64,000 nucleotides of DNA, taken from NCBI GenBank assembly GCA_965116475.1, contig OZ220691.1, positions 1,856,001 through 1,920,000 of the forward strand. Direction: 5' to 3'. Below are positions 1 through 64,000 of the stretch, one piece after another. This DNA comes from Gemmatimonadota bacterium (GTDB lineage Bacteria > Gemmatimonadota > Gemmatimonadetes > Palauibacterales > Palauibacteraceae). Under the pieces are notes generated by a model. The model searched no databases, had not been told where the DNA came from, and saw only the letters and a program-made list of their open reading frames with translations. Each line of letters opens with the position of its first letter. Positions within the stretch are counted from its first letter, which is position 1. The position numbers were made by a program, and so were the translations under genes.

Positions 1-5
1 CGAAA

Positions 6-1037
6 ATGCGACTGGGCGGACTGTCGAGAGCGCTGAAAGACGCGCACCCGGGATCGAGCGTCGCGCGTCGCGTCCGGCACTTCGACGGCTGGCTCGACCG
101 GGCGGCATCGGAGACGGCGGGCGCGGGCGCTTACGACCACACGGAGACGGTCAGGGACTACTACGAACTCTGCAACGGCTTCATGGTGTACGGCTGGGGC
201 GAATCCCTGCACTTCGCGCCCCTCAGACCCGACGAAACTCTGGAGGAGTCCAAGGTCCGCCACCAGCGGGCGATGATCTCCAGGTTGGAGGTTCAGCGGG
301 GCATGAAGGTGGTCGACGTCGGTTGTGGAATCGGTGGCCCCATGCGCCGGGTCGTCCGCGAGGCGGGCGTCCGGGTCGTGGGAATCAACATCAACGAGGT
401 CCAGCTGGCGGAGGCGAAGAAGTTGAACGCCGAGGCGGGGCTGGAGCACATGGCGGATTTCAGGAAGTGCAGCTTCGCGGACATGAGCGCCATCGAGGCC
501 GACACTTTCGACGGGGGTTACGCCATAGAGTCCACGTGCCATGCGCAGGACAAGCAACGCGCCTTCGCGGAGATCTTCCGCGTGCTGAAGCCGGGCGCGC
601 TGTTCTGGGGTCAGGAAATGTGCCTGACGGACCGATTCGATCCGCGGAACGCCCGGCACCGGACCATCAAGCGGGACCTCATGCGCGGTATCGCGCTGCA
701 CGACATCGCCACGTTCGGGGAAGTGAATCACGCGCTCGAGGGGGCGGGATTCCAGGTCATCGAGGGGAGCGACTGGGACGTCCAGGAGGGACCCTCCACA
801 CCCTGGTATCAACCCATGGAGAGTCGCCACGGGACGCTGGGGAACGCGCTGTACAGGCTTCCCTGGGGCCGCAGGGCGTTCATCGCGGGGGCAAAGTTGG
901 CCGAGCTGCTGCGGCTCTTTCCGCGCGGTTCGGCGGAGGTGGTGCGACTCCTCGATCGAACCGCGGAGGCCTACGTCGCGGGCGGCAGGACGGGCATCTT
1001 CACGCCACTGTACTGTTTTCTGGCGCGCAAACCCTAA
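6..1037 (+). CDS. smt: Sterol C24-methyltransferase (SMT/ERG6 family, SAM-dependent)
   Basis: SMT region I YGWGESLHFA, SAM motif VVDVGCGIGGP, region III YAIESTCHA, C-terminal GIFTPLYCFLARKP. The start is near the window edge and could lie further upstream. Confidence 0.9.
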   Translation: MRLGGLSRALKDAHPGSSVARRVRHFDGWLDRAASETAGAGAYDHTETVRDYYELCNGFMVYGWGESLHFAPLRPDETLEESKVRHQRAMISRLEVQRGMKVVDVGCGIGGPMRRVVREAGVRVVGININEVQLAEAKKLNAEAGLEHMADFRKCSFADMSAIEADTFDGGYAIESTCHAQDKQRAFAEIFRVLKPGALFWGQEMCLTDRFDPRNARHRTIKRDLMRGIALHDIATFGEVNHALEGAGFQVIEGSDWDVQEGPSTPWYQPMESRHGTLGNALYRLPWGRRAFIAGAKLAELLRLFPRGSAEVVRLLDRTAEAYVAGGRTGIFTPLYCFLARKP

Positions 1038-1060
1038 CAGCCCGTGGCAAACCCCGCTGC

Positions 1061-2095
1061 CTAGGAGTCCGGGCTTCGAGTCACCAGCGCCGGGTCCGGA
1101 TAGAACTGTCGGCAGTGTCGGCGGTATTTCCCGATCGGGCCGTCCGTCCGGCACAGTCGGGGGGGAGACCGGTAGCGCTTCCGGTCCCATATCACGATGT
1201 CCTGAAGGACGAACCGCCTCTCTTCGCGGAGGATGAAGTAGTTCAGCACCCGGTGGCGCAGCGGCACGGGCAGGAAGCCCAGACCCGATATGAACCGCCC
1301 CGGTTTGCGGATCTCCCGGACCTGATTGACCATCGTCAACTCCACGTATTCGCCGTCGACCGGCGTTGTGAGCACCCACATGCGCGACTTTATGCCGACC
1401 GTTTTTTCGTGAATCTCGACGAAGGAGTAGCCGAGTCCGTGGACGTGCGTGATGACCGAGACTTCGGAGTGAATGTCCACCAGACCCAGGATCCGGCGAA
1501 CGGCCTTGAAGTCGAAGCAGCTCTTCAGGTAGGCGCCATCGACCAGGAAGTCGGTCGGCTCCACGTCGTGGTACCCGTGCGTGTACTCCAGGTGCTCCAC
1601 GTCCACGGAGTTTTCCGTCGTCTCCTGGGGATGCCCTCGAAACCGCAGCTTGCAGGACCGAAGTCCGGTCCACTCCGCTCCGGTGGCAGGTGCATCCGGC
1701 AGGTGCCACTGAGGCGCCCGGCCGCCGCTCCCCCACCAGGCGAAGATCATGCCGAGGATCTCGCGGGTCTCGTAGAGCTTCAGCCTCGCGGCCTTCGGGG
1801 GCGGGGCATTGGGCGTGGCCACGCACTGTCCGGAGGTGTCGAACTCGAACCCGTGGAAGGGACAGACGAGACAGCCGTCGCGCACGAGGCCGCCGGCGGC
1901 CGGTCCCATGTGCGAGCCCAGGTGCGGACAGAAGGCGTCGGCCACGCAGATGCGGCCCTCGTCGTCGGCCCAGGCGACGATTTCCTCGCCCATCCACGTC
2001 TTTTCGATGAGCGTCGCGCGCTCGATGGAGTCGCGGATCCCGATGAAATACCAGCCTTCGGGAAACGGCGGCAGCGCGTCGCTGTGCGTAGTCAT
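1061..2095 (-). CDS. Rieske non-heme iron oxygenase, KshA / Neverland (cholesterol 7-desaturase)-like
   Basis: N-terminal PPFPEGWY, Rieske CPHLG...CPFHG, Fe site ENSVDVEHLEYTH, C-terminal QDIVIW..K...P.LC..DGPI..YRR...QFY typical of steroid Rieske oxygenases. Confidence 0.85.
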   Translation of the reverse strand: MTTHSDALPPFPEGWYFIGIRDSIERATLIEKTWMGEEIVAWADDEGRICVADAFCPHLGSHMGPAAGGLVRDGCLVCPFHGFEFDTSGQCVATPNAPPPKAARLKLYETREILGMIFAWWGSGGRAPQWHLPDAPATGAEWTGLRSCKLRFRGHPQETTENSVDVEHLEYTHGYHDVEPTDFLVDGAYLKSCFDFKAVRRILGLVDIHSEVSVITHVHGLGYSFVEIHEKTVGIKSRMWVLTTPVDGEYVELTMVNQVREIRKPGRFISGLGFLPVPLRHRVLNYFILREERRFVLQDIVIWDRKRYRSPPRLCRTDGPIGKYRRHCRQFYPDPALVTRSPDS

Positions 2096-2146
2096 GCGGG
2101 CGAACTTGGTTTCGGTTCGGCCGATGCGTCAACTAGAATACGCGCG

Positions 2147-4750
2147 ATGACTCCGGACCATGCGCCCCGCGTTTCGCTTCTCGTGCTCCTGGCCGCGATG
2201 GCCGCCGGCCTGCCGGCGAACGGCGCCGGCCAGGCCGCGGCCGGGGTTCCGCGCTTCGAGATCGCACCGTCGCCGGTCGAGCTCACGGGACCCGTCCGTC
2301 CCGGCGAGTACCTGGGCGTAACCGGACCCCGGTCGGCCTGGCTCGGTCACGAGACCGGAGAGGCGGAGTTGTGGGTCCACCCCCTCAAGGTCGGAAACCG
2401 GTTCCGGCTGGGCTTCTCGACCCCGGCCTACGGAGCGCCGATTCCGGGCGCCGCCGTCGCGCGCACGGTACACGTGCGGCCCGAACTCACGACGATCGCG
2501 TACAGCCACGCGGCGTTCCAGGTGCGCCAGCACATCCTCGCGCCCGCCGAACTCCCCGGTATCCTGGTCCTGCTGGAGGTGGACAGCCCGGAACCGCTCG
2601 AGATCGTCGCCGAGTTCGAGCCCGTGCTGAACTACATGTGGCCGGGTTCGCTCGGGGGGCAGTACGCCTATTGGGACGCGGACCGGCGCGCCTTCGTGCT
2701 GTCCGAAAGCCTGCAGGAGACGAACGCCGTCGTAGGCTCGCCGTGGGCCGTGAACTCCGTCGAGCACCCGGCTCACCAGCTGGGCGAAGCGCCGCGCACC
2801 ATGGTGATCCCGGTCGACCCGGAGCGCGCGCGGCGGGAGTTCATCCCTATCGCGGTAGCGGGCGGAACCGCGCCGCGCGAAGAAGTCTTCGCCAGCTACG
2901 AGCGGTTGATCTCGGAGGCCCGCTCCCTGTACGACGCCAGGCGCGCGTGGGCCGACTCGGTGCTCGCCTCCACCGTCTCCATTGAGTCGCCGGATCCACG
3001 GCTCGACCTCGCACTGGAGTGGGCGAAGATCAACCTGGAGGAGCAGCGCGTCTGCAATCCCGACCTCGGGTGCGGCTTCGTCGCGGGCTGGGGCCTGTCG
3101 CGCAACGGGACCCGCCCCGGCTTCGGGTGGTTCTTCGGCGGCGACGCGGCGCAGACGACCTTCGCCATGGATGCGCTCGGGCAGTGGGAACTGGTGGCGG
3201 AGGAACTCGCATTTCTCGCGAGATACCAGCGCGAAGACGGCAAGATCACGCACGAAATCTCTCAAGCCGCCGCGCGCATCCCGTGGTTCGATGTCTATCC
3301 GTACGCGTACTACCACGCGGACACGACCCCGTACTGGATGGTCGCGCTGTACGAGTACTGGCGGGCGAGCGGCGACGACGACCTGCTGCGGGAGCTGTGG
3401 CCGGCCTACCGGCGCGCGTGGGAGTGGTGTCTCACCGCCGAGACGGATGGCGACGGCATCATCGAGAACACCGTGGGTGGGCTGGCCGCGGTGGAGGTCG
3501 GCGGCCTGGGGGCGGCGCTCCACCAGGATGTCTACCTGGCGGGGATCTGGGTCGCGGCCCTCGAGGGGACGGGGGTGCTCGCCGAGCGGATGGGGGACGG
3601 CGAGATCGCGGATCGGGCACGGGAGATGGCTCCGCGCGCGCGCACAACCCTGAACGATGCGTACTGGCTCGAGGACGCGGGACACCATGCATTCGGGATC
3701 CTCGCCGACGGCGGCACCAACGACAACCTGACCGTGTGGCCCGCCACGGCGGCCGCGTTCGGCCTGTTCGATGGGGGGCGCGCGCGATCCACTCTCGCCC
3801 GCCTCGCGGGCGACCGGATCTCGTCGGACTGGGGCGCCCACATGCTCTCGACGGAGAGCGACCTGTATCATCCGCTCCAGTACAACATGGGCACGGTGTG
3901 GCCCTTCGTGACGGGATACGTGTCGTGGGCCCAGTACCGGTATCGGCGTCCGTGGGCCGGATTCCATCTCATGGATGCGGTGAAGCAGATGACGTTCGAC
4001 TGGAGCCTGGGGCGACACCCGGAGTTGCTGTCCGGCACCTTCTACCAGCCCCTCGACCAGACCGTCCCTCACCAGTTCTTTGCGACTTCGGCCCTGGTGA
4101 CGCCTTTGCTGCGCGGCGTCATCGGCTGGGAGCCCGACGCGGGCCTGGGCCGGGCCCGGCTCGCCCCGCAGCTCCCGCCGGACTGGCCGGAGGCGGCGGT
4201 GCGACGGCTCCGGGCCGGGGCCACCATGACCGACGTCGAGATCCGTCAGCGGTGGACGGTGGAAGGCGGAGAACGGCGGACCACGCTCACGACTACGGGA
4301 CCGGCGCTGACGTTCGCCTTCGTACCCGACGTGCCGGCGGGCGCCCGGAACGTGTCCATCCGCGTGGACGGGGTCGCTGCGGAGATGTCACCCGACGGAA
4401 GCCTCGAAGTCACCGTCGGGGCGACACCGGCCGGCAACCGTGCGGAGATCGTCGTGACATGGGAAGGCGGACTTGCGGTGGCGCCGCCCCGCATCGACCT
4501 CGAAGCCGGCCGGACGAGCCGCGGGTTGCGAATCCTGGACTTCGGCGCCGACGTCGACGGATGGAGTCTCGCCCTGGAGGGGACGGCGGGCCGTACCTAC
4601 GACGTCGCGCTGTTCGGCGTCCCGGTGGTGTCGACGGTCGTGCAGGGCGCCGCCCTCGCCGCGGATCGGGGCGCTGGCGTGATCGAGGTCGAGTTCGCCG
4701 AAGGAGGGGGTCGCGTCTCGGCGACCGTCCGCCTGACGCCGGCCGGATAA
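2147..4750 (+). CDS. Secreted amylo-alpha-1,6-glucosidase / glycogen debranching-like (alpha/alpha)6 glycoside hydrolase
   Basis: Signal peptide after ATG 2147; GWFFGGD, QREDGKITHE, YYHADTTP, YNMGTVWPF motifs. It is the C-terminal part of ORF 323..4750. Confidence 0.75.
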   Translation: MTPDHAPRVSLLVLLAAMAAGLPANGAGQAAAGVPRFEIAPSPVELTGPVRPGEYLGVTGPRSAWLGHETGEAELWVHPLKVGNRFRLGFSTPAYGAPIPGAAVARTVHVRPELTTIAYSHAAFQVRQHILAPAELPGILVLLEVDSPEPLEIVAEFEPVLNYMWPGSLGGQYAYWDADRRAFVLSESLQETNAVVGSPWAVNSVEHPAHQLGEAPRTMVIPVDPERARREFIPIAVAGGTAPREEVFASYERLISEARSLYDARRAWADSVLASTVSIESPDPRLDLALEWAKINLEEQRVCNPDLGCGFVAGWGLSRNGTRPGFGWFFGGDAAQTTFAMDALGQWELVAEELAFLARYQREDGKITHEISQAAARIPWFDVYPYAYYHADTTPYWMVALYEYWRASGDDDLLRELWPAYRRAWEWCLTAETDGDGIIENTVGGLAAVEVGGLGAALHQDVYLAGIWVAALEGTGVLAERMGDGEIADRAREMAPRARTTLNDAYWLEDAGHHAFGILADGGTNDNLTVWPATAAAFGLFDGGRARSTLARLAGDRISSDWGAHMLSTESDLYHPLQYNMGTVWPFVTGYVSWAQYRYRRPWAGFHLMDAVKQMTFDWSLGRHPELLSGTFYQPLDQTVPHQFFATSALVTPLLRGVIGWEPDAGLGRARLAPQLPPDWPEAAVRRLRAGATMTDVEIRQRWTVEGGERRTTLTTTGPALTFAFVPDVPAGARNVSIRVDGVAAEMSPDGSLEVTVGATPAGNRAEIVVTWEGGLAVAPPRIDLEAGRTSRGLRILDFGADVDGWSLALEGTAGRTYDVALFGVPVVSTVVQGAALAADRGAGVIEVEFAEGGGRVSATVRLTPAG

Positions 4751-4804
4751 CGGGGGCGGCCCGAGGCGTCAGAAGGCTCGGGGCGTCAGTGGGCCCCCGG
4801 AGCG

Positions 4805-5959
4805 TCAGTCGGACAGCACTCGGGTGAGCGTGTCCGCGACCTCGTCGATCTGTGTCTCGGTGATCACGAGGGGCGGCAGCAGCCGGATGACCGTGGTGCC
4901 GGCGGGCAGCGCGAGGGTGCCCCGCTCGGCGAGGGCTTCCAGGTAGGGGCGGCAGCGCTCGCGGAGTTCGACGCCGATCATGAGGCCGACCTGCCGCACG
5001 GCGCGCACGCGGGCCGACCCGTGACGGGCGAAGCGCTCGCTGAAGCGGGCGCCCAGCGCCTCGGCGCGCTCGTCGAGCCGCTCGTCCCGCATGTAGCGGA
5101 TCGCGGCCAGGGCGGCGGCGGAGGCGAGCGGGTTGCCGCCGAAGGTCGTGCCGTGCCGCCCGGGGGGCGGCTGCAGCCCTTCCTGCGCGAGGACCGCCCC
5201 CAGCGGCACGCCGCCCGCGATCGCCTTGGCGAGGCAGAGCACGTCCGGCGCGACGCCGTAGCGATCGCAGGCGAACATGCGGCCGGTGCGGCAGAAGCCC
5301 GTCTGGATCTCGTCGAACACCAGCACCGCACCGGCCTCGTCGCAGATGCGCCGCGCCGCCCGCAGATAGTCCCGGCTGGCCGGCCGCACGCCTCCCTCGC
5401 CCTGCACCGGCTCGACGATCACCGCCGCCGTGTCTTCGCTTACGGCCGCGCGCAGTTTCTCGATGTGGTTGAAGGGCACGAACGAGAACCCCGGCACGAG
5501 CGGCTCGAACGGCTCGCGATACTCCTTCTTGTGCGTCGCGCTCAGCGCGCCCAGCGTCCGCCCGTGGAAGCCGCGCATGGCGGATACCACGCCCGCCCGT
5601 CCCGTCGCGAGCCGCGCGAACTTGATCGCCGCCTCCACCGCCTCCGCCCCGGAGTTGCAGAGGAAGGCGCGCGTGAGTCCGGCCGGCGCGATCGAAACGA
5701 GTTCGGCCAGCAGCCGCGCGCGGACGTCGTTAAAAAAAATCCCCGGACAGGACACGAGCACGCGCGCCTGCTCCGCCACCGCCTCGGCCACGGCCGGGTT
5801 GGCGTGGCCGACGCTCGCCACGCCGATGCCGCCCACGCAGTCGATGTAGCGGCGACCCTCGTCGTCCCACACGCACGCGCCCTCGCCCCGGACGACCGCG
5901 ATGTCCCGCTTTGGAAAAACCTCGAGCGCGTACGCTCGTTCCAGCTCGCGGGCGTTCAT
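4805..5959 (-). CDS. lysJ: [LysW]-aminoadipate semialdehyde / acetylornithine aminotransferase (class III PLP)
   Basis: [48 protein letters not shown]; last gene of the lysW operon. Confidence 0.88.
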
Positions 5960-6768
5960 CCGATCACCGTGCCGCGTCCGGCCAGCGCCTCCGAGACCGG
6001 CCGTTCGATGCGCCCGTCCGCGATCACGACGCGGGTCGAGCCGGACTCCACCAGTCGGCGCAGTGCGAGCAGCTTGCGCTTCATGCGCCCCGTGACCTCG
6101 CTCTCCCGACGGGCAAGCTCCGCACGCGAAAGACGCGGGACGACCGACGCCGGATCGTCCGGGTCCTCCAGGAAACCGGGCGCCTCGATCAGCTGGATCA
6201 CGCGTTCCGCGCGCAGCTCCGCGCTGAGCAGGGTCACGACGTCATCGTTCTCCGAGTTGATCGCCACATTGCGTTCGTCGATCAGGGGAACGGTCACGAC
6301 CGGCGTGTAGCCGCCGCCGAGGAGCAGCCCCAGCAGCTCGCGGTTCACCTCCGCCGGCTTCCCGGACAGATCGCGCTTGATCAGCGTCTTGCCGCCCTCC
6401 CGCACGCGGATGCCCCTGTTGCGACGGCCGCGCACGAGCGCCCCGTCGAGCCCCGTGAGCCCGACCGCGTTCACGCCGTGACCCTGTAGCAGTTCGACGA
6501 TGCGCTTGTTGCGCACGCCCGCGTAGGCCATGAGCATCACGTCGATCAGGTCGCGGTCGGACTGCACGCTCTCGTGTCCGGACACCGACGTGAGGACGCG
6601 TTTCTCGACCCCGAGCCGGCGGGCCAGGGAGTCGCGCAGCGCGTTCGCGCCGTGCACGATGACGAACGGTCCGGCCAAGCCCGCCAGGTCGCGGACGATC
6701 CCGTCCAGGTTGATGGATGCTCCGCCGCCGATCTTGACGATGAGCAGCCCGCCGGACTCTCCAGGCAT
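5956..6768 (-). CDS. lysZ: [LysW]-aminoadipate/glutamate kinase
   Basis: Amino-acid kinase VKIGG, IVHG, GLTGLDG, G.MKRK motifs; stop overlaps the lysJ start. Confidence 0.88.
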   Translation of the reverse strand: MPGESGGLLIVKIGGGASINLDGIVRDLAGLAGPFVIVHGANALRDSLARRLGVEKRVLTSVSGHESVQSDRDLIDVMLMAYAGVRNKRIVELLQGHGVNAVGLTGLDGALVRGRRNRGIRVREGGKTLIKRDLSGKPAEVNRELLGLLLGGGYTPVVTVPLIDERNVAINSENDDVVTLLSAELRAERVIQLIEAPGFLEDPDDPASVVPRLSRAELARRESEVTGRMKRKLLALRRLVESGSTRVVIADGRIERPVSEALAGRGTVIG

Positions 6769-6771
6769 CGG

Positions 6772-7431
6772 TCAGAACGTCCCGATCGCGCCGTTCGCGA
6801 CCGGCGTCCACGTTCGCCCCCCGTCCGACTCCGAATGCGAGTCCGGGTAGGGCGTCGAGCACAGGATCCGCACGCCGTCCCCCCGGGAGACATGCATCCG
6901 GAAGTAGTCCGGGTCCTCGCTGAACCGGGTTGCGAAGTGGACCTCCCCCGCCGCGTCGGCGACGACCAGGTTCATCGCCCGCACGTAACGGGTGCGCTTC
7001 TCGATCGCGTCGAGTCCCCGCTCCAGCGCAAGGCCCATGTCCCCGTCGGCGAAACGCTTCACGAAGTTGAACACCTTCTCCGCGCCGATCCGACCCCGCT
7101 CCTTGATGCGGACACCGTGCAACTCTCCGTTGAAGATGAAGGCGCGTTGCCCGTCGAAGAACGGCATGTTGTTCTCGACCCGTATCCCTTCCCCACGATA
7201 CGCGCTCCGCGCATGGGCGAGCAGCAGGGTCGTGCGACCGGTCGGCGCCGAGGCGTCCTCCCACACCGGCGAGATGTCACGGTGGAGGCGCCATCCATCG
7301 GCATCGATCCAGGCACACCCCCACCCGTCGCCCTGGTACTCGCGGCTCTCCCGGGCGAGTTGCGCAAAGGCGGCGAGGTGCGGCGCGATGTCGAAGGGCT
7401 CAACGCCGCGGACGCAGAGGATCCGGCACAC
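6772..7431 (-). CDS. Class II glutamine amidotransferase-like Ntn hydrolase (YafJ/EgtC/Dug3 type)
   Basis: GTG start then Cys2 (MCRIL), DGWG, LAHARSA, NNMPF, FNGE motifs; lies inside the lys operon. Confidence 0.82.
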   Translation of the reverse strand: MCRILCVRGVEPFDIAPHLAAFAQLARESREYQGDGWGCAWIDADGWRLHRDISPVWEDASAPTGRTTLLLAHARSAYRGEGIRVENNMPFFDGQRAFIFNGELHGVRIKERGRIGAEKVFNFVKRFADGDMGLALERGLDAIEKRTRYVRAMNLVVADAAGEVHFATRFSEDPDYFRMHVSRGDGVRILCSTPYPDSHSESDGGRTWTPVANGAIGTF

Positions 7432-7453
7432 GATTCGGCTCGTTGCGTCGCGG

Positions 7454-8476
7454 TCAGGCCGGATGCAGCCCGGGGAACTCGAGCCCCCGCGACTCCGGCA
7501 ACCCGTGCATCACGTTGAATGCCTGCACCGCCTGTCCCGCCGCTCCCTTCATGAGATTGTCGATCGCGCTCAGAACCACGACCCGGTTCGAGAGCGGATC
7601 GCGCTCGAACCCCACGTCACAGTAGTTCGCGCCCGCCAGGAGGTTGGGGTCGGGATAGCGGTGGATGCCGCTCCGCTCCTTGACGATGCGCACGAACGGC
7701 TCGTCGGCGTACGCGCCGCGGTAGATCTTCCACAGCGCTTTCTCGTCCAGCTCCCGGTTCAGGAATACATGGCACGTGGCGAGGACGCCGCGCACCATCT
7801 CGACCGCCGTCGCGGAGAAATGCACATCGTCGCCGAGCACCGTCCGGATCTCGGCGGCGTGCCGGTGGCCCGTCGGCCGATACGACCGCATGGCGCCGCT
7901 GCGCTCCGGGTGGTGGCTGCCATCGCTGGCGCGGTTGCCGGCCTCGCTCGAGCCCACCTTCACCTCGATCACCGCCGAGTCCGCGACCCCCTCCCGGTAC
8001 AGCGGGAGCAGTCCCAGGATGGAGGCCGTCGCGTTGCAGCCCGCGCATGCGACGAGGTCCGCGCCCGCCAGCGCCTCGCGGTTCACCTCCGCGATCCCGT
8101 ACACGAACGATCCCAGCAGCTCCGGCCGCGGGTGCGGCCGGCCGTAGAAGCGCTCGTAGTCCGCGCCGTCCGGGAGCCGGAAATCCGCTCCCAGGTCGAC
8201 GATCCGGCGCGCCAGCGACCGGAACTCGTCGATGCGGCGCGACGACTCCCCGTGCGGGAGACAGAGGAAGAGCACGTCGCACTCCGACAGCTCGTCGAGC
8301 GCGCAGAAGCGCAGCCGCGTGACGCCGCGCAGGTTCGGGTGGACCCGCTGCGCGAACCGCCCCGCGAAGCGTTCCGAGGTGATCTGCCGCACTTCGACGT
8401 CGGGATGGCCGAGCAGAAGCCTCAGCAGCTCCCCGCCGGCGTAGCCCGACCCGCCCGCAATCGACGCGCGGATCAT
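7454..8476 (-). CDS. lysY: [LysW]-aminoadipyl/glutamyl-phosphate reductase (ArgC family)
   Basis: GGSGYAG Rossmann motif, GCNATA catalytic Cys, [18 protein letters not shown]. Confidence 0.9.
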
Positions 8477-9333
8477 CGGTCCGCGGCCCGTTCCGAACGC
8501 TGCTCCGGCGAGACCGCGTACGACACGATCCTCTCCGGAATGTTCACGCCCGTCGCCTCGATGCTGTTCCTGAACTCCATCGTGTAGTTCACTTCGTTCA
8601 CGAGCAGTCCGCCCTCGCTCTCGAACAGGTCCACGGCGACCACGCCCCCGCCCACGGCCTCCGCCGCCTTCAGGGACAGCTCCCCGATCTCGCTCGTCAC
8701 GGGACAGTTCGACGCCGTTCCGCCGCGCGCCGTGTTCGTGATCCAGTGCGCGGAAGACCGGTAGATGGCCGCCACGCAGTCCTCGCCCACGACGAACGCG
8801 CGGATGTCGCGCCCGCCCTTCTCCACGTACTTCTGCACGAAGAAGATCGAGTGATGATAGCTGCCCAGGATCGCCTTGTGTTCGAGGACAGTCTCCGCCG
8901 CGTGCCGGTCGTTGATCCTCGACAGCAGCCGGCCCCAGGAGCCGACGGCGGGCTTGAGGACGACGGGATAGCCGAGTTCCTCGATCGCCTCGAGCGCGGA
9001 GGCCTCGGTGAACGCGACCCTGGCTTCAGGCTGCGGCACGCCGCATTCCCGAAGCGACGCCGCGGTGAGGATCTTGTCCCCGCAGCGACGCGACACTTCG
9101 TAGCGGTTGACGCAATCGAGGCCAGCCCCCTCGAACAGCCGCAGGGCGTGCATGGCGCGCGAATGGTTGATGCAGCGCTCGAGAACCACGTCGACGTCCG
9201 GGACCGTCCGGAAGTCGAACGAGAGCCTGCGGTCGTCCAGAAACACCAGCTCCACATCGCTGCGGCCGCGCAACTCCGCGATCAGCAGCTTCTCGTCCTT
9301 GCGGATGAGGGAATGAAGAAAACCGACCCTCAT
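8473..9333 (-). CDS. lysX: LysW-amino acid ligase (RimK family ATP-grasp)
   Basis: [36 protein letters not shown] 9333 overlaps the lysW stop (ATGA). Confidence 0.92.
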
Positions 9334-9494
9334 TCGCCCCAATCCTCCTCGGCGTCCGGCGCCTCACCGAGAGTGACAGGGTTGAGCGCAAGGATCTCCA
9401 GTTCGACGCCGCACTCCTCGCATTCGAGCAACTCGCCCTCGACGGGGTCGTCGGAGATCATCGGCTCCGCGTCGCATACGGGACATACCGGCAT
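9330..9494 (-). CDS. lysW: Amino-group carrier protein LysW (54 aa, missed by the ORF track)
   Basis: Manual translation [54 protein letters not shown]: two CxxC, acidic, C-terminal EDWGE; GGAGG 9 nt upstream of the ATG. Confidence 0.95.
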
Positions 9495-9558
9495 GCCGTC
9501 CATCCTCCGTTGGGGTTCTTCGCACAGGGTTCTTCGTACGGAGAGAACCAGAATACCG

Positions 9559-10263
9559 TCAACCGGCCGCGGGGTTCCGGAACGGAAGCCACAGCGCCAG
9601 GAAGAGCCCGATCGCGACGGGCTCGAGGAGAAGGATGTACCAGGGCCAGGCCGGGAAGAAGTCGAGGATCGTAGGGCCCAGCGGCTTCTCGATCACGTAC
9701 AGGTAGTTCGACCCCACGAGCCGGTTGATCGGGTAGACCACGGCGGCGTACAGGTTCAGCAGGCCGAGGGCAATCCACGGATCGCGCGCCGTTGGCCGAT
9801 AGCCTTCCACGACCGCTGCCCACACGCCGGCGATGACGACGGTCCCGTGCGAGCCCAGCGACTCGAAGAAGGTGGTGTGCACGACGCCGAACTCGGTATT
9901 CGGGGTCAGGACGGCCTGCATCGCCCCCGCAATCCCGAAGAAGTACATGAGGCGGAGGACCCGGGGATGGCGAGTCCACAGCCCGTAGATCGTCACCCAC
10001 GCCATGAGGTTGCACAGGTGCAGCGGGATGTCGTTCTGTACCGACCAGAGCCCGGTCGCGGCCCTCCACAGGTGCCTCGACAGGAGGAAGACGAGAATCG
10101 TGGCGCCCATGGCCACCCGCAGGCGGCGTCGGCCGCGCTCGCCGGCGACGAGGCCGGCCCGGATCACGCAGACGCCGATCACCAGGAGGACGCCGATCGT
10201 CGCCAGATGCACCGGGCCGAAGAGATCGAACGGCAGCCGTTCCGTGCTGAAGAACCGATCCAT
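9559..10263 (-). CDS. YwaF / TIGR02206 (TMEM164-like) integral membrane protein
   Basis: Multiple TM helices; PLHLCN, ALTP-like, H, NYLY..KP and PWY motifs. Confidence 0.75.
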   Translation of the reverse strand: MDRFFSTERLPFDLFGPVHLATIGVLLVIGVCVIRAGLVAGERGRRRLRVAMGATILVFLLSRHLWRAATGLWSVQNDIPLHLCNLMAWVTIYGLWTRHPRVLRLMYFFGIAGAMQAVLTPNTEFGVVHTTFFESLGSHGTVVIAGVWAAVVEGYRPTARDPWIALGLLNLYAAVVYPINRLVGSNYLYVIEKPLGPTILDFFPAWPWYILLLEPVAIGLFLALWLPFRNPAAG

Positions 10264-10307
10264 GTCAGCCCGTCACCCGCCGCCGTCGACCCGGGTGCGG
10301 CACCGGA

Positions 10308-12221
10308 TCAGCTCCCCGCGTCCGCGAGCGACGAGGTCGGTATCTCCGGCCCCTCGATTCGCTTCCCCTCCCGCAGCGTCACGTACGCCTCCATGGCGTA
10401 ATACGCCGGCAGGCCCAGCGCGGCCAGCCGGTCGGCGGTGTCCCGGTTCCGCTCGACGACCCGCTGCCAGAACTCGCGCGGATCCGGGCCGGGGAAGGGA
10501 GCGAGGTCCTTCTGCGACTCGTGTCGGAAGATCGCCTGGACCTTGCCGCGCAGTTCGCCTTCGGAGAGCGGCACGAGGACGGTCGCTTCGTCCAGGTCCC
10601 ACTCCTGCCACGCGCCGCGGTAGAGCCACAGCCAGGGCGGGTCGCCGCTGTAGCTGGCGAGCGCCGCATCGACCGTCTCAAGGCACATGCGGTGCGTGCC
10701 GTGCGGATCGGACAGGTCCCCCGCGGCGAACACGATCGTCGGCCGCACCTCCTCCAGCAGCTGCGCGACGATCTCCACATCCTCGGACGTGATCGGGTTC
10801 TTTTTCACCGCCCCCGTCTGATAGAACGGCTGGTTCAGAAAACGGGCGCGGTCGGCGGCCAGCCCGAGCGACTCGATCGCCGCCGTGGCCTCGGTCTCGC
10901 GGATGATCCGCTTGAGTTGCTGAACCACGCCGGGATCGACGTCCCCCGGCTCCTTGCGGGCGAGACGGTCTTCGAGCGACCGCAGCACCTCCTCGAGGTT
11001 CGAGGCATCGCCAAGGTCGATGATGCCCGCCGCTCGCCTCAGGAAGTCCAGGTACCGGCGCACCTCGTGGTCGAAGACGGCGATGTTCCCGGACGTCTGG
11101 TACGCCACGGTGATGCGGTTGCCGTTCTCGACCAGCTTGCGCAGCAGTCCGCCCATCGAGATCACGTCGTCGTCCGGGTGAGGCGAAAAGACGACGATGT
11201 CCTGACCCCGCGGCAGCCGGCTCTTCCCCCGGATCTTGGAGATGAGCGCGTTGAAGACCTGTCCGTTGAGCGGCTCGGCCGACCCGTGCCGGGAGGTGAG
11301 CGGGGCGAGGTGGTTCGCGCGATAGTCGTCGGTCGCGAGGTGCAGAATCGACTTGTCGGTGCGTTCGCTCAGCCAGATGACGGCCGCCGTCTCGCGCTCC
11401 GCCGTCCACTCCACATCGCCCACGAGCCACGGCGTGCGGACGCGGGTGAGGTCGGAAGCGGCGGCCGGATCGAGATAGACCGTCGCATGGGCGTGCTGCT
11501 GGAGGAAGGTCGCGGCGACGTCGGCATGGACCTCCCCCTCGACGGCTCGGCGCACGATCTCGGCCTTGTGTTCTCCGGTCGCGAGCAGGACGACCTCCCG
11601 CGCTTCGAGGATCGTGGCCACGCCCATCGTGATCGCCTGCGGCGGCACGTTCTCCTCGCCGAAGAAATCCGACGCGGCATCGCTCCGGGTGACGGTGTCC
11701 AGGTAGAGCCGCCGGGTGCGCGAGTCGCGCTCGGACCCGGGCTCGTTGAAGCCGATGTGGCCGCTGCGCCCGATCCCGAGGATCTGGAAGTCGATCCCGC
11801 CCGCCTCCCGGATTCGGCGCTCGTACTCGACGCAGTGTGCCTCGACCTCCGCTTCCGGCACGTCGCCGCGCGGGATGTGACAGTGCTCCGGAGCGATGTT
11901 CACATGGTCGAACAGGTGCTCCCGCATGTAGCGGCGATAGCTGTGGAGGCTGTCGGGCCGCATCGGGAAGTACTCATCGAGGTTGAAGGCGACCGCGTTG
12001 GAAAAGTCGAGTCCTTCGTCGCGGTGCAGACGGATGAGTTCCCGATAGACGCCGACGGGCGTGGCGCCGGTCGCGAGACCGAGAACGGCGGGGCGTCCGT
12101 TCTCGGCCCGCTTCCGCAGGAGCGCCGCGATCCGGCCGGCGACCTCGGCGGCGATGCTGTCGTGGTCCGGCATGACCCGGACGGGCACGCGTTCCCTCCG
12201 TGCGTGCGCGGCGTCGCTCAT
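10308..12221 (-). CDS. nagB: Glucosamine-6-phosphate deaminase fused to a C-terminal PIG-L/LmbE-like domain
   Basis: LGLATGATP, FNLDEY, GIGRSGHIGFNEPG; C-terminal SPHPDDD and DPHGTH motifs. Confidence 0.9.
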   Translation of the reverse strand: MSDAAHARRERVPVRVMPDHDSIAAEVAGRIAALLRKRAENGRPAVLGLATGATPVGVYRELIRLHRDEGLDFSNAVAFNLDEYFPMRPDSLHSYRRYMREHLFDHVNIAPEHCHIPRGDVPEAEVEAHCVEYERRIREAGGIDFQILGIGRSGHIGFNEPGSERDSRTRRLYLDTVTRSDAASDFFGEENVPPQAITMGVATILEAREVVLLATGEHKAEIVRRAVEGEVHADVAATFLQQHAHATVYLDPAAASDLTRVRTPWLVGDVEWTAERETAAVIWLSERTDKSILHLATDDYRANHLAPLTSRHGSAEPLNGQVFNALISKIRGKSRLPRGQDIVVFSPHPDDDVISMGGLLRKLVENGNRITVAYQTSGNIAVFDHEVRRYLDFLRRAAGIIDLGDASNLEEVLRSLEDRLARKEPGDVDPGVVQQLKRIIRETEATAAIESLGLAADRARFLNQPFYQTGAVKKNPITSEDVEIVAQLLEEVRPTIVFAAGDLSDPHGTHRMCLETVDAALASYSGDPPWLWLYRGAWQEWDLDEATVLVPLSEGELRGKVQAIFRHESQKDLAPFPGPDPREFWQRVVERNRDTADRLAALGLPAYYAMEAYVTLREGKRIEGPEIPTSSLADAGS

Positions 12222-12251
12222 CCGCTCATCCGCCCGTCGCGGGGCAAGACA

Positions 12252-15089
12252 CTAGGGGACCTTCTGCTCCGGGAGCAGCACGAAGCGGGCGTACCGGTCG
12301 GTGCGCAGGTACCGGACGGCGGCCTCCCGCACCTGCTCCGCGGTCCAGCGTTCGATCCACTCGTAGCTCGGGATCTCGTTCAGGTCCCGGCCAGCCCGTT
12401 CGAAGGAGCCCAGTTGCGACAGCCAATACCGGTTTTCCTGCAGGCTCGTCTCCTTCGTGCGGCGCTGCGTCTCGCGGACCTTGTCGACGGTCTCCGCGTC
12501 CGGTCCCTCCGCCTTCAGGCGTTCGATCTCCTCGAACACGACGTCGGACAACTCCTGCGCGCGTTCCGGATCCGAGCCGAAGGAGATGGAGAAGCGGTAC
12601 TCCTCATCGGGCCGGTAGCTCAGCGACCCGCCGACGCCGACGCCGTAGGTGCCGCCGAGGTCTTCGCGCAGCACCTCCCGGAGGCGGATGTCCAGGACGT
12701 CGGCCATGGCCGAGATCGCGTTCGACTCCTCCAGCGAGTATTCCGCTTCGCCCGCGAAGATGATCTGCGTGCGGCTCTGCGGCTCCAGACCCTTGTAGAC
12801 CGTCGTTTCGATCGTCCCCGAAGGCGGATCGATCCCGAGATCGCGCCACTCCTCGACCCGCCCGAGATTCGGGAGCGCCCCGAGGTACTGCTCCACGAGC
12901 GGCCGGATCGTCGCGAGATCGAAGGCCCCGGTGAAGTAGAACGTGAAGTCGCTCGCGTCCGCGAAACGGTCGCGGTAGAGGTCGTAGGCCGCATCGAGGT
13001 CGGCCGCTTCGAGCATGCTCGCGAGTTGCGACAGCCGCAGGACCCTCGGATGCCCCTGGGACATGGTGACCGAGATCGTGTCGGCGAACACGAAGTTGGG
13101 ATTCGCGTCCGCGTTCGCGAGCATCGCCATCTGCTGGGCCTTGAGGGCCTCGAACATCGTCTCGTCCCTGCGTGGCGCGGAGAAGTACAGGTAGATGAGC
13201 TGGAACGCCGTTTCCACATCCTGTGGAGACGCCGATCCTCCCAGCCCCTCGGCGAGCGACCCCACCGAAGGCGACACCCGCACCGCCTTTCCGGCCAGCT
13301 TCTTCCCCAGCGCGGTCTGATCGAAGTCGCCGACGCCGGACTGGCTCACCACGTTCAGCGCGAACGAGACCTTCCGGAAGAGATCGTCGGATATGATCGA
13401 CGTGCCGCCGGGACTGGTCGCGGAGAAGAGGATCTCATCGTCCTTGAAGTCCGTGGGCTTGAGGACGACCCGGACGCCGTTCTCGAGGGTCCATATCGTG
13501 ACGCCCACGTCGTCGAGGACTTCTTCGCTCGCGACGGGCATTCCGTCGGGAACGACGGGAAGGAGCGGGACGTCGGCCGCCTCGTCCTCGTAGGCCTCGA
13601 CCTCCCGCCCGCCCACGGCGGCGAACACGCTCAGCAGGTCCTCCTCCGACGGAGGCTCCAGGCCCTCCTTCGTGGGCGCGCTGGCGAGGACGACGCGTCC
13701 CTGCTCCGCCAGCCACGCCTGCGCGATGCCGTTCGTCTCCTCGAGCGTGATCCCGGGGAGGAAGGCGTCCGCCAGCTCCATCTGCGTCTCGATATCCGGG
13801 TAGGCGCTCCCCTGGAGAAATACCTGGATGTAGCGGTTCGCGAGCGCGACGGACTCCTGGTTCTCGCGCTCGGCCAGGCGGCGCTCGTATCCCCGCCGCG
13901 TGTTGGTCTTCTCGCGATCCAGCTCGCTGGCCGTGAACCCGTTCTGAACCACGCGCTCGGCTTCGGTGAGGAGCGCTTCGAGCCCGCGTTCGATCCCGCC
14001 CTCGGCGACGACCGCGACGAGCTGGTAGGCATCCACGCCGCGCGAGAACTGCCCCTGGCCGGAAAAGCTGAACATGAACGGCGGGTCGGCCTGGAGCCGG
14101 AGTTCGTTCAGGCGCGCGTTCAGCATGCCGGAGTAGAGCCCTTCGACCAGGCCGCGGCGGAAGTCGCCGATCGTACCGCGGGGGGCGGGCGGCTGCTTGT
14201 ACAGCACGCCGACCTGACTACCCTGCGCTTCGGGGTCCGTCGCGATCGTGACGAGCGGCGGATGGTCGATCGGGACTTCCGCCGCGATCCGGGGACGCGG
14301 CTCGGCGGGCCCGGTCAGCCCCCCGAACCGTGCGCGAATCGTCGCTTCGATATCGGCGCCGTCGAAATCGCCGACGGCGATGATCGCCATCAGATCCGGC
14401 CGGTACCAGTCTTCGTAAAAGTCGCGCAGCCGCGCGGCGGGGGCCGTCTCGAGGATCTCCGTCTTCCCGATCGGGAGACGCTCCGCATACAGCGACCCCT
14501 GGAAGAGGACCGGGAACTGCTGGTCCTGTATTCGCGCTCCGGCCCCTCGCCGTCCGCGCCATTCCTCGATGACGACGCCGCGCTCCTTGTCGACCTCCTC
14601 CGGGTCGAAACGCACGCCCTGCGCCCAGTCCACAAGGATCTGGAACGCGGTCGCGAGCGTCTCCGGGTCGTCCATCGGCACCTGGAGCATGTAGACCGTC
14701 TCATCGAAGCTCGTGTAGGCGTTGACGTCGGGGCCGAACTGCATCCCGATCGACTCGAGATAGTCGACGAGCGCCTGCTTCTCGAAGTTCTCCGTGCCGT
14801 TGAACGCCATGTGCTCGACGAAATGCGCCAGCCCGAGCTGGTCCTCGTCCTCGAGGATGGAGCCCGCGTTCACGACGAGGCGCAGCTCCGCCCGGTTCTC
14901 CGGCTGATCGTTCTCGCGCACGAAGTAGCGCAGGCCGTTGTCCAGGGTTCCGGTGATGACGGCCGGGTCGGGTGGAATCGGATCCGTCGCGGCCGGGGTC
15001 TGCCCCGCCGCTCCGGGAGCGGAGAGGGAGGAGAAAAGGGCAATGGCGGTCGTTACGAAAGCGACGCCGGGCAAGCGGGACATCTTCAT
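12252..15089 (-). CDS. Secreted M16 (PqqL-like) zinc endopeptidase
   Basis: Signal peptide; inverted zinc motif HFVEH, NAYTSFDET; four-domain insulinase length (945 aa). Confidence 0.9.
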   Translation of the reverse strand: MKMSRLPGVAFVTTAIALFSSLSAPGAAGQTPAATDPIPPDPAVITGTLDNGLRYFVRENDQPENRAELRLVVNAGSILEDEDQLGLAHFVEHMAFNGTENFEKQALVDYLESIGMQFGPDVNAYTSFDETVYMLQVPMDDPETLATAFQILVDWAQGVRFDPEEVDKERGVVIEEWRGRRGAGARIQDQQFPVLFQGSLYAERLPIGKTEILETAPAARLRDFYEDWYRPDLMAIIAVGDFDGADIEATIRARFGGLTGPAEPRPRIAAEVPIDHPPLVTIATDPEAQGSQVGVLYKQPPAPRGTIGDFRRGLVEGLYSGMLNARLNELRLQADPPFMFSFSGQGQFSRGVDAYQLVAVVAEGGIERGLEALLTEAERVVQNGFTASELDREKTNTRRGYERRLAERENQESVALANRYIQVFLQGSAYPDIETQMELADAFLPGITLEETNGIAQAWLAEQGRVVLASAPTKEGLEPPSEEDLLSVFAAVGGREVEAYEDEAADVPLLPVVPDGMPVASEEVLDDVGVTIWTLENGVRVVLKPTDFKDDEILFSATSPGGTSIISDDLFRKVSFALNVVSQSGVGDFDQTALGKKLAGKAVRVSPSVGSLAEGLGGSASPQDVETAFQLIYLYFSAPRRDETMFEALKAQQMAMLANADANPNFVFADTISVTMSQGHPRVLRLSQLASMLEAADLDAAYDLYRDRFADASDFTFYFTGAFDLATIRPLVEQYLGALPNLGRVEEWRDLGIDPPSGTIETTVYKGLEPQSRTQIIFAGEAEYSLEESNAISAMADVLDIRLREVLREDLGGTYGVGVGGSLSYRPDEEYRFSISFGSDPERAQELSDVVFEEIERLKAEGPDAETVDKVRETQRRTKETSLQENRYWLSQLGSFERAGRDLNEIPSYEWIERWTAEQVREAAVRYLRTDRYARFVLLPEQKVP

Positions 15090-15175
15090 CGCTGAACTCT
15101 CGACAGAGGGAGTGGACTACGGAATGGAAGCCACCAAGATAGCCGACCTTCCCCGGGGACGCATATAGTAGAGGA

Positions 15176-16198
15176 ATGGGAGAAACACGTGGTGTTCAAC
15201 CTCGGTTCGACATGAGATGGCGCGGCGCCTTCACGCTGGCGAAGGTCGTCGCCTGTATCCTGGCGACGGTCGCCGTCATTGCGGCCCTCGCCTGGTCGCA
15301 GGCCCAGCCCCCCACCTCGACCGTGGTTGACGAGGCGACCGGCGTCGGCGCGTCATGGGCCGCGCCCGCGGAAAGGCCCGCCTGGGCCCCGGAGGATTGG
15401 GCGATCTTCGAGGAGAAGGTGCGGTTGGCCGCGGCGCGCGGGCTCGCGGAGATGGACCTGGGCGACGCCATCGTGCAGCTCGCCGAGACCTTCGTCGGGA
15501 CGACGTACGAGCCCGGCACGCTCGAAGTCCCGGGACCCGAACGTCTCGTGATCAACTTCCGCGCCCTCGACTGCGTGACCCTCGTCGAAACCGTCCTCGC
15601 CCTGACGCGGTTCGTCCGCGAGGAGGGTGTCGAGGCCCTTTCGGATCCCCTCGCCGCGCAGGCCGGCTACGAGGCACACCTGACGGCGCTCCGGTACCGC
15701 GGGGGCCGGCTCGACGGGTACCCGAGCCGTCTGCACTACTTCTCGGAGTGGCTCGCGGACAACGAAGCCCGGAGAACGGTGCGCATCGTGACCGGCGAAC
15801 TGGATCCGGCCCTCGATCCGGAGCCGGTGAACTTCATGTCCCGGCACCCGGAAGCGTATCGGCAACTGGCCGAGCCGGGCGTGCTCCGGGCCATCGCGGA
15901 CACGGAGGCGCGGCTCGACGAAGGCCCCGGCCGGGCATACGTGCCGCAGGACCGGATCGCGCCGGTGGCGGACCGGATCCGCAACGGCGACGTGATCGCG
16001 GCCACGTCGACCGTCGAGGGGCTGGACGTCGCCCACACCGGATTCGCCGTGTGGCGCGACGGGGCGCTTCACCTCCTTCACGCCCCCCTGGTCGGCAGAT
16101 CCGTGGAGATCTCGGAACGCCCGCTCGCGGAGCGGATCCTCTCCATCGAATCCCAGGACGGCATCATGGTCGCGCGCCCCGTCGACCCGCCGCGTTAG
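15176..16198 (+). CDS. DUF1460 N-acetylmuramoyl-L-alanine amidase-like protein (NlpC/P60 superfamily)
   Basis: LDCVT catalytic Cys, RLHYFSEW, GLDVAHTG, LLHA; N-terminal hydrophobic segment. The start may be later. Confidence 0.8.
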   Translation: MGETRGVQPRFDMRWRGAFTLAKVVACILATVAVIAALAWSQAQPPTSTVVDEATGVGASWAAPAERPAWAPEDWAIFEEKVRLAAARGLAEMDLGDAIVQLAETFVGTTYEPGTLEVPGPERLVINFRALDCVTLVETVLALTRFVREEGVEALSDPLAAQAGYEAHLTALRYRGGRLDGYPSRLHYFSEWLADNEARRTVRIVTGELDPALDPEPVNFMSRHPEAYRQLAEPGVLRAIADTEARLDEGPGRAYVPQDRIAPVADRIRNGDVIAATSTVEGLDVAHTGFAVWRDGALHLLHAPLVGRSVEISERPLAERILSIESQDGIMVARPVDPPR

Positions 16199-16240
16199 CG
16201 GCCCGGGCCCCCGCGCCGGCCCGGACCGCGCTACAGGCAG

Positions 16241-19200
16241 TTACGAGATCGTGTACGTGACCCCGATCTTGATCCGCCGTCCCTTGGGATCGTGCGTGAA
16301 GCCATCGTACGAAGTTTCCCAGTTGACGAGGGGCGGAGGTGTTCCCAGCAGGTTGAACCCCGTGACGAAACCATCGATTCGGTCGGTGACCTTCATCATC
16401 AAGGTCGCGTCCAGCGTGCCGAAGGAACCGATCACGCGATGATTCTCGTCCGCGGAATCCGGATCGTCGTAGGAGGAAATGTAATAGTAGGCTCCCACCG
16501 CCGTGAGACGCTCCGTGTGGAACCCGACGGAAGCCGTCCACTTCCACTGCGGAAGAGGCCACGCGATGGGGTTGTTCCGGTTGAGAAGTCCGGCCCCGCT
16601 GGTCGCCGCCTGCAGCTCCACGCCTCCTCGCGTGAGGGCCATGATGTCGTACTTGTGCGTGTAGGTGCCGTCGATCCCGAATGACATCTCGGCGTTCCCC
16701 ACCGGCCGGCGCGTCGACACGCTCCAGTCCAGGCCGGATGTCTGCATGCCGGGCCAGTTCACGAGGTCGATCCGAATGCGCTCGATGAGAGCCGCGTCGC
16801 ACGTTCCCGTCCCCCAACCGTCCGGACACTTGATGAACTCCTTCACGGCCTCCCGGCTGGCGCCGCCCTCGTCGTAGAGCCGCGTGACGGCCGTATACGG
16901 AACGACGTTGATGATGTCCTTGAAGTCATACGTCCAGTAGTCGAACGTCGCCTGCGTACGACTCGGGAAATGGAAGAGAACGAGGCCGACGTTGCCCGTG
17001 GTGGCCCGCTCCGGCACCAGATCCTGGCTCCCGTACGTATCCACCGCCTTGTAGACATCCGTCTCCCACACATACTCGAGCGACGTGATCTTGTCCGTGT
17101 TGACATCGTCGACGGACGGGACGCGGAACGTGGACTGCAGGGATGCCCGCGCCGTAAGCTGATAGTCATCGGAGTCCACCAACCGAACGGCGAGGGCCGC
17201 CTTCGGGTCGAAGCTGCTGGCAACATCGTGGAACTCATAGTTGGCGGCGAACTGTAGATCCAGCCGGTCGCCGAGGTTTATCGGCAACTCACCGTAGAAC
17301 CGGTGGACCGTCTGTGAACTCGCATAGGGGAAGTACCCGGTCGTGAACGTGAACGGCCCCGCCTGGTCGAGGCAGCTCCGGTCGCCGGGCACCTGGCAGG
17401 GGTTGAGGCGCTGGTTCCCCGGATCGTTGGGTTGGCCGGTCACATCGAACCAGCGGAACTGGTATCCGATCGCGTACCCGATCGCGTCGTTCAGCGCGTT
17501 GGTGAACGTAGCCTCGGCCGTGAGAAGCTCGGCGGTATTGAAGAGGTCCACCTCGTCGTTGATCCAGTCGATCAGCGCGGGCGAGTTCGCGACCGAGGGG
17601 TCGTAGTCCGGATTGTCCGCGTTGGTGTACGTCGTGCCCGGCTGCTGCGCGCGAAGGATCGCATTGCTGAACGGGTTGTAGAACATGCAGTTGCCCTGGC
17701 CCGCCACGGCGCCGCCCGTGTCTCCGAGGCTCATCCCGGCTGGCGACGTGGGGTCGACGACTACGCCGACTCCGCAGTCCGGTCCCCCGAAGCCGCGAAA
17801 AGCCAGATATTTTCGGTAGGCGTACTCCGCGGGCTGGTTCACGTTGCCCGCCGCCCGAGAGTAGCCGATGGCCACGTCCACCTCGCCCGTCGTGCCGATG
17901 TGGTGGTCCAGCGAAGCCGCGATCCTCTGCGTACGCGACGACCGGCTCAGCGTTCGTCCGGGACCGCTGTTGCCGACCAGGCGCCCGAAGAAGAACCAGT
18001 CGTCCTCGAGGCACGCCGCCTGCGAGGCAAAACCGGCCGCGGTCGCATTCGAGCTGCAGAACGACTGCCTGCCCGGATGCTCGGGCGTGACCACCTGAAG
18101 GCCGTCGTATAGCGAGGTCGGCGGGAAGGAGGGGGTCGTGTACCAGTCAGGGATGGCGGCCTCCGCCCAGAGCCCCTCGACGTGAACCGTGGTGTTTTCG
18201 CTCAACTCGCTGTTCAGCTCGCCGAACACCCGTGCGTGCCACTGGTTCTCGATCAGGTTGTCCCACGGCCCGTATCGGAACCGGCAGGTGAGGCCGGCAT
18301 CCGTTCCGCCCAGACCCTCGCAGCCCGGGTCCACGAACAGACGGGCGTCGCCCTGGCTGTCCCCGTAGTGGGAGCGGATCAGCGCACTGATGAATTCGCC
18401 GGGAGTCTCGGTCCCGGTCAGTGTCGGGCGCAGGAAGGCCCCGGGGTTCCCGTAATAGGACCAGCCGCCGCCGCCCGGCCCGGGGTACGGGCGCAACACC
18501 CAATCGCGCTCCTGGGCCTCCAACTGTCGGCGCATGGCCCAATCGGCCGAAAGGACGGCGCTTGTTCCGTCGCCCAGGCTCGTGCCCCAGATGGCCCCTA
18601 TGTTCGTGTCGCCGGCACCGCTGAAGTAGTCATGCGAAGCGGACAACTCGAATCCCTGGAAATCTCTTCGGGTCACGAAGTTGGCCACGCCGGCCACGGC
18701 GTCGGAGCCGTAGATCGCCGAGGCGCCCTCCTTCAGGACTTCGATACGGTCGAGCGCGATGGAGGGGAAGGCGTTGATGTCCACGAACCGGCCGCCGGGA
18801 AGTCTGGCCGGGGTGTACACCTGGCGGCGGCCGTTCAACAGCGTCAATGTTCGCGAGGCGCCCAGGCCTCGCAGATTGACGTTGGTCGCGGTCTCCGGTA
18901 CGAGCGTCCCGCTTTGATTGTACCAGCCGTTGCGCTCGCCGATCGTGCCGTGGGTGGCGCCGAGTTTCTTGAAGAAGTCCACTGCCTGCGGCGCGCCCTG
19001 CTCGCGCAGTGACTCGCGGTCGGTCACGTCGACTGCGTACGGCAGGTTCTCCGGCGGCGCCGAAAAGTGCGTCCCGGTGACCACGGCCGTCAGCTCCTCC
19101 AACGCGATGGTTCGCTGAGAGGCCAGCTGCATGTCAACGTTCGTGCGCTCCCCGGCCCGAACGACCACGCCCGAACTCACTCCCGCGACGAAGCCGGGTA

Positions 19201-19438
19201 AGGTGAAACGCAGCGAATAGGTACCCGGCGGGAGGCCGGCGAGCGTGTACACGCCCTGCGCGGACGTCATTGCCGAGCGCGATTCGTCGCCGAGAGGCGC
19301 CCCCGTCGCCGTGACGGTGACGGTGGGCATGGCGAGGCCCTCCTCGTTGGTCACCGTGCCGCCGATGGCTCCTTCCTGCGCAAGGGCGGCCGTCGGCCAC
19401 GCGAGCAGAACAAAGGTCGCGAGTCTGGCTCTGAACAT
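16241..19438 (-). CDS. TonB-dependent receptor with N-terminal carboxypeptidase-regulatory-like domain
   Basis: Signal peptide, VVTG TonB box, plug NLRGLGASRTL.LLNGRR / RIEVLKEGASAIYGSDAVAGV, beta-barrel region; GGGAG RBS before ATG 19438 (alternative ATG 19465). Confidence 0.9.
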   Translation of the reverse strand: MFRARLATFVLLAWPTAALAQEGAIGGTVTNEEGLAMPTVTVTATGAPLGDESRSAMTSAQGVYTLAGLPPGTYSLRFTLPGFVAGVSSGVVVRAGERTNVDMQLASQRTIALEELTAVVTGTHFSAPPENLPYAVDVTDRESLREQGAPQAVDFFKKLGATHGTIGERNGWYNQSGTLVPETATNVNLRGLGASRTLTLLNGRRQVYTPARLPGGRFVDINAFPSIALDRIEVLKEGASAIYGSDAVAGVANFVTRRDFQGFELSASHDYFSGAGDTNIGAIWGTSLGDGTSAVLSADWAMRRQLEAQERDWVLRPYPGPGGGGWSYYGNPGAFLRPTLTGTETPGEFISALIRSHYGDSQGDARLFVDPGCEGLGGTDAGLTCRFRYGPWDNLIENQWHARVFGELNSELSENTTVHVEGLWAEAAIPDWYTTPSFPPTSLYDGLQVVTPEHPGRQSFCSSNATAAGFASQAACLEDDWFFFGRLVGNSGPGRTLSRSSRTQRIAASLDHHIGTTGEVDVAIGYSRAAGNVNQPAEYAYRKYLAFRGFGGPDCGVGVVVDPTSPAGMSLGDTGGAVAGQGNCMFYNPFSNAILRAQQPGTTYTNADNPDYDPSVANSPALIDWINDEVDLFNTAELLTAEATFTNALNDAIGYAIGYQFRWFDVTGQPNDPGNQRLNPCQVPGDRSCLDQAGPFTFTTGYFPYASSQTVHRFYGELPINLGDRLDLQFAANYEFHDVASSFDPKAALAVRLVDSDDYQLTARASLQSTFRVPSVDDVNTDKITSLEYVWETDVYKAVDTYGSQDLVPERATTGNVGLVLFHFPSRTQATFDYWTYDFKDIINVVPYTAVTRLYDEGGASREAVKEFIKCPDGWGTGTCDAALIERIRIDLVNWPGMQTSGLDWSVSTRRPVGNAEMSFGIDGTYTHKYDIMALTRGGVELQAATSGAGLLNRNNPIAWPLPQWKWTASVGFHTERLTAVGAYYYISSYDDPDSADENHRVIGSFGTLDATLMMKVTDRIDGFVTGFNLLGTPPPLVNWETSYDGFTHDPKGRRIKIGVTYTIS

Positions 19439-19461
19439 GCTCTTACTCCCTATCTTCGAGG

Positions 19462-21099
19462 TCATCGGATCTCCGGAAAGCCGTCCGGGGGACGGCGGTG
19501 TCGTGTCGCCTGTTCGTACCCGTACGCGAGTCGGAAGAGAACCCCCTCGTCGTACGGTCGCGCGAGAATCTGCAGTCCCGCCGGGAGTCCATCGTACGCG
19601 AAGCCCATCGGAACGGTGATCGCGGGCATCCCGGTGGCGGGAGCCACGCGCTGGCTGTTGTCGCCGCAGTACTCCTCGTCCCCCCTGTCGATATGGGCGG
19701 GCACGCAGAGCCAGGAGGGATATACCACCGCGTCGAGGCCGGCGCCGTCCATCGCCGCGACGAGGTTGGCCAGGTAGGCCTGTCGGCCCTCGTTCTCCTG
19801 GTAATCCGGGCAGGGTTCGTCCCAGTCGGCCGGATGTACGTCGAGCGGCGCCCCCTCGTTCCGCCGCAACGACGCCTGTGCGTAGTCCGAGTAGCGCCCG
19901 TCCTCCAGTACCTCGAGGACATCGGTCATCGGCGCGGCCGGGCCCAGCGACTGCAGGTAGACCCACATGTCATGGCGGAAGCGGCGGCAGAACATTCCCT
20001 CCCGCGCCAGTTCCGCCGCGACGTCGAATTCGAAGGCGTCCACGATATCGGCTCCGAGCGCCCGCAGATCGTCGATGGCCGCTTCGAAGAGCGGCAGAAT
20101 CTCCTCGTCGGTCTCCTCGGGATCCGCCAGCGCGCGCAGCACGCCGATCCTGGCCCCCCGCACCCCGTCGGCGTCCAGGAAAGCCGTGTAGTCGCCTTCC
20201 GCGCGGCCACGCCCCGCTTCCGTGTACGGGTCCGCGGGATCGTAGCCGACCACGACATTGAACACGCGCGCGACATCCTCCACGGTCCGGCCCATCGGAC
20301 CCGCGATATCGCGGTCGAAGGAGAGAGGGATGACCCCGTCGCGGCTGGTGAGGCCGATGGTCGAACGGATTCCGACCAGGGCGAGGTGGGAACTGGGGCC
20401 GCGGATCGAGTTGCCCGTGTCGCTGCCCAGCCCGATGACGCCGAACGAGGCGGCGACCCCGGAGGCCGTGCCGCCGCTGGATCCCGCCGGGACGCGGTCG
20501 AGCGCATAAGCGTTGCGCGTCGTGTCGAAGGAGGAACTGACGGACTGGCGCGGGCTGAAGGCCCATTCCGCCATGTTCGTCTTGGCGATCACGATCGCGC
20601 CGGCCTCGCGGATCTTCCGCACCATGAAGGCGTCGTCGGGCGGAAGGTTTTCCGCGAGGGCGATGGACCCTCCGGTCGTGACCATGTCGTGCGTGTCGAA
20701 GTTGTCCTTGACCAGCATCGGGATGCAGAAGAGCGGTCCCGTCGTCTCGCCGCCAGCCAGCGCCGCGTCGAGCCGGTCCGCGCGCTCGAGCGCCAGCGGG
20801 TTGAGCACGGTGATCGCGTTGATCCGGTCTTCGTAGGCCGCGATCCGGGCGAGATGCCGCTCCACGACCTCGCGGCAGGTGGTCGTCCCATCGCGGATCG
20901 CCGCCTGCACGCCGTCGATCGTCGCCTCCACGACCGGGAAGGCCCCGGCGGCCTCGGCGTCCGGTTCGGGATTGCACGCGACCCCCGTCAGCGCGAGCGT
21001 AGCGGACAGCAACGCCGGAATCGCGTGGCGCTTCCGGTGGAGGCCGCCGTCGATCCGCGGACGCCGGGGCGTGCCGGGTGCGTTGCTCCTCGGTCGCAT
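19462..21099 (-). CDS. Amidase (amidase signature family), probable lipoprotein
   Basis: VKDN, AGSSGG, GSDTGNSIRGP (Ser-cisSer-Lys triad); GVAC lipobox. Confidence 0.9.
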   Translation of the reverse strand: MRPRSNAPGTPRRPRIDGGLHRKRHAIPALLSATLALTGVACNPEPDAEAAGAFPVVEATIDGVQAAIRDGTTTCREVVERHLARIAAYEDRINAITVLNPLALERADRLDAALAGGETTGPLFCIPMLVKDNFDTHDMVTTGGSIALAENLPPDDAFMVRKIREAGAIVIAKTNMAEWAFSPRQSVSSSFDTTRNAYALDRVPAGSSGGTASGVAASFGVIGLGSDTGNSIRGPSSHLALVGIRSTIGLTSRDGVIPLSFDRDIAGPMGRTVEDVARVFNVVVGYDPADPYTEAGRGRAEGDYTAFLDADGVRGARIGVLRALADPEETDEEILPLFEAAIDDLRALGADIVDAFEFDVAAELAREGMFCRRFRHDMWVYLQSLGPAAPMTDVLEVLEDGRYSDYAQASLRRNEGAPLDVHPADWDEPCPDYQENEGRQAYLANLVAAMDGAGLDAVVYPSWLCVPAHIDRGDEEYCGDNSQRVAPATGMPAITVPMGFAYDGLPAGLQILARPYDEGVLFRLAYGYEQATRHRRPPDGFPEIR

Positions 21100-21159
21100 G
21101 CATCCAAACTTGCCAAGTTGGGTCGATATGCCAAGCGCCAGGACCGGGAGGTGTCGCCG

Positions 21160-22374
21160 ATGAAGCGCAGAATCGAGACCGCCGTTTTCACCCGCCGAGA
21201 CTTCGTTCGCGCCGCCAGCGTGGGACCCGCCGCGGCCTGGCTCGCTGCCTGCGACCGCGCGGGAGACGCCGGGTCATCGGCGGACGCGGGGGCGGCCATC
21301 GCCTCCGGGGGGGAGCAGGAACCGCCCGCGAGGTGGGTGAAGGATCCGTCACCCTTCATCCAGCGCGTCACGAACCTGGAGACGCGGCTCGAGCTCATCG
21401 ACGGCTTCATCACGCCGAACGAGCTGTTCTTCGTCCGCAACCACTCGCCCACGCCGACGATCGACCCGGAGACCTACTCGCTTCGGGTGGAGGGAGACGG
21501 CGCCGAGACCGAGTTGCGGCTCGACCTGTCCACCCTCGAGTCGCTGCCGCAGCGCACGATCACCGCCTACCTGGAGTGCGCCGGAAACTGGCGCGGCCTG
21601 TACCCGGAACTCACGGGCACCCGTGCGAGCGGCGGCCAGTGGACGACCGGCGCCGTGGGGTGCGCGGAGTGGTCCGGTCCGTCGCTTGCCACGGTGCTCG
21701 ACCTGGCCGGCGTGCGGCCGGAGACGGTCGACGTGAACCTCGTCGGGCTGGACGGGTCGGAGTTCGAGCGCGCCATGCCGCTCGCCAAGGCGCGGGATCC
21801 CGACACGATCATTGCGCTGCGCATGAACGGCGAGCCGCTCCCCGCCGACCACGGTTTCCCGGCGCGATCCGTCGTGCCCGGCTGGTCGGGGTCCAACAGC
21901 ATCAAGTGGCTGGGGTCCGTGCAGCTTTCCACCGAGCGGGTGTGGAACCGGAACAACACGTCGTCCTACGTGCTCATCGGCGACCAGTGGCCGGAGGCCG
22001 ACCACGCGCCCGCCCAGGGCCAGGTGATCACGGAACTCGTCGTGAAGAGCGCGCTGGCGCTTCCGAGGCCCGGGCGGCTGGAGCCCGGATCGCACGTGTT
22101 GCACGGGTTCGCGCACGCGCCGGCGGGGCCGGTGTCCGCCGTCGAATGGAGTCCGGACGGGGGGGCGACCTGGCTGGAAGCCGAGATCGTGGATCCGGTG
22201 CTGCCCCTCGCCTGGCAACGCTTCGAGTTTGAGTGGGACGCGACCCCGGGAGCGCACACGCTGGCCACGCGCGCCACGGATGCGGCGGGGAATACGCAGC
22301 CGGACGAGCCGCTGATGAACGAGAAGGGCTACCTGCTGAACGTCCCGCTCCCGCACCCGGTGCAGGTGGGCTGA
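21160..22374 (+). CDS. Tat-exported sulfite oxidase-family molybdoenzyme
   Basis: TRRDFV Tat motif, FFVRNH, LECAGN Mo-ligand Cys, HGFP.R..VPGW.G..SIKWL; GGAGG RBS. Confidence 0.88.
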   Translation: MKRRIETAVFTRRDFVRAASVGPAAAWLAACDRAGDAGSSADAGAAIASGGEQEPPARWVKDPSPFIQRVTNLETRLELIDGFITPNELFFVRNHSPTPTIDPETYSLRVEGDGAETELRLDLSTLESLPQRTITAYLECAGNWRGLYPELTGTRASGGQWTTGAVGCAEWSGPSLATVLDLAGVRPETVDVNLVGLDGSEFERAMPLAKARDPDTIIALRMNGEPLPADHGFPARSVVPGWSGSNSIKWLGSVQLSTERVWNRNNTSSYVLIGDQWPEADHAPAQGQVITELVVKSALALPRPGRLEPGSHVLHGFAHAPAGPVSAVEWSPDGGATWLEAEIVDPVLPLAWQRFEFEWDATPGAHTLATRATDAAGNTQPDEPLMNEKGYLLNVPLPHPVQVG

Positions 22375-22413
22375 ACCGGCCCCGGCCGAGTTCCCGACGC
22401 GCGCCGAATCGCC

Positions 22414-22794
22414 TTGCTGTACCGGGTGCTCGCGGACCTCGTCCTCGTCGTCCACTTCCTCTTCATCGCCTTCGTCGTCGCGGGCGGCTTCGCGGCGGTC
22501 CGCTGGCCGAAGCTCGCCTGGGCGCACGTGCCCTGTTTCGTGTGGGGCGCCTTGATTGAGTTCGCCGGCTGGATCTGCCCGCTCACGCCGCTGGAGAACG
22601 ACCTGCGGATCGCGAGCGGCCAGGCCGGCTACTCCGGGGGGTTCATCGAGCAATACCTGCTGCCGGTCATCTATCCCGGCGCGCTGACCCGGGAGATCCA
22701 GATCTGGCTCGGCCTGTCCGTGCTCGCGCTGAACGCGGTGGCGTACGCGTGGCTCCTGCGCCGACTGCGCCGGGGCGCCCGAAGCGGTCGCTGA
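22414..22794 (+). CDS. DUF2784 family membrane protein
   Basis: AD.V...H..F, CPLTPLE, GFIE.Y..P.IYP motifs. Confidence 0.8.
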   Translation: MLYRVLADLVLVVHFLFIAFVVAGGFAAVRWPKLAWAHVPCFVWGALIEFAGWICPLTPLENDLRIASGQAGYSGGFIEQYLLPVIYPGALTREIQIWLGLSVLALNAVAYAWLLRRLRRGARSGR

Positions 22795-22842
22795 GCCGCC
22801 GCCCGCGCTCGCGGCCGCCGCCCCGCTGGCGAGTCGGGGGTG

Positions 22843-24003
22843 TCAGTCGATCACGATGTCGCGGGTGAGCTGGCCGTTGCTCTCCCAGTACGTCCGCTTG
22901 TTTACGAGCATCGGGTCGTCCGCCGCCGGCTGGACGTTGCCGTCCGCATCGATCGCCCTCGAGACGATCGCATGCTGGCCCGGCGCGGCGTCCCAGTCTT
23001 TGCGCCAGAACGTCCACGTATGCGGGTCGCCCCGGCCTTCGCCCAGCGTCGCCGGCTCCCACGGCCCCTCGTCGACGCGGACCTCGACGGCGGCGATGTC
23101 CGCACCCCACGCGGCCCCGTGGATCGTGTACGCGTCGCCGTTCCGCGTGACCCTCGCGGGGACGGAGTTGATGTTCACGCGCCCCACCGAGGTCTCCGTC
23201 CATACCGTCTCGCCGTCGCGCTCTTCCGCCCGCAGCGTCACGTAGTCGCGAGCCATGAACTTGCCCATGAAGCGCCGGTCGCGGAGTTCGATCCGCGTCA
23301 GCCACTTCACGTTCGCGATCCCGTACCAGCCGGGGGCGATGACGCGCAGCGGGAAGCCGTGCGCGGTCGGCAGCGGCTCGCCGTTCACCTCGTAGGCGAG
23401 GATGATGCCGGGGTCCATCGCGTCCTCGAGCGACAGGCTGCGCGCGAAGTTCTGCGTCACGGTGTTGCCCCGGATCTCCTCCTCGCCCTCGTCCGCCCCG
23501 AAGAATACGACCTCGATCCCCGCCTCCTGGACGCCCGCCTCCGCGAGGACATCGGCGAGCCGGGCCCCCGCCCAGCGCGCGTTGTGCACGCCGCCGATGA
23601 ACGAGGGACGGCCGCGGTTCCCCGAGCACTCCAGCGTGAACACGACCTCCTGGCGGGGCCGCGCGCGGAGCTCGGCGAGGTTGAAAGTCCGCGGACGGTC
23701 GACGAGTCCCCCGATCTCGAGATTCCAGTCGCTCTCCGCGACGACCGGCAACCCGTAGTGCCCCACGCGGAACATCTGGCTGACCGGCGTGATCCAGGAA
23801 TCCAGCTCTTCCCAGTTCAGGATGTTCATCCGCTCCGTCAGCCCCGGGTGCGGACGCTGAACCCAGGGGATCACCGCCTCCTGATCGAATCCGGCCAGCC
23901 AGCCGCGGAAGATGTCCGTTGGCAGGACAGCGAGGCCCGCGGCCGCCGCGCCGCCCCGGATCAGCACCTGTCGTCGTGGAATCGGGTTTCGCTCGCTCAT
24001 CAT
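22843..24003 (-). CDS. Second Tat-exported sulfite oxidase-family molybdoenzyme
   Basis: PRRQVL twin-Arg, LECSGN, HGFPLRVIAPGWYG..NVKWL, C-terminal dimerisation domain (SRAID..GNVQP). Confidence 0.88.
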   Translation of the reverse strand: MMSERNPIPRRQVLIRGGAAAAGLAVLPTDIFRGWLAGFDQEAVIPWVQRPHPGLTERMNILNWEELDSWITPVSQMFRVGHYGLPVVAESDWNLEIGGLVDRPRTFNLAELRARPRQEVVFTLECSGNRGRPSFIGGVHNARWAGARLADVLAEAGVQEAGIEVVFFGADEGEEEIRGNTVTQNFARSLSLEDAMDPGIILAYEVNGEPLPTAHGFPLRVIAPGWYGIANVKWLTRIELRDRRFMGKFMARDYVTLRAEERDGETVWTETSVGRVNINSVPARVTRNGDAYTIHGAAWGADIAAVEVRVDEGPWEPATLGEGRGDPHTWTFWRKDWDAAPGQHAIVSRAIDADGNVQPAADDPMLVNKRTYWESNGQLTRDIVID

Positions 24004-24154
24004 GTCAGACCTCGCTTCGGCTGGACCGCGTGCCTCGTCGTCTCCCGTCCCGTCCTTTGCCCCCCCGTCCTCTGCCCCGTCCCCGCGCAAGCTCGGATGC
24101 GACAAGGCGTCGGAGCAAGACGTCCGCCGCCAAGGACGCCGCGAAGGGCGCCGC

Positions 24155-25597
24155 TCAGCGGCCGGGTCGCCAGGCGGATTCTTCGGATGCGTCCGCCGGG
24201 CCGATCCTGCCTTCGGCCATCGCGAGCAGTTCGTCGGGCGAATGGAGGCGTCCCCGCGCGAAGACGAACCAGACGTCGCGGGCGACCCGGACATCCTCGA
24301 GCGGATTCCCGCGCACGATCACGAGATCGGCGAGCTTCCCTTCCTCGATGCTGCCGAGTTCGTCGTCCACACCCATGGCCCGCGCCCCGTTGATGGTCGC
24401 GATGCGGAACACGTCGGCGGGCGGGACCCCGGCGCGCGCGAACGCGAGGAGCTCGCGGTGGACGCTGAACGGCGACCAGTAGTCTCCCCAGCTCGGGTGA
24501 TCCGTGCCGAGCGTGATCAGGTCGCGCCCGCCGCCGTCATGGAACGCCTTCAGCGTCCGCCGCTTGATCGGCGACATCTTCGCGAACGACTCGTTCACGG
24601 GGCGGGGCGGCCGCGCGTCGACGATCTCCCGCATGTACGGTGTGAGGAAGCGGTGTTCGTCCGTCCAGTACTCCGTCATCTCCGGGTCGTGCGGCCCCCA
24701 GTACCCGTAGATGGAGAGCGTGGCGTCGAAGTACACCCCGCGGTCGACGTAGAGATCGATGATGTCGCGGAGCGCGTCTCCCTCGAAGTCGTCGAACTCC
24801 TGCAGCGAAGCGTAGGCGCTGCGGTCGGCCGGCATCATGTCGCCGCCCAGAAAGTGCTCCACGCGGTCGATGCCCATGAGGATCGCGTCGCGCGGATTCA
24901 CCGTGTTCCCGAACCCGGAATCGAGATGGGCGGTCACCGTGAGTCCGTGCTCGTGCGCCTGCTCGATGAGCACGGAGAGGTGGTCGGGCCGGATCCCCTT
25001 GGCCTTGAAGCCGGCCGCGCCGAGCGACGCCCAGTGGTCCACTTCCCGCCGGATCGAGTCGGGCGTCATGGCGTCATCGTCCCAGCCCCTCCGCCACGAT
25101 CCGAAGTAGGGGCCGGAGTTGAGGATCCTGGGGCCCGTGCGCTCGCCGCGCTCGATGGCGAGCCGCAACTCGCGCATGCGGACCGGATTCAGCTCGCCGG
25201 CGGGGAACGTCGTCGTCACGCCGTTGGCGAGGAAGAGTTCGGGATAGGCGGCCGTCTCATCGACGCGGCCATCGCCGAACAGATCCACCGCGTAGTGGGC
25301 GTGGAGATCGAAGAACCCCGGAAGGATCGTCGCCTCCCGGTCGAGGTTGATCGTAATCGTGACGCCGGCGGTATCCGGCGATTCGCCGATGGAGACGATC
25401 CTCCCGTCGCGGATGGTGATTCCGGCGTTCTCGACGAGCGTCCCGGCACGCACGTCGAGCCAGCGTCCGCCCGTGATCACGTAGGTCGCGTTCTCATCCA
25501 CGAGATCGACGACATCCATCACGAACCCCTCGCACCCCGCCAAGGTCACGGCCGGACCGCCCAGCGCGAGGGTGAGAAGGATCCACCTGCGCCGCAT
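24155..25597 (-). CDS. Amidohydrolase family lipoprotein
   Basis: LAGC lipobox, PGFFDLHAH, TAH, VEH, GTD, GSIEEGKLADL; GGAGG RBS before ATG 25597. Confidence 0.85.
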   Translation of the reverse strand: MRRRWILLTLALGGPAVTLAGCEGFVMDVVDLVDENATYVITGGRWLDVRAGTLVENAGITIRDGRIVSIGESPDTAGVTITINLDREATILPGFFDLHAHYAVDLFGDGRVDETAAYPELFLANGVTTTFPAGELNPVRMRELRLAIERGERTGPRILNSGPYFGSWRRGWDDDAMTPDSIRREVDHWASLGAAGFKAKGIRPDHLSVLIEQAHEHGLTVTAHLDSGFGNTVNPRDAILMGIDRVEHFLGGDMMPADRSAYASLQEFDDFEGDALRDIIDLYVDRGVYFDATLSIYGYWGPHDPEMTEYWTDEHRFLTPYMREIVDARPPRPVNESFAKMSPIKRRTLKAFHDGGGRDLITLGTDHPSWGDYWSPFSVHRELLAFARAGVPPADVFRIATINGARAMGVDDELGSIEEGKLADLVIVRGNPLEDVRVARDVWFVFARGRLHSPDELLAMAEGRIGPADASEESAWRPGR

Positions 25598-25839
25598 CTT
25601 TCTCCTCCGAACCATCGCCGGCACCTCCCGTTCCGTGCAGATCGCCTCCGCGTCGCCCGAAACGCGGACGACCGGGACGTTCAACATAGATGCAAGCACG
25701 TTCATCCACGACGGACTCGATCCTGTTACTGTGAGCCGTCATCACGCGGCTGCCATCCGAACCGGATCGGAGTTCGACACTGCACGAACCGAGCGCGGCG
25801 CTCGCCAATCCCCCGTCCGGCCTCACGGGACGCACGTCG

Positions 25840-27006
25840 ATGCGCCCCGCGGCGGTCGTGGCGCTCATCGTCATCTCGCACACGACGATCGATGCGTACA
25901 CCGCGTTCCTGCCGCCGCTGCTGCCGCGGATCATGGACAACCTCGGCCTCTCGATCACGCTGGCCGCGACGCTGTCGACCGTGCTCTCCATCTCGACCGC
26001 GCTTCCGCAGCCGGCCTTCGGCTACCTCGCCGACCGGTTCGGGAGGCGCGCCTTCCTCGCCGCGGGGCCGATCGTGGGGGGCGTGTTCATCTCGCTGCTG
26101 GGGATGGCGCCCAGCTACTTCGTCCTCCTCCTCCTCCTCACGGTGGGGGGACTGGGGTCGGCCGCCTTTCACCCGCCGGGGGCGTCGCTCGTCGCGCGCG
26201 CCGGGGACGGTCGCGGAAGCGGGGTGCGCATGTCGGTCTTCTCCTTCGGGGGGGCGGCGGGCTTCGCCCTGGGGCCGATCAGCGCCGTCGCCATCGTGGG
26301 CTGGCTGGGCCTGGCCGGCCTGTGGGTCGCGATGATCCCGGGGGTCCTCCTGGGGACCGCCCTCTGGTTCGGCGCGAAGGGTCGGACCCGGGTGGGGACG
26401 GGGACCCCGCCGCCCCCGCCGCTGGAGGTGCTCCGCAAACTCAGGGGGCCGCTCGGTCTCGTGTTCGGGATCTCCGTCGTCGGATCCTTCGCGCAGAAGG
26501 CGGTCCTCACCTTCATCCCGATCATCGCCCACCGCGCGGGCGAGAGCGAGACGGCGGGGGCCGTGGTGCTGAGCATCTATCTCGGCGCCCAGGGGCTGGG
26601 GACGCTCGCCTCCGGCTTCCTCACCGACCGGCTCAACCGGCAGCACCTGCTGGCCGTGATCAGCGTGCTCGCCGTGCCCACGCACATCCTCGCGTTCACG
26701 CTGGCGCCGGCCAGTCCAGCCGCGATCGTGATGGCCGTGTGCGCGGGCTTCCTGAACATGGCGCTGTTGCCTCCGATCGTCGTCGTGGCGCAGGAGATCC
26801 TGCCCTCGGGGACGGCCGTGAGTTCGGGCATCGTGATGGGGCTCGCGTGGGCGGTGGGGACGCTGGCGATTCCCGTCGTGGGCGGCTTCGCGGACGCCTT
26901 CGGGCCCGTCCCCGCGACCGCGTGGTCGATGCCGCTCCTGCTGCTCGGCGCGCTCTTCGCGATGCAGCCCTCGCTTCGCCCCTACCGCAGAGCCATAGCC
27001 CAATGA
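25840..27006 (+). CDS. MFS transporter (Fsr-like)
   Basis: About 12 TM; QP.FGYLADRFGRR motif A; AAFHPPG. Confidence 0.85.
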   Translation: MRPAAVVALIVISHTTIDAYTAFLPPLLPRIMDNLGLSITLAATLSTVLSISTALPQPAFGYLADRFGRRAFLAAGPIVGGVFISLLGMAPSYFVLLLLLTVGGLGSAAFHPPGASLVARAGDGRGSGVRMSVFSFGGAAGFALGPISAVAIVGWLGLAGLWVAMIPGVLLGTALWFGAKGRTRVGTGTPPPPPLEVLRKLRGPLGLVFGISVVGSFAQKAVLTFIPIIAHRAGESETAGAVVLSIYLGAQGLGTLASGFLTDRLNRQHLLAVISVLAVPTHILAFTLAPASPAAIVMAVCAGFLNMALLPPIVVVAQEILPSGTAVSSGIVMGLAWAVGTLAIPVVGGFADAFGPVPATAWSMPLLLLGALFAMQPSLRPYRRAIAQ

Positions 27007-28817
27007 TGAACCGATCGCATCCATTCGTCTCGTCCCCACCGACCTCGGCTCGTGCCGTCCGGGCGGGCGCCCTCCAGGCCGGCGTCGTGTTGGCGGGCGC
27101 CGTGCTGGCCGCCTGCTCCGGCCCGCCGCCGGCCGATCCGGCGGACCTGATCTTCGTGGACGGACGCGTGATCACGCTCGACGCCGAGAGCCGCGTCGCC
27201 GAAGCCGTGGCGGTGCGCGGCGAACGCGTCGTGGCAGTCGGTTCGACGGCGGAGGCCGAAGCGCTCGCGGGCCCGAACACCCGCCGCATCGACCTTGCGG
27301 GGCGCGCGGTGACCCCCGGCCTCATGGACGCCCACGTCCACTTCGCGAGCGGGGGCGCGAACCGCCTGTACCGGCTCGACCTCAGCTATCCGAACGTGGA
27401 GAACATCGCGGACGTGCAGGGCATGGTCGCGGAGCAGGCCGGACGGCTGGCCGAGGGCGAGTGGGTGCGCGGCGGCGGCTGGGACGAGGGGAAGCTCGAG
27501 GAGTTGCGCTACATCCATGCGTCGGATCTCGACGCCGTCGCCGCGGGGCAGCCCGTGTGGCTGGCGCACACGATGGGCCACTACGGCGTGGCCAACTCGC
27601 TCGCCCTCGACATGGCCGGCATCACGGCGGACACCCCCGATCCGCCCGGGGGCACGATCGACCGCGATGCCGCCGGGCAGCCGACCGGCGTGCTCAAGGA
27701 GTCCGCGATGGGGCTCGTGACCCGCCTCATCCCGCCGCTCGGGCCCGGCGAGCAGCGCGAGGGGATCCGCGCGCTCGCCGACGCCTTCAACGCCGAGTGC
27801 ATGACGGGCGGCAAGGATCCCGGGATCGGCCGTCGCGCGTGGGAGGCCTACCTCGACGTGCTGGCCGACGGCGACCTCACGGTCCGGATCTTCGTCCTGT
27901 GGGGCGACCGCGGCGTGTCGCTGGACGAGGTCCGCGCCTACGCCGACAGCCTTGCGACCTTCACGCGACCGTACGAGTCGACGGGGGACGATCGGCTCAT
28001 CCCCGGCGGCGTCAAGCTGTACATCGACGGCAGCGGCGGCGCCCGCACGGCGTGGCTGTACGAGGACTGGAACCGCGAGCGCACGGAGACCGACGCGGGC
28101 AACCGCGGCTATCCGACGATGGACCCCGACGAACTGCGGCGGCGCTTCCGGGCCTACCACGACGCCGGGCTCCACGTCTCGATCCACTCCATCGGCGACC
28201 GCGCGATCGACTGGACCGTCGACAGCTTCCTCGAGGCGCTCGAGGCCACCCCGACCCGCGGACTCCGGCACGGGATCATCCACTCGAACATCCCCACGGA
28301 CCGGGCCCTCGACGCGATGGCCGAACTCCAGCGGGAATGGCAGGCGGGCTACCCGGAGCCGTCCCCCACTTTCACGTGGTGGATCGGCGACACCTACGCC
28401 GGGAACTTCGGGCCCCAGCGCACCCTGCGGCTGAACCCGTTCCGCTCCTACCGCGACCGGGGCATGATCTGGGCGAGCGGTTCCGACTTCTTCGTCACCC
28501 CCTACCCGGCGCGCTACGGCGTATGGGCCTCCGTCGCCCGGCAGCCGCTGCTCGGCGTCTACGGGAGCGACCCCTACGGCACCGCCGAATCCGTCGATGT
28601 CGAGACGGCGCTGCGCTCGTTCACGACCTGGGCCGCGCACCAGATGTTCCTGGAGGAGAAGGTCGGGACGATCGAACCCGGCAAGTACGCGGACCTCGCG
28701 GTCTGGGACCGCGACCCCCTCACCGTCCCGACGATCGAACTGCGCGACATGTCGTGCGAGATGACCGTCTTCAACGGCGACATCGTCTTCGAGCGGGCGG
28801 GCGCTGCCGCACCGTGA
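27003..28817 (+). CDS. Amidohydrolase_3 (YtcJ-like) lipoprotein
   Basis: LAAC lipobox, PGLMDAHVH, VKLYIDGS, HSIGDRA, GSD, GKYADL; overlaps the MFS stop. Confidence 0.87.
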   Translation: MMNRSHPFVSSPPTSARAVRAGALQAGVVLAGAVLAACSGPPPADPADLIFVDGRVITLDAESRVAEAVAVRGERVVAVGSTAEAEALAGPNTRRIDLAGRAVTPGLMDAHVHFASGGANRLYRLDLSYPNVENIADVQGMVAEQAGRLAEGEWVRGGGWDEGKLEELRYIHASDLDAVAAGQPVWLAHTMGHYGVANSLALDMAGITADTPDPPGGTIDRDAAGQPTGVLKESAMGLVTRLIPPLGPGEQREGIRALADAFNAECMTGGKDPGIGRRAWEAYLDVLADGDLTVRIFVLWGDRGVSLDEVRAYADSLATFTRPYESTGDDRLIPGGVKLYIDGSGGARTAWLYEDWNRERTETDAGNRGYPTMDPDELRRRFRAYHDAGLHVSIHSIGDRAIDWTVDSFLEALEATPTRGLRHGIIHSNIPTDRALDAMAELQREWQAGYPEPSPTFTWWIGDTYAGNFGPQRTLRLNPFRSYRDRGMIWASGSDFFVTPYPARYGVWASVARQPLLGVYGSDPYGTAESVDVETALRSFTTWAAHQMFLEEKVGTIEPGKYADLAVWDRDPLTVPTIELRDMSCEMTVFNGDIVFERAGAAAP

Positions 28818-28864
28818 CGTCCCCCGGTCGACGCGGCACGACCCCGCCCCGGAAAGGATAGCGA

Positions 28865-29398
28865 ATGCAAGCTCGACCCCTCGCGACGGAACGTCCCATC
28901 CCGGAGGGTTGGCAGGCGGATCTCAATGCGACCCTTCTCTTCATCGTGCGGGGAGGGGAGATCCTCCTCATCCACAAGAAGCGCGGCCTCGGCGCGGGCA
29001 AGCTGAACGGGGCCGGGGGCAAGGTCGACCCCGGCGAGAGCACGCTGGAGGCCGCGATGCGGGAGTTTCAGGAGGAACTGCGCGCGCGGCCCGTGGCGCC
29101 CCGGAAGGTCGGCGAGGTGGCATTCGAGGTGCTGAGCGGCATGTCGATCCTGATCCACGTGTTCCGGGCGGACGCGCTGGAAGGAGACCCGGTCGAGACG
29201 AGCGAGGCGATCCCCATGTGGACGCCCGTCGACGACGTCCCGTACGACCGGATGTGGGAAGACGACCGCCACTGGCTGCCGCACGTCATCGAGGATCGCC
29301 CATTCGAGGCCTACGCCCGCTTCCAGGGCGACGACATGGTGGACTGCCGCGTCGTCCTCTTCCCCGACGACAAACGCCTGCCCTGGGAGTCGCGCTGA
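28865..29398 (+). CDS. Nudix hydrolase, MTH1-like 8-oxo-dGTPase
   Basis: KKRGLGAG, Nudix box GGKVDPGE....AAMREFQEE, MWEDD..WLP. Confidence 0.85.
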   Translation: MQARPLATERPIPEGWQADLNATLLFIVRGGEILLIHKKRGLGAGKLNGAGGKVDPGESTLEAAMREFQEELRARPVAPRKVGEVAFEVLSGMSILIHVFRADALEGDPVETSEAIPMWTPVDDVPYDRMWEDDRHWLPHVIEDRPFEAYARFQGDDMVDCRVVLFPDDKRLPWESR

Positions 29399-29444
29399 AG
29401 CCCCCGCTGTGACCCGGCGCCGGAGTTCCGAGTCTTCAGAGGAG

Positions 29445-31367
29445 ATGAATCCGACCCCGGCTCCGACGACCGTTTCACGTCGCCCCGCCGTTGGCGCGCT
29501 CGCCGCGCTCGCGCTGGCGGGATTGGTTCTCCCTCGGAGCGCCGTGTCGCAGCAGCCGGTAGAGATCGCGGGACGCCTCCTCGACGCCGGCACCGGAGCC
29601 CCCATCTCGACGGCGCTCGTCTCCATCCCCGCGCTGGACATCTCGACGCTCACCAACACGGACGGAGCGTTCCATCTGGTCGTCCCCGCCGGCTCCCACA
29701 CGTTCGAGATCCGGCACATCGGCTACGGTACGCGGACGACCGAGGTCGAGGCGCCCGACGGCACGCTGTCGCTGGAGATCCGCATCGAACCGGCCGCGAT
29801 CGAAGTCGCCCCGCTCGAGGTCAGCATCGAGTGGAGACCGTCGTACCTGGAGCAGGTCGGCTTTTACGAGCGCCGGGCGCTCGGCAGGGGCCGATTCTAC
29901 GATCCCGAGGACATCCGCCGCGGGGGCGACCCCCTGATCGTCGGCTGGCGAAACATGAGCGAGCGCATTCTCAACACGAACCGGGCCCAGCTGCAGCAGG
30001 AGTTGTTCAGAACCTCCGGCGGCGGGTTGTGCGAGGGCCCACAGGTCCTCATCGACGGCCGCCGGGACCGCGTCGGCCTCATGACCGGGCTCGCCTACCA
30101 CCGCTTGGGAGGTGTCGAGGTCCACGACGAGCCGCACAAGGTGCCCGGCCTCGAGCCTCTGATACGCGCGGCGGGCGAGGATCCGTTCTGCCCCACGGTC
30201 ATCGTCTGGACACGGCAGTGGCTGACCGCGGCCGAGCTTGAAGAGCGGCGGATCGTTCTCTGCGAGCCCGGCCCCACAACGGAACGGGCTCCACTCGTGG
30301 TCGAGGGGACGGTCACCGATGCGCTGACCGGCATTCTCCTGCCCCGCGCGACCGTGACGGCGTGGATCACGGATCCTGGCGGCCGGCGGCGCGAGAAGGA
30401 GACAACCGCCGACGACAACGGCCGCTTCCGGTTCTGCGACCTCGATCCGCAGATGGACGTGAGCATCTGGGCCAGGTTCGCCGGCCTCAGCGGTGAACTG
30501 GCGCCGGTGGCGGCCGCGACAGCCCCCGTGACGGTCGATACGGCCGCTGTGACGCGGGATCTGGTGGTCCCCATCGCTCGTCACGGCCACGTCGCCGGCC
30601 GCGTCTTCGATCTCCGGCGAGGCGAACCCGTGCCGGGGGCCGAGATCCGGCTGGCGGCGGCCGAGCCCGCACCTGCCCCCGGCGACCCTGCCCCGTCCGC
30701 GGACCCAGGCCCGTCCGCGGACCCCGAGTATCTGACGACAAGCAACGAGCACGGCTTCTTCGCGGTCCCGGACCTGATCCCCGGGGACTACCGGCTCGCC
30801 GTATCCCACCCCGACGCCGGTGTCGCCGCGGACACCATCCCGGTCCCCTCCGGTTCGACAATGGATGTCCGCGTCGAACTCGACCCCACGCCGCCTCGCG
30901 CGCCCGACGACGCCACGCCCGACGACGCCGCGTCGGCGGCGGGTCGGCGGATCGTGGCCGAACGTCGGCATCCGCGTCTCACGCAGGTCGGTTTCTACGA
31001 ACGCAGGCAGGAGAGCGCGACGCGCGGCCGCGGACACTTCTTCACACGGGATCGGATTCGGGCCCTCGCGCCCGCCCGCCTCACCGACCTCCTCACCGAG
31101 GTGGACGGCCTGCGCGAAATCTGCCCGCGACAGACCTGCCGCCCCGTCTCGCGAAGGGCGCGGAGATGCTCCCACATGTCCGTGTACCTGAACGGAGCCC
31201 TGGTCATGGATGGCCGCGCCTGGAACTTCGAGCGGGGGGGCGTGGACGACCTGGCGGCTCCGCACGAGGTCGCTGGAATCGAAGTCTACCTAAGGTCCGT
31301 CACCCTGCCCGGCGAGTTCACCGCTCCAGCCGATCGGTGCGGCGCAATCGTCATCTGGAGCGGGTAG
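29445..31367 (+). CDS. Secreted protein with carboxypeptidase-regulatory-like and TonB-plug-like repeats, no beta-barrel
   Basis: Signal peptide; three prealbumin-like domains; two 'L.QVGFYERR ... G[VI]EV ... C..[VI]..W' units. Confidence 0.7.
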   Translation: MNPTPAPTTVSRRPAVGALAALALAGLVLPRSAVSQQPVEIAGRLLDAGTGAPISTALVSIPALDISTLTNTDGAFHLVVPAGSHTFEIRHIGYGTRTTEVEAPDGTLSLEIRIEPAAIEVAPLEVSIEWRPSYLEQVGFYERRALGRGRFYDPEDIRRGGDPLIVGWRNMSERILNTNRAQLQQELFRTSGGGLCEGPQVLIDGRRDRVGLMTGLAYHRLGGVEVHDEPHKVPGLEPLIRAAGEDPFCPTVIVWTRQWLTAAELEERRIVLCEPGPTTERAPLVVEGTVTDALTGILLPRATVTAWITDPGGRRREKETTADDNGRFRFCDLDPQMDVSIWARFAGLSGELAPVAAATAPVTVDTAAVTRDLVVPIARHGHVAGRVFDLRRGEPVPGAEIRLAAAEPAPAPGDPAPSADPGPSADPEYLTTSNEHGFFAVPDLIPGDYRLAVSHPDAGVAADTIPVPSGSTMDVRVELDPTPPRAPDDATPDDAASAAGRRIVAERRHPRLTQVGFYERRQESATRGRGHFFTRDRIRALAPARLTDLLTEVDGLREICPRQTCRPVSRRARRCSHMSVYLNGALVMDGRAWNFERGGVDDLAAPHEVAGIEVYLRSVTLPGEFTAPADRCGAIVIWSG

Positions 31368-31522
31368 CCGCGCGCCTGATCCGGGACGGCTGTCCGAGAC
31401 CGGGCGGGGTGGCGTTCGACGTGGCGTCCGGCGTATCGATGCGAGGCGACTCGAACGGCGGGCGTGGGACGAAGTGACCGCCGTGCCCCTCGGGTCCTGA
31501 TTTCCGACGAGAGGAGATACAG

Positions 31523-32317
31523 ATGGCGAACCGATGCTCCATGCTCCGAACAGTCCGCGCCGTGGTCTTTGGGCTCGTGGGGTTCGCGCTTCCGCTCTCG
31601 GCCCAGGATGTACGGCCGATTCCGCTGCCGGACCTGCTGGTTACGGGGCGGAGCATCTGCCCGACCACGCCGGAAGAACTACGGAGTGCCTTCGAGCTCT
31701 ATGAGGCGGTCCTCCCGGCCCTGATGTCGGCATCGTCCACGGCGGACATTCGCAATCTGCAGGTCCGGATGATGAGACCGGGTGTCTCGTTGAGTCGCGG
31801 CGAACGCAGGTTCAACGCGGATTCCATGACGGTCGTCGTTCCCACCTCGGCGGTAACCGCGTCGCCTCCGCACGTCGAGACGTACGGGTACGCGGAAGTG
31901 GATCGGGATGCGGAAGCCACGTTCTATACCCCCGACGGCGCCGCACTGGCGTCTCCGGGGTTCCTGGCCACGCACTGCCTGAACCTCATCGAGGCGGAGG
32001 ACGCAGCCAGCGTGGGGCTGGCTTTCGAGCCGAAGCCGGACCGGACCGTCGTCGACGTTCGAGGCGTCCTCTGGATCGACGCCGAGAGCTTCGCACCGCG
32101 AGAACTGGTTTTCCACTACACGTCCCTGCGGCGATTCCTGCGACGGAATCTGGAGGCGGCGCTGCTGGAGGACGTGCGTTCCCGTGTGCCGAGATGGGCC
32201 TGGGATGCCGTGGCCTTCTACCGGCTTGCCGTCGATGAGTCCCGGTTCGGCGGAGTGCTTCACTTCGAACGCCCGGTGCCCGACCGAGGGGGAATCGACG
32301 CGCGGGCAATGCCGTGA
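31523..32317 (+). CDS. Secreted hypothetical protein, possibly C-terminally truncated
   Basis: GGAG RBS, signal peptide (..LSA/QD), GC3-biased ORF; FLATHC...GLAFEP...DVRGVLW stretch. Confidence 0.55.
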   Translation: MANRCSMLRTVRAVVFGLVGFALPLSAQDVRPIPLPDLLVTGRSICPTTPEELRSAFELYEAVLPALMSASSTADIRNLQVRMMRPGVSLSRGERRFNADSMTVVVPTSAVTASPPHVETYGYAEVDRDAEATFYTPDGAALASPGFLATHCLNLIEAEDAASVGLAFEPKPDRTVVDVRGVLWIDAESFAPRELVFHYTSLRRFLRRNLEAALLEDVRSRVPRWAWDAVAFYRLAVDESRFGGVLHFERPVPDRGGIDARAMP

Positions 32318-32360
32318 TCCGACCGCCGACCAGAGTGCCGGGAAGGCTGGACCGGATCGG

Positions 32361-33203
32361 CTACTGTCTCCCCGTCGCCTGGGCTCTCAGGGCGGCGACA
32401 CGCTCCTCGGTGGGGGGGTGGGTGGTGAAGAGGGATGTGAGACCGCGGCGCCGGCCGGCGAAGGGGTTGACGATCGCGAGTGAGGCGCCGGCCGGGTTCA
32501 CGTCCATCGGGATGCGGCGGGCACCGGATTCCAGGCGCTTGAGGGCGCCGGCCAACCCCATGGGATCGCCCGTGATCTCGCCGCCGGTGCGGTCGGCCTG
32601 AAACTCGTTGCGCCGGCTGATCGCCATCTGGATGATGACGGCGGCGAGCGGGGCGACGATGGCCATGACGAGCATGCCCAGCGGGTTGTCGCCGTCGTCG
32701 CGGCCTCCGCCGAAGATGAAGCCCCAGCGGGCGATCGAGGCGATCATCGCGATGGCGCCCGCCATCGTGGCCGCGACCGTGCCCACGAGCATGTGCCGGT
32801 GCTTGATGTGGGCGAGTTCGTGCGCGATCACGCCGTCGAGTTCACGGGGCGGCAGGGCCCGCAGGATCCCCTGCGTGAAGCAGACCACGGCGTGCTCCGG
32901 GTTGCGGCCCGTGGCGAACGCGTTCGGCTGCGGCTGCGGGGAGACGGCCACGACGGGCGCCGGCAGGCCCGCCCGCTTCCGCAGCCGCTCGACCCGGTCG
33001 TAGAGGTCCGGCGCTTGAGACCGGTCCACGACCTGGGCGCGGTACATGCGCAGGACCACCCGGTCGCTGAACCAGTACATCCCGAAGTTCATGGCTCCCG
33101 ACAGCACCAGGAACAGAACCGCGCCCTGCTGCCCGAACAGCATCTGGCCGGCGAACACCAGCAGAAGCGTCAGTCCCATCATGAGGCCGAAAACTCTGAC
33201 CAT
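32361..33203 (-). CDS. htpX: Zinc metalloprotease HtpX (M48)
   Basis: PNAFATGRNP, HELAH, SRRNEFQAD, FTTHPPTEER. Confidence 0.93.
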   Translation of the reverse strand: MVRVFGLMMGLTLLLVFAGQMLFGQQGAVLFLVLSGAMNFGMYWFSDRVVLRMYRAQVVDRSQAPDLYDRVERLRKRAGLPAPVVAVSPQPQPNAFATGRNPEHAVVCFTQGILRALPPRELDGVIAHELAHIKHRHMLVGTVAATMAGAIAMIASIARWGFIFGGGRDDGDNPLGMLVMAIVAPLAAVIIQMAISRRNEFQADRTGGEITGDPMGLAGALKRLESGARRIPMDVNPAGASLAIVNPFAGRRRGLTSLFTTHPPTEERVAALRAQATGRQ

Positions 33204-33226
33204 CCTGGTTACCCTCTCTATCTCAC

Positions 33227-33268
33227 GTTCCGAGCTGACTCGTCCGTGTTCCGAGCTGACTCGTCCGT
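33227..33268. repeat. Perfect 21-bp tandem direct repeat (GTTCCGAGCTGACTCGTCCGT x2) upstream of htpX
   Basis: Read directly: 33227-33247 equals 33248-33268. Confidence 0.9.
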
Positions 33269-33305
33269 CGCTCGCAGTACTGCTACACCCCAGGCGGCAA
33301 GTGGG

Positions 33306-33977
33306 TCACGCGTCCGCCGCGAGCAGGTCGCAGAAGACGAAACCGTCGCGTTCCACGACCTCGCCGCGCGCGACCGGGATCGGCCGGGGCAGGATCGGGC
33401 CGTCCCAGACGAAGGTATGGAACTCTCCGTTCTCCCCGCACGGATCCACACCCTCCGGAAGATCGGCGACGAAAGACGCGTCGAAAGCGCGACCCGCGAA
33501 GGAGGCGTCCAGCACCGCCGGGTTGACGCACACCGCGATGGCCTCGAACCCGTCCCGGATGAAGATACGCGCGAGCACGGCGGTGGGTTGCTTCCAGATC
33601 GGGAACAGGCACTCCAGCCCGGAGGCGGCGAGCTGTCGTTCGCGGTACTCCCGGAGATCCTCCAGGAAGATGTCCCCGAACGCCACGCGACGGATCCCGT
33701 CCTCGTGGACGCGGTCGAACGCCTCGCCCATGGCGCGTTCGTAGATCTCGTTGGAGGACTGCGGGGGGACGACGACCTCGATCAGCGGGACGCCGATGGC
33801 CGCCGCCTGGTCGCGCACGAGCGCGCGCCGTACGCCGTGCATGCTCACCCGGTCGTAGGCGTCGGTCACCGTCGTGATCAGCGTCTCGACCCGATAGTCT
33901 CCGGACCGCTGGAGCGCGTACAGGGCCAGGGCGCTGTCCTTGCCGCCGCTGAAGCACATCGCGATGCGTTCCCTCAC
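33306..33977 (-). CDS. Dph6/MJ0570-like PP-loop ATP pyrophosphatase (diphthine-ammonia ligase family)
   Basis: SGGKDS PP-loop, SMHGVR, FGDIFL, DPCGENGEFHTFV. Confidence 0.88.
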   Translation of the reverse strand: MRERIAMCFSGGKDSALALYALQRSGDYRVETLITTVTDAYDRVSMHGVRRALVRDQAAAIGVPLIEVVVPPQSSNEIYERAMGEAFDRVHEDGIRRVAFGDIFLEDLREYRERQLAASGLECLFPIWKQPTAVLARIFIRDGFEAIAVCVNPAVLDASFAGRAFDASFVADLPEGVDPCGENGEFHTFVWDGPILPRPIPVARGEVVERDGFVFCDLLAADA

Positions 33978-34008
33978 CCGGCGGTCACTCCAGCGCCTGC
34001 TCCGGCGC

Positions 34009-35589
34009 TCACTCCAGAACCGTGGCCTGGAACGCTCCCGTGAGGACGCGGCCGTCGCGCTTCACCTGAACCCAGATCGTGTACTCGCCCGGCTGGGGGA
34101 ACGCGAACGGAAACTCGACGACGCCGGTGGGGGCGTCCGTCCCGCCGCCCGCCATCGGCGATCCGTCCGGCGCGAGCACCGAGAGCGATCCCATCGAGAT
34201 CGTGCCCGCGGGATGCAGGTGGACGAACACGGCGCCGTCGTCCCGCGTGAGCGCGGCGTGGCTGAGCATCCCCATGTAGGGCTCCAGTTCGGCCGGCTTC
34301 TCGTCGGGGTCCCAGAGCCTGAATGCGAGGACGGTCTCCTCGTCGACACGAAGTTCCTGGTTCCCCTGCCATTCGAGGATCGAACCGTCGTCCAGCCGTG
34401 CCTCCGAACCCGGCCCGGAGAGCGCGACCGGAACGCCCGTCCATGCCGAGTCGTCCGGGTCGCCTTGCAGGCCCGCCGGTTCGCGCGGCCGCAAGGCCTG
34501 GGCCTCGGGGGGCGCGACGCCCTCCTCGGGGGCCGCCGCCGAAATCGCCAGCGCCGCCGGGTCGACGATCACCGTGTCGACGACCGTCTGCGCGAAACCG
34601 GACTCCTGGACGATGTCGCCGTAGATGCGGTACTCGCCCGCCGGCAGGTCCGGCCACGGGACGCGGAACGTGGACGAGTCCACGGGAACGGGGTGTATGT
34701 GGGCGAACGCGTCCATGCCCGGCGCGCCGACCACGAACAGGTGCATGAGCTTGCCGTGGTCCGGCACCAGCGGGCTCCAGTTGCGGCCCCGCCAGGCGGG
34801 ATCGATAATCGCGATCTCCAGAGCGGGCCTCCCCCCATCGCGCACGAGCGCGCCCTCGACGGCGAGACGCTCGAAGATCCCGCTGCGAACGTCCCGGTCG
34901 ACCGACTCCCACCACGCGTTCCCCAGGTAGAGGAGACCCGCGACGCCGACGGCCGTGAAGGCCATGGCGATCCGGGCGCGGCGACGCCGTTTCGGGCCCG
35001 CCTCCTCGCCCGCCGGGATCTGGCTCTCGCGCACCGCGGCCCCCGTGATGGAGACCACGCCGGCGACGAGCAGAAGCCCCAACGCGGCCAGGATCCAGCC
35101 CAGCCCCGGCGGCAGGTCGCGCACGCCGAGCATGACCGAGGTCACCGGGACCGAGACCTCGCCGCTCCCCCGACTCCCCTCCACGGCGATCTCGATCCGG
35201 TAGGCGCCCACCGTCATGAGCCACAGTTCGGCGGCGTACAGTTCCGGATCGCCCGCCACGGGGACGGCCACGTCGGGGGGCGGCGCTCCGCCTTCCGGGG
35301 CCGCGTCCCAGCGCACGGGGCGCACGGTCACGCGCTCCGCCCCGCCGCCCGACACGCGGACGGAGATCTCCGCCAGCCCCGGGATGACCTCGGGGGGACG
35401 GATGACGACGGACACGGGATAGGGGCCCGCCTCGCCCGAGAAGAACACGTTGTTGCTCCCGACGTGCCCCGTCGCCACGACGTACAGCCCGACGACGAAC
35501 GCCGCCGCGCGCGTCAGCCGGGCGACCCGGCCGCGCGTCCCTCGGACGGTCTGGCCGCGCGTCAGTCGGGTAGCCCGGCCGGGTCTCAC
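34009..35589 (-). CDS. His/Met-rich membrane-anchored putative copper-binding protein with PmoB-like topology
   Basis: GTG 35589 overlaps the upstream TGA; signal-like segment then HVGS; two central TM helices; C-terminal HGKLMHLF/FAHIHP and YMGMLSHA/FVHLHP repeats. Confidence 0.65.
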   Translation of the reverse strand: MRPGRATRLTRGQTVRGTRGRVARLTRAAAFVVGLYVVATGHVGSNNVFFSGEAGPYPVSVVIRPPEVIPGLAEISVRVSGGGAERVTVRPVRWDAAPEGGAPPPDVAVPVAGDPELYAAELWLMTVGAYRIEIAVEGSRGSGEVSVPVTSVMLGVRDLPPGLGWILAALGLLLVAGVVSITGAAVRESQIPAGEEAGPKRRRRARIAMAFTAVGVAGLLYLGNAWWESVDRDVRSGIFERLAVEGALVRDGGRPALEIAIIDPAWRGRNWSPLVPDHGKLMHLFVVGAPGMDAFAHIHPVPVDSSTFRVPWPDLPAGEYRIYGDIVQESGFAQTVVDTVIVDPAALAISAAAPEEGVAPPEAQALRPREPAGLQGDPDDSAWTGVPVALSGPGSEARLDDGSILEWQGNQELRVDEETVLAFRLWDPDEKPAELEPYMGMLSHAALTRDDGAVFVHLHPAGTISMGSLSVLAPDGSPMAGGGTDAPTGVVEFPFAFPQPGEYTIWVQVKRDGRVLTGAFQATVLE

Positions 35590-36806
35590 CGGCGGACGCG
35601 CAGCCACCAGTTCCCCAGCCACAGCCCCGAGCGGGCCGAGACGAACGCGATCGGCAGCGCCCACCACGCCGCGGACAGGAAGCGCGAAGCCGAGAACTCG
35701 CCCCCAAGGAACTGGCCGCCGTGCCAGAACACGTTCTCCCAGTTGCCGGGCGCCGCCGTGTAGCCCCACGTGTTGCCCTGGAAGAAGTAGTTCCGCGCCC
35801 CGTCCGACAGCATGAAATCGGCGAACACCCACTGGATGACGCCGAAGACGCCCACGAAGGCGACGCCGCCCACGGCCGCGATCCGCCAATCCGCCGAGGC
35901 CCGCTCGGGCGCCTCTCCCGGCGCCGAATGCCGCCGCAGCAGGAGGTCGATCACGATCGCCGGCGCGAACAGGAGGAGCGGGAACTCGGGCGCCACCATG
36001 TGGGTGACCGGGCGCAGGATCGGCGCCAGCATCGGCTCCGCCGGGAAGAGCGGCAGCACCCACATCATCGCCAGCGAGATCCCCGTGTAGATCAGCGTCG
36101 CGCACGTCGCGGGCCAGCGCATCTGCCCGGCCCGCCCGATGGCGAAGAGGAGGACGGGGAAGAGCCCCGCCATGATGAGGTGGAACGTGGCCCCGTGCAT
36201 CTGGTTCGGGAACGTGTACTCCATGAGCAGCACGGAGAGCGACAGGATCAGCATCGCGGCGCTGAACACGTACGCCCACGCGAGCTTGCGCCGGCCCGTC
36301 TCCGAGGCGCGGTTGTGCCACGACAGCGCCATCAGGAGGGCGCCGACCTGGATTGCATAGATTCCAAGCGCGAGGACGACATGGGGCGGGCTCAGGATCT
36401 CGACGTCGAGCCCGTACGCGTTGTGCCACCAGTCGTCGAGCGGCGCGGACGCGAGCATGGCGATCGCGCCCCAGATCGCCACCCATGCCCCGAGCGGCGC
36501 CCGGAACCCCCACAACCGCACGGAACGCCCCACTTCCCCGTCCGTCCCGGAGAACGTCGTCTTGAGCGCGAGCCACCCGCATGACAGCCCCGCCGCCAGC
36601 CCGCCCGCGTAGACCAGCAGGTGGGCCGGCGTGAAGAGCGTGTCGCGCCCGATCGTCCGGTGCCACGAGATATCCCACGTGATGCCCACGATCACCGCCG
36701 CCGAGGCGAACAGGACCGCGCTCAGATACCACGGGATGCTGTCCGCCGACTCCGCCGCGCCCTCGCGCTCCGTGAAGACCGAAGCCGGTGCTACCGTCGA
36801 TTCCAT
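35586..36806 (-). CDS. Polytopic membrane protein with two PmoC/AmoC-type metal-binding motifs
   Basis: WDISWHRTIGRDTLFTPAH and LDDWWHNAYGLDVEILSPPH; many TM helices; start taken at ATG 36806. Confidence 0.7.
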   Translation of the reverse strand: MESTVAPASVFTEREGAAESADSIPWYLSAVLFASAAVIVGITWDISWHRTIGRDTLFTPAHLLVYAGGLAAGLSCGWLALKTTFSGTDGEVGRSVRLWGFRAPLGAWVAIWGAIAMLASAPLDDWWHNAYGLDVEILSPPHVVLALGIYAIQVGALLMALSWHNRASETGRRKLAWAYVFSAAMLILSLSVLLMEYTFPNQMHGATFHLIMAGLFPVLLFAIGRAGQMRWPATCATLIYTGISLAMMWVLPLFPAEPMLAPILRPVTHMVAPEFPLLLFAPAIVIDLLLRRHSAPGEAPERASADWRIAAVGGVAFVGVFGVIQWVFADFMLSDGARNYFFQGNTWGYTAAPGNWENVFWHGGQFLGGEFSASRFLSAAWWALPIAFVSARSGLWLGNWWLRVRR

Positions 36807-36948
36807 TGCGTTCCCCTGCTGCGTTCCCCTGCGTTCCCCCGAGTTCCGTCCAACCGCAGCCAGTTGCTCAATGAGCCGCGGGCTATCGACACACCCGATC
36901 CACCGCCCGAAGATAGGTCTGGTTCCATCGAAATGCAGGAGATTCAAC

Positions 36949-38427
36949 GTGAGATCACCCAGATTCCGCCGTGTCCGCCCGGTTGCCGCCCTCGCCCTCG
37001 GGGTCGCCGCCTGCTCCGCGCCGGACCCGACGTCGGACCCGGCATCGGATCCCGCTGCCCCGGATGCGTCCGATTCGTCCCCTGCCTCCCTGGCGCCGGA
37101 CCAGGTCGACGCGATTCACGAGCTCGCGGCCGCCCCCATCGAGGCCGGTCGGACCGCCGGCATGTCGATCGCGGTCGTGCGCGGGACGGACACCCTCCTG
37201 ATCGAGGAGTTCGGTCACGCCGACCTCGAACTCGGCGTGCTGACGCCGCCGGACGCCGTCTACGAGGTCGGGTCCGTGACCAAGCAGTTCACGGCCGCGG
37301 CCGTCCTCCTCCTGCACGAGGAAGGGAAGCTCTCCCTCGACGACCCGCTCACGAGGTGGCTGCCCGATTACCCGGTCGGGGACCGGACCGTCACCGTCCG
37401 CCGACTCCTGGACCACACCTCGGGCATCAAGGGCTACACCGAGATGGAGCACCTGTGGGTCGAACTCGCGCCCCTCGACCTGCCGCGGGACACGCTCGTC
37501 ACCCTCTTCGCCGCCGAGCCGTTCGAGTTCGAGCCCGGCACCGCGATGACCTACAACAACTCGGCGTACTTCCTCGCCGGACTCGTCATCGAGGCGGCGA
37601 GCGGCATGAGCTACGAGGACTTCGTCGAGGAGCGCCTCTTCGGACCGGCCGGGATGGAGAACTCCCGCTACTGCCACAAGGACGAACTCACCCCGAATCG
37701 AGCGAAGGGGTATGAGCCGCGCGAGGACGGGCTGCACCCGGCGCCCTACCTGGACCATCAGTGGCCCTACGCCGCGGGATCGCTCTGCTCCACGGTGCGC
37801 GACCTCGTCGCCTGGAACCAGGCCCTCCACGGAGACGGCGCGGGCGGCGAGATCCTGAGTCCGGAGAGCTACCGGCTGATGATCACGCCGGAGCCCCTGC
37901 TCGACGGGACGGAGCTGCGCTACGCGAAGGGTCTCGCGGTCACGGATCGGGGCGGAACCCCGCGGATCGGACACGGAGGGGGGATCTTCGGCTACGTCTC
38001 CGACCTCCGCTACGTCCCGTCCGAGGATCTGTCCATCGCGGTACTCATCAACACGGCCGGAGGCGCCTCGTCCGGCGGGATCGCCGGCCAGATCGAGAAC
38101 GTGGTGCTCGGGGAGCCGGCAGAGCGCGCCGCGGCGCCCTTTGAAGGCGATCCCTCGCCCTACGCGGGCCGCTACGAAGGCCCGGCCCGTGGCCAGCGCA
38201 TCACCGCGACGGTGGCCGCCGAGGACGGACAACTGACGGTCAACACGGGGGTCGGCGAGCCGGCCACCCTCTCGTGGCTGGGCGGCGATGACTTCGCCGA
38301 TGGGCGGACCCGCTACCGCTTCATACGGGACGGAGATTCCGGAGCCGCCGGAGCCGTGGCCCCGTTCGATGAGCTTCGGATGGATGTCGTATCGGGACAC
38401 TTCGTCCTGCGGAGGATGACCCCATGA
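36949..38427 (+). CDS. Serine hydrolase (class C beta-lactamase / D-aminopeptidase-like) lipoprotein
   Basis: AGGAG RBS plus GTG, VAAC lipobox, SVTK, YNN, HGG motifs. Confidence 0.85.
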   Translation: MRSPRFRRVRPVAALALGVAACSAPDPTSDPASDPAAPDASDSSPASLAPDQVDAIHELAAAPIEAGRTAGMSIAVVRGTDTLLIEEFGHADLELGVLTPPDAVYEVGSVTKQFTAAAVLLLHEEGKLSLDDPLTRWLPDYPVGDRTVTVRRLLDHTSGIKGYTEMEHLWVELAPLDLPRDTLVTLFAAEPFEFEPGTAMTYNNSAYFLAGLVIEAASGMSYEDFVEERLFGPAGMENSRYCHKDELTPNRAKGYEPREDGLHPAPYLDHQWPYAAGSLCSTVRDLVAWNQALHGDGAGGEILSPESYRLMITPEPLLDGTELRYAKGLAVTDRGGTPRIGHGGGIFGYVSDLRYVPSEDLSIAVLINTAGGASSGGIAGQIENVVLGEPAERAAAPFEGDPSPYAGRYEGPARGQRITATVAAEDGQLTVNTGVGEPATLSWLGGDDFADGRTRYRFIRDGDSGAAGAVAPFDELRMDVVSGHFVLRRMTP

Positions 38428-40271
38428 CCGCGTATCGAACCGTCGCCCGCCCCGCTCGCGGTGCTCCCGTCGCCCTCGTCGCCTCCCTCGCGGGGCCGGT
38501 CGTCGTACTCGCCGGGCTCGTCACGGCGCCCGCCCGCCCCGCCGCGGCCCAGGATCTGGGTCCGCTCGTCGGGACGCAGACGAGCGAACTCGCGGCCGTC
38601 GTGGAGCGCTACAGCACCGACCGGTCGGCGCTGGGGCGGCGCTGGAACGTCTCCTACTCGCCCGAGCGCAACGCGCGCTTCCGCGACTTCTTCTCGGACT
38701 GGCGGCGCCGGGTGGGGGCGCTCGACTTCGAGGCGCTGAGCCTGGAGGGGCGCGTGGATTACGTCCTCCTCCTCAACGAACTGCGCTATCGGCTCGACCT
38801 CCTGACGCGCGAGGCGGGGCTCGCCGCCGAGATGGACGGATTCATCTCCTTCACCTCGCTCATCGTGGATCTGGAGGAGCGCCGGCGGCGCCGGGAGCCG
38901 GTGGAGTCGGAGTCCGCCGCGGCCCGTCTCGCGGAGCTTCCCGCCGAGATCGAAACCACCCGCGCGGAGGTCGAGGCCCGGCTCGAGGGAGGGGAAGATG
39001 TGTCCCGGATCGTCGCGCTCCGGGCGGTCACGGCGCTGGCCGAGCGCACGCGTCTCCTCGAGGACTGGTACGAGCACTACGCCGGCTACGATCCCGTCTT
39101 CACCTGGTGGAACGAGGACCCGTACGCCCGCGCGAAGGCCGCCCTCGACGGCTACGCGACCTTCCTGCGCGAGTCGGTGATCGGCTACCGGGCGGGCGAG
39201 GACGAACCGATCGTCGGCGACCCGATCGGGGCGGAGGGTCTCGCCGCGGACCTGCGCCACGAGATGATCCCGTACACGCCCGAGGAGTTGATCGCGATCG
39301 CGGAGCGGGAATACGCCTGGTGCGAGGCGCGGATGATCGAGGCCTCGCGCGAACTCGGCTACGGGGACGACTGGCGGGCGGCGCTCGAATACGTGAAAAC
39401 GCTGCACCGTGACCCCGGCGACCAGCCGCAGATGATCCGGGAACTCGCCGATGAGGCGCTCGCCTTCGTCACCGAGCGCGACCTCGTCACCGTTCCCCCG
39501 CTCGCCGACGAGATCTGGCGCGTCGAGATGATGTCCCCGGAGCGCCAGAAGGTGTCGCCCTTCTTCCTCGGCGGGGAGGTGATCCAGGTCTCCTTCCCCA
39601 CGGACGGGATGGAGCACGAGTACAAGCTCATGAGCATGCGGGGGAACAACGAACATTTCTCCCGCGCCACCGTGCACCACGAACTCATCCCCGGACACCA
39701 CCTGCAGGGGTTCATGACGAGCCGCTTCAACTCGCATCGCGGCGCCTTCTCGACGCCGTTCTGGGGCGAGGGGTGGGCGCTCTACTGGGAGATGCTGCTC
39801 TGGGATCTCGGCTTCCCGTCGACCCCCGAGGACCGGATCGGCATGCTGTTCTGGCGCATGCACCGCACGGCCCGGATCATCTTCTCCCTCTCCTTCCACC
39901 TCGAGCGCATGACCCCGCAGGAGGCGATCGACTTCCTCGTGGAGCGGGTGGGGCACGAGCGGGCGAACGCGGAGGCGGAGGTGCGGCGGAGCTTCAACGG
40001 CTCCTACTCGCCGCTCTACCAGGTGGCCTACATGATCGGCGGGCTGCAGTTCCGGGCCCTCCACGAACAACTCGTGCAGTCGGGGGAGATGACGAACCGC
40101 GCCTTCCACGACACGATCCTCAGGGGCGGCCGGATGCCGGTCGAGATGGTGCGCGCGCGCCTGCTCGGCGAGGCGCCGCCGGAGGATTTCGAGTCGGAGT
40201 GGCGGTTCGAGGGCGACCCGCTGCGCCGCACGACCTCCGAGGAGCCGGCCTCGCCGGAGACCGCACACTGA
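38424..40271 (+). CDS. DUF885 family secreted protein (putative metallopeptidase)
   Basis: HHELIPGHHLQ, EGWALYWE, AEVRR, Y..G..Q motifs; overlaps the upstream stop. Confidence 0.82.
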   Translation: MTAYRTVARPARGAPVALVASLAGPVVVLAGLVTAPARPAAAQDLGPLVGTQTSELAAVVERYSTDRSALGRRWNVSYSPERNARFRDFFSDWRRRVGALDFEALSLEGRVDYVLLLNELRYRLDLLTREAGLAAEMDGFISFTSLIVDLEERRRRREPVESESAAARLAELPAEIETTRAEVEARLEGGEDVSRIVALRAVTALAERTRLLEDWYEHYAGYDPVFTWWNEDPYARAKAALDGYATFLRESVIGYRAGEDEPIVGDPIGAEGLAADLRHEMIPYTPEELIAIAEREYAWCEARMIEASRELGYGDDWRAALEYVKTLHRDPGDQPQMIRELADEALAFVTERDLVTVPPLADEIWRVEMMSPERQKVSPFFLGGEVIQVSFPTDGMEHEYKLMSMRGNNEHFSRATVHHELIPGHHLQGFMTSRFNSHRGAFSTPFWGEGWALYWEMLLWDLGFPSTPEDRIGMLFWRMHRTARIIFSLSFHLERMTPQEAIDFLVERVGHERANAEAEVRRSFNGSYSPLYQVAYMIGGLQFRALHEQLVQSGEMTNRAFHDTILRGGRMPVEMVRARLLGEAPPEDFESEWRFEGDPLRRTTSEEPASPETAH

Positions 40272-40290
40272 CGCGCTGAAAGGACGACCC

Positions 40291-42219
40291 ATGGCTCGCG
40301 ACCCGCAGTTGACGGCGATCACCGGCATCCTCCTCGCTCTGAGCGCCGCTGCCGGCGGACGGGGCGAGCTTCACGCGCAGAACGGCGGCGGGGACGGCGC
40401 GCTCTCGATCGACCAACTCCTCTCCATCGAGTCCGTCGTCGGGGGCGCGCCCGCCTGGTCGCCGGACGGCTCGGCGATCCTGTTCGAGTCCGGGCTCACG
40501 GGCGGGCTCATGACCCTGCCCCCCGAGGGCGGGTTCCCCACGCGGGTGCCCGTGGACATGGGCGGCTCCGGCCACTTCCTCACCTCCCAGATGCCGGGCT
40601 GGTCGCCCGCGGGCACATGGATCTCGTATGTGTCGGACAAGAGCGGCGCGCCCGAGATCTGGCTGTGGTCGACGCGCGACGGCGCCGACGTGCAGCTCAC
40701 CGACCTCGGGGCGCGGATCAACTCGATGAGCTGGTCCCCGGACGAGCGCTCGATCGTCTTCGCCGGCGACCGCTACGGGAACTACGACATCTGGACGGTG
40801 GACGTCGCCACCCGGCGCGTGGACCGCATCAGCGAGGACAAGCGTTACGAGGTCTTCCCCACCTGGACGCCGGACTCGCGCCACATCCTCTACGTCCGCC
40901 TCGACGAGGCGTGGGAGGACCACGACGTGATCGAGGTGGACGCCATGGGCGGCAGCCCGCGCACGGTGATCGAGGACCGCGACTTCTTCGACTACGGAGC
41001 CGGGGCGACCTTCGGCTACCCGAGCGTGTCGCCCGGCGTGTCTCCCGATAGCGGCTCGATCCTCTTCCGCTCGCACCGGAGCGGCTGGATCAACTACTGG
41101 CTCGCGCCGCGGGATGGGGGAGACCCGCGTCCGGTGGCGCCCGCCGAGGCCGACCAGAGCGCCGCCGCGTGGTCCCCCGATGGACGCTGGATCGCCTACA
41201 CGGAGAACCACAACGGGCACCACGACCTGCGCGTCGTCTCGGCGGACGGCGGCGAGCCGCGGGTGCTCGTGTCGCCGAAGGGCGGCGTCGCGTCGAGTCC
41301 CTCATGGTCTCCGGACGGCCGGGCGATCGCGTATCTGCAGGAGGATCTCCTGAACCCGCGCGACCTCCATGTCGTCTCGCTCGAGGACGGGAGCAGCCGG
41401 CAGCTCACCTCCTCGATGCCCGCTGGCGACTACGGCGCCCGGCTCGTGGCGCCGGAGAAGATCCGCTACGAGAGCACGGACGGATACTCGATCCCGGCCT
41501 ATCTCTACCGGCCGCCGGGGGCCGCGGCCGGGGACGGTCTCCCCGGCGTGATGTGGATCCACGGGGGTCCCACGTCGCAGTTCCACGACACCTTCCAGCA
41601 GCACGTGCAGTTCTTCGTCCAGCGCGGGTACGTCGTGCTCCTGCCCAACATCCGCGGGAGTTCGGGCTACGGGAAGGACTTCGCCGACGCGAACAACGGC
41701 TGCTGGGGGCACTGCGACCTGGAGGATGTCGTCGCGGGCGCGGACTACCTGCGGGCGCTCCCGGAGGTCGACCCGGAACGGATCGGGATCACGGGGACGA
41801 GCTACGGCGGCGTGATGAGCATGTACGCCGTGGCCTTCGCCCCCGACGCCTTCCGCGCGGCGATCCCCGGGTCGGGCTACACGGACTGGGTCCACTTCTA
41901 CCACGGCGAGAACGAACTGCGGCACATCAAGCTGCTCGACCACGAACTCGGCCCCTTCGAGACCAGCGAGGACGTGTGGAGCCACAGTTCGTCGATCTCG
42001 CACGTCGCCGACGTCTCGACGCCGATCCTCCTCGTCCACGGCGTCGGGCGCTATCCGGGCTCCGACCAGTCCGAGATCTTCGCGCGGGCGCTGGAGAACT
42101 ACTACAAGCCGTTCCAGTACAAGACGTACCCGAACGAGAACTACTACGTGTACGGGAAGGCGAACCGCCGCCAGATGCTCCTCGACATGCTCGACTTCTT
42201 CGAACAGTTCCTGAAGTGA
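40291..42219 (+). CDS. S9 family peptidase homolog with PD40/TolB-like propeller
   Basis: Signal peptide, WSPDG repeats, IHGGP, N.RGSSGYG, GTSYGG nucleophile; canonical Asp and His not found. Confidence 0.85.
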   Translation: MARDPQLTAITGILLALSAAAGGRGELHAQNGGGDGALSIDQLLSIESVVGGAPAWSPDGSAILFESGLTGGLMTLPPEGGFPTRVPVDMGGSGHFLTSQMPGWSPAGTWISYVSDKSGAPEIWLWSTRDGADVQLTDLGARINSMSWSPDERSIVFAGDRYGNYDIWTVDVATRRVDRISEDKRYEVFPTWTPDSRHILYVRLDEAWEDHDVIEVDAMGGSPRTVIEDRDFFDYGAGATFGYPSVSPGVSPDSGSILFRSHRSGWINYWLAPRDGGDPRPVAPAEADQSAAAWSPDGRWIAYTENHNGHHDLRVVSADGGEPRVLVSPKGGVASSPSWSPDGRAIAYLQEDLLNPRDLHVVSLEDGSSRQLTSSMPAGDYGARLVAPEKIRYESTDGYSIPAYLYRPPGAAAGDGLPGVMWIHGGPTSQFHDTFQQHVQFFVQRGYVVLLPNIRGSSGYGKDFADANNGCWGHCDLEDVVAGADYLRALPEVDPERIGITGTSYGGVMSMYAVAFAPDAFRAAIPGSGYTDWVHFYHGENELRHIKLLDHELGPFETSEDVWSHSSSISHVADVSTPILLVHGVGRYPGSDQSEIFARALENYYKPFQYKTYPNENYYVYGKANRRQMLLDMLDFFEQFLK

Positions 42220-42875
42220 GGCCCCCCGCCCGCGCCGCGCAGCTCCTTGCCGCGACGATCCTCGTCCCGGGCTGCGAGCGCGTCGAACCCGTGCCGTCCT
42301 CCGAGGTCGGGGCAGAGGCCATCGCTGCCCGAGCCGCGACCGAGGCCGGCCCGGTCGACGTGGTGGTCGAGACGAGCCAGGGGGAGTTCGTCATCGCCGT
42401 GCACCGCGAGTGGGCGCCGCTGGGAGCCGAGCGGTTCCTGACCCTCGTCGAATCCGGCTACTACGACGACGCCCGCTTCCACCGCGTCGTCCCCGACTTC
42501 ATCGTCCAGTGGGGGCTGGCCGGCGACCCCGCCTTCACCGCCGAGTGGATGAACGCCTACATCCCCGACGATCCCGTCGTCGCCTCCAACACCCGCGGCC
42601 GCATCGCCTTCGCCTTCACCGACCCCGGCACCCGCGCCACCCAGGTGTATATCAACCTTGTGGACAACGTGCGCCTCGATTCGACGGGATTTGCCCCGTT
42701 CGGCGAGGTAGTGAGCGGGATGGAGGTCGTGGATGCGCTCTACTCCGGCTACGGAGAGAACTCCGGCGGCGGCCTGCGGCGGGGCGACCAGACCCGGATC
42801 GTCGCGGAGGGCAATACCTACCTCGACCGCGAATATCCCCTCCTCGACCGCCTCATCCGAGCTGTCCGCCGCTGA
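42216..42875 (+). CDS. Cyclophilin-type peptidyl-prolyl isomerase
   Basis: FHRVVPDFIVQWG, SNTRG, TQVYINL.DN..LD..GFAPFGEV; GTG overlaps the upstream stop. Confidence 0.88.
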   Translation: MRPPARAAQLLAATILVPGCERVEPVPSSEVGAEAIAARAATEAGPVDVVVETSQGEFVIAVHREWAPLGAERFLTLVESGYYDDARFHRVVPDFIVQWGLAGDPAFTAEWMNAYIPDDPVVASNTRGRIAFAFTDPGTRATQVYINLVDNVRLDSTGFAPFGEVVSGMEVVDALYSGYGENSGGGLRRGDQTRIVAEGNTYLDREYPLLDRLIRAVRR

Positions 42876-42914
42876 CCCTGCCCCTCCGGCAGCAGGTGGA
42901 GCCGCTCCGAAGCG

Positions 42915-43622
42915 CTAAGAGGTTGCCTTCTGTAGTGCGAACAGTTCGCCAGCGCCGGCGGCGGCGAGTGACAGGAGGTCGTCGAGTTCGGCGCGGGTGA
43001 AGGGGGCTCCTTCGGCTGTTCCCTGGACCTCGACGAGGCGGCCGTCTTCGAGGTGGACGAAGTTGAAGTCGACGTCGGCGGCGGCGTCCTCCACGTACTC
43101 CAGGTCGAGCCTCGCCTCGCCGTCCACCATGCCGGCGCTGATCGCGGCGACCCACTGGCGGAGCGGGCTCGCTTCGAGCGCGCCGTCGGAGACGAGCCGC
43201 TGGAACGCCATCTCGAGCGCCACGCAGGCGCCCGTGATCGAGGCGGTGCGGGTGCCGCCGTCGGCGACGAGGACGTCGCAGTCCACGGTCACGGTCCGCT
43301 CGCCGAGCGCCTTGAGGTCGACGGCCGCCCGCAGCGAGCGGCCGATGAGGCGCTGGATCTCCTGGGTGCGCCCTCGGGCTCCGCGACGCTCGCGACGCGT
43401 GCGCTCGGCCGTGGCCCGGGGCAGCATGGCGTACTCGCCCGTGACCCAGCCGCCGCGGCCCTCCCGCCACGGCGGCACCTTCTCCTCGACCGAGGCCGTG
43501 CAAAGCACGCGCGTCATCCCCATCGTGATCGTGCACGATCCCTCGGCGAAGGGGGCCGTTCCCGTCTCCAGGGTCGTGGGGCGCAGGGCGTCCAGCGCCC
43601 GCCCGTGTGGACGTGCCGGCAT
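42915..43622 (-). CDS. rph: Ribonuclease PH
   Basis: [51 protein letters not shown]. Confidence 0.96.
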
Positions 43623-43660
43623 GGGGCAGCCTCGGTCGAAAGGTCGAAAAGGGAGAACCG

Positions 43661-45376
43661 ATGAACGTCGAACGCGTTGAGAGTATGCCGGCCGCGACCC
43701 CGCTGCGATGGCGGATCCCGGCGCTCCGTTCCCCGGCGCGTCGCCGAGCACCCGCGCGCGCGGTAGTCGCGTGCCTGACGCTGGTGGGCACGACCCTGGC
43801 CTGCGCGCCGGGCGACGCTCCCGTGGCGGAGGGGGAGATCGTCCCGACGAGCGTGCTGCTCACGGGCGCGACGGTGCTTGACGGATCCGGCGGACCGTCG
43901 TTCGTGGCCGATGTGGCGGTGGAGGGCGACCGGATCGCCTTCGTCGGCGATGCCTCGGCGGCGAACCTCGCCCTGCGCGACACCATCGCGCTCGACGGCC
44001 TGCTGCTCACGCCCGGCTTCATCGACATGCACAGCCACATCACCGTCGCCAGCCTCGGCGAGGCCTACGGGCTCACGGCGGTCGAATTCCTCACCCAGGG
44101 GATCACGACCGGCGTCATCGGGGTCGACGGCTCGAGCAGCACGGACCTCGCCTCGCTCTACGCGGACCTCGAAGAATCCGGCGTCGGAAAGAACATCATC
44201 TCCTACATCGGACACGGTTCCGTGCGCGGGGCCGTCATCGGCATGGACGACCGCGATCCCACCGCGGGAGAACTCGACGAGATGAAGGCGCTTGTCCGAC
44301 AGGGAATGGAGGACGGCGCCTTCGGGCTCTCCACGGGTCTCTTCTACACGCCCGGCTACTACGCGGAAGCCGACGAAGTGATCGAACTCGGCCGGGTGGC
44401 GGCGGAGTACCCGATCGGCGGCGAGCACGCCCCCATCTACGACACGCACGACCGGGATCTCGGCGCGGCCTACCAGGGGATCGGCTACCACGATTCGATC
44501 CGCGAGGCGATCCACATCGGGGCGGAGTCGGGCCTCCGCACCATCTTCAGCCACTTCAACGCGCAGGGGGCGGCGCTGTACGGACGTGCCTCGGAAGGCG
44601 CCGCGATCATCGATTCGGCGCGCGCGGAGGGACTCGAGGTGGCGGGCGCGCAGCACGTCTACACGTCCACGATGTCGAGCCTGCGTGCCTACACGATCCC
44701 GCGCTGGGCGCAGGCGGGCGGCCCGGAGCAGATGGTGCGCCGCTTCCAGCACCCCGACACCGCGCGGGTCCTCGACGTGCAGACGATGGAGATGCTGGAG
44801 ATCCGCGGCGGGCCGGAGAGGATCGTGTTCGCCGACGCGAGACCCGAGTTCAACGGCAAGACGCTGGCGGATGTGGCGGCCGAGCGGGGGCTGCCCGTGC
44901 CCGAGGCCGTGCGCGAGATCATGTCCGAGTCGAACCCGTGGGTGATGAACCGCGATCTCTACGACGTCGAGAACACGCGCTATCTCGCGACGATGCCGTG
45001 GATGATGACGTGCACGGACGGCGCCACGCCCGCGCCCGGGGCCGAGATCGTGCATCCGCGCGTGTACGGCACCTTCCCGAAGAAGATCAAGGACTTCGTG
45101 GACCGGGACGGCGCGATCGGACTCCCGTTCGCGATCCGGAGCATGTCGGGCCTCGCCGCGGACTTCCTGCGGCTGGACGATCGCGGCTACATCCGCGAAG
45201 GTCTGGTCGCGGACATCGCGGTCATCGACCTCGACCGGTTCACGGACCGGGCGACGTACGACGACCCGCACCAGTTGTCCGAGGGCGTCGTGCACGTACT
45301 CGTGAACGGTCGCTTCGCGATCCGCGACGACGAGGTGACCAGCGAACTCGCCGGCCGCCCCCTGCGCCGCCCCTAA
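43661..45376 (+). CDS. N-acyl-D-amino-acid deacylase-like amidohydrolase, probable lipoprotein
   Basis: [41 protein letters not shown]. Confidence 0.87.
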
Positions 45377-45387
45377 ATGGCTGAAGG

Positions 45388-45702
45388 GTGAGTGAGGTGA
45401 GCGCGAAGAACCGCATGAGGCCGGTGCATCCCGGCGAAATCCTGCGTCAGGAACTCGACGAGCTCGGGCTATCGGCCAACGCGCTCTCGAAAGCGCTTGG
45501 CGTGCCCGTCAATCGGGTGACCATGATTCTGAACGGCCAGCGGGGCGTTAGCGCGGACACGGCCCTCCGGCTGGCCCGGTACTTCGGGACGACGGCGCAG
45601 TTCTGGTTGAACCTGCAGAAGACATGGGAGCTTCGCCGAGCCGAGATCGAGGCAGGCCGTGAGATCGCCAGGCAGGTGACGCCCCGGCATGCGGTTGTAT
45701 AA
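45388..45702 (+). CDS. higA: HigA family antitoxin / HTH regulator (no toxin adjacent)
   Basis: HPGEIL, SADTALRLARYFGTT.QFWLNLQ. Confidence 0.9.
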   Translation: MSEVSAKNRMRPVHPGEILRQELDELGLSANALSKALGVPVNRVTMILNGQRGVSADTALRLARYFGTTAQFWLNLQKTWELRRAEIEAGREIARQVTPRHAVV

Positions 45703-47587
45703 CGGCGGCGTGGACGAAAGAGGCTTCCCAGCGACCGTCGCGGCCCTGCTCGCGTGCACCGTCCTTCCGGCGGCGGGCGCTGCGCAGACGGGGCTTGTGA
45801 TCGAGGACGGGCAGGCGCGGATCGTGCCCGCCTTCGCGGATTCGTCCGCCTGGATCCGCCATGAACTCTGGGTCGAGACCGAGTTCGACTCCGACGGCGA
45901 TGGTCGGCCAGACCGGGTGCACCTGGATGTGACGCGTCCGGGTCAGACCGACGGCGAGGGGCTCAGGGTGCCGGTCATCTACGAGACGAGCCCCTACTAC
46001 TCGGGCGTCGCCGGCATCGATTTCGCGCACTTCTGGGACCTGCGCCAGGAGGTGGGCGGCGAAGCCCCGCCGCGCGATCCGTTCCCGGCCACGATCCAGC
46101 ACATCGAGCGCCAGCCGCGGATCTCGAACTCGCACGTCGCGACCTGGGTGCCGCGGGGGTTCGCGGTGGTCCACTCGCAGTCGCCGGGGACGGGCCAGTC
46201 CCAGGGATGCCCGACCGTGGGCGGCGCGAACGAATCGCTGGCGCCCAAGGCCGTGATCGACTGGCTCAACGGCCGGGCGCGGGGCTTCACGAGCGTGGAC
46301 GGAGACGAGCTGGTCGAGGCCCACTGGGCGACGGGCCGCGTGGGGATGACGGGCACCTCCTACAACGGCACGCTCCCCCTGGCCGCCGCGACCACCGGCG
46401 TAGAAGGGCTGGAGGCGATCATCCCCATCGCGCCGAACACGTCCTACTACCACTACTACCGCTCCAACGGGCTCGTGCGGTCGCCGGGCGGCTATCCCGG
46501 CGAGGACATCGACGTCCTGTTCGACTTCATCTTCAGCGGCTTCCCCGAAGTCCGCGACTACTGCCTCGCCAACGTGCGCGACGAGATGACGGCGCAACTG
46601 GACCGGACGACGGGCGACTACAACGACTTCTGGGCGGGCCGCGACTACCTGAACCACGTCGACGGCGTGCGCGCGGCCACGCTCATGAGCCACGCCTTCA
46701 ACGACTGGAACGTTATGCCCGAGCACAGCCACCGCATCTCGGCGGCGCTGCGGGACCGGGGCGTGCCGTTGCAGATCTACTACCACCAGGGCGGGCACGG
46801 CGGGGCGCCCCCGCTCGAACTCATGAACCGGTGGTTCACCCGCTACGTGGTCGGCGTCGAGAACGGCGTGGAGGAAGACGCGGCGGCGTGGATCGTGCGG
46901 GAGGGAGACGACCGGCGGGAGCCCACGCCCTACCCGGACTATCCCCACCCGGAGGCCGACGCCGTGACGCTCCGGCCGGATGGCGACGGACACTGGACGG
47001 GGACCCTCTCCCTCGATGAGTCGGAGGCGGGCTCCGGGGGCGCGGACGCCGGGACCGGTGCGATCGTCGACAACTTCGCGTTCACCGGGAATCAGTTGGC
47101 CGCGGCCGAGTGGTCGAACCACCGGCTGCTGTACGCGACGCCGGAACTGCGCGAGGATGTCCACCTGTCGGGCGTGGCCACCGTCCGCGTGCGGATGTCG
47201 GCCGACGCCCCCGCGGCCAACCTGTCGGTGTGGCTGGTGTCGCTGCCGTGGACCGGGGACGGGGAGATCAACGACAACCTCATCACCAGGGGTTGGGCCG
47301 ATCCGGCCAACGCGGGCGCCGAGGACATCGCCTCGCCGCGCACCGGCACACGGCTCACGCCGGGAGCGTTCGTCGACCTGGAGTTTGCGCTTCAGCCCGA
47401 CGACCAGATCATCCCGGCCGGAGCCCGCATCGGATTGATGATCTTCTCCAGCGACAAGTTTTTCACGCTGCACCCGGAACCCGGCACGACCCTGACCGTC
47501 GACCTGGGAGAAACTCGCCTCGCGCTGCCAGTCGTGGGCGGGAACGCGGCGCTGCGGCGCGCCCTGGGCGTCCCCGCCTCGCAGTAG
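45689..47587 (+). CDS. Xaa-Pro dipeptidyl-peptidase (S15, PepX/CocE-like)
   Basis: DSDGDG, SPYY, GTSYNG nucleophile, PepX_C-like C-terminus; the start may be GTG 45710. Confidence 0.87.
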   Translation: MRLYNGGVDERGFPATVAALLACTVLPAAGAAQTGLVIEDGQARIVPAFADSSAWIRHELWVETEFDSDGDGRPDRVHLDVTRPGQTDGEGLRVPVIYETSPYYSGVAGIDFAHFWDLRQEVGGEAPPRDPFPATIQHIERQPRISNSHVATWVPRGFAVVHSQSPGTGQSQGCPTVGGANESLAPKAVIDWLNGRARGFTSVDGDELVEAHWATGRVGMTGTSYNGTLPLAAATTGVEGLEAIIPIAPNTSYYHYYRSNGLVRSPGGYPGEDIDVLFDFIFSGFPEVRDYCLANVRDEMTAQLDRTTGDYNDFWAGRDYLNHVDGVRAATLMSHAFNDWNVMPEHSHRISAALRDRGVPLQIYYHQGGHGGAPPLELMNRWFTRYVVGVENGVEEDAAAWIVREGDDRREPTPYPDYPHPEADAVTLRPDGDGHWTGTLSLDESEAGSGGADAGTGAIVDNFAFTGNQLAAAEWSNHRLLYATPELREDVHLSGVATVRVRMSADAPAANLSVWLVSLPWTGDGEINDNLITRGWADPANAGAEDIASPRTGTRLTPGAFVDLEFALQPDDQIIPAGARIGLMIFSSDKFFTLHPEPGTTLTVDLGETRLALPVVGGNAALRRALGVPASQ

Positions 47588-47697
47588 CGGCTCGTAGAGA
47601 CAACTCCCGGCGCATTCGTCGCATCCTACCAGGTGTGGTGCCCGCGTACGCGGACACCCGTGGTGACCGGGGAAGACTTCAGCCGGGAACGGAATCC

Positions 47698-48894
47698 ATG
47701 GGCAGACTCTTCTTCGCAGGAGTCCTCAGTTGCGCGGCCATCGCCTGCGGCGGCGCTCACCCCGAGCTCGAAGATCAACCCCCGAACGCGGTTCTGGTCT
47801 CCGATTCGGCGGGCGTCACGAACATCGCCCTGGGCCGGGTAGAGGAGCTGTCGGTACCCCTCGTGGAGGCGAACCTCGTCTTCTCCACCCGCGATCTCGG
47901 GATCGAACTGTTCTGGGTCGGCGATGCCCTCCTCCTCGAAAACGGTGGCCTCGCCGTGGCGAACACCGGTTCGAGCGAGGTGCTGCTCTTCTCCGCCGAC
48001 GGTTCGCTCACAGCCCGGCTCGGAGGACAGGGCGAGGGACCCGGCGAGTTCAGCGAGGTCACGACGCTCCTCGCCACGGATTCCGGGTTCCTGGCCTACG
48101 ACGCGCGCCTGGCCCGCCTCAACGAGTTTGCCGAGAGCGGCGAGTTCCTTACATCGTCACCCCTCTCCGCCCAGAGCGCCATCGTGAGCCTGAAGCCGCT
48201 CGCGAGAGACGCCGCGGGACACATGCTCGCGATCCTGGGAGAACAGCGGTACTTCCTGCCGGAGGGGATGAAGAGGGACACGACCCCTCTTCTCCGGTTC
48301 GCCGATATCGCGGCCGAGCCGGACACGCTGGGCGTGCTGCCCGCCACGGAATGGAGCTACGGCGGCATCCCCGGCGGCGGGTCCACCCGCACCGAACCCG
48401 CTTTCGGGCGGGACATCGTCGCCCGCGGATTCCGGGACCGGGCCCTGATCGGCGACACCGACGCGCTGAGCCTCTCCGTCTACGCGGCCGACGGGAGTCT
48501 GACGCGTCGGATCCGTGGCTCGGCTGGCGGGGGGATGGTCACGCCCGAAGAAATCGGGACATGGAGAGCGGAGCGGCTCGCACGCAGGGGTCCGGACGCC
48601 CCCGACTGGTACATGGAGTTCGTCGAGAACGCGCCCTACAGGGAGACGCACCCCGCCTTCCACGCCGCAGTCCCGGGTCCCGATGAAATGGTCTGGATCG
48701 GACTCGCGACCCGCCCCGGCGAGGCGACCCGACGCTGGCTCGTCCTCGGCCCCGATGGACAACCGAGGGGGTGGCTGGATCTTCCCGCGGAGGCGAGCGT
48801 GCTGGCCATCGATGCCGACCGCTTCCTGCTCCTGCAGCGCACCGCGCTCGACGAAGAGGACGTGAGGCTCTACCGCTACGACCGGGGCCCGTAA
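47698..48894 (+). CDS. Lipoprotein, probable 6-bladed beta-propeller
   Basis: AIAC lipobox, DSAGV, GQGEGPGEF motif. Confidence 0.7.
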   Translation: MGRLFFAGVLSCAAIACGGAHPELEDQPPNAVLVSDSAGVTNIALGRVEELSVPLVEANLVFSTRDLGIELFWVGDALLLENGGLAVANTGSSEVLLFSADGSLTARLGGQGEGPGEFSEVTTLLATDSGFLAYDARLARLNEFAESGEFLTSSPLSAQSAIVSLKPLARDAAGHMLAILGEQRYFLPEGMKRDTTPLLRFADIAAEPDTLGVLPATEWSYGGIPGGGSTRTEPAFGRDIVARGFRDRALIGDTDALSLSVYAADGSLTRRIRGSAGGGMVTPEEIGTWRAERLARRGPDAPDWYMEFVENAPYRETHPAFHAAVPGPDEMVWIGLATRPGEATRRWLVLGPDGQPRGWLDLPAEASVLAIDADRFLLLQRTALDEEDVRLYRYDRGP

Positions 48895-48978
48895 CCGCCC
48901 GCGTGGCTCTTGAGGCCGACGGCACGGCACGGCTTGGGTCCGGCGCTCGTCGAGAAGGGACCGACCGGGAAACCTGCG

Positions 48979-49269
48979 TCAGCGGCCCGCATCCTTCCCG
49001 GTGTCGGCGGATTCCCCCGTCCGGTGCCGCACGTAGCTCTCCAATACGCGGTTCATCCGCGTCTGGTAGCCCTTACCTGGTGCCTTGAAGTACGCCAGCA
49101 CGGAGCGCTTCACGCGCATGGTGATCTGGTCGGTCAGATCCGGTTCGACGAGTTCCGCCCGCTCCCAGAACCCCTCGTCCAGTTCTGCGATGTCGCTGAA
49201 GTCGATGCTCTCGTCCTTCACCGCCGCGATCTGCTCGGGCGTGAGGGGCCTATCGTAGCGTCCGCTCAT
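48979..49269 (-). CDS. brnA: BrnA antitoxin
   Basis: IDFSDI.EL...FW, ITMR....VL.YFK..GKGYQTRMN.VL. Confidence 0.88.
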   Translation of the reverse strand: MSGRYDRPLTPEQIAAVKDESIDFSDIAELDEGFWERAELVEPDLTDQITMRVKRSVLAYFKAPGKGYQTRMNRVLESYVRHRTGESADTGKDAGR

Positions 49270-49528
49270 TGTAGACTCTCCTTTCCTTCCGCGACGCCGG
49301 GCGGGCGGAGATCAGACGGATACGCCCGCGGCGCTCGGTGTGGGTCACCACGATCAGCGCTCCGGGCTCGACCCGGCCTATGCTGATGCGCCGGTCCTCG
49401 CCGTAGTCCCGGCGACGGTCCGGTGAAGTTGCGACGGTCCCCTCGAAGATGAGCTTGGCGGTCTCGAACCCGATGCCGTGCTTGCGGATGTTCGTCCGGT
49501 TCTTGGCCTCGTCCCACTCGAATTCCAT
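49250..49528 (-). CDS. brnT: BrnT ribonuclease toxin
   Basis: MEFEWDEAKN..N.RKHGI.FE, YGEDR, RLISAR.A...ER..Y; overlaps brnA. Confidence 0.9.
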   Translation of the reverse strand: MEFEWDEAKNRTNIRKHGIGFETAKLIFEGTVATSPDRRRDYGEDRRISIGRVEPGALIVVTHTERRGRIRLISARPASRKERRVYNERTLR

Positions 49529-49549
49529 CGATCCATCATACATATGAAT

Positions 49550-49559
49550 TGTAGTTACA
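49550..49559. promoter_or_regulatory. TGTA-GT-TACA inverted repeat, candidate brnTA operator
   Basis: AT-rich patch about 20-30 bp upstream of the brnT ATG; autoregulation is inferred. Confidence 0.35.
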
Positions 49560-49568
49560 GCAACGCGT

Positions 49569-49760
49569 GCCGTCGCGGTCCCCGTCGGCTCCTCGATGAT
49601 CTTCGTCATGGGCGCGGGCTGGCTCTCGGTCGTCACCGATCTCGGCCCCGGCGACCTCTTCGCCGTCGGCGTGCAGCCGTTCCTGGTGGGCGCCGTCGTG
49701 AAGGCGGCCATCCGCTTCGCGGCGACGCGCCGGATCACGGCGAGGCGTCGGCGGCACTGA
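49569..49760 (+). pseudogene. bioY: C-terminal fragment of a BioY-like biotin transporter
   Basis: Manual translation AVAVPVGSSMIFVMGAGWLSVVTDLGPGDLFAVGVQPFLVGAVVKAAIRF... resembles the BioY C-terminus (G..WL...GV.PF..G...K); in-frame TGA at 49545 removes the N-terminal part. Confidence 0.65.
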
Positions 49761-49893
49761 TCCGCGTCTCGCCACCCCAGGATCGGTTGCGAAACCGTTC
49801 AGGATTGTATTCGTACGCCTGATTCGGTATGCCTGTTCGGCAGATTTGCGGCCGGACAGCCCCTCGGTAACGGACGTCACCACGCGGCGAAGC

Positions 49894-50604
49894 ATGAGGA
49901 CCCACCACACAGCGCACGTCACGCGCGCCATGCGCGTTGCACTCTTCGGCTTGCTCGCGGTCGTACAGGCGTGTGCCAGCGCGGGGTCCGGCGGCCGTCC
50001 AGCCGAGACGGCGGCTCGCCCCGACGCGGTCCGCCCGGATGCGGCGCGCGTGGCCGAACTCGAGGCGATCTACGAGGCGCGCGCGGCTGCCGCCCTCGAG
50101 GGCGCCCACGAGGCGGACATCCGCTTCATGACGCACATGATCCCGCATCACGCGCAGGCTCTGGTCATGGCGGGTTTCGCCCCGGCCGCGGGCGCGAGTC
50201 CCTCGATCCGGACGCTGTGCGCGAGGATCATCAACGCGCAGACCGATGAGATCGCCGTCATGAGCCGCTGGCTCTCGGAGCGCGGGCTGCCGGTGCCCGA
50301 TACCGGCGACATGCGCGGCCACGGGGAAGGGGCCATGCTCATGGCCGGGATGCTGACCCGCGAACAACTCGCGGCACTCGAAGCCGCGCGCGGTCCCGAC
50401 TTCGACCGCCTCTTCCTCCGGTACATGATCCAGCACCACCAGGGCGCCGTGACGATGGTTCGGGAGTTGTTCGCCACCGATGGCGCGGCGCAGGACGACT
50501 TCGTGTTCAAGCTGGCCTCCGACATCCACGTCGATCAGGCCACGGAAATCGCCCGCATGGAACTTATGCTCGAGGCGCTCGCCGCGCCGGAGCCGGGCGG
50601 CTGA
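49894..50604 (+). CDS. DUF305 (ferritin-like, CopM-related) lipoprotein
   Basis: QAC lipobox; MIPHHAQA and MIQHHQGA double-His motifs, Q..EI. Confidence 0.88.
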   Translation: MRTHHTAHVTRAMRVALFGLLAVVQACASAGSGGRPAETAARPDAVRPDAARVAELEAIYEARAAAALEGAHEADIRFMTHMIPHHAQALVMAGFAPAAGASPSIRTLCARIINAQTDEIAVMSRWLSERGLPVPDTGDMRGHGEGAMLMAGMLTREQLAALEAARGPDFDRLFLRYMIQHHQGAVTMVRELFATDGAAQDDFVFKLASDIHVDQATEIARMELMLEALAAPEPGG

Positions 50605-50637
50605 TTTGTGCAGTTCAACCCCATCGAAGGATCCGAC

Positions 50638-52692
50638 ATGTCCGCTGTGACGAAGGAACGCAACCACACCCGATTCACCGCGCGCCTCGCGACGATGCTC
50701 GCCGGAACGCTCGCCGGTACGATCGTCCTCGGGGGGCTGACCGCCTGCTCCTCCTATCGGTCGGCGCCGGCCGGCATGGCCGCCGCTCCCGCCGCCCCGG
50801 CCGCGGCGCCCACGGGGCTTCAGGCGAATCCGCCCACGCCGGACCCGCGCGTCGGGCTCGCGCCGGGCATGTTCGATGCGGGCGAGGCGATCTGGAACCT
50901 CAGCCTCGTGTCGGCGACGCCCCCGCCGGACCCGTTCGTGGGCCAGACGAACTCGGACCTCGCGTTCTCGGGCCCCTACGCGATCCAGGGGAACTACGAC
51001 GGCATCCAGATCTGGGACATCTCCGATCCGGCCAATCCGCAGACCGTCGTCACGTACGTCTGTCCCGCCTCGCAGAGCGATGTCTCGGTGTACGAGAACC
51101 TCCTCTTCGTCTCCGGCGAGGGGTTCGGCGGACGGCTGGACTGCGGTGATCAGGGGGTGGAGGAGGCCGTGAGCCACGACCGGCTGCGCGGCATCCGCAT
51201 CTTCGACATCTCCGACATCACCGCGCCCGAATACGTCGCCAACGTCCAGACCTGCCGCGGCTCGCACACGCACACGCTGCTGGAACACCCCGGGGACGAC
51301 GAGAACGTCTACATCTACGTGTCCGGCTCCGCCCCGGTCCGTCCGGCGGAGGAACTCGCCGGCTGCTCGGGCGGGCCACCGGCCGAGGATCCCAACACCG
51401 CCCTCTTCCGCATCGAAGTGATCCGCGTGCCGCTGGCGGACCCGGCGAGCGCCGAGATCGTGAGTTCGCCCCGCATCTTCGAGGACCTGGTCGCCCCGCC
51501 GACGCACGGCCCGGCCCCCGACGACCTCGCGGCGCTCGAGGCGGCCCGGGCGCGCGGCGCCTTCATCATCGAGGTGCAGGGGCAGGAGATCGTACTGCCC
51601 GAACCGGCCGCCCAGGGGATGCTCGGACAGATCGTAGCCCAGCGCGGGGGCGAAGGCCCGCCCACCGCGGCCGACAGCGCGGAGCTGCGCGAGGCGCTGC
51701 CCATGATCGTGGCGCAGATGATGGGGCAGCAGGGCGGGGAGGGCGACGGCCCGGCGCCCGGCCCGACCCAGTGCCACGATATCACCGTGTATCCGGCCAT
51801 CGGGCTCGCCGGCGGGGCGTGCGAGGGCTACGGCATGCTCCTCGACATCAGCGACCCGGAGGCCCCGAGGCGGCTCTCCGCCGTGTCCGACTCCAACTTC
51901 TCCTACTGGCATTCGGCCACCTTCAACAACGACGGCACCGCCATCCTGTTCACGGACGAATGGGGCGGCGGCGGCCAGCCGAAGTGCCGGGCCTCGGACC
52001 CGATGGAGTGGGGCGCGAATGCGATCTTCACCATCGAGGGGACGGAGATGGAGTTCCAGAGCTACTTCAAGCTCCCGGCTCCGCAGACGCCCGAGGAGAA
52101 CTGCGTGGCCCACAACGGGTCGCTGATCCCGATCCCGGGCCGCGACATCATGATCCAGGGCTGGTACCAGGGCGGGATCTCCCTCATCGACTGGACCGAC
52201 CCGACGGATCCGGTCGAGATCGCCTACTTCGACCGCGGCCCGGTGAACGGGGAAGTGATGGAGAACGGCGGCAGCTGGTCCGTCTACTGGTACAACGGCG
52301 TCATCGTGAACTCGGAGATCGCCCGCGGCCTCGACATCCTCGAACTCGTGCCGAGCGAAGCGCTCACCCAGAACGAGATCGACGCGGCGAACTCCGTGCA
52401 GTTGACGCACCTGAACTCGCAGGGGCAGCCCATCTTCGAGTGGCCCGCGACGTTCGCGCTCGCGAGGGCCTACCTGGACCAGTTGGAGCGGCACGGCGGG
52501 CTCGCCGCCGCCAGGATCGACCGTATCCGGAGCGGACTGGCCGAAGCCGAGGAGATGACGGGATCCGCCCGCGCCGACGCGCTCCGCTCGCTGGCCGACG
52601 CCGCATCCCGTAGCGCCGCCGGGGCGGGAGACGCCGCGAAGGTCCGCATGCTGGCCGATGCCGTCACGTCCCTCGCCGACGCAGGCATGTAG
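50638..52692 (+). CDS. LVIVD-repeat lipoprotein
   Basis: LTAC lipobox, NSDLAF, IWDISDP repeats, CRGSHTHT, CHDITV, YWHSATF, CVAHNGS. Confidence 0.85.
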   Translation: MSAVTKERNHTRFTARLATMLAGTLAGTIVLGGLTACSSYRSAPAGMAAAPAAPAAAPTGLQANPPTPDPRVGLAPGMFDAGEAIWNLSLVSATPPPDPFVGQTNSDLAFSGPYAIQGNYDGIQIWDISDPANPQTVVTYVCPASQSDVSVYENLLFVSGEGFGGRLDCGDQGVEEAVSHDRLRGIRIFDISDITAPEYVANVQTCRGSHTHTLLEHPGDDENVYIYVSGSAPVRPAEELAGCSGGPPAEDPNTALFRIEVIRVPLADPASAEIVSSPRIFEDLVAPPTHGPAPDDLAALEAARARGAFIIEVQGQEIVLPEPAAQGMLGQIVAQRGGEGPPTAADSAELREALPMIVAQMMGQQGGEGDGPAPGPTQCHDITVYPAIGLAGGACEGYGMLLDISDPEAPRRLSAVSDSNFSYWHSATFNNDGTAILFTDEWGGGGQPKCRASDPMEWGANAIFTIEGTEMEFQSYFKLPAPQTPEENCVAHNGSLIPIPGRDIMIQGWYQGGISLIDWTDPTDPVEIAYFDRGPVNGEVMENGGSWSVYWYNGVIVNSEIARGLDILELVPSEALTQNEIDAANSVQLTHLNSQGQPIFEWPATFALARAYLDQLERHGGLAAARIDRIRSGLAEAEEMTGSARADALRSLADAASRSAAGAGDAAKVRMLADAVTSLADAGM

Positions 52693-52728
52693 GGAACGCG
52701 GTCAGGGACGCCCGGCGCGGTCCGGGAC

Positions 52729-53091
52729 ATGCCCACGCTGATCGAAGCCCCGGCCGTCATCGAGGCGGCCGGGAACCGACCCAAGCGGATCGAGGAATAC
52801 GCCGGCCGCATCCGGACGGGACAGGCTGACGTCAGCGTAGCGCGCATGGTGGCGCCGTCCGGCTGGGTCGAGCCGGGTCAGCGCCCCGAGTTCGAGGAGA
52901 TCACCGTCGTGCTGAAGGGATCGCTGCATGTAGAGCACGCGGGCGGCGTCCTGGAGGTAGAGGCCGGCCAGGCGGTTGTGACGCAAGCGGGCGAATGGGT
53001 CCGCTACAGCACGCCGGGCCCCGAGGGAGCCGAGTACATCGCCATCTGTCTCCCCGCCTTCTCTCCCGACACCGTCCACCGCGACCCCTAG
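52729..53091 (+). CDS. Cupin domain protein
   Basis: EPGQRPEFEE..VVLKG, GEWVRYSTP, C.PAFSP..VHR. Confidence 0.8.
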   Translation: MPTLIEAPAVIEAAGNRPKRIEEYAGRIRTGQADVSVARMVAPSGWVEPGQRPEFEEITVVLKGSLHVEHAGGVLEVEAGQAVVTQAGEWVRYSTPGPEGAEYIAICLPAFSPDTVHRDP

Positions 53092-53939
53092 GCCGCGAAG
53101 CCCTCCCAGCGGACGTCGGGTACGGACTCGAATCGTTTTGCCATCACCTCGAGGGCTTCGGGGTTGTCGTCGACGAGGGTGAAGTCGCGTCCCAGTTGGT
53201 GGGCGGCCATGCCGGTCGTGCCGCTGCCGGCGAAGAAGTCGAGCACGAGGTCGCCGGGGTTCGATGATGCCGTGATGATGCGGCGCAGGATGCCGAGCGG
53301 TTTCTGGGTCGGGTAGCCCGTCCGCTCGGCGCCGCTGGTGGGGACGATCGTGTGCCACCAGGTGTCGGTGGGCAGCTTGCCGCGCGCGGCCTTCTCCGGT
53401 CCCACCAGTCCCGGCGCCATGTACGGGATGCGCTCGATCTCGTCCACGTTGAACACGTAGTTCGACAGGTCCTTCACGTAGAAGAGGATGTTGTCGTGCT
53501 TCGCGGGCCACCGCGTCCTCGGGCGCGCGCCGTAGTCGTACGCCCAGATGATCTCGTTCAGGAGGTGGTCGGGGCCGAACAGGTCGTCGAGGAAGAACCG
53601 GCAGTGATGCACTTCCCGATAATCGACGTGGAGGTAGAACGACCCGTGCGGGGCGAGGACGCGATACGCTTCGACGAGCCGGGGGCCGAGGAACGCGAGG
53701 TAGTCGTCGAACCGGTCCGCGAAACGCCGCGTGCCGAGAACGGTCGTTTCGTAGCGCTCGCCCTGGAAGCCCGTCCGGTCGCCTTCCGCTCCGCCCGAGG
53801 CGCGATGGGTTCGGATCCGGGTACGCCGCTGCGTCTTGCCGGTGTTGAAGGGGGGATCGATGTAGATGAGATCCGCGTGGCCGTCCGGCAGGTCCCGGAG
53901 CACGTCGAGGTTGTCCGCAAGGATGATCCTGGGCATCAC
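53088..53939 (-). CDS. Orphan N6-adenine/N4-cytosine DNA methyltransferase (beta class)
   Basis: DPPF catalytic motif precedes DFFAGSGTT; YPTQKP. Confidence 0.9.
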   Translation of the reverse strand: MMPRIILADNLDVLRDLPDGHADLIYIDPPFNTGKTQRRTRIRTHRASGGAEGDRTGFQGERYETTVLGTRRFADRFDDYLAFLGPRLVEAYRVLAPHGSFYLHVDYREVHHCRFFLDDLFGPDHLLNEIIWAYDYGARPRTRWPAKHDNILFYVKDLSNYVFNVDEIERIPYMAPGLVGPEKAARGKLPTDTWWHTIVPTSGAERTGYPTQKPLGILRRIITASSNPGDLVLDFFAGSGTTGMAAHQLGRDFTLVDDNPEALEVMAKRFESVPDVRWEGFAA

Positions 53940-54173
53940 ATCTCCCGTCGCGGTGTCGCCCGCGCGCAGTGGCGGGCGTCGGGGCTCCCGAAGCTAGAGC
54001 CACCTTGCGGGCTGCTCAACGCGGGCAAGCGAAGTGACGCCCATTGCCGGCTCGCCGTCTGGATACCACGATCAACCCCCGTTGGATCGTTCGCTCGAAT
54101 CGCGGCCTGACCGCCTCTGGGTCGGGTCGCTCACAACGCTGGACACGCGCCGGCCGACGGCGCCGCACCGGAG

Positions 54174-55442
54174 ATGCCAATGGAATACGATCCCACCCTC
54201 CCCTGGTACCGACGCCTTCACTGGCAGGTGCTGGCCGCCATGGGCCTTGGTCTGCTCACCGGCTGGGCCTTCGGGGCGCCGGCGGCCGAGAACATTGGCT
54301 GGATCGGCGAGCTGTTCATGAAGTTGCTCCGGATGATCATCGTGCCGCTCGTGCTCACCTCAATCGTGTCCGGGGTCGCGTCCGTCGGCGGGGGGAGGGC
54401 GATCGGGCGCCTGTTCGGCAAGACGATGGGTTACTACGTCGTCTCCAGCATGCTGGCGGCGCTGACCGGGCTGCTGATGGTGAACCTCATCCGGCCGGGC
54501 GTGAACGCCGACATGGGCGCGGCGGCGCAACAGGAGGTCCCGGAACTCAGCACGCCGGACTCCGCCGTCGATCTCATCCTCGACATCGTCCCGAACAACT
54601 TCTTCGCCGCCGCCTCGGCCGGCGACATGCTGGCGATCATCTTCTTCTGCATCGTCTTCGGCGCGGCGATCACGGGGCTGCCGGAGAAGCCCCGTGTGGT
54701 CGTCACCGACATCTTCAACGCCTTCTTCCAGGCGATGATGGCGCTCACGTCGGGGATCATAAAGTTCCTCCCCATCGGCGTGTTTGCGCTCATCACCAAG
54801 ATGGTGGGGGAGACCGGCTTCGACCGCTTTGCGGCGCTCGCGAAGTACTTCGCCACGATCGGGTCGGGCCTCACGATCCACCTCTTCATCACGATGCCGC
54901 TCCTGCTCATCGTGCTGGGCCGGATCAAGCCGCTGGTCCACTTCGCGAACCTGCGGGAGCCGCTCCTGACCGCGTTCTCGACGAGTTCGTCGGGCGCGAC
55001 CCTCCCGGTCACGATCAAGACGCTGCGCGAGAAGGTCGGCGTCTCGAACAAGGTCTCGTCATTCGTGCTCCCGATGGGCGCCACCGTGAACATGGACGGC
55101 ACGGCGATCTTCGAGTGCGCCGGCGCCCTGTTCATCGCGCAGGTACTCGGGGTCGACCTGAGTATCGGCCAGCAGGCGATCGTCGTCCTCACCGCGCTCC
55201 TCGCCTCGATCGGCGCGGCCGCGGTGCCCTCGGCCGGCGTGGTCGTGATCTTCATCGTGCTCAACGCGATCGGCCTCGGCGACAACCCGGAGGCGATCAC
55301 GATCGTGGGCGCGATGCTCGCCATCGACCGGCCGCTCGACATGTACCGCACCGCGGTCAACGTGTTCAGCGACTCGTGCGGCGCCGCGATCATCGCCCGC
55401 TCCGAAGGGGAGGAGGGAGTAGACACCGAAGTCCGCCACTGA
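54174..55442 (+). CDS. Dicarboxylate/amino acid:cation symporter (DAACS, GltP/GltT-like)
   Basis: AFSTSSSGATLP, GATVNMDGTA, DRPLDMYRTAVNV. Confidence 0.92.
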   Translation: MPMEYDPTLPWYRRLHWQVLAAMGLGLLTGWAFGAPAAENIGWIGELFMKLLRMIIVPLVLTSIVSGVASVGGGRAIGRLFGKTMGYYVVSSMLAALTGLLMVNLIRPGVNADMGAAAQQEVPELSTPDSAVDLILDIVPNNFFAAASAGDMLAIIFFCIVFGAAITGLPEKPRVVVTDIFNAFFQAMMALTSGIIKFLPIGVFALITKMVGETGFDRFAALAKYFATIGSGLTIHLFITMPLLLIVLGRIKPLVHFANLREPLLTAFSTSSSGATLPVTIKTLREKVGVSNKVSSFVLPMGATVNMDGTAIFECAGALFIAQVLGVDLSIGQQAIVVLTALLASIGAAAVPSAGVVVIFIVLNAIGLGDNPEAITIVGAMLAIDRPLDMYRTAVNVFSDSCGAAIIARSEGEEGVDTEVRH

Positions 55443-55458
55443 CGATGGTGCGAGACCG

Positions 55459-55494
55459 ACGCGGGGGGGCGGGGAGCCAAGCGGCCCCCCGCGT
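55459..55494. terminator. GC-rich hairpin between convergent genes
   Basis: ACGCGGGGGG...CCCCCCGCGT stem; no U-tract. Confidence 0.4.
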
Positions 55495-55496
55495 GG

Positions 55497-56051
55497 TCAC
55501 CTCGGTTTCAACCCGTTCAGAATGGTGGCTTGCGTCCCGCGCTTCGTCTGGATGTCGATCGCACCGTTTGCGGCGCGCGGCCCGTACAGCATCGTCGCGG
55601 CGGCCCCCTTCACGACTTCCACGTGGTCTATGTCCAGGGCCTCGACGCCGGAGATGTGGAAGTCCTCCGGTTGCACGACCCCGTCGATCACGATCAGCGG
55701 CGGGACCGAGCGGCAGTCGGTGCTGATCGAAGTGGACCCGCGCAGCATGACGGATTCGGGTTCTCCGGGCTCAACGCGCCAGACGCCGGGAGTCTTCACC
55801 GGCGGATCCGCTGTCTCGCCACCCGCACGCGGGGCATCGATCGCTGCCACCGGGGGCTCGCCCGCCTCAGGTGGCTCTGCTGCCGCAGGGGGTTCAGCCG
55901 AGACCGAGAGCTGAGGTGGCTTCTCGACCCCGAAGTCCGGTGCGAAAGGCGACTCCACACGGTCGCACCCGACGCTCGCCAGAACGCTCGCCATCAGCAT
56001 GGCGGTGGCCGCCGGGTTTCCGCGTTCGACTCTGCTCTGACCGAAAAGCAT
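55497..56051 (-). CDS. Small lipoprotein with a SusC-type TonB plug domain only
   Basis: AGGAGG RBS, SVGC lipobox, Pro/Ala linker, PLIVIDGV...IDHVEVVKGAAATMLYG.RAANGAI.I.TK. Confidence 0.75.
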   Translation of the reverse strand: MLFGQSRVERGNPAATAMLMASVLASVGCDRVESPFAPDFGVEKPPQLSVSAEPPAAAEPPEAGEPPVAAIDAPRAGGETADPPVKTPGVWRVEPGEPESVMLRGSTSISTDCRSVPPLIVIDGVVQPEDFHISGVEALDIDHVEVVKGAAATMLYGPRAANGAIDIQTKRGTQATILNGLKPR

Positions 56052-56252
56052 GAGCGCTTCCTCCTGTGCACCGTTCTCCCGCCGTCCCACGTGCTAAACG
56101 TCCGGCCTGGGCGCGCTGCGACAGTTCGGCGGCCTCCACCGACTTCATTTCGGCTTGCGCGCCGCAGATCCGGGATCGAACGTGACTACCTGTTGGGTAG
56201 CCGGTCGAAGTGCGGTGCGGCGGCTGCCAGGGACGGAGCGGGAGGTCTCGCC

Positions 56253-57710
56253 ATGCCTGATCGCAGGGAGTTTCTGAGCCTGGCCGGCATCGGCGGGGGC
56301 GGTGCGCTGCTTGGGGCCTGCGCCGGCGGTGAAGCGGGGTTCGCGTCCGCCCGTGCGGGGAGCGAGGGGTTGGACCCGACGGCCCGCGCGCTGCTGGAGG
56401 AGTTGCGCGAGATTCCCGTCGACGACACGCACTGCCACCCGCTGACGTTCGACGACGCGCAGACGGATCCCGACGCGTTCGTCGAGCGGCTGGCGCTCTC
56501 CGCCTTCCCCATGGGCCGCTACTTCCCGGCCGGCGTCTACGGCCGCTGGCAGGCGGGTGATGCCACGGAGCGGGCGACGCTCGACGCCGAGTTCGACATC
56601 GCCGCCACGCGGGCCCGCGTCCTCGAGCAGGCCGGCGATACCGTCTTCCTCCGCTACCTCGTGAAGGAACTCGCCGCCTTCCTCGACTGCGAGGCGACCT
56701 TCGAGGCGGTGATCGAGGCCCGGAACGAGCGGGGCCGCGACTACGCGAGCTACCTCGGCGCCCTGTTCGCCGACGCGAACATCGAGAACGCGATGGTCGA
56801 CATGGGCTACCGGGAGGGGATGGACCAGGCGGGCGTGGACCGCTTCAAGGACGCGATAGCCCCGTCGCGCGGACGCCACATCCTGCGCGTGGACACGATC
56901 CTCGTCGGCCTTATGCGGGACGACCTCGACCTCGGGATCGACGAGATCGAGGCCGGGATGATGGCGGAGATCGAGGCGGGACTCGACGGCGACGGGAACC
57001 TCGGTGCCCCCTCGTACGGGATGAAGTCGTACCTGCTCCCCCGCCTGGGGCTGCTGAAGCCGCTCTTCGACCAGGCGGCGGCGCGCCGCTCCTGGGACGC
57101 GTTCCGGGCAAGGCGCGCGCGCGGCGACGTCCCGGCGGCGGATGCCCAGGACCGCGACGACTACTGGCAGCTCCAGAGCGAGGCGCTGCGCTACCTGCAC
57201 TCGCTCGCGCTCGAGGCGTGCCTGGAGCGCGACATGCCGATGCAGTTCCATGCGGGCGACGGCGAGGCCCCGCGCGGGATCATGCGCAACCAGGACCCGT
57301 TCCTCATGGAGGAGATGGTCCGTTTCGAGCGCGGCGGCGTGATGCGGATGCCGCAGGTCATCCTCATCCACGCGGGCTACCCGCTGATCGGGCGCGCGGC
57401 GTGGCTCACGCACCTGTACGCGAACTGCCACTTCGAACTGTCGCTCGCCGCGCCCCTCATCCACCACGGCATGCTGCGCATGTTCCTCGAGGTGATGGAG
57501 GTCGTCCCCCTCTCCAAGATCCTGTTCGGGAGCGACGCCTATCACCTGCCGGAGTTCTACTGGCTCGCGGCCAAGTGGGGCCGGCGGTTCCTGGCTCAGG
57601 CGCTGGGGATCTACGTCGACGCCGGCATCCTGACCCGCGACGAGGCCGTGGCGGCCGCGCGCATGATCCTGCACGAGAACAACCGCCGCCTCTACCACCT
57701 CGCCGATTGA
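56253..57710 (+). CDS. Tat-exported amidohydrolase_2 (FluG N-terminal-like)
   Basis: GGAGG RBS, DRREFL Tat motif, LGAC, DTHCH, QFHAG, LIHAGYP, KILFGSDA. Confidence 0.82.
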   Translation: MPDRREFLSLAGIGGGGALLGACAGGEAGFASARAGSEGLDPTARALLEELREIPVDDTHCHPLTFDDAQTDPDAFVERLALSAFPMGRYFPAGVYGRWQAGDATERATLDAEFDIAATRARVLEQAGDTVFLRYLVKELAAFLDCEATFEAVIEARNERGRDYASYLGALFADANIENAMVDMGYREGMDQAGVDRFKDAIAPSRGRHILRVDTILVGLMRDDLDLGIDEIEAGMMAEIEAGLDGDGNLGAPSYGMKSYLLPRLGLLKPLFDQAAARRSWDAFRARRARGDVPAADAQDRDDYWQLQSEALRYLHSLALEACLERDMPMQFHAGDGEAPRGIMRNQDPFLMEEMVRFERGGVMRMPQVILIHAGYPLIGRAAWLTHLYANCHFELSLAAPLIHHGMLRMFLEVMEVVPLSKILFGSDAYHLPEFYWLAAKWGRRFLAQALGIYVDAGILTRDEAVAAARMILHENNRRLYHLAD

Positions 57711-57760
57711 TTGGCGAAGCCGGAGGCCCTCTACCACACAGCCACAGCGCCGCCACCGCA

Positions 57761-57815
57761 GAATTGCAATTCCGATCACAAAAACGTTGCAAATCAGATC
57801 GCGTTACCGTTGCAA
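57761..57815. repeat. Three TTGCAA palindromes at 23-bp periodicity (the first within GAATTGCAATTC)
   Basis: TTGCAA starts at 57764, 57787 and 57810 in an AT-rich patch. Confidence 0.7.
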
Positions 57816-57829
57816 TACCGTGTACGCAG

Positions 57830-57967
57830 TTGCCGCGATTCGCGCAGCGGGTGGACGCGGACCGGTGCGGAGAGCCGGCTGCCCTTTGCATTATCGTCCA
57901 CGATGGCTACGCATACGAACGTGAGGACGGTGTTGCCGTAATCCCGATCGCGGCCCTCGGACCGTAG
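57830..57967 (+). pseudogene. C-terminal remnant of an AAA+ ATPase / DUF4143 protein
   Basis: RFAQRVDADRCGEPAALCIIVHDGYAYEREDGVAVIPIAALGP* resembles the family C-terminus; no start and no ATPase domain. Confidence 0.6.
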
Positions 57968-58059
57968 CGATCCGTGGCCGACAAACGGTGCAGGCCGCCA
58001 GCGGTCGCTTCCGCAACCGGACGGCGCGACCCCGCACCATCGAGTATGGAGAACGACCC

Positions 58060-59727
58060 ATGAAGACGACCGGCCGCGTGATTCGAAGCGCACTGGCCGC
58101 GCTCTCGGCGCTGATCCTTCTGGCCACCGCGGCGGAGGCCGTTCAGCCGATGCAGATGGTCGGGGCTCCGGACCGGGGCCCGGACGAGGGCGAGGGGCCC
58201 TACGACCGCCTCATCATCCGCGGCGCCACCGTGATCGACGGCACGGGCGCCCCCCCCATCGGGCCGATGGACATCGTCATCGAAGGCAACCGCATCGTCG
58301 ATGTCGTCGGCGTCGGCGTCCCGCAGCGGCCCATCGACGAGTCGCGCCGTCCCGGGCTCACGGTGGAAAGCAATCCCGACGCGGTTGTGCATGAGATCGA
58401 CGCCACGGGCATGTACGTCCTGCCGGGGTTCGTGGACCTCCACCTGCACACGGGCGGCGTCCCCAAGGCGCCGGAGGCGGAGTACACGTACAAGCTGTGG
58501 ATGGCGCACGGGATTACGACCGGCCGCGGCGTCGCCTTCGGCCCCCACGACTGGTCCGTGCAGGAGAAGGCGCGGAGCGCGGCGAACGAGATCGTGGCGC
58601 CCCGCATGTGGGTCTATCCCTTCACAGGCGCAGGCGGAGAGGGGTGGAGCGGCCGCCTGATCGACACCCCGGAGGACGCGCGCGACTGGGTCCGCTACGT
58701 GAAGGAGTCGGGGGGTGACGGGCTCAAGCTCAACTCGTTCCGCCCGGAGATCATGGAGGCGCTGCTGGACGAGGCGGCCCAGCTCGGCCTCGGGAGCACG
58801 GCCCACCTCGGCCAGATGGGCGTCGCGCAGATGAACGCGCTCGACGCCGCGCGCCTCGGCCTCGGCACCGTCACGCATTTCTACGGGCTGTTCGAGGCGC
58901 TGTACAAGGACCACGACGTCCAGCCGTGGCCGCCGGAGATGAACTACAACGACGAGCAGCACCGTTTCGGGCAGGTGCCCAGGCAGTGGAACCTCATCCA
59001 CGAGCGCGCGGGCCCCGAGTGGAACGCCTTCCTCGAGGAGATGCTGGCGCTCGACGTGACGCTCGACCCCACCATGACCGCCTACCAGGCGAGCTGGGAC
59101 GTGGACGACCAGATGTACGCGCCGTGGCACGAGACCTACACGCTGCCGACGCTGTGGGAGTTCTACGAGGCGAACCGCGAGGACCACGGCTCGTACTACT
59201 TCGACTGGACGACGTGGGAGGAGGTCGCGTGGCGCGACTTCCTCGAGGTGTGGCACGATCTGCTCAACGACTACAAGAACATGGGCGGCCGCGTCACCGC
59301 GAGTTCGGACGCGGGCTACATCTACAACCTCATGGGCTTCTCCACGATCCAGGAGATGGAACTTCTGCAGCACGCCGGGTTCCATCCGCTGGAGGTGATC
59401 CGCGCCGCGACCATGCACGCGGCCGAGACGCTGTTCAAGCCGACGGGCCGCCCCATCGAATTCGGCGTCGTGCGACGCGGCCTGCTGGCGGACCTCGTGA
59501 TCGTGGACGAGAACCCGATCCAGAACCTCAAAGTCCTGTACGGCACCGGGGCGCGGCGCCTGAACGACGAGACGGGCGAGGTGGAGACGGTCGGCGGCAT
59601 CCTGTACACGATCAAGGACGGCATCGTCTACGACGCGAAGCAACTCCTCGCCGATGTGGCGGAGATGGTCGAGGAACAGAAGCGCACCACGACCACCACC
59701 ACCGAAAACGGAGATTCGAATAGGTGA
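58060..59727 (+). CDS. Secreted amidohydrolase
   Basis: Signal peptide (AEA), PGFVDLHLH, TAH, VTH, SSD, LADLVIV..NP. Confidence 0.85.
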   Translation: MKTTGRVIRSALAALSALILLATAAEAVQPMQMVGAPDRGPDEGEGPYDRLIIRGATVIDGTGAPPIGPMDIVIEGNRIVDVVGVGVPQRPIDESRRPGLTVESNPDAVVHEIDATGMYVLPGFVDLHLHTGGVPKAPEAEYTYKLWMAHGITTGRGVAFGPHDWSVQEKARSAANEIVAPRMWVYPFTGAGGEGWSGRLIDTPEDARDWVRYVKESGGDGLKLNSFRPEIMEALLDEAAQLGLGSTAHLGQMGVAQMNALDAARLGLGTVTHFYGLFEALYKDHDVQPWPPEMNYNDEQHRFGQVPRQWNLIHERAGPEWNAFLEEMLALDVTLDPTMTAYQASWDVDDQMYAPWHETYTLPTLWEFYEANREDHGSYYFDWTTWEEVAWRDFLEVWHDLLNDYKNMGGRVTASSDAGYIYNLMGFSTIQEMELLQHAGFHPLEVIRAATMHAAETLFKPTGRPIEFGVVRRGLLADLVIVDENPIQNLKVLYGTGARRLNDETGEVETVGGILYTIKDGIVYDAKQLLADVAEMVEEQKRTTTTTTENGDSNR

Positions 59728-59743
59728 GTGAGAGAGATGAGAG

Positions 59744-60298
59744 ATGAGTGAGAGAAGCGAGACGGCGACGCTGGGCGGGGGGTGCTTCTGGTGCCTCGAG
59801 GCCGTGTATCAGCTCCTGGAGGGCGTGCACGGTGTGAAGTCGGGCTATGCCGGCGGGCACGCCGAGAACCCGACCTACGAACAGGTGTGTTCGGGGCGCA
59901 CCGGGCACGCGGAAGTCGTGCGCGTCACCTTCGATCCGGATGCGGTCTCGTTTGACGATCTGCTCGATGTGTTCTTCACGATCCACGATCCCACGACGTT
60001 GAACCGGCAGGGCGCGGATGTGGGAACGCAGTATCGCTCGGCGATCTTCCACGAGAGCGAGGCACAGAAGGAAGCGGCCGAGCGGAAGGTGGCCGAGATC
60101 ACGGCGGCCGGGATCTGGCCGGACCCCATCGTGACGGAGGTCGTCCCGCTGGAGATGTTCTACCCGGCCGAGGCGTACCACGACGACTACCTGAATCGGA
60201 ATCCGACCCAGCCGTACTGCCAGGCGGTCGTGGCGCCGAAGGTGGCGAAGTTCCGCCGCCAGCATTTGCAGCGTCTGAAGCGCGGAGCGGGCGTCTGA
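59744..60298 (+). CDS. msrA: Peptide methionine sulfoxide reductase A
   Basis: GGGCFWC, NPTYEQVC, TGHAEVV, DPT..NRQG.D.GTQYRS. Confidence 0.96.
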   Translation: MSERSETATLGGGCFWCLEAVYQLLEGVHGVKSGYAGGHAENPTYEQVCSGRTGHAEVVRVTFDPDAVSFDDLLDVFFTIHDPTTLNRQGADVGTQYRSAIFHESEAQKEAAERKVAEITAAGIWPDPIVTEVVPLEMFYPAEAYHDDYLNRNPTQPYCQAVVAPKVAKFRRQHLQRLKRGAGV

Positions 60299-60356
60299 CC
60301 GAGACCGCTGCGCTGTCTGGACGGCGCGGGCTCCCGGGGCGGCCGCGGGTCGCCGG

Positions 60357-60992
60357 GTGACGACGCCGGCGCACGCCGCGCTCAGCCTGATCGTGCTGGG
60401 CCGGTCCGAGCGCAACGCGCTGCCGGTCGCGCTCGGGGCCGTCGCCCCGGACCTCCCGATGCTCGTCTTCTACTTCTGGGAGCGGCTCGTGCGCGGCGTG
60501 TCGGAGGGCCGGATCTGGTCGGAGCGCTACTTCGACCCCGGCTGGCAGGTCGTGTTCGACATCCCGAGTTCCATCCCCCTTCTCGTACTCACCCTGTGCC
60601 TCCTCCTCGTGCTCGTCGGCCGGCGCCCGCCCGCCGGGAGCATCCCGTCGGCCGGAGCGGCCGCCGCGCCACGACCGGCGAGGCTCACTGCGTCGGCCCT
60701 GTTCGTCGCGAGCATGATCCTCCACGCGCTGGGCGACCTGCCGCTGCACCGGGAGGACGCGCACCGCCACTTCTTCCCCTTCAGCGACTGGCGCTTCACC
60801 AGCCCGGTGTCGTACTGGGACCCGGACCACTACGGAGGATACGCGGCCATCGGCGAAGTGCTCCTCGTGCTGGCGGTCTCCTTCTTCCTCTTCCGGGCCT
60901 ACCGCGGCCGGGGCCGCTGGATCGTCGCCGGGGTGGCCGGCATCTACGCGCTCTTCGTCGGCTTCGCCGTACTGGTGTGGTCCGGGTTGTGA
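60357..60992 (+). CDS. Membrane-bound putative metal-dependent hydrolase (YdjM-like)
   Basis: T.AH at the N-terminus, APD, H...D...H..DAH.HF.P, SYWDP; TM helices. Confidence 0.6.
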   Translation: MTTPAHAALSLIVLGRSERNALPVALGAVAPDLPMLVFYFWERLVRGVSEGRIWSERYFDPGWQVVFDIPSSIPLLVLTLCLLLVLVGRRPPAGSIPSAGAAAAPRPARLTASALFVASMILHALGDLPLHREDAHRHFFPFSDWRFTSPVSYWDPDHYGGYAAIGEVLLVLAVSFFLFRAYRGRGRWIVAGVAGIYALFVGFAVLVWSGL

Positions 60993-62221
60993 CGGCCGAT
61001 CGGTTTCCGCTCGGGGCACGGGTCCGTCTCGCGGATCTCGCGGTCGATCCCTACCCGATCTTCGCCGAGTTGCGGGAGGCGGAGCCCGTCGCCTGGGTGC
61101 CGGAGATCGAGCGCTGGTTCCTCACGCGGCGCGACGACATCCTCGCCGTGCTCCGGGACCCAGACCTGTTCACGACGGACGCGCCCTCGACGATCCGCGA
61201 CATGTTCGGCGTCCACATGATGACGACGGAGGGTCCGACCCAGATCCGCTACAAGCGGAAGTGTCTGCCCCCGTTCCACGCTTCCCGAATGGAGACGGTT
61301 TCGCTGCCGCCCCTGGTGGTGGAGGTCGAACGCCGGGTGGAGGCAATGCGGTCTGCGGCGAGGCGGGCGGCCGGCGGACGGGGCAGCCGCTGGTCGGTCG
61401 GGGAGGTGCGGACGCGGGTGGCGCGCCCGGTCGCGCTCCATTCCGTGCTGTCCGTGCTCGGCATCTCGTTAACCGAGACCGAGCGCGTGAACGAATGGTA
61501 CGAACACTTCGCCCGGGCGCTCGCGAACTTCGCTGGCGATCAGGACGTGCGCGCGGCCGGGAAGGGGGCGGCGGACGCGTTCGGCCGGGCGCTCACCCCG
61601 ATCCTCGAGGAACTCGGAAGGAACCCGGACGGCAGCCTCCTCTCCGACCTGGCGTGCGACCATGTCGACCCGCTCACGGTGGAGGAGATCCGCTCCAACG
61701 CGCTCATCATCCTCTTTGGGGGGATCGAGACGACCGAATCGATGATCGCCAACGCCGTGTGGGCGCTCCTCTCGCATCCCGAACAACTCCCGGCGGTACG
61801 TGCAAGCGAGGCTGCCCTGGATCTGGCGATCGAGGAGACGCTGCGCTGGGAACCCGCCGTGCAGTCCGCCGCCCGCCATGCCACCCGCGACACCGAAATC
61901 CGCGGCGTCCGCATCGCGCAGGGCGAGGTCGTGCACTGCATGCTGGGCGCGGCGAACCGGGACCCCGCGCACTTCGAGGATCCCGACCGCTTCGACGCGG
62001 CCCGCCGGAACGCCGGCGACCACCTGTCGTTCGCGGTGGGCCGCCACTTCTGCCTCGGCGCCCCCCTCGCCCGCCTCGAGACCCGCGTCGTGCTCGAAAC
62101 GCTATGGGCCCGCTGCCCCGGCCTCCGCCTTCACCCCGATCGCCCCGCGGCCCCCTATGGCTACGAATTCCGGAAGCCCGAGACCGTGTGGGTGAAATGG
62201 ACCGAATCGAGTTCCCGTTAG
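60989..62221 (+). CDS. Cytochrome P450
   Basis: I-helix GGIETT, ETLR (ExxR), ANRDP, heme FAVGRHFCLGA; GTG overlaps the upstream TGA. Confidence 0.92.
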   Translation: MTADRFPLGARVRLADLAVDPYPIFAELREAEPVAWVPEIERWFLTRRDDILAVLRDPDLFTTDAPSTIRDMFGVHMMTTEGPTQIRYKRKCLPPFHASRMETVSLPPLVVEVERRVEAMRSAARRAAGGRGSRWSVGEVRTRVARPVALHSVLSVLGISLTETERVNEWYEHFARALANFAGDQDVRAAGKGAADAFGRALTPILEELGRNPDGSLLSDLACDHVDPLTVEEIRSNALIILFGGIETTESMIANAVWALLSHPEQLPAVRASEAALDLAIEETLRWEPAVQSAARHATRDTEIRGVRIAQGEVVHCMLGAANRDPAHFEDPDRFDAARRNAGDHLSFAVGRHFCLGAPLARLETRVVLETLWARCPGLRLHPDRPAAPYGYEFRKPETVWVKWTESSSR

Positions 62222-62233
62222 GTCGAACGCGAA

Positions 62234-62314
62234 ACGTTCCCGCGGGAACGTCTTTCGGGGGCCTCGGAGCGCCTTGGAGCGAGCCCGGGACGTTCCCGCG
62301 GGAACGTTTTTCGG
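62234..62314. repeat. Two copies of the 18-bp perfect palindrome ACGTTCCCGCGGGAACGT (25-bp direct repeat, 1 mismatch)
   Basis: Copies at 62234-62251 and 62290-62307, each followed by [C/T]TTTCGG; located between convergent genes. Confidence 0.9.
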
Positions 62315-62326
62315 CCCTCGCGCCCG

Positions 62327-63460
62327 TCAGCAGTCGGCGCCGCAGTGGGCGGCGACGAGGCGGCTGAGGATGCCCATGTAGTCGCTCCACGGCGTCTGCG
62401 CGTCGGGCACCGTCTTGTGCGCGACGACCATGCCGACCGCTGGGATGACGGTGATGAACTGGCCGTAGGCGCCGCGGCCGCTGTACGCCCCCTCGAAGCC
62501 CTCCGGCACGGCGGGGCCGTCCCACACCCACCACATGTACCCGTAGCCGAACTCGCCGCCGCGCAGGCCCTCGGGGTTCATCTCCTCGGACGGCGTGACG
62601 ATGCCGACGATGCGTTCGGCCCACCCGTCGGGAAGAATCCGCTCGCCTTCCCACATTCCGTCCCGCAGCATCACGTATCCGATCCGGGCCATGTCCCGCG
62701 TTGAGAGGACCATGTGGTAGGCGAGGTTCCGGGAGCGCGTCGCGTCCCCCGACTTGCGGTGGATCGACCGGTCCCAGTCCTCGAACCCCAGCGGCAGGGC
62801 GAGGTCGGTTTCGAGCGCGTCGTAGATGTTGCGGCCCGTGAGTTGCTCGAAGACGGCTCCCGACGCGTTGAAGTCCCAGTTGCTGTACAGGTAGTACGTG
62901 CCGGGTTCCTGCGAACCGCGCGGCGGGGCGTCCGCGAGGTTGTCTCCCGCGTTCGAAGCCGGGTGATAGACCCCCGACCGGGCCGTGACGAGGTCGAGGA
63001 CGCGGGCGCGCTTCTCGATCGGGAGGAGGCCCTGCACGTCGTCCATGCCGAGGTCTTCGAGGGTCAGCTCGAGGTCGATCGTGCCGTCCGCCACGTAGTT
63101 CCCGTACAGCATGGCGAGGATGCTCTTCCGCACCGAAGCCAGATAGCTCAGCGAGTCGACGGGTCCGTGCTCGAACAGCACCCGCCCCCCGACCACGGCC
63201 ATCACGGCGGACGTATTGATTCCCTCCACGTAGGGGTGGATCGCGTCCAGCGCCTCGCCCGAGAACCCGGCGGCGGCCGGATCCGCAATCCGCTCCCACG
63301 ACGCGCCCGGAAAGACCGTCTCGGCCGCGCGCTCCGCAACCGGCGCCGGAGCGCACGCGAACCCCGCCGCGAGCGCCAGCACCAGCGCCGCCCGCGCCAG
63401 TACCGGCGCCGCCTGCGCGACGCGCCCTTTGACGCGATTCCCATGTCTCACGATCATCAT
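62327..63460 (-). CDS. Serine hydrolase (beta-lactamase-related, NylB-like) lipoprotein
   Basis: GFAC lipobox, ASVRKS (SxxK), YSN, GRGAYGQ. Confidence 0.85.
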   Translation of the reverse strand: MMIVRHGNRVKGRVAQAAPVLARAALVLALAAGFACAPAPVAERAAETVFPGASWERIADPAAAGFSGEALDAIHPYVEGINTSAVMAVVGGRVLFEHGPVDSLSYLASVRKSILAMLYGNYVADGTIDLELTLEDLGMDDVQGLLPIEKRARVLDLVTARSGVYHPASNAGDNLADAPPRGSQEPGTYYLYSNWDFNASGAVFEQLTGRNIYDALETDLALPLGFEDWDRSIHRKSGDATRSRNLAYHMVLSTRDMARIGYVMLRDGMWEGERILPDGWAERIVGIVTPSEEMNPEGLRGGEFGYGYMWWVWDGPAVPEGFEGAYSGRGAYGQFITVIPAVGMVVAHKTVPDAQTPWSDYMGILSRLVAAHCGADC

Positions 63461-63566
63461 GCCCCGATCCCACTCGGATCCCACTCGGAAGAACTGGAAC
63501 AGAAACAGTGAGACGCGCGCAGCACCGCCGCCAGTGGCGCATCCGAGTGAAGCGAAGGAGTCGTCG

Positions 63567-64000
63567 ATGCCCCGAGCGAAGGCCGCATGCCATGACCGTT
63601 TCCCCCTCATCGCGGCGCTGCTCGCCGTGAGCGTCCAGGCCGCCGGCTGCGCCGGGGAGGGCGCCGATCCCGCCGCCGAATCCCCGGTCGACGCCGGGAT
63701 CGCGCCCCCCGTCGCACGCGTGATCCCGGAGCAACTGGAGACGCACGGGCACACGCGGATCGACAACTACTACTGGCTGAACCAGCGCGACAACCCGGAG
63801 GTCATCGCGTACCTCGAGGCGGAGAACGGCTACACCGACGCGCTGATGGGCCACACCGAGGACCTCCAGGCGGAGTTGTTCGACGAGATCAAGGGCCGCA
63901 TCCAGCAGACCGATCTCTCCGTGCCGGTGAGGGAGGGCGACTTCTTCTACTACAGCCGCACCGAAGAGGGGCGGGACTACCGGATCTACGCCCGGAAGCG
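63567..64000 (+). CDS. ptrB: Oligopeptidase B (S9A), 5' part running off the window
   Basis: AAGGAG RBS; manual translation PPVARVIP...HGHTRIDNYYWL...EVIAYLEAENGY...EIKGRIQQTDLSVP; AAGC lipobox. Confidence 0.88.
   Translation, partial: MPRAKAACHDRFPLIAALLAVSVQAAGCAGEGADPAAESPVDAGIAPPVARVIPEQLETHGHTRIDNYYWLNQRDNPEVIAYLEAENGYTDALMGHTEDLQAELFDEIKGRIQQTDLSVPVREGDFFYYSRTEEGRDYRIYARK

Follow-up and report, generated by a model that had tools for sequence, protein, structure and literature searches.

As the last enzyme of the LysW pathway, LysK releases lysine or ornithine from the gamma-carboxyl of the C-terminal glutamate of the carrier protein LysW, as set out in the available portions of two accounts (10.1101/2021.12.28.474397; PMC12998189). 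Operons of this pathway can be recognised by two motifs, namely EDWGE in LysW and GSWGR in LysX, whose definitions are taken from the accessible part of PMC10433800. A hydrolase of another class, EgtC, removes the gamma-glutamyl group from an amino acid linked through its alpha-amino group, according to the accessible part of PMC9103826. In the window, i.e., the whole 64-kb stretch of DNA analysed here, a LysW operon encodes a putative Ntn hydrolase, which probably acts in the place of LysK.

Organisation of the LysW operon

On the minus strand of the window, six genes follow one another in the order lysW-lysX-lysY-[219-aa Met-Cys-Arg Ntn protein]-lysZ-lysJ (Table 1). Both traits of a LysW operon are present, i.e., a zinc-ribbon carrier with a C-terminal EDWGE and a LysX with GSWGR, and four of the five canonical LysW-pathway enzymes are encoded in the operon, the fifth, LysK, being absent from the window as well as from the 80 related loci considered below. 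The genes are tightly packed: lysW and lysX overlap by ATGA, lysX and lysY as well as lysZ and lysJ overlap by 4 nt each, and the Ntn gene lies 22 nt from lysY and 3 nt from lysZ. The lysX ORF opens at a TTG codon (9342), the probable start being the ATG at 9333, which would overlap the lysW stop codon.

Table 1. Genes of the LysW operon, with the profile matches on which their naming rests.
Feature	Position	Strand	Description
lysW	9330..9503	-	57-aa amino-group carrier protein with a zinc-ribbon, ending in EDWGE; PF21344 49.4 bits (cut-off 27)
lysX	8473..9342 (ORF)	-	ATP-grasp ligase loading the substrate onto LysW; TIGR02144 335 bits (above 275.6)
lysY	7454..8476	-	ArgC-type semialdehyde-forming reductase; TIGR01850 377 bits (above 233.6); PF22698 and PF01118
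Ntn gene	6772..7431	-	putative stand-alone class-II-GATase-type Cys-Ntn hydrolase, 219 aa, GTG start, M-C-R-I-L N-terminus
lysZ	5956..6768	-	[LysW]-aminoadipate/glutamate kinase; NF010659 241.4 bits (above 223); PF00696
lysJ	4805..5959	-	class-III aminotransferase for the LysW-bound semialdehyde; TIGR00707 436.8 bits (above 410); PF00202

Two other profiles scored below their cut-offs, i.e., TIGR01206 for LysW (50.4 bits, slightly under 53.2) and NF042418 for LysJ (481 bits, below 700). LysX matched the PDB chains 3vpd_A (E=1.5e-91), deposited under the name “Ribosomal protein S6 modification protein,” and 1uc8_A (“lysine biosynthesis enzyme,” E=8.5e-85); besides GSWGR, it carries the signature F-I-T-NS at positions 182/192/203/258-259, following the numbering in the available portion of PMC12998189. 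An Rfam search of positions 4000-13000 at E<=1 returned 0 matches, and thus no lysine riboswitch was found there, while a promoter and terminator scan of 4400-10500 was uninformative, with 0 promoter-like sites and a single terminator-like one, located within lysJ, below the shuffle mean.

A compact family of stand-alone Cys-Ntn hydrolases

As judged from its sequence and its structural model, the Ntn protein is a stand-alone Cys-Ntn hydrolase of the class-II-glutamine-amidotransferase type, belonging to a compact, unnamed family whose members are called “hypothetical protein” in the source databases, where they are named at all. The profile PF13230 (GATase_4) is passed marginally and over residues 1-113 only (25.0 bits, cut-off 23), whereas the EgtC equivalog model TIGR03442 falls well short of its threshold (41.3 bits against 218.65); on these sequence grounds, the protein is not an EgtC orthologue. 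The AlphaFold2 model is of high confidence (pLDDT 95.5, pTM 0.91), and with Foldseek its best matches were EgtC chains (E about 1e-12, TM 0.73-0.77), followed by the glutaminase domains of GlmS and PurF; of the 75 PDB matches at E<=0.001, all those listed were EgtC, GlmS/GFAT, PurF, 3mdn, or 1te5. The model and these matches thus point to the four-layer alpha-beta-beta-alpha Ntn fold, which is unrelated to that of the M20 hydrolases ArgE, DapE, and LysK, and the protein matched neither PF01546 nor the LysK models.

The search for related loci, based on a 22-sequence alignment, returned at least 588 relatives, from which the best 80 (at least 56% identity) were used for gene context; the wider family also comprises members at about 30% identity, and residue counts were taken from a 77-sequence alignment. 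In 80/80 loci the protein starts with M/V-C-R (ATG in 48, GTG in 32), which places the Cys directly after the initiator Met. Residues C2, R3, W57, R75, N101, G113, and G116 are invariant across the 77 diverse members, 75 of which also have G102, a segment G113-x-x-G116-[AS]-x-[KR]119 being both invariant and specific to the family; C2, R75, N101, and G102 are retained in all 80 close relatives. In PurF and GlmS, the conserved Arg is the binder of the alpha-carboxylate and the Asn-Gly pair the oxyanion hole, to which R75 and N101-G102 would correspond by motif position. Between positions 105 and 135, no acidic residue is invariant among the 77 family members (D131 is found in 24/77), in keeping with a glutamyl substrate that has its alpha-amine engaged in a peptide bond; since D131 is nonetheless present in 79/80 close relatives, the loss of an anchor for the alpha-amine is not clear-cut.

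A tblastn search of plasmids with the Ntn protein gave two weak matches (E 4e-4 and 8e-4), in Streptomyces and Embleya, which were set aside as generic GATase_4 relatives lacking any LysW context. One distant GATase_4 copy on a Streptomyces plasmid adjoins a glutamate ABC transporter.

Conservation of the gene context

Among the best 80 of at least 588 relatives, the Ntn gene is found directly after lysY (79) or lysX (1), and the full order lysW-X-Y-Ntn-Z-J recurs in 70 of the 80 loci, so that the arrangement cannot be put down to chance. Homologues of LysW, LysX, LysY, LysZ, and LysJ were found in 77, 78, 79, 73, and 73 of these loci, respectively. Going by the names of the metagenome-assembled genomes (MAGs), 55 loci belong to Gemmatimonadota/Longimicrobiales/Palauibacter, 15 to Acidobacteriota, and 10 to Gammaproteobacteria, and many of the genome names indicate an association with sponges or the sea. 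The Ntn gene persists where lysZ and lysJ are absent from the stretch fetched (L068, L069, L072, L075, L076, L079, and L080) and is still in place where the latter lie about 8 kb downstream (L064). It is at the same time the fastest evolving of the six genes, its median identity to the window being 64%, compared with 70-81% for the remaining five. In P0270, a natural fusion of full length, Ntn residues 1-208 (50% identity) are joined to LysZ residues 216-474 (64% identity); only this one was counted, as the other longer forms (four of the five matches, together with P0159) span merely 46-68% of the Ntn protein and are thus likely gene-call chimeras of adjacent genes. Domains of the egt type were found neither in the Pfam scan of the window nor in those of the related loci.

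Distribution of LysK

In the window, PF01546 (M20) was not found at E<=1e-5 among the 136 stop-to-stop ORFs scanned, i.e., out of 258 of at least 120 aa, 122 with a third-position G+C of 0.68 or less having been dropped; a six-frame tblastn of the whole window with the [LysW]-lysine hydrolase of a Deinococcus plasmid (L082) gave a best E of 1.9. Likewise, no LysK homologue lies within 10 kb of the Ntn gene in the 80 related loci (best tblastn E=1.8), and PF01546 was found in 0 of the 268 cluster representatives of their 1267 ORFs. For comparison, 8 LysX loci were drawn from plasmid records independently of the Ntn gene; in this small set, consisting mostly of Streptomyces secondary-metabolite clusters, a LysK homologue is encoded in 7/8 (E<=1.6e-51) and an Ntn homologue in 0/8. 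LysK is thus found in 0/81 clusters with the Ntn gene against 7/8 others (Fisher p=1.2e-9, to be read with the phylogenetic non-independence of the loci in mind), and both genes occur together in 0/89 clusters examined. In some organisms possessing LysK, presumably including Thermus, lysK is not located beside lysW, a point that tells against the replacement of LysK.

At the genome level, a published table of 52 Palauibacterales genomes (PMC10469786, supplement file 10), an order which includes the closest named relatives of the window, contains 0 occurrences of the LysK-specific models K05831 and TIGR01902; as a control, a genuine LysK scores 329 bits on the latter. PF13230 is listed there in 20/21 genomes with the LysW system and in 4/31 others. 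All in all, the description of the locus in the earlier note holds good, as regards the gene order and close packing (now borne out by ORFs and profiles as well as by the overlaps and gaps), the EgtC-like class of the Ntn hydrolase with its intact C2, and the lack of an M20-family lysK from operon and window; the inverse distribution of the Ntn gene and lysK, for which it had proposed a test, was also found, with none of the 89 clusters keeping both.

The carrier protein as candidate substrate

Of the 77 LysW genes in the related loci, 6 end in CAG-TGA (EEDWGQ), the sequence around this codon differing at synonymous sites, and a C-terminal EDWGQ also occurs in 28/70 LysW relatives from databases. 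Such Gln-ended carriers would need gamma-deamidation, a reaction of this enzyme type, so that a deamidating activity would be required in at least one lineage. In turn, 70/77 carriers end in Glu, and all of these retain an Ntn gene with intact catalytic residues.

A predicted complex of Ntn residues 2-219 with LysW scored 0.54 (0.53, 0.58, and 0.54 in separate runs), against 0.02 for the best of three controls. The mark it passes is reached by 116/157 solved complexes and 2/215 mismatched pairs, but passes at 0.60 or below comprise only 18/157 solved complexes and both of the passing mismatches. The runs share at least 96% of their contacts, and the pLDDT of the partner is at least 80. The prediction lends weak support to the carrier as substrate. 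Charge complementarity with the acidic LysW was dropped as uninformative, the pI of the Ntn protein being 6.39 and those of the family mixed (median 8.34, above 7 in 50/77).

Proposed reaction and alternative roles

The best explanation appears to be that the Ntn hydrolase is a non-orthologous replacement for LysK, hydrolysing the gamma-amide on the last residue of LysW, a reading to which we attach a probability of roughly 55%. Once Met1 is removed, the free Cys would attack the gamma-carbonyl of the C-terminal glutamyl residue of LysW, to which lysine or ornithine would be amide-linked via its alpha-amino group; the amino acid would depart, a LysW-gamma-glutamyl thioester would be formed on the enzyme, and water would cleave this thioester, regenerating LysW-Glu for the next cycle. 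Asn101 and Gly102 would make up the oxyanion hole, while Arg75 would bind the alpha-carboxylate that is free at the C-terminus of LysW. On a carrier encoded with a C-terminal Gln, the leaving group would be NH3 and the product a usable LysW-Glu. A more far-reaching version is put forward only tentatively, namely that in these lineages the thioester-forming Cys-Ntn hydrolase has wholly displaced LysK, that a novel type of carrier could evolve as a result, Gln-ended LysW being an inert “pro-carrier” deamidated before loading by LysX, and that one and the same enzyme both activates the carrier and releases the product in each cycle.

The most serious competitor, unlikely on balance, is that the product is released by an M20 hydrolase of the ArgE/DapE family encoded elsewhere in the genome, the Ntn enzyme serving solely to mature or repair the carrier, i.e., by deamidating LysW that ends in Gln or has been amidated by accident, or by removing misloaded amino acids, like editing thioesterases of acyl carriers. 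In the table of 52 genomes, the co-occurrence of genes of this family with the LysW system is roughly as strong as that of PF13230 (K01438 in 19/21 against 7/31 others, K01439 in 20/21 against 7/31, and TIGR01910 in 19/21 against 5/31), and as argB, argJ, and argD are largely missing from these genomes, an “ArgE” found without the acetylated pathway might be the very enzyme that hydrolyses the LysW conjugate. Both the lineage in which deamidation would be called for and the faster evolution of the Ntn gene relative to the core enzymes sit well with such an accessory role. However, the 70/77 carriers already ending in Glu would need no maturation although the catalytic residues are still kept alongside them, the clusters encoding LysK (7/8) do without any such accessory gene, and M20 genes as a whole (PF01546) are present in 52/52 genomes irrespective of LysW, none fitting the LysK-specific models; moreover, LysW-gamma-Lys should presumably also be a substrate for an enzyme that cleaves LysW-gamma-NH2 or LysW-gamma-Glu. 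Release of the product in place of LysK, as the earlier note proposed, is hence upheld in part: the Cys-Ntn class, the fixed slot in the operon across three phyla, the mutual exclusion with LysK in the 89 clusters, and the lack of LysK-specific models in the 52 genomes all speak for it, as do the fusion to LysZ and the Gln-ended carriers, whereas the ArgE/DapE-type paralogues (K01438 in 19/21) could do the job of LysK.

It is rather improbable that the enzyme is a hydrolase of small gamma-glutamyl compounds or glutamine, unrelated to the carrier and co-transcribed for convenience, e.g., a glutaminase making glutamate, from which LysJ takes its amino group and which LysX might use as a substrate. 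Its nearest solved relatives do act on free glutamine or on a free gamma-glutamyl compound, and GATase_4 is functionally heterogeneous, with distant members in unrelated contexts. Against this stand the position fixed in 80/80 loci, even without adjoining lysZ and lysJ, the strict exclusion of LysK, the fusion to LysZ, and a family devoid of a universal acidic residue for a free alpha-amine, and the Gln-ended carriers would be left unexplained. Finally, a glutaminase half of an amidotransferase passing ammonia to a partner enzyme, as the class-II fold and catalytic residues could suggest, is hardly credible for a stand-alone 219-aa domain lacking a synthase domain and found fused only to the LysZ kinase, in a pathway where no step needs ammonia since LysJ provides the amino group by transamination, and with a plain hydrolase, EgtC, as its nearest fold.

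Under the replacement of LysK, the product may be either lysine or ornithine. Lysine, as implied by the earlier note, agrees with the LysX signature, all 81 sequences having that of the aminoadipate (LysX) type (F-I-T-NS in 64 and F-V-T-NS in 17), and a homocitrate synthase is encoded 3 kb upstream in one Gemmatimonadota locus (L065). Pathway gene content, however, speaks for ornithine: K01655, K16792, K16793, and K05824 do not occur in the table of 52 genomes, in which argB, argJ, and argD are almost absent and ornithine carbamoyltransferase is present in most, and a LysW-glutamate route to ornithine is described in a related order (PMC11651109).

If LysK is indeed replaced, an ancient amino-acid pathway would have a second, unrelated last step, in which a cysteine enzyme acting by covalent catalysis takes the place of a metallopeptidase, a clear example of non-orthologous gene displacement. 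Lysine ranks among the most frequent putative auxotrophies in Palauibacterales (PMC10469786), and the replacement would close the gap behind automated calls of lysine or arginine auxotrophs in Gemmatimonadota, Acidobacteriota, and some Gammaproteobacteria, while giving a function to a family of hypothetical proteins. Gln-ended LysW would be the first carriers of the LysW type to need enzymatic activation, and the enzyme could be used as a metal-free release tool in engineered carrier-protein pathways.

Comparison with described systems

Like the Ntn protein, EgtC (PDB 4zfj, 4zfk, and 4zfl) stands alone, measures about 220-235 aa, and begins with Met-Cys, and the bond it cleaves, following the accessible part of PMC9103826, is of the same type as that of the proposed LysW-gamma-Lys, i.e., from a gamma-carboxyl to an alpha-amine. 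The two also match in sequence at E about 1e-6. Their identity is only 21-22%, however, the neighbours here are lysW, X, Y, Z, and J with no egtA, B, D, or E nearby, and where EgtC acts on a free gamma-glutamyl compound, the proposed donor of the Ntn enzyme is the C-terminus of a protein, with its alpha-amine in a peptide bond.

The glutaminase domains of PurF and GlmS and the stand-alone GATase_4 proteins 3mdn and 1te5 have the same fold as the Ntn protein and share with its family an N-terminal Cys and the His-x-Arg and Asn-Gly stretches. Unlike PurF and GlmS, however, the family possesses no synthase domain, adds the segment G113-x-x-G116-[AS]-x-[KR]119, and does not conserve the Asp-containing stretch throughout.

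With LysK (NF003367, TIGR01902), the Ntn enzyme would share the reaction, the place in the pathway, and the coding within LysW clusters, although the two are unrelated in sequence or fold (tblastn E>1). Hydrolysis is metal-dependent in LysK, whereas a covalent thioester on the N-terminal Cys is proposed for the Ntn enzyme, and the plain carboxamide of a Gln-ended LysW would be expected to be acceptable to the Cys enzyme only. As for the clusters themselves, the canonical ones (the plasmid of Deinococcus sp. NW-56, L082, and those of Streptomyces, L085-L090) have in common with the window a LysW with EDWGE, a LysX with GSWGR and F-I/V-T-NS, and homologues of LysY, LysZ, and LysJ; in them an M20 hydrolase is encoded, within or at the end of the cluster, and the Ntn gene is missing, while the window has no M20 hydrolase and instead an Ntn gene between lysY and lysZ.

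LysW Operon of the Window

On the minus strand of the window (G+C ~69%), six closely packed genes follow one another in the order lysW-lysX-lysY-Ntn-lysZ-lysJ, i.e., carrier, ligase, reductase, Cys-Ntn hydrolase (hereafter Ntn), kinase and aminotransferase, five of which are named by curated models. An ATGA is common to lysW and lysX, so ATG 9333 is the likely start of lysX; there are 4-nt overlaps at lysX/lysY and at lysZ/lysJ, and the gaps on either side of the Ntn gene are of 22 nt and 3 nt. Coordinates, overlaps and gaps thus bear out the order and tight packing described in the earlier note. Respective to LysK, the M20 metallopeptidase canonically releasing the product from LysW, a Pfam scan of 136 out of 258 ORFs >=120 aa in length (the 122 with third-position G+C <=0.68 being set aside) found no M20 peptidase in the window at E<=1e-5, and six-frame tblastn with a [LysW]-lysine hydrolase, namely a Deinococcus plasmid protein (420 bits for NF003367, 329 bits for TIGR01902), gave no LysK homologue there (best E=1.9). 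With the operon genes found and no M20 peptidase in the window, the earlier observation of a lysK-less operon is confirmed.

Coordinates of the operon genes in the window and of the Gln-ended lysW genes in gammaproteobacterial loci
Feature	Location	Strand	Characteristics
lysW	window 9330-9503	-	57 aa, C-terminus EDWGE; PF21344, 49 bits
lysX	window, ORF 8473-9342	-	TIGR02144, 335 bits > 275.6
lysY (ArgC/LysY type)	window 7454-8476	-	TIGR01850, 377 bits
Ntn gene	window 6772-7431	-	219 aa, GTG start, M-C-R-I-L
lysZ ([LysW]-aminoadipate kinase)	window 5956-6768	-	NF010659, 241 bits > 223
lysJ (ArgD/LysJ type)	window 4805-5959	-	TIGR00707, 437 bits > 410
Gln-ended lysW	L064:6308-6469		EEDWGQ, final codon CAG
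Gln-ended lysW	L068:7631-7792		EEDWGQ, final codon CAG
Gln-ended lysW	L069:7804-7980		EEDWGQ, final codon CAG
Gln-ended lysW	L072:8843-9004		EEDWGQ, final codon CAG
Gln-ended lysW	L075:7815-7991		EEDWGQ, final codon CAG
Gln-ended lysW	L079:7564-7725		EEDWGQ, final codon CAG

The co-oriented stretch 5' of lysW (9559-15089, -) encodes a membrane acyltransferase resembling TMEM164, a fusion of NagB and PIG-L (glucosamine-6-phosphate deaminase-like with a de-N-acetylase) and an M16 peptidase, a block conserved in Palauibacter loci (the window and L001-L012); the NagB-PIG-L gene is immediately 5' of lysW in many Longimicrobiales loci. Elsewhere, a gene resembling sterol methyltransferases (Sterol_MT_C plus methyltransferase domains) adjoins a Rieske/KshA-type oxygenase gene (3-1037, +, and 1061-2095, -), and P450, GPP34-like and steroid 5-alpha-reductase-type domains are also present in related loci; these may represent bacterial sterol-modifying genes. 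The window further carries an ORF with a BrnT-type toxin domain (type II toxin-antitoxin; 49253-49798, -), an N6/N4 DNA methylase gene (53088-53993, -) and many scattered amidohydrolase and peptidase genes (S9, S15, M48, beta-lactamase-fold).

Conservation of the Ntn Gene

The Ntn gene forms an integral component of a variant LysW operon that has no LysK in cis. Scanning a single genome per species gave at least 588 Ntn relatives, the best 80 of which were taken with 10-kb flanks (loci L001-L080) and had the window's proteins mapped onto them. By name, these best 80 loci belong to the Gemmatimonadota (55, including Palauibacter and Longimicrobiales), the Acidobacteriota (15, including Vicinamibacteria and Marinacidobacterium) and the Gammaproteobacteria (10), the closest named relatives of the window being of the order Palauibacterales. 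The Ntn gene lies directly 3' of lysY in 79/80 loci and of lysX in one, and the complete lysW-X-Y-Ntn-Z-J order occurs in 70 (LysW is present in 77, LysX in 78, LysY in 79, and both LysZ and LysJ in 73). Eight gammaproteobacterial loci have non-adjacent lysZ and lysJ, and there too the Ntn gene accompanies lysW, lysX and lysY. None of the 80 copies (start codon ATG in 48, GTG in 32) has an internal stop, and all keep C2, R3, W57, H73, R75, N101, G102, G113, G116 and K119. Of the six genes it is the least conserved, with a median identity to the window of 64% vs 70-81% for the others; in L001, among the closest named relatives, the Ntn protein is 88% identical and the other five pathway proteins reach 93-98%.

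P0270, a protein of 481 aa with a single member sequence from a 3.2-Mb contig, is a natural full-length Ntn-LysZ fusion in which a short linker connects Ntn 1-208 (50% identical to the window protein) with LysZ 216-474 (64%). Four other longer matches and protein P0159 were not counted as fusions since their match to the Ntn protein is incomplete and they resemble chimeric gene calls. As side observations, an unrelated 173-aa ORF sits between lysX and lysY in a gammaproteobacterial locus (L064:7791-8312), lysW is apparently frameshifted in an acidobacterial one (L053:7961-8254), and operon protein identity of ~60-80% between MAGs named as belonging to the three phyla suggests inter-phylum transfer of the whole operon as a unit.

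Identity and Fold of the Ntn Protein

The Ntn protein narrowly passes Pfam GATase_4 (25.0 bits vs 23, residues 1-113) and falls far short of the EgtC equivalog cut-off (41 bits vs 218.65), its top PDB sequence matches being 3mdn (class-II amidotransferase-domain protein, 5e-8) and EgtC 4zfj (9e-7). An AlphaFold2 model built with 77 diverse relatives (pLDDT 95.5, pTM 0.91) has EgtC as its nearest Foldseek match (E about 1e-12, TM 0.73-0.77, 21-22% identity), after which come the GlmS, GFAT and PurF glutaminase domains. A parallel with Dug3 is drawn in the earlier note. The family is compact, with 360 members at E<=1e-3, 195 at <=1e-10 and 59 at <=1e-30 among 1.84 billion representatives, mostly of 200-250 aa and aligning from residue 1; in a 90%-clustered set, the named ones among 1667 matches are "hypothetical protein" from Gemmatimonadota MAGs.

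The glutaminase site of class-II amidotransferases is marked by a Cys after the initial Met, a His-x-Arg stretch and an Asn-Gly stretch. Across 77 diverse members, C2, R3, W57, R75, N101, G113 and G116 are invariant, and H73 (75/77), G102 (75/77) and K/R119 (77/77) are also kept; by PurF and GlmS, Cys is presumably the nucleophile, Arg the alpha-carboxylate binder and Asn-Gly the oxyanion hole. In classical class-II enzymes, an Asp grips the free alpha-amine of glutamine; no acidic residue at positions 105-135 is invariant across the 77 members, D131 being present in 24/77 family-wide but in 79/80 close relatives. The gene is real and conserved, and appears to encode a catalytically intact Cys-Ntn hydrolase.

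LysK and the Ntn Gene

No LysK homologue lies within 10 kb in any of the 80 Ntn loci (tblastn, best E 1.8), and PF01546 was found at E<=1e-6 in none of the 268 cluster representatives of their 1267 ORFs (>=200 aa, third-position G+C >=0.08 over the locus mean). For comparison, a LysX search of plasmid records, blind to the Ntn gene, gave eight loci, of which seven (a Deinococcus plasmid and six Streptomyces clusters) pair LysW with a LysK homologue (38-100% identical to Deinococcus LysK, E<=1.6e-51) and the eighth, from Thermomicrobium, an isolated lysX; none of the eight has an Ntn homologue. LysK is hence in 0/81 Ntn clusters vs 7/8 others (Fisher p=1.2e-9), a value that overstates independence because the clusters are interrelated and the comparison set (n=8) is small and mostly of secondary metabolism. 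The anti-correlation anticipated in the earlier note is thereby found across these LysW clusters.

Gln-Ended Carriers

Out of the 77 LysW C-termini in the loci, 70 read EEDWGE, one is frameshifted and six, all gammaproteobacterial, read EEDWGQ. In these six, CAG is followed by TGA and the neighbouring Gly codon differs synonymously, so they are independent sequences rather than one error. Among database relatives of one of them (E<=1e-5, n=70), 28 end in EDWGQ (within P0275-P0338), 36 in EDWGE and 3 in EDWAE, with 3 truncated; as identity of the Gln-ended carriers falls to about 59-67%, they form a stable, diversified lineage. The string EDWGQ did not occur in the literature searched, which was thin in subscription journals. 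Since LysX loads its substrate on the gamma-carboxyl of the C-terminal Glu (10.1101/2021.12.28.474397; PMC10433800), a Gln in that position is of no use before its gamma-amide has been hydrolysed, the reaction that defines the enzyme class of the Ntn protein. The Ntn gene adjoins 6/6 placed Gln-ended carriers, a non-independent test since the loci were themselves found through the Ntn gene.

Proposed Role in Release of the Product

The most likely reading, given a probability of about 0.55, is that the Ntn protein hydrolyses the gamma-amide on the C-terminal residue of LysW and would so be a non-orthologous LysK replacement. In the three steps, all of which we infer, the N-terminal Cys would attack the gamma-carbonyl of the last LysW residue, the amino acid (or NH3 where LysW ends in Gln) would leave, and the LysW-thioester would then be cleaved by water. 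Complex prediction weakly supports an interaction: Ntn residues 2-219 with LysW scored 0.54 (runs 0.53, 0.58 and 0.54; best control 0.02; contact agreement >=96%, partner pLDDT >=80, no contacts reported), in a range (<=0.60) that holds only 18 of 157 solved complexes plus both passing mismatches, the mark being reached by 116/157 solved complexes and 2/215 mismatched pairs.

In KEGG, lysK presumably corresponds to K05831. Neither K05831 nor TIGR01902 occurs in supplement file 10 of PMC10469786, the genome-level source, as far as its annotations of 52 Palauibacterales genomes go; 21 of these have LysW-system orthologues (K05826-K05830), and PF13230 is in 20/21 of them vs 4/31 others. The same table lists, in LysW-system genomes vs others, K01438 ("acetylornithine deacetylase"; 19/21 vs 7/31), K01439 (20/21 vs 7/31) and TIGR01910 (19/21 vs 5/31), together with PF01546 in 52/52, which weakens the case for replacement. 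In the main alternative, judged rather improbable, the Ntn protein would only mature or repair the carrier, an ArgE/DapE-type M20 encoded elsewhere freeing the product. As argB, argJ and argD are nearly wholly missing from the tabulated genomes, an "ArgE" paralogue would have no acetylated substrate and could be a divergent LysK. The replacement proposed in the earlier note is partly supported, by conservation in 80/80 loci and absence of LysK from 81/81 clusters, but is held back by the ArgE/DapE M20 paralogues.

The proposed Ntn chemistry is the same for lysine or ornithine as product. On the lysine side, the window LysX reads F-I-T-NS at the five positions of the aminoadipate-specific signature given in PMC12998189, F-I/V-T-NS is read in all 81 LysX sequences covered, and a homocitrate-synthase-type gene (HMGL-like plus HCS_D2; L065:665-1870) is located 3 kb 5' of lysW in a Gemmatimonadota MAG, the only aminoadipate-branch gene found near any of the 80 operons. 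On the ornithine side, the PMC10469786 table has no orthologues of homocitrate synthase, homoaconitase or homoisocitrate dehydrogenase in its 52 genomes, acetyl-route arginine genes are almost absent from it and ornithine carbamoyltransferase is common, and a LysW-glutamate route to ornithine is described in a sister order (PMC11651109). A second K00052 copy is present in the LysW-positive genomes of the table, and lysine is reported among the commonest putative auxotrophies of Palauibacterales (PMC10469786).

Comparison with Known Systems

The literature searched, thin in subscription journals, contained no link between class-II amidotransferase/Ntn enzymes and LysW clusters; PMC3249071 co-mentions both, in unrelated table rows only. 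LysW-gamma-Lys and LysW-gamma-Orn are chemically gamma-glutamyl amides of an alpha-amino acid, and EgtC, according to the review PMC9103826, strips the glutamyl residue from the gamma-glutamyl intermediate of its own pathway, i.e., acts on the same type of bond. The operon is a variant of the known LysW system and not a new kind of system.

Follow-up and report, generated by a model that had tools for sequence, protein, structure and literature searches.

A two-gene, probably copper-binding membrane system remotely related to the PmoC/AmoC core of copper membrane monooxygenases

Could two adjacent genes in a chemoorganoheterotroph encode a relative of the copper membrane monooxygenases (CuMMOs), and what would such a pair do? 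The question arises from a stretch of 64,000 nucleotides (the window) of a marine Gemmatimonadota bacterium, which matches Candidatus Palauibacter at about 98% identity, a lineage described in an excerpt of its source paper as chemoorganoheterotrophic (PMC10469786), in keeping with the non-methanotroph host proposed in an earlier note on this DNA. Gene A (P0001; 35586..36806, minus strand) is a stop-free reading frame whose translation gives a 406-aa, 10-TM inner-membrane protein that is remotely PmoC/AmoC-like, while gene B (P0002; 34009..35589, minus strand) encodes, by translation, a 526-aa partner that is exported, bitopic, and composed of three beta-sandwich domains on either side of two TM helices. 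The GTG start of gene B (35589-35587) overlaps the TGA stop of gene A (35588-35586), forming the GTGA overlap (35586..35589, minus strand) that had been read as coupling the two genes; this GTG is the sole ATG, GTG, or TTG upstream of the P0002 signal-peptide core. A TTG at 36947 is a possible alternative start for the gene A frame, and we take the ATG at 36806 as its start because the 12 closest homologues are also 406 aa long, with 100% coverage. A promoter and terminator scan returned nothing useful.

A Pfam scan of the 40 further ORFs of the window found neither AmoA, AmoB, nor AmoC, bearing out the claim that it holds no canonical pmoCAB. Nearby genes in the same scan are of the beta-lactamase-family, DUF885, S9, amidohydrolase, and S15 types. 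Window neighbors considered as parts of the system (HtpX, a Dph6-like ATPase, beta-lactamase family, DUF885, and S9) were rejected, as they are conserved within Palauibacter only; none of them is present in more than 34 of 79 loci, and HtpX and the Dph6-like gene are in 18 of 79.

Two sets of putative metal ligands lie within residues 26-166 of gene A (36309..36731, minus strand), a region of four TM helices arranged as two tandem helical hairpins with sequence similarity to the AMO/pMMO C subunit. Translation places a CuC-like motif, D45-x3-H49-x12-H62 (DISWHRTIGRDTLFTPAH; 36621..36674, minus strand), and a CuD-like motif, D124-x3-H128-x13-H142 (DDWWHNAYGLDVEILSPPH; 36381..36437, minus strand), exactly where the earlier note had located them, and both putative sites are predicted to face the periplasm based on the positive-inside rule. 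According to an excerpt of a CuMMO study, CuC consists of two His and one Asp, CuD consists of two His and one Asn, with the active site placed in the C subunit (PMC13058606). A phmmer alignment of P0001 residues 44-142 with AmoC residues 135-225 (9leg_C) sets D45/H49/H62 on D/H/H and D124/H128/H142 on N/H/H. For PmoC (1yew_C), the match begins with W44 at chain residue 155, and by these match-table coordinates D45, H49, and H62 fall on residues 156, 160, and 173, the very equivalence that had been put forward. Flanking residues are also common to gene A and AmoC, i.e. WH, RD-x-FTP-x-H, and P-x-H.

As judged from sequence, this kinship of gene A to PmoC/AmoC is weak in score and very specific. 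A search of PDB sequences with residues 27-170 (E ≤ 10) returned 14 matches, all of them AMO or pMMO C subunits (best E 2.2e-5), and a search with the gene A family profile returned 5, again all C subunits. With the whole of P0001, both matches at E ≤ 0.001 are AmoC, and the third (E 0.6) is PsaJ. Pfam AmoC (PF04896) matches P0001 at E 1.1e-3, with 18.8 bits against a curated cut-off of 26.7, and reaches E ≤ 0.1 in 10 of 54 gene A family members (best E 0.0011); it is the only Pfam family to match more than 2 of these 54. NCBIfam models behave similarly, with 19.5 bits (E 5e-4; cut-off 280.6) for TIGR03078 and 18.1 bits (cut-off 319) for NF041641. P0001 is below the curated cut-off in every AmoC/PmoC family model tried, which counts against our main reading, and the similarity to the C subunit spans only about 100-120 residues. 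Among the three subunit profiles named in the earlier note, AmoC gives this sub-threshold match, while AmoA and AmoB give none.

All six putative ligands are kept in 214 of 228 gene A relatives, consistent with the expectation that homologues retain the His and Asp residues, and losses of ligands co-occur (e.g. DEHDQQ). Specifically, among representatives at 50% identity, D45 is found in 110/110, H62 in 112/112, and H49 in 102/111; at the CuD-like site, family representatives carry D124 in 139/143, H128 in 132/143, and H142 in 138/146. The first CuD-like ligand is thereby Asp and not Asn, with the spacing and both His conserved and aligned to AmoC. The two hairpins also align with each other (hhalign E 7.7e-4) in such a way that their ligands coincide, and by this alignment they are an internal repeat. 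The C-subunit-only matches and the retention of the ligands support gene A as a real, remote relative of the PmoC/AmoC copper-binding core, and uphold its placement near the pMMO/AMO superfamily.

The rest of gene A, residues 167-406 (35589..36308, minus strand), comprises six more predicted TM helices and periplasmic loops, based on conservation and on the helices of the AF2 model (pLDDT 92.7). H204, P262, P276, D287, and W326 are conserved in this part, which resembles no solved structure in sequence. In the conservation analysis, all polar residues of gene A with strong conservation lie at the periplasmic face except D287, and no Met/His/Cys path is seen to cross the membrane. Foldseek comparison of the P0001 model with the PDB gives just six chains at a probability of at least 0.82 (0.82-0.97), other matches listed being at or below 0.35. 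These six are non-C pMMO/AMO chains of roughly 240-275 residues, i.e. the A subunit, and have TM-scores of 0.44-0.56 (target-normalised) over 251-297 aligned columns in whole-chain comparison. No match in this search reached E ≤ 0.001, and the E-values of the A-subunit chains are above 0.1. AmoA (PF02461) was absent from the Pfam scan of the 54 gene A members, and the profile of the C-terminal half (A4) retrieved no AmoA/PmoA from the PDB. The PmoA-like label given earlier to this protein agrees with the Foldseek ranking and finds no sequence signal; likewise, the structural likeness to pMMO is seen with A-subunit chains, and no C-subunit chain is among the top six. Against viral structures, Foldseek gave nothing above a probability of 0.23, and a tblastn search of phages with the motif region gave no match. 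The gene A family has at least 6595 proteins, annotated as hypothetical, and 2044 clusters at 50% identity, and the ESM Atlas returned only unnamed clusters for P0001 and P0002.

Gene B has at least 3475 homologues, and its AF2 model has a pLDDT of 84.6. Residues 1-41 (35467..35589, minus strand) form a predicted signal peptide (model helix 19-39) with cleavage predicted after G41, so His42 would be the mature N-terminal residue. Position -1 is G or A in 116/116 homologues, and the HVG motif is found in 115/120, where its median distance to the annotated start is 21 residues. Domain 1 (residues 42-151; 35137..35466, minus strand) is a YtkA/CtaK-like beta-sandwich starting at the invariant H42-V-G. 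The YtkA-like Pfam family (PF13115) is found at E ≤ 0.1 in 12 of 35 gene B members, always in domain 1; against its cut-off of 25.9 bits, P0171 scores 28.6, P0211 25.8, and the P0002 of the window 13.7. Translation and model then give two TM helices (161-188 and 199-235; 34885..35109, minus strand) with an Arg-rich cytoplasmic loop between them. Domain 2 (residues 244-342; 34564..34860, minus strand) is a beta-sandwich with H278, H283, H297, and H299, each invariant (120/120), and domain 3 (residues 381-526; 34012..34449, minus strand) is a beta-sandwich in which M439, M441, H444, and H459 are conserved in 118/118 homologues each and H457 in 117/118. P0002 has 8 His in total, all reported as invariant save for the single exception at H457, and no Cys.

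Similarity of the partner to known families is otherwise faint. CopC (PF04234) is matched below threshold (17.4 vs 23.3 bits) in 3 of 35 gene B members, with weak matches in domains 2 and 3, among them P0002 residues 462-522 (E 0.009). P0002 has no match in the PDB by sequence, the gene B profile retrieves only 9ll2_A, a "copper resistance protein", at a non-significant E of 0.28, and Foldseek with the whole chain returns generic Ig/FnIII arrays only (TM about 0.15). The description of this protein as PmoB-shaped stands for its topology, with a periplasmic beta-sandwich, two TM helices, more beta-sandwiches, and an N-terminal His supporting a PmoB-like arrangement; homology to PmoB finds no support, as Pfam AmoB (PF04744) was found in 0 of 35 gene B members and the PDB and Foldseek searches gave nothing PmoB-like.

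The two genes travel together. Among 79 loci from Gemmatimonadota, Acidobacteriota, and one MAG titled "Deferribacteres", 78 have gene B immediately downstream of gene A and in the same orientation, the single miss being a contig end, and the proposed two-gene system is thereby recovered across genomes. No further gene is conserved beside the pair around these 79 loci. Gene A relatives occur in at least 588 species genomes, and carriers are abundant soil and marine heterotrophs of the Acidobacteriota, Gemmatimonadota, and some Bacteroidota. Many are labeled Thermoanaerobaculia, whose cultured member is presumably an anaerobe, a point that we count against our main reading. The same applies to the surroundings of the pair, where neither a reductase nor an alcohol or hydroxylamine pathway is conserved, and Fe-type alcohol dehydrogenase represents only 4 of 72 neighbor ORFs. 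In Gram-negative carriers, copper genes are 0 of 72 neighbor ORFs, while 27 of 72 are of peptidase or amidohydrolase types (S15 9, PD40+amidohydrolase 6, M28 11, and DUF885 1). Because these peptidase neighbors vary by lineage and are mostly on the opposite strand, they reflect few independent events. On a plasmid of the cultured carrier Chondrinema litorale WSW3-B12, the pair is found with generic RND efflux and CorA genes, which are not copper-specific. A search for longer proteins found three, two of them A+B read-through fusions seen once each; these were rejected as fusion evidence, being likely assembly or gene-calling artefacts in which the partner signal peptide is still present.

Distant actinobacterial homologues align with gene A residues 33-305 (hhalign probability 99, E 2.5e-18). 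These proteins, encoded on plasmids and about 475-490 aa long (e.g. WP_024126299.1 from Streptomyces sp. F2 pFRL4), also annotated as hypothetical, keep both D/H/H motifs as gene A does. Unlike gene A, they have no separate partner and carry instead a fused C-terminal periplasmic domain (starting AHAHDPGQG) with a TM anchor. The fused domain is FixH/YtkA-like, and hhalign of the gene B profile with the fused protein gave no significant match. Their genes lie in copper-homeostasis islands, next to multicopper oxidase, cupredoxin, DUF305, CopY-type regulator, YHS, CcsB/ResB, and CcdA/TlpA genes, which counts against a catalytic reading.

The pair is a compact and previously undescribed remote relative of the CuMMO core. 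It is not a canonical CuMMO and probably represents a copper membrane system that is both new and widespread. From the sequences we infer copper binding, and it is likely that the two proteins form a copper-binding complex homologous to the PmoC core. In the mechanism that we propose, each gene A hairpin would carry Asp-x3-His where one helix reaches the outer side and His where the following helix begins, on helices that appear homologous to those holding CuC and CuD in PmoC/AmoC, and six more helices would complete a chain with an overall A-subunit-like fold. Gene B would be exported, cut so that His42 leads the YtkA/CtaK-type domain, and threaded twice through the membrane, as PmoB is, with domains 2 and 3 as beta-sandwiches that each display an invariant histidine cluster. 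These periplasmic histidine sites could capture copper and hold it beside the two intramembrane sites of gene A, which may run copper/O2 redox chemistry on a membrane-soluble or periplasmic substrate; the pair would have no part in methane or ammonia energy metabolism. Catalysis of this kind, by an oxidase or oxygenase that is CuMMO-like in action without being a CuMMO, is a tentative proposal to which we give a little less than an even chance. It is unlikely, in our view, that the pair is a surviving line of the stock that gave rise to pMMO/AMO, with a fused C+A subunit, a B-like partner, and copper- and O2-dependent oxidation of a new substrate.

The single recognizable domain of P0002, YtkA/CtaK, is known from copper trafficking and not from catalysis, which counts against a catalytic role. 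The pair might move copper instead, the partner capturing it in the periplasm and passing it to the gene A D/H/H sites for import or for cuproenzymes (haem-copper oxidases, NosZ), by analogy with CopC-CopD-YtkA (YcnJ) and CtaK; we see this as possible, though we would sooner expect it to be wrong. It is favored by the YtkA-like domain in 12 of 35 partners and by the roles of such domains, as an excerpt of one study equates YtkA with CtaK, implicated in CuA assembly, and gives it as the C-terminal domain of the YcnJ importer (PMC13344008). The weak CopC matches in domains 2 and 3, the fusion of actinobacterial homologues to a FixH/YtkA-like domain beside copper genes, and the housekeeping behavior of a module with no conserved metabolic neighbors point the same way. 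However, neither protein belongs to the CopD or CopC families, conserved polar residues of gene A are periplasmic except D287 with no visible transmembrane Met/His/Cys path, copper genes are missing from the 72 neighbor ORFs of Gram-negative carriers, and the same ligand sets are catalytic in the only characterized homologues, as far as the excerpted source describes them (PMC13058606).

His2-Asp sites are not copper-specific, and those of gene A could bind Zn, Fe, or Ni, or have a non-redox role, e.g. metal supply to, or regulation of, the nearby secreted peptidases and amidohydrolases that make up 27 of 72 neighbor ORFs and have similar genes near the pair in the window. This we consider improbable, since those neighbors differ by lineage, are mostly on the other strand, and represent few independent events, and since the only sequence-recognizable relatives (AmoC/PmoC, YtkA, and CopC) suggest copper throughout, as do the contexts in which distant homologues occur. 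A genuine divergent CuMMO oxidizing methane, ammonia, or short alkanes would share the conserved CuC/CuD-type ligands and the CAB-like gene order, but is barely credible given that the AmoC, AmoA, and AmoB family thresholds failed, that there are two chains and not three, that Palauibacter carriers appear as chemoorganoheterotrophs in the excerpted description (PMC10469786), and that hundreds of genomes belong to lineages not known for such metabolisms. Finally, the resemblance to PmoC could stem from chance or convergence of short His-rich membrane motifs, as scores are all under curated cut-offs and the similarity is short; this is very improbable, since the PDB matches are C subunits in 14 of 14 cases, the alignment preserves the order and spacing of both motifs as well as flanking residues, 200,000 shuffles of P0001 yielded both patterns jointly in 38 cases, and an independent fold search, based on a model, points to the same enzyme.

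We know of no CuMMO relatives described outside methane, ammonia, and alkane oxidizers, and a literature search found no paper describing the gene A/B family. The origin of CuMMOs is unclear, and the gene A family is a relative that keeps both putative copper sites of the C subunit, in a simpler setting that arose by internal duplication, and could thereby serve as an outgroup for the evolution of these sites. The two-gene system may also be a tractable, simpler model for the disputed chemistry of CuC and CuD. If the pair traffics copper, it would represent a new copper-handling route in little-known phyla and would suggest a scaffold for metal handling as the base from which CuMMO catalysis arose; if it is an oxygenase of the ancestral stock, copper membrane oxygenases would gain a new class, one that might matter biogeochemically.

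Compared with known systems, gene A shares with PmoC/AmoC (PF04896, TIGR03078) a four-helix region that carries Asp-x3-His-x12-His and then (Asn/Asp)-x3-His-x13-His, with the same motif order, spacing, periplasm-facing position, and flanks (W-H, P-x-H, and R-D-T-x-F-T-P-x-H, the loop whose likeness the earlier note had rightly picked out). By contrast, PmoC is a roughly 250-aa protein, whereas gene A is a 10-TM chain of 406 aa whose N-terminus is the PmoC-like part; the PmoC region upstream of the motifs has no counterpart in gene A, the second site has Asp in place of Asn, and carriers are heterotrophs without pmoA or pmoB, unlike those of PmoC/AmoC. PmoA/AmoA are the best and only confident structural neighbors of the whole-chain gene A model, yet show no sequence signal, and the A-like fold of gene A would share its chain with the C-like part.

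PmoB/AmoB and P0002 both have a signal peptide, a periplasmic beta-sandwich, two TM helices, a further periplasmic beta-sandwich, a mature N-terminal His, and a gene directly after the membrane subunit(s). They have no detectable similarity in sequence or fold, PmoB has two domains where P0002 has three, and P0002 domain 1 is YtkA-like and not a recognized cupredoxin, lacking the HxH that we take to be a feature of the PmoB CuB ligands. The copper import and CuA assembly proteins of Bacillus subtilis, i.e. YcnJ (CopC-CopD-YtkA) and CtaK/YtkA, have the YtkA-type domain in common with the pair, and YcnJ likewise combines an extracellular beta-sandwich with His ligands and a polytopic membrane protein with His ligands. 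According to the excerpted study, YcnJ requires the His ligands of its extracellular CopC domain and of its membrane CopD domain (PMC13344008). The pair differs in having no CopD homology (PF05425 matches none of 54 gene A members), CopC similarity below threshold, and a membrane part that is PmoC-like instead. In its overall arrangement, the pair mirrors the xmoCAB order as given in an excerpt of a further source (PMC6215863), with a part that is C-like, then A-like by fold, followed by a partner that is B-like by topology.

Gene A (P0001, a 406-aa membrane protein) and its partner gene B (P0002, a 526-aa exported protein) are translated from the minus strand at window positions 35586–36806 and 34009–35589, respectively. 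The GTGA overlap proposed for the two genes is borne out, with the GTG of gene B lying over the TGA of gene A (35589–35586). The gene A ORF could reach an alternative TTG start at 36947; translation probably begins at the ATG at 36806, since the 12 closest homologues are each 406 aa long with 100% coverage. For the partner, no further common start codon is found upstream of the signal-peptide core. Directly upstream of the gene A ATG, GGGGAACGCA occurs 3 times (36807–36850, minus strand) with spacings of 10 and 13 nt, the last copy ending 1 nt short of the start codon, and this triplet could serve in ribosome binding or as the target of a regulator. Several ORFs of 500–900 aa also lie over both genes in other frames (e.g. 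33940–35763, plus strand); these are by-products of the G+C content of about 70%.

The pair is a real, strictly conserved two-gene module. Among 8000 candidates scored, at least 6595 belong to the gene A family, every named one being "hypothetical". A 50%-identity library holds 2044 gene A clusters at E ≤ 1e-3, 1071 at 1e-10, and 235 at 1e-30, and relatives are present in at least 588 species-representative genomes. Across the 79 loci kept (Palauibacter, Longimicrobiales, Gemmatimonadaceae, Thermoanaerobaculia, Vicinamibacterales, and others), gene A is followed directly by the partner, on the same strand, in 78, and at the sole locus without it (L055) the sequence stops 122 bases past gene A. 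In an all-against-all clustering of ORFs, genes A and B are the only ones found in 80 of 80 regions, the next cluster being present in 25. In its proteins, the window shares ~98% identity with a Candidatus Palauibacter MAG (Gemmatimonadota), whose order is described in one account as chemoorganoheterotrophic and facultatively aerobic (PMC10469786). The pair's neighbours in the window are common to close relatives only, with HtpX and a Dph6-like ATPase each found at 18 of 79 loci.

We surveyed 107 nearest credible ORFs at the 61 non-Palauibacter loci, scanning the 72 within 300 nt and dropping 35. None of the 72 is a recognisable copper gene; 27 are of peptidase/amidohydrolase types (S15, 9; PD40 + amidohydrolase, 6; M28, 11; DUF885, 1) and 4 are Fe-type alcohol dehydrogenases. 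Because these neighbours fall into a few lineage-specific blocks, they represent few independent events. Secreted peptidase/amidohydrolase genes often flank the pair (loci L017–L075 in other genomes), and their families differ by lineage: the window carries beta-lactamase family, DUF885, S9, amidohydrolase, and S15 genes beside it (36631–47587), while lineage-specific flankers elsewhere include S15, PD40 + amidohydrolase, and PA-M28-TFR. A functional link of the pair to these genes is possible.

Gene A contains D45-x3-H49-x12-H62 and D124-x3-H128-x13-H142, exactly as in the earlier note, which took the pair for a remote pMMO/AMO relative; the two patterns arise together in 38 of 200,000 shuffles of the protein. 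Judged from sequence comparison, the match to PmoC/AmoC is weak in score and complete in specificity. Specifically, Pfam AmoC reaches E 1.1e-3 and 18.8 bits (cut-off 26.7), with residues 44–134 on profile positions 124–206, and NCBIfam TIGR03078 reaches E 5e-4, far under its cut-off. The whole protein retrieves two AmoC chains from the PDB sequences (E 6.6e-5 and 3.8e-4), the third match being the irrelevant PsaJ (E 0.6). A 54-sequence family profile matches five PDB sequences, all C subunits, and residues 27–170 match 14, all of them AMO or pMMO C subunits (best E 2.2e-5; E ≤ 0.012 in 10). Among the 54 aligned family members, AmoC is found in 10 (Pfam, E ≤ 0.1) and is the only Pfam family to match more than two. 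D45/H49/H62 align opposite the D/H/H of the first AmoC motif and D124/H128/H142 opposite the N/H/H of the second, whose first ligand is Asp in gene A whereas it is Asn in AmoC; W-H, R-D-T-x-F-T-P-x-H, and P-x-H residues are common to gene A and the aligned chains. A recent review describes the PmoC copper sites CuC and CuD as two His plus Asp and two His plus Asn, with a separation of about 8 angstroms, and locates the active site in the C subunit (PMC13058606). The gene A membrane subunit is a remote homologue of the PmoC/AmoC copper-site helices, with the ligands kept.

Of 270 relatives placed on the family HMM, 228 span the full set of six ligand positions, and 214 of these have D-H-H-D-H-H intact. 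The exceptions are mostly correlated (DEHDQQ, n = 3; DDHDQQ, n = 1), so the two sites seem to have been lost jointly in a minority clade. In P0308, P0346, P0362, and similar members, H49 is replaced by E, D, or Q together with Q at H128 and H142 (e.g. DEHDQQ), and such proteins may be site-degenerate paralogues or have an altered metal or function. Residues conserved at ≥85% among 50%-identity representatives cluster at 41–62 and 104–148, those outside being H204, P262, P276, D287, and W326. The two motif-bearing hairpins form an internal repeat, with a Smith-Waterman score of 47 (shuffles 27.2 ± 5.2, reached by 7 of 2000), a profile-profile E of 7.7e-4 at a probability of only 25%, and D, W-H, G, D, and P-x-H in register.

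The AlphaFold2 model of gene A (54-sequence alignment) has ten long helices (pLDDT 92.7, pTM 0.91). Loops 87–104, 164–175, 227–231, and 294–304 and the C-terminus are rich in Arg/Lys, which by the positive-inside rule would place both motifs where helices 1/2 and 3/4 meet the periplasm. Foldseek against the PDB returns nothing at E ≤ 0.001. The top six among the 50 matches listed (6cxh_B, 7s4h_B, 3rfr_B, 9cl6_B, 9pxf_D, and 9cl1_Ca) have probabilities of 0.82–0.97 and target-normalised TM-scores of 0.44–0.56, the remaining listed matches lying at ≤0.35 and about 0.1–0.3; a viral structure library used as control never exceeds a probability of 0.23. In these entries the C subunits are chains C, G, or Ba, according to the PDB sequence search with residues 27–170, and the matched chains of 238–274 residues are therefore other subunits, which we read, from their length, as the A subunit. 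Searching with a profile built on the C-terminal half of gene A gives no AmoA match by sequence. The N-terminal part of the chain is thus C-like in sequence, and the fold of the whole chain is A-like; it may be a true C+A fusion.

The partner has a topology like that of PmoB, a first domain of YtkA type, and clusters of invariant histidines. A 35-sequence alignment and a model (pLDDT 84.6) give a signal helix (residues 19–39), three beta-sandwich domains (42–151, 244–342, and 381–525), and, between the first two, two TM helices (161–188 and 199–235) joined by an RRRRAR loop. P0002 has no cysteine and exactly eight histidines (42, 278, 283, 297, 299, 444, 457, and 459), each kept in 116–120 of 120 homologues with one Gln at 457 as the sole exception. 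The mature protein very probably starts with His, since the residue directly before H42-V-G is small (G or A in 116 of 116 homologues) and the median distance of the motif from the annotated start is 21 residues (115 of 120). An N-terminal histidine serves as a ligand in some known copper proteins. Pfam YtkA-like is found in 12 of 35 family members, in domain 1 every time, and exceeds its curated cut-off in one (P0171, 28.6 bits; P0002 scores 13.7 bits); domains 2 and 3 match CopC at sub-threshold scores. In one account, YtkA is CtaK, implicated in CuA assembly, and the copper importer YcnJ (CopC-CopD-YtkA) ends in a YtkA domain (PMC13344008).

A tblastn search of plasmids with gene A residues 40–145 returns 9 records. 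Among these, a plasmid of Chondrinema litorale (Bacteroidota) carries the A/B pair itself, and Streptomyces and Mycolicibacterium plasmids encode proteins of 475–489 aa that keep both motifs (L084, 5944–7371; L081, 4917–6362; L080, 4902–6371). At an hhalign probability of 99 and E 2.5e-18, the actinobacterial proteins are genuine homologues of gene A residues 33–305. Instead of a separate partner, they have a fused C-terminal periplasmic domain (starting AHAHDPGQG; weak FixH/YtkA matches, E 0.01 and 0.05) and a TM anchor. Their genes lie within islands for copper homeostasis and the cell envelope, with a multicopper oxidase, a cupredoxin, two DUF305, DUF5134, DUF6153, CcsB/ResB, CcdA/TlpA, a CopY-type regulator, and a YHS protein nearby. 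Several of these DUFs are known companions of copper genes. The contexts support copper as the metal and are neutral on catalysis versus trafficking. A DUF305 protein, found twice in the Streptomyces island, is also encoded in the window, followed by a 694-aa ORF without a Pfam match (49846–52692, plus strand).

Elsewhere in the window, a methyltransferase whose C-terminal domain is of the sterol methyltransferase type (E 4.6e-15) adjoins a Rieske/KshA-like oxygenase (6–1037, plus strand, and 1061–2095, minus strand); finding sterol-modifying genes in a Gemmatimonadota lineage associated with sponges or corals may be relevant to questions about sterol biomarkers. The minus strand also encodes a BrnT-type toxin domain protein (49250–49738) and an N6/N4 DNA methylase (53088–53939).

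We infer that the two proteins physically associate and would hold copper at two sites within the membrane that face the periplasm and at as many as three periplasmic ones. Our preference, a tentative one, is for a CuMMO-like redox enzyme, because in the sole characterised homologues these ligand sets serve catalysis, the two sites are retained jointly, and the C-like, A-like, B-like order mirrors xmoCAB. Nearly as likely is a non-catalytic copper-trafficking system, which is favoured by the YtkA domain of the partner, by the copper islands around the distant homologues, and by the lack of a conserved metabolic neighbour.

We found no account of the family in the literature searched and no name for it in Pfam, NCBIfam, or the ESM Atlas. 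As the earlier note stated, the window has no canonical pmoCAB: AmoA, AmoB, and AmoC are absent from a Pfam scan of its 40 other ORFs. By every curated threshold the pair itself falls outside the CuMMO family. The partner resembles PmoB in topology and N-terminal His; the likeness is limited to these features, because Pfam among 35 members and PDB sequence searches reveal no PmoB similarity and whole-chain Foldseek returns generic Ig/FnIII arrays only. We place the family in the PmoC superfamily, as a remote branch with a different architecture.
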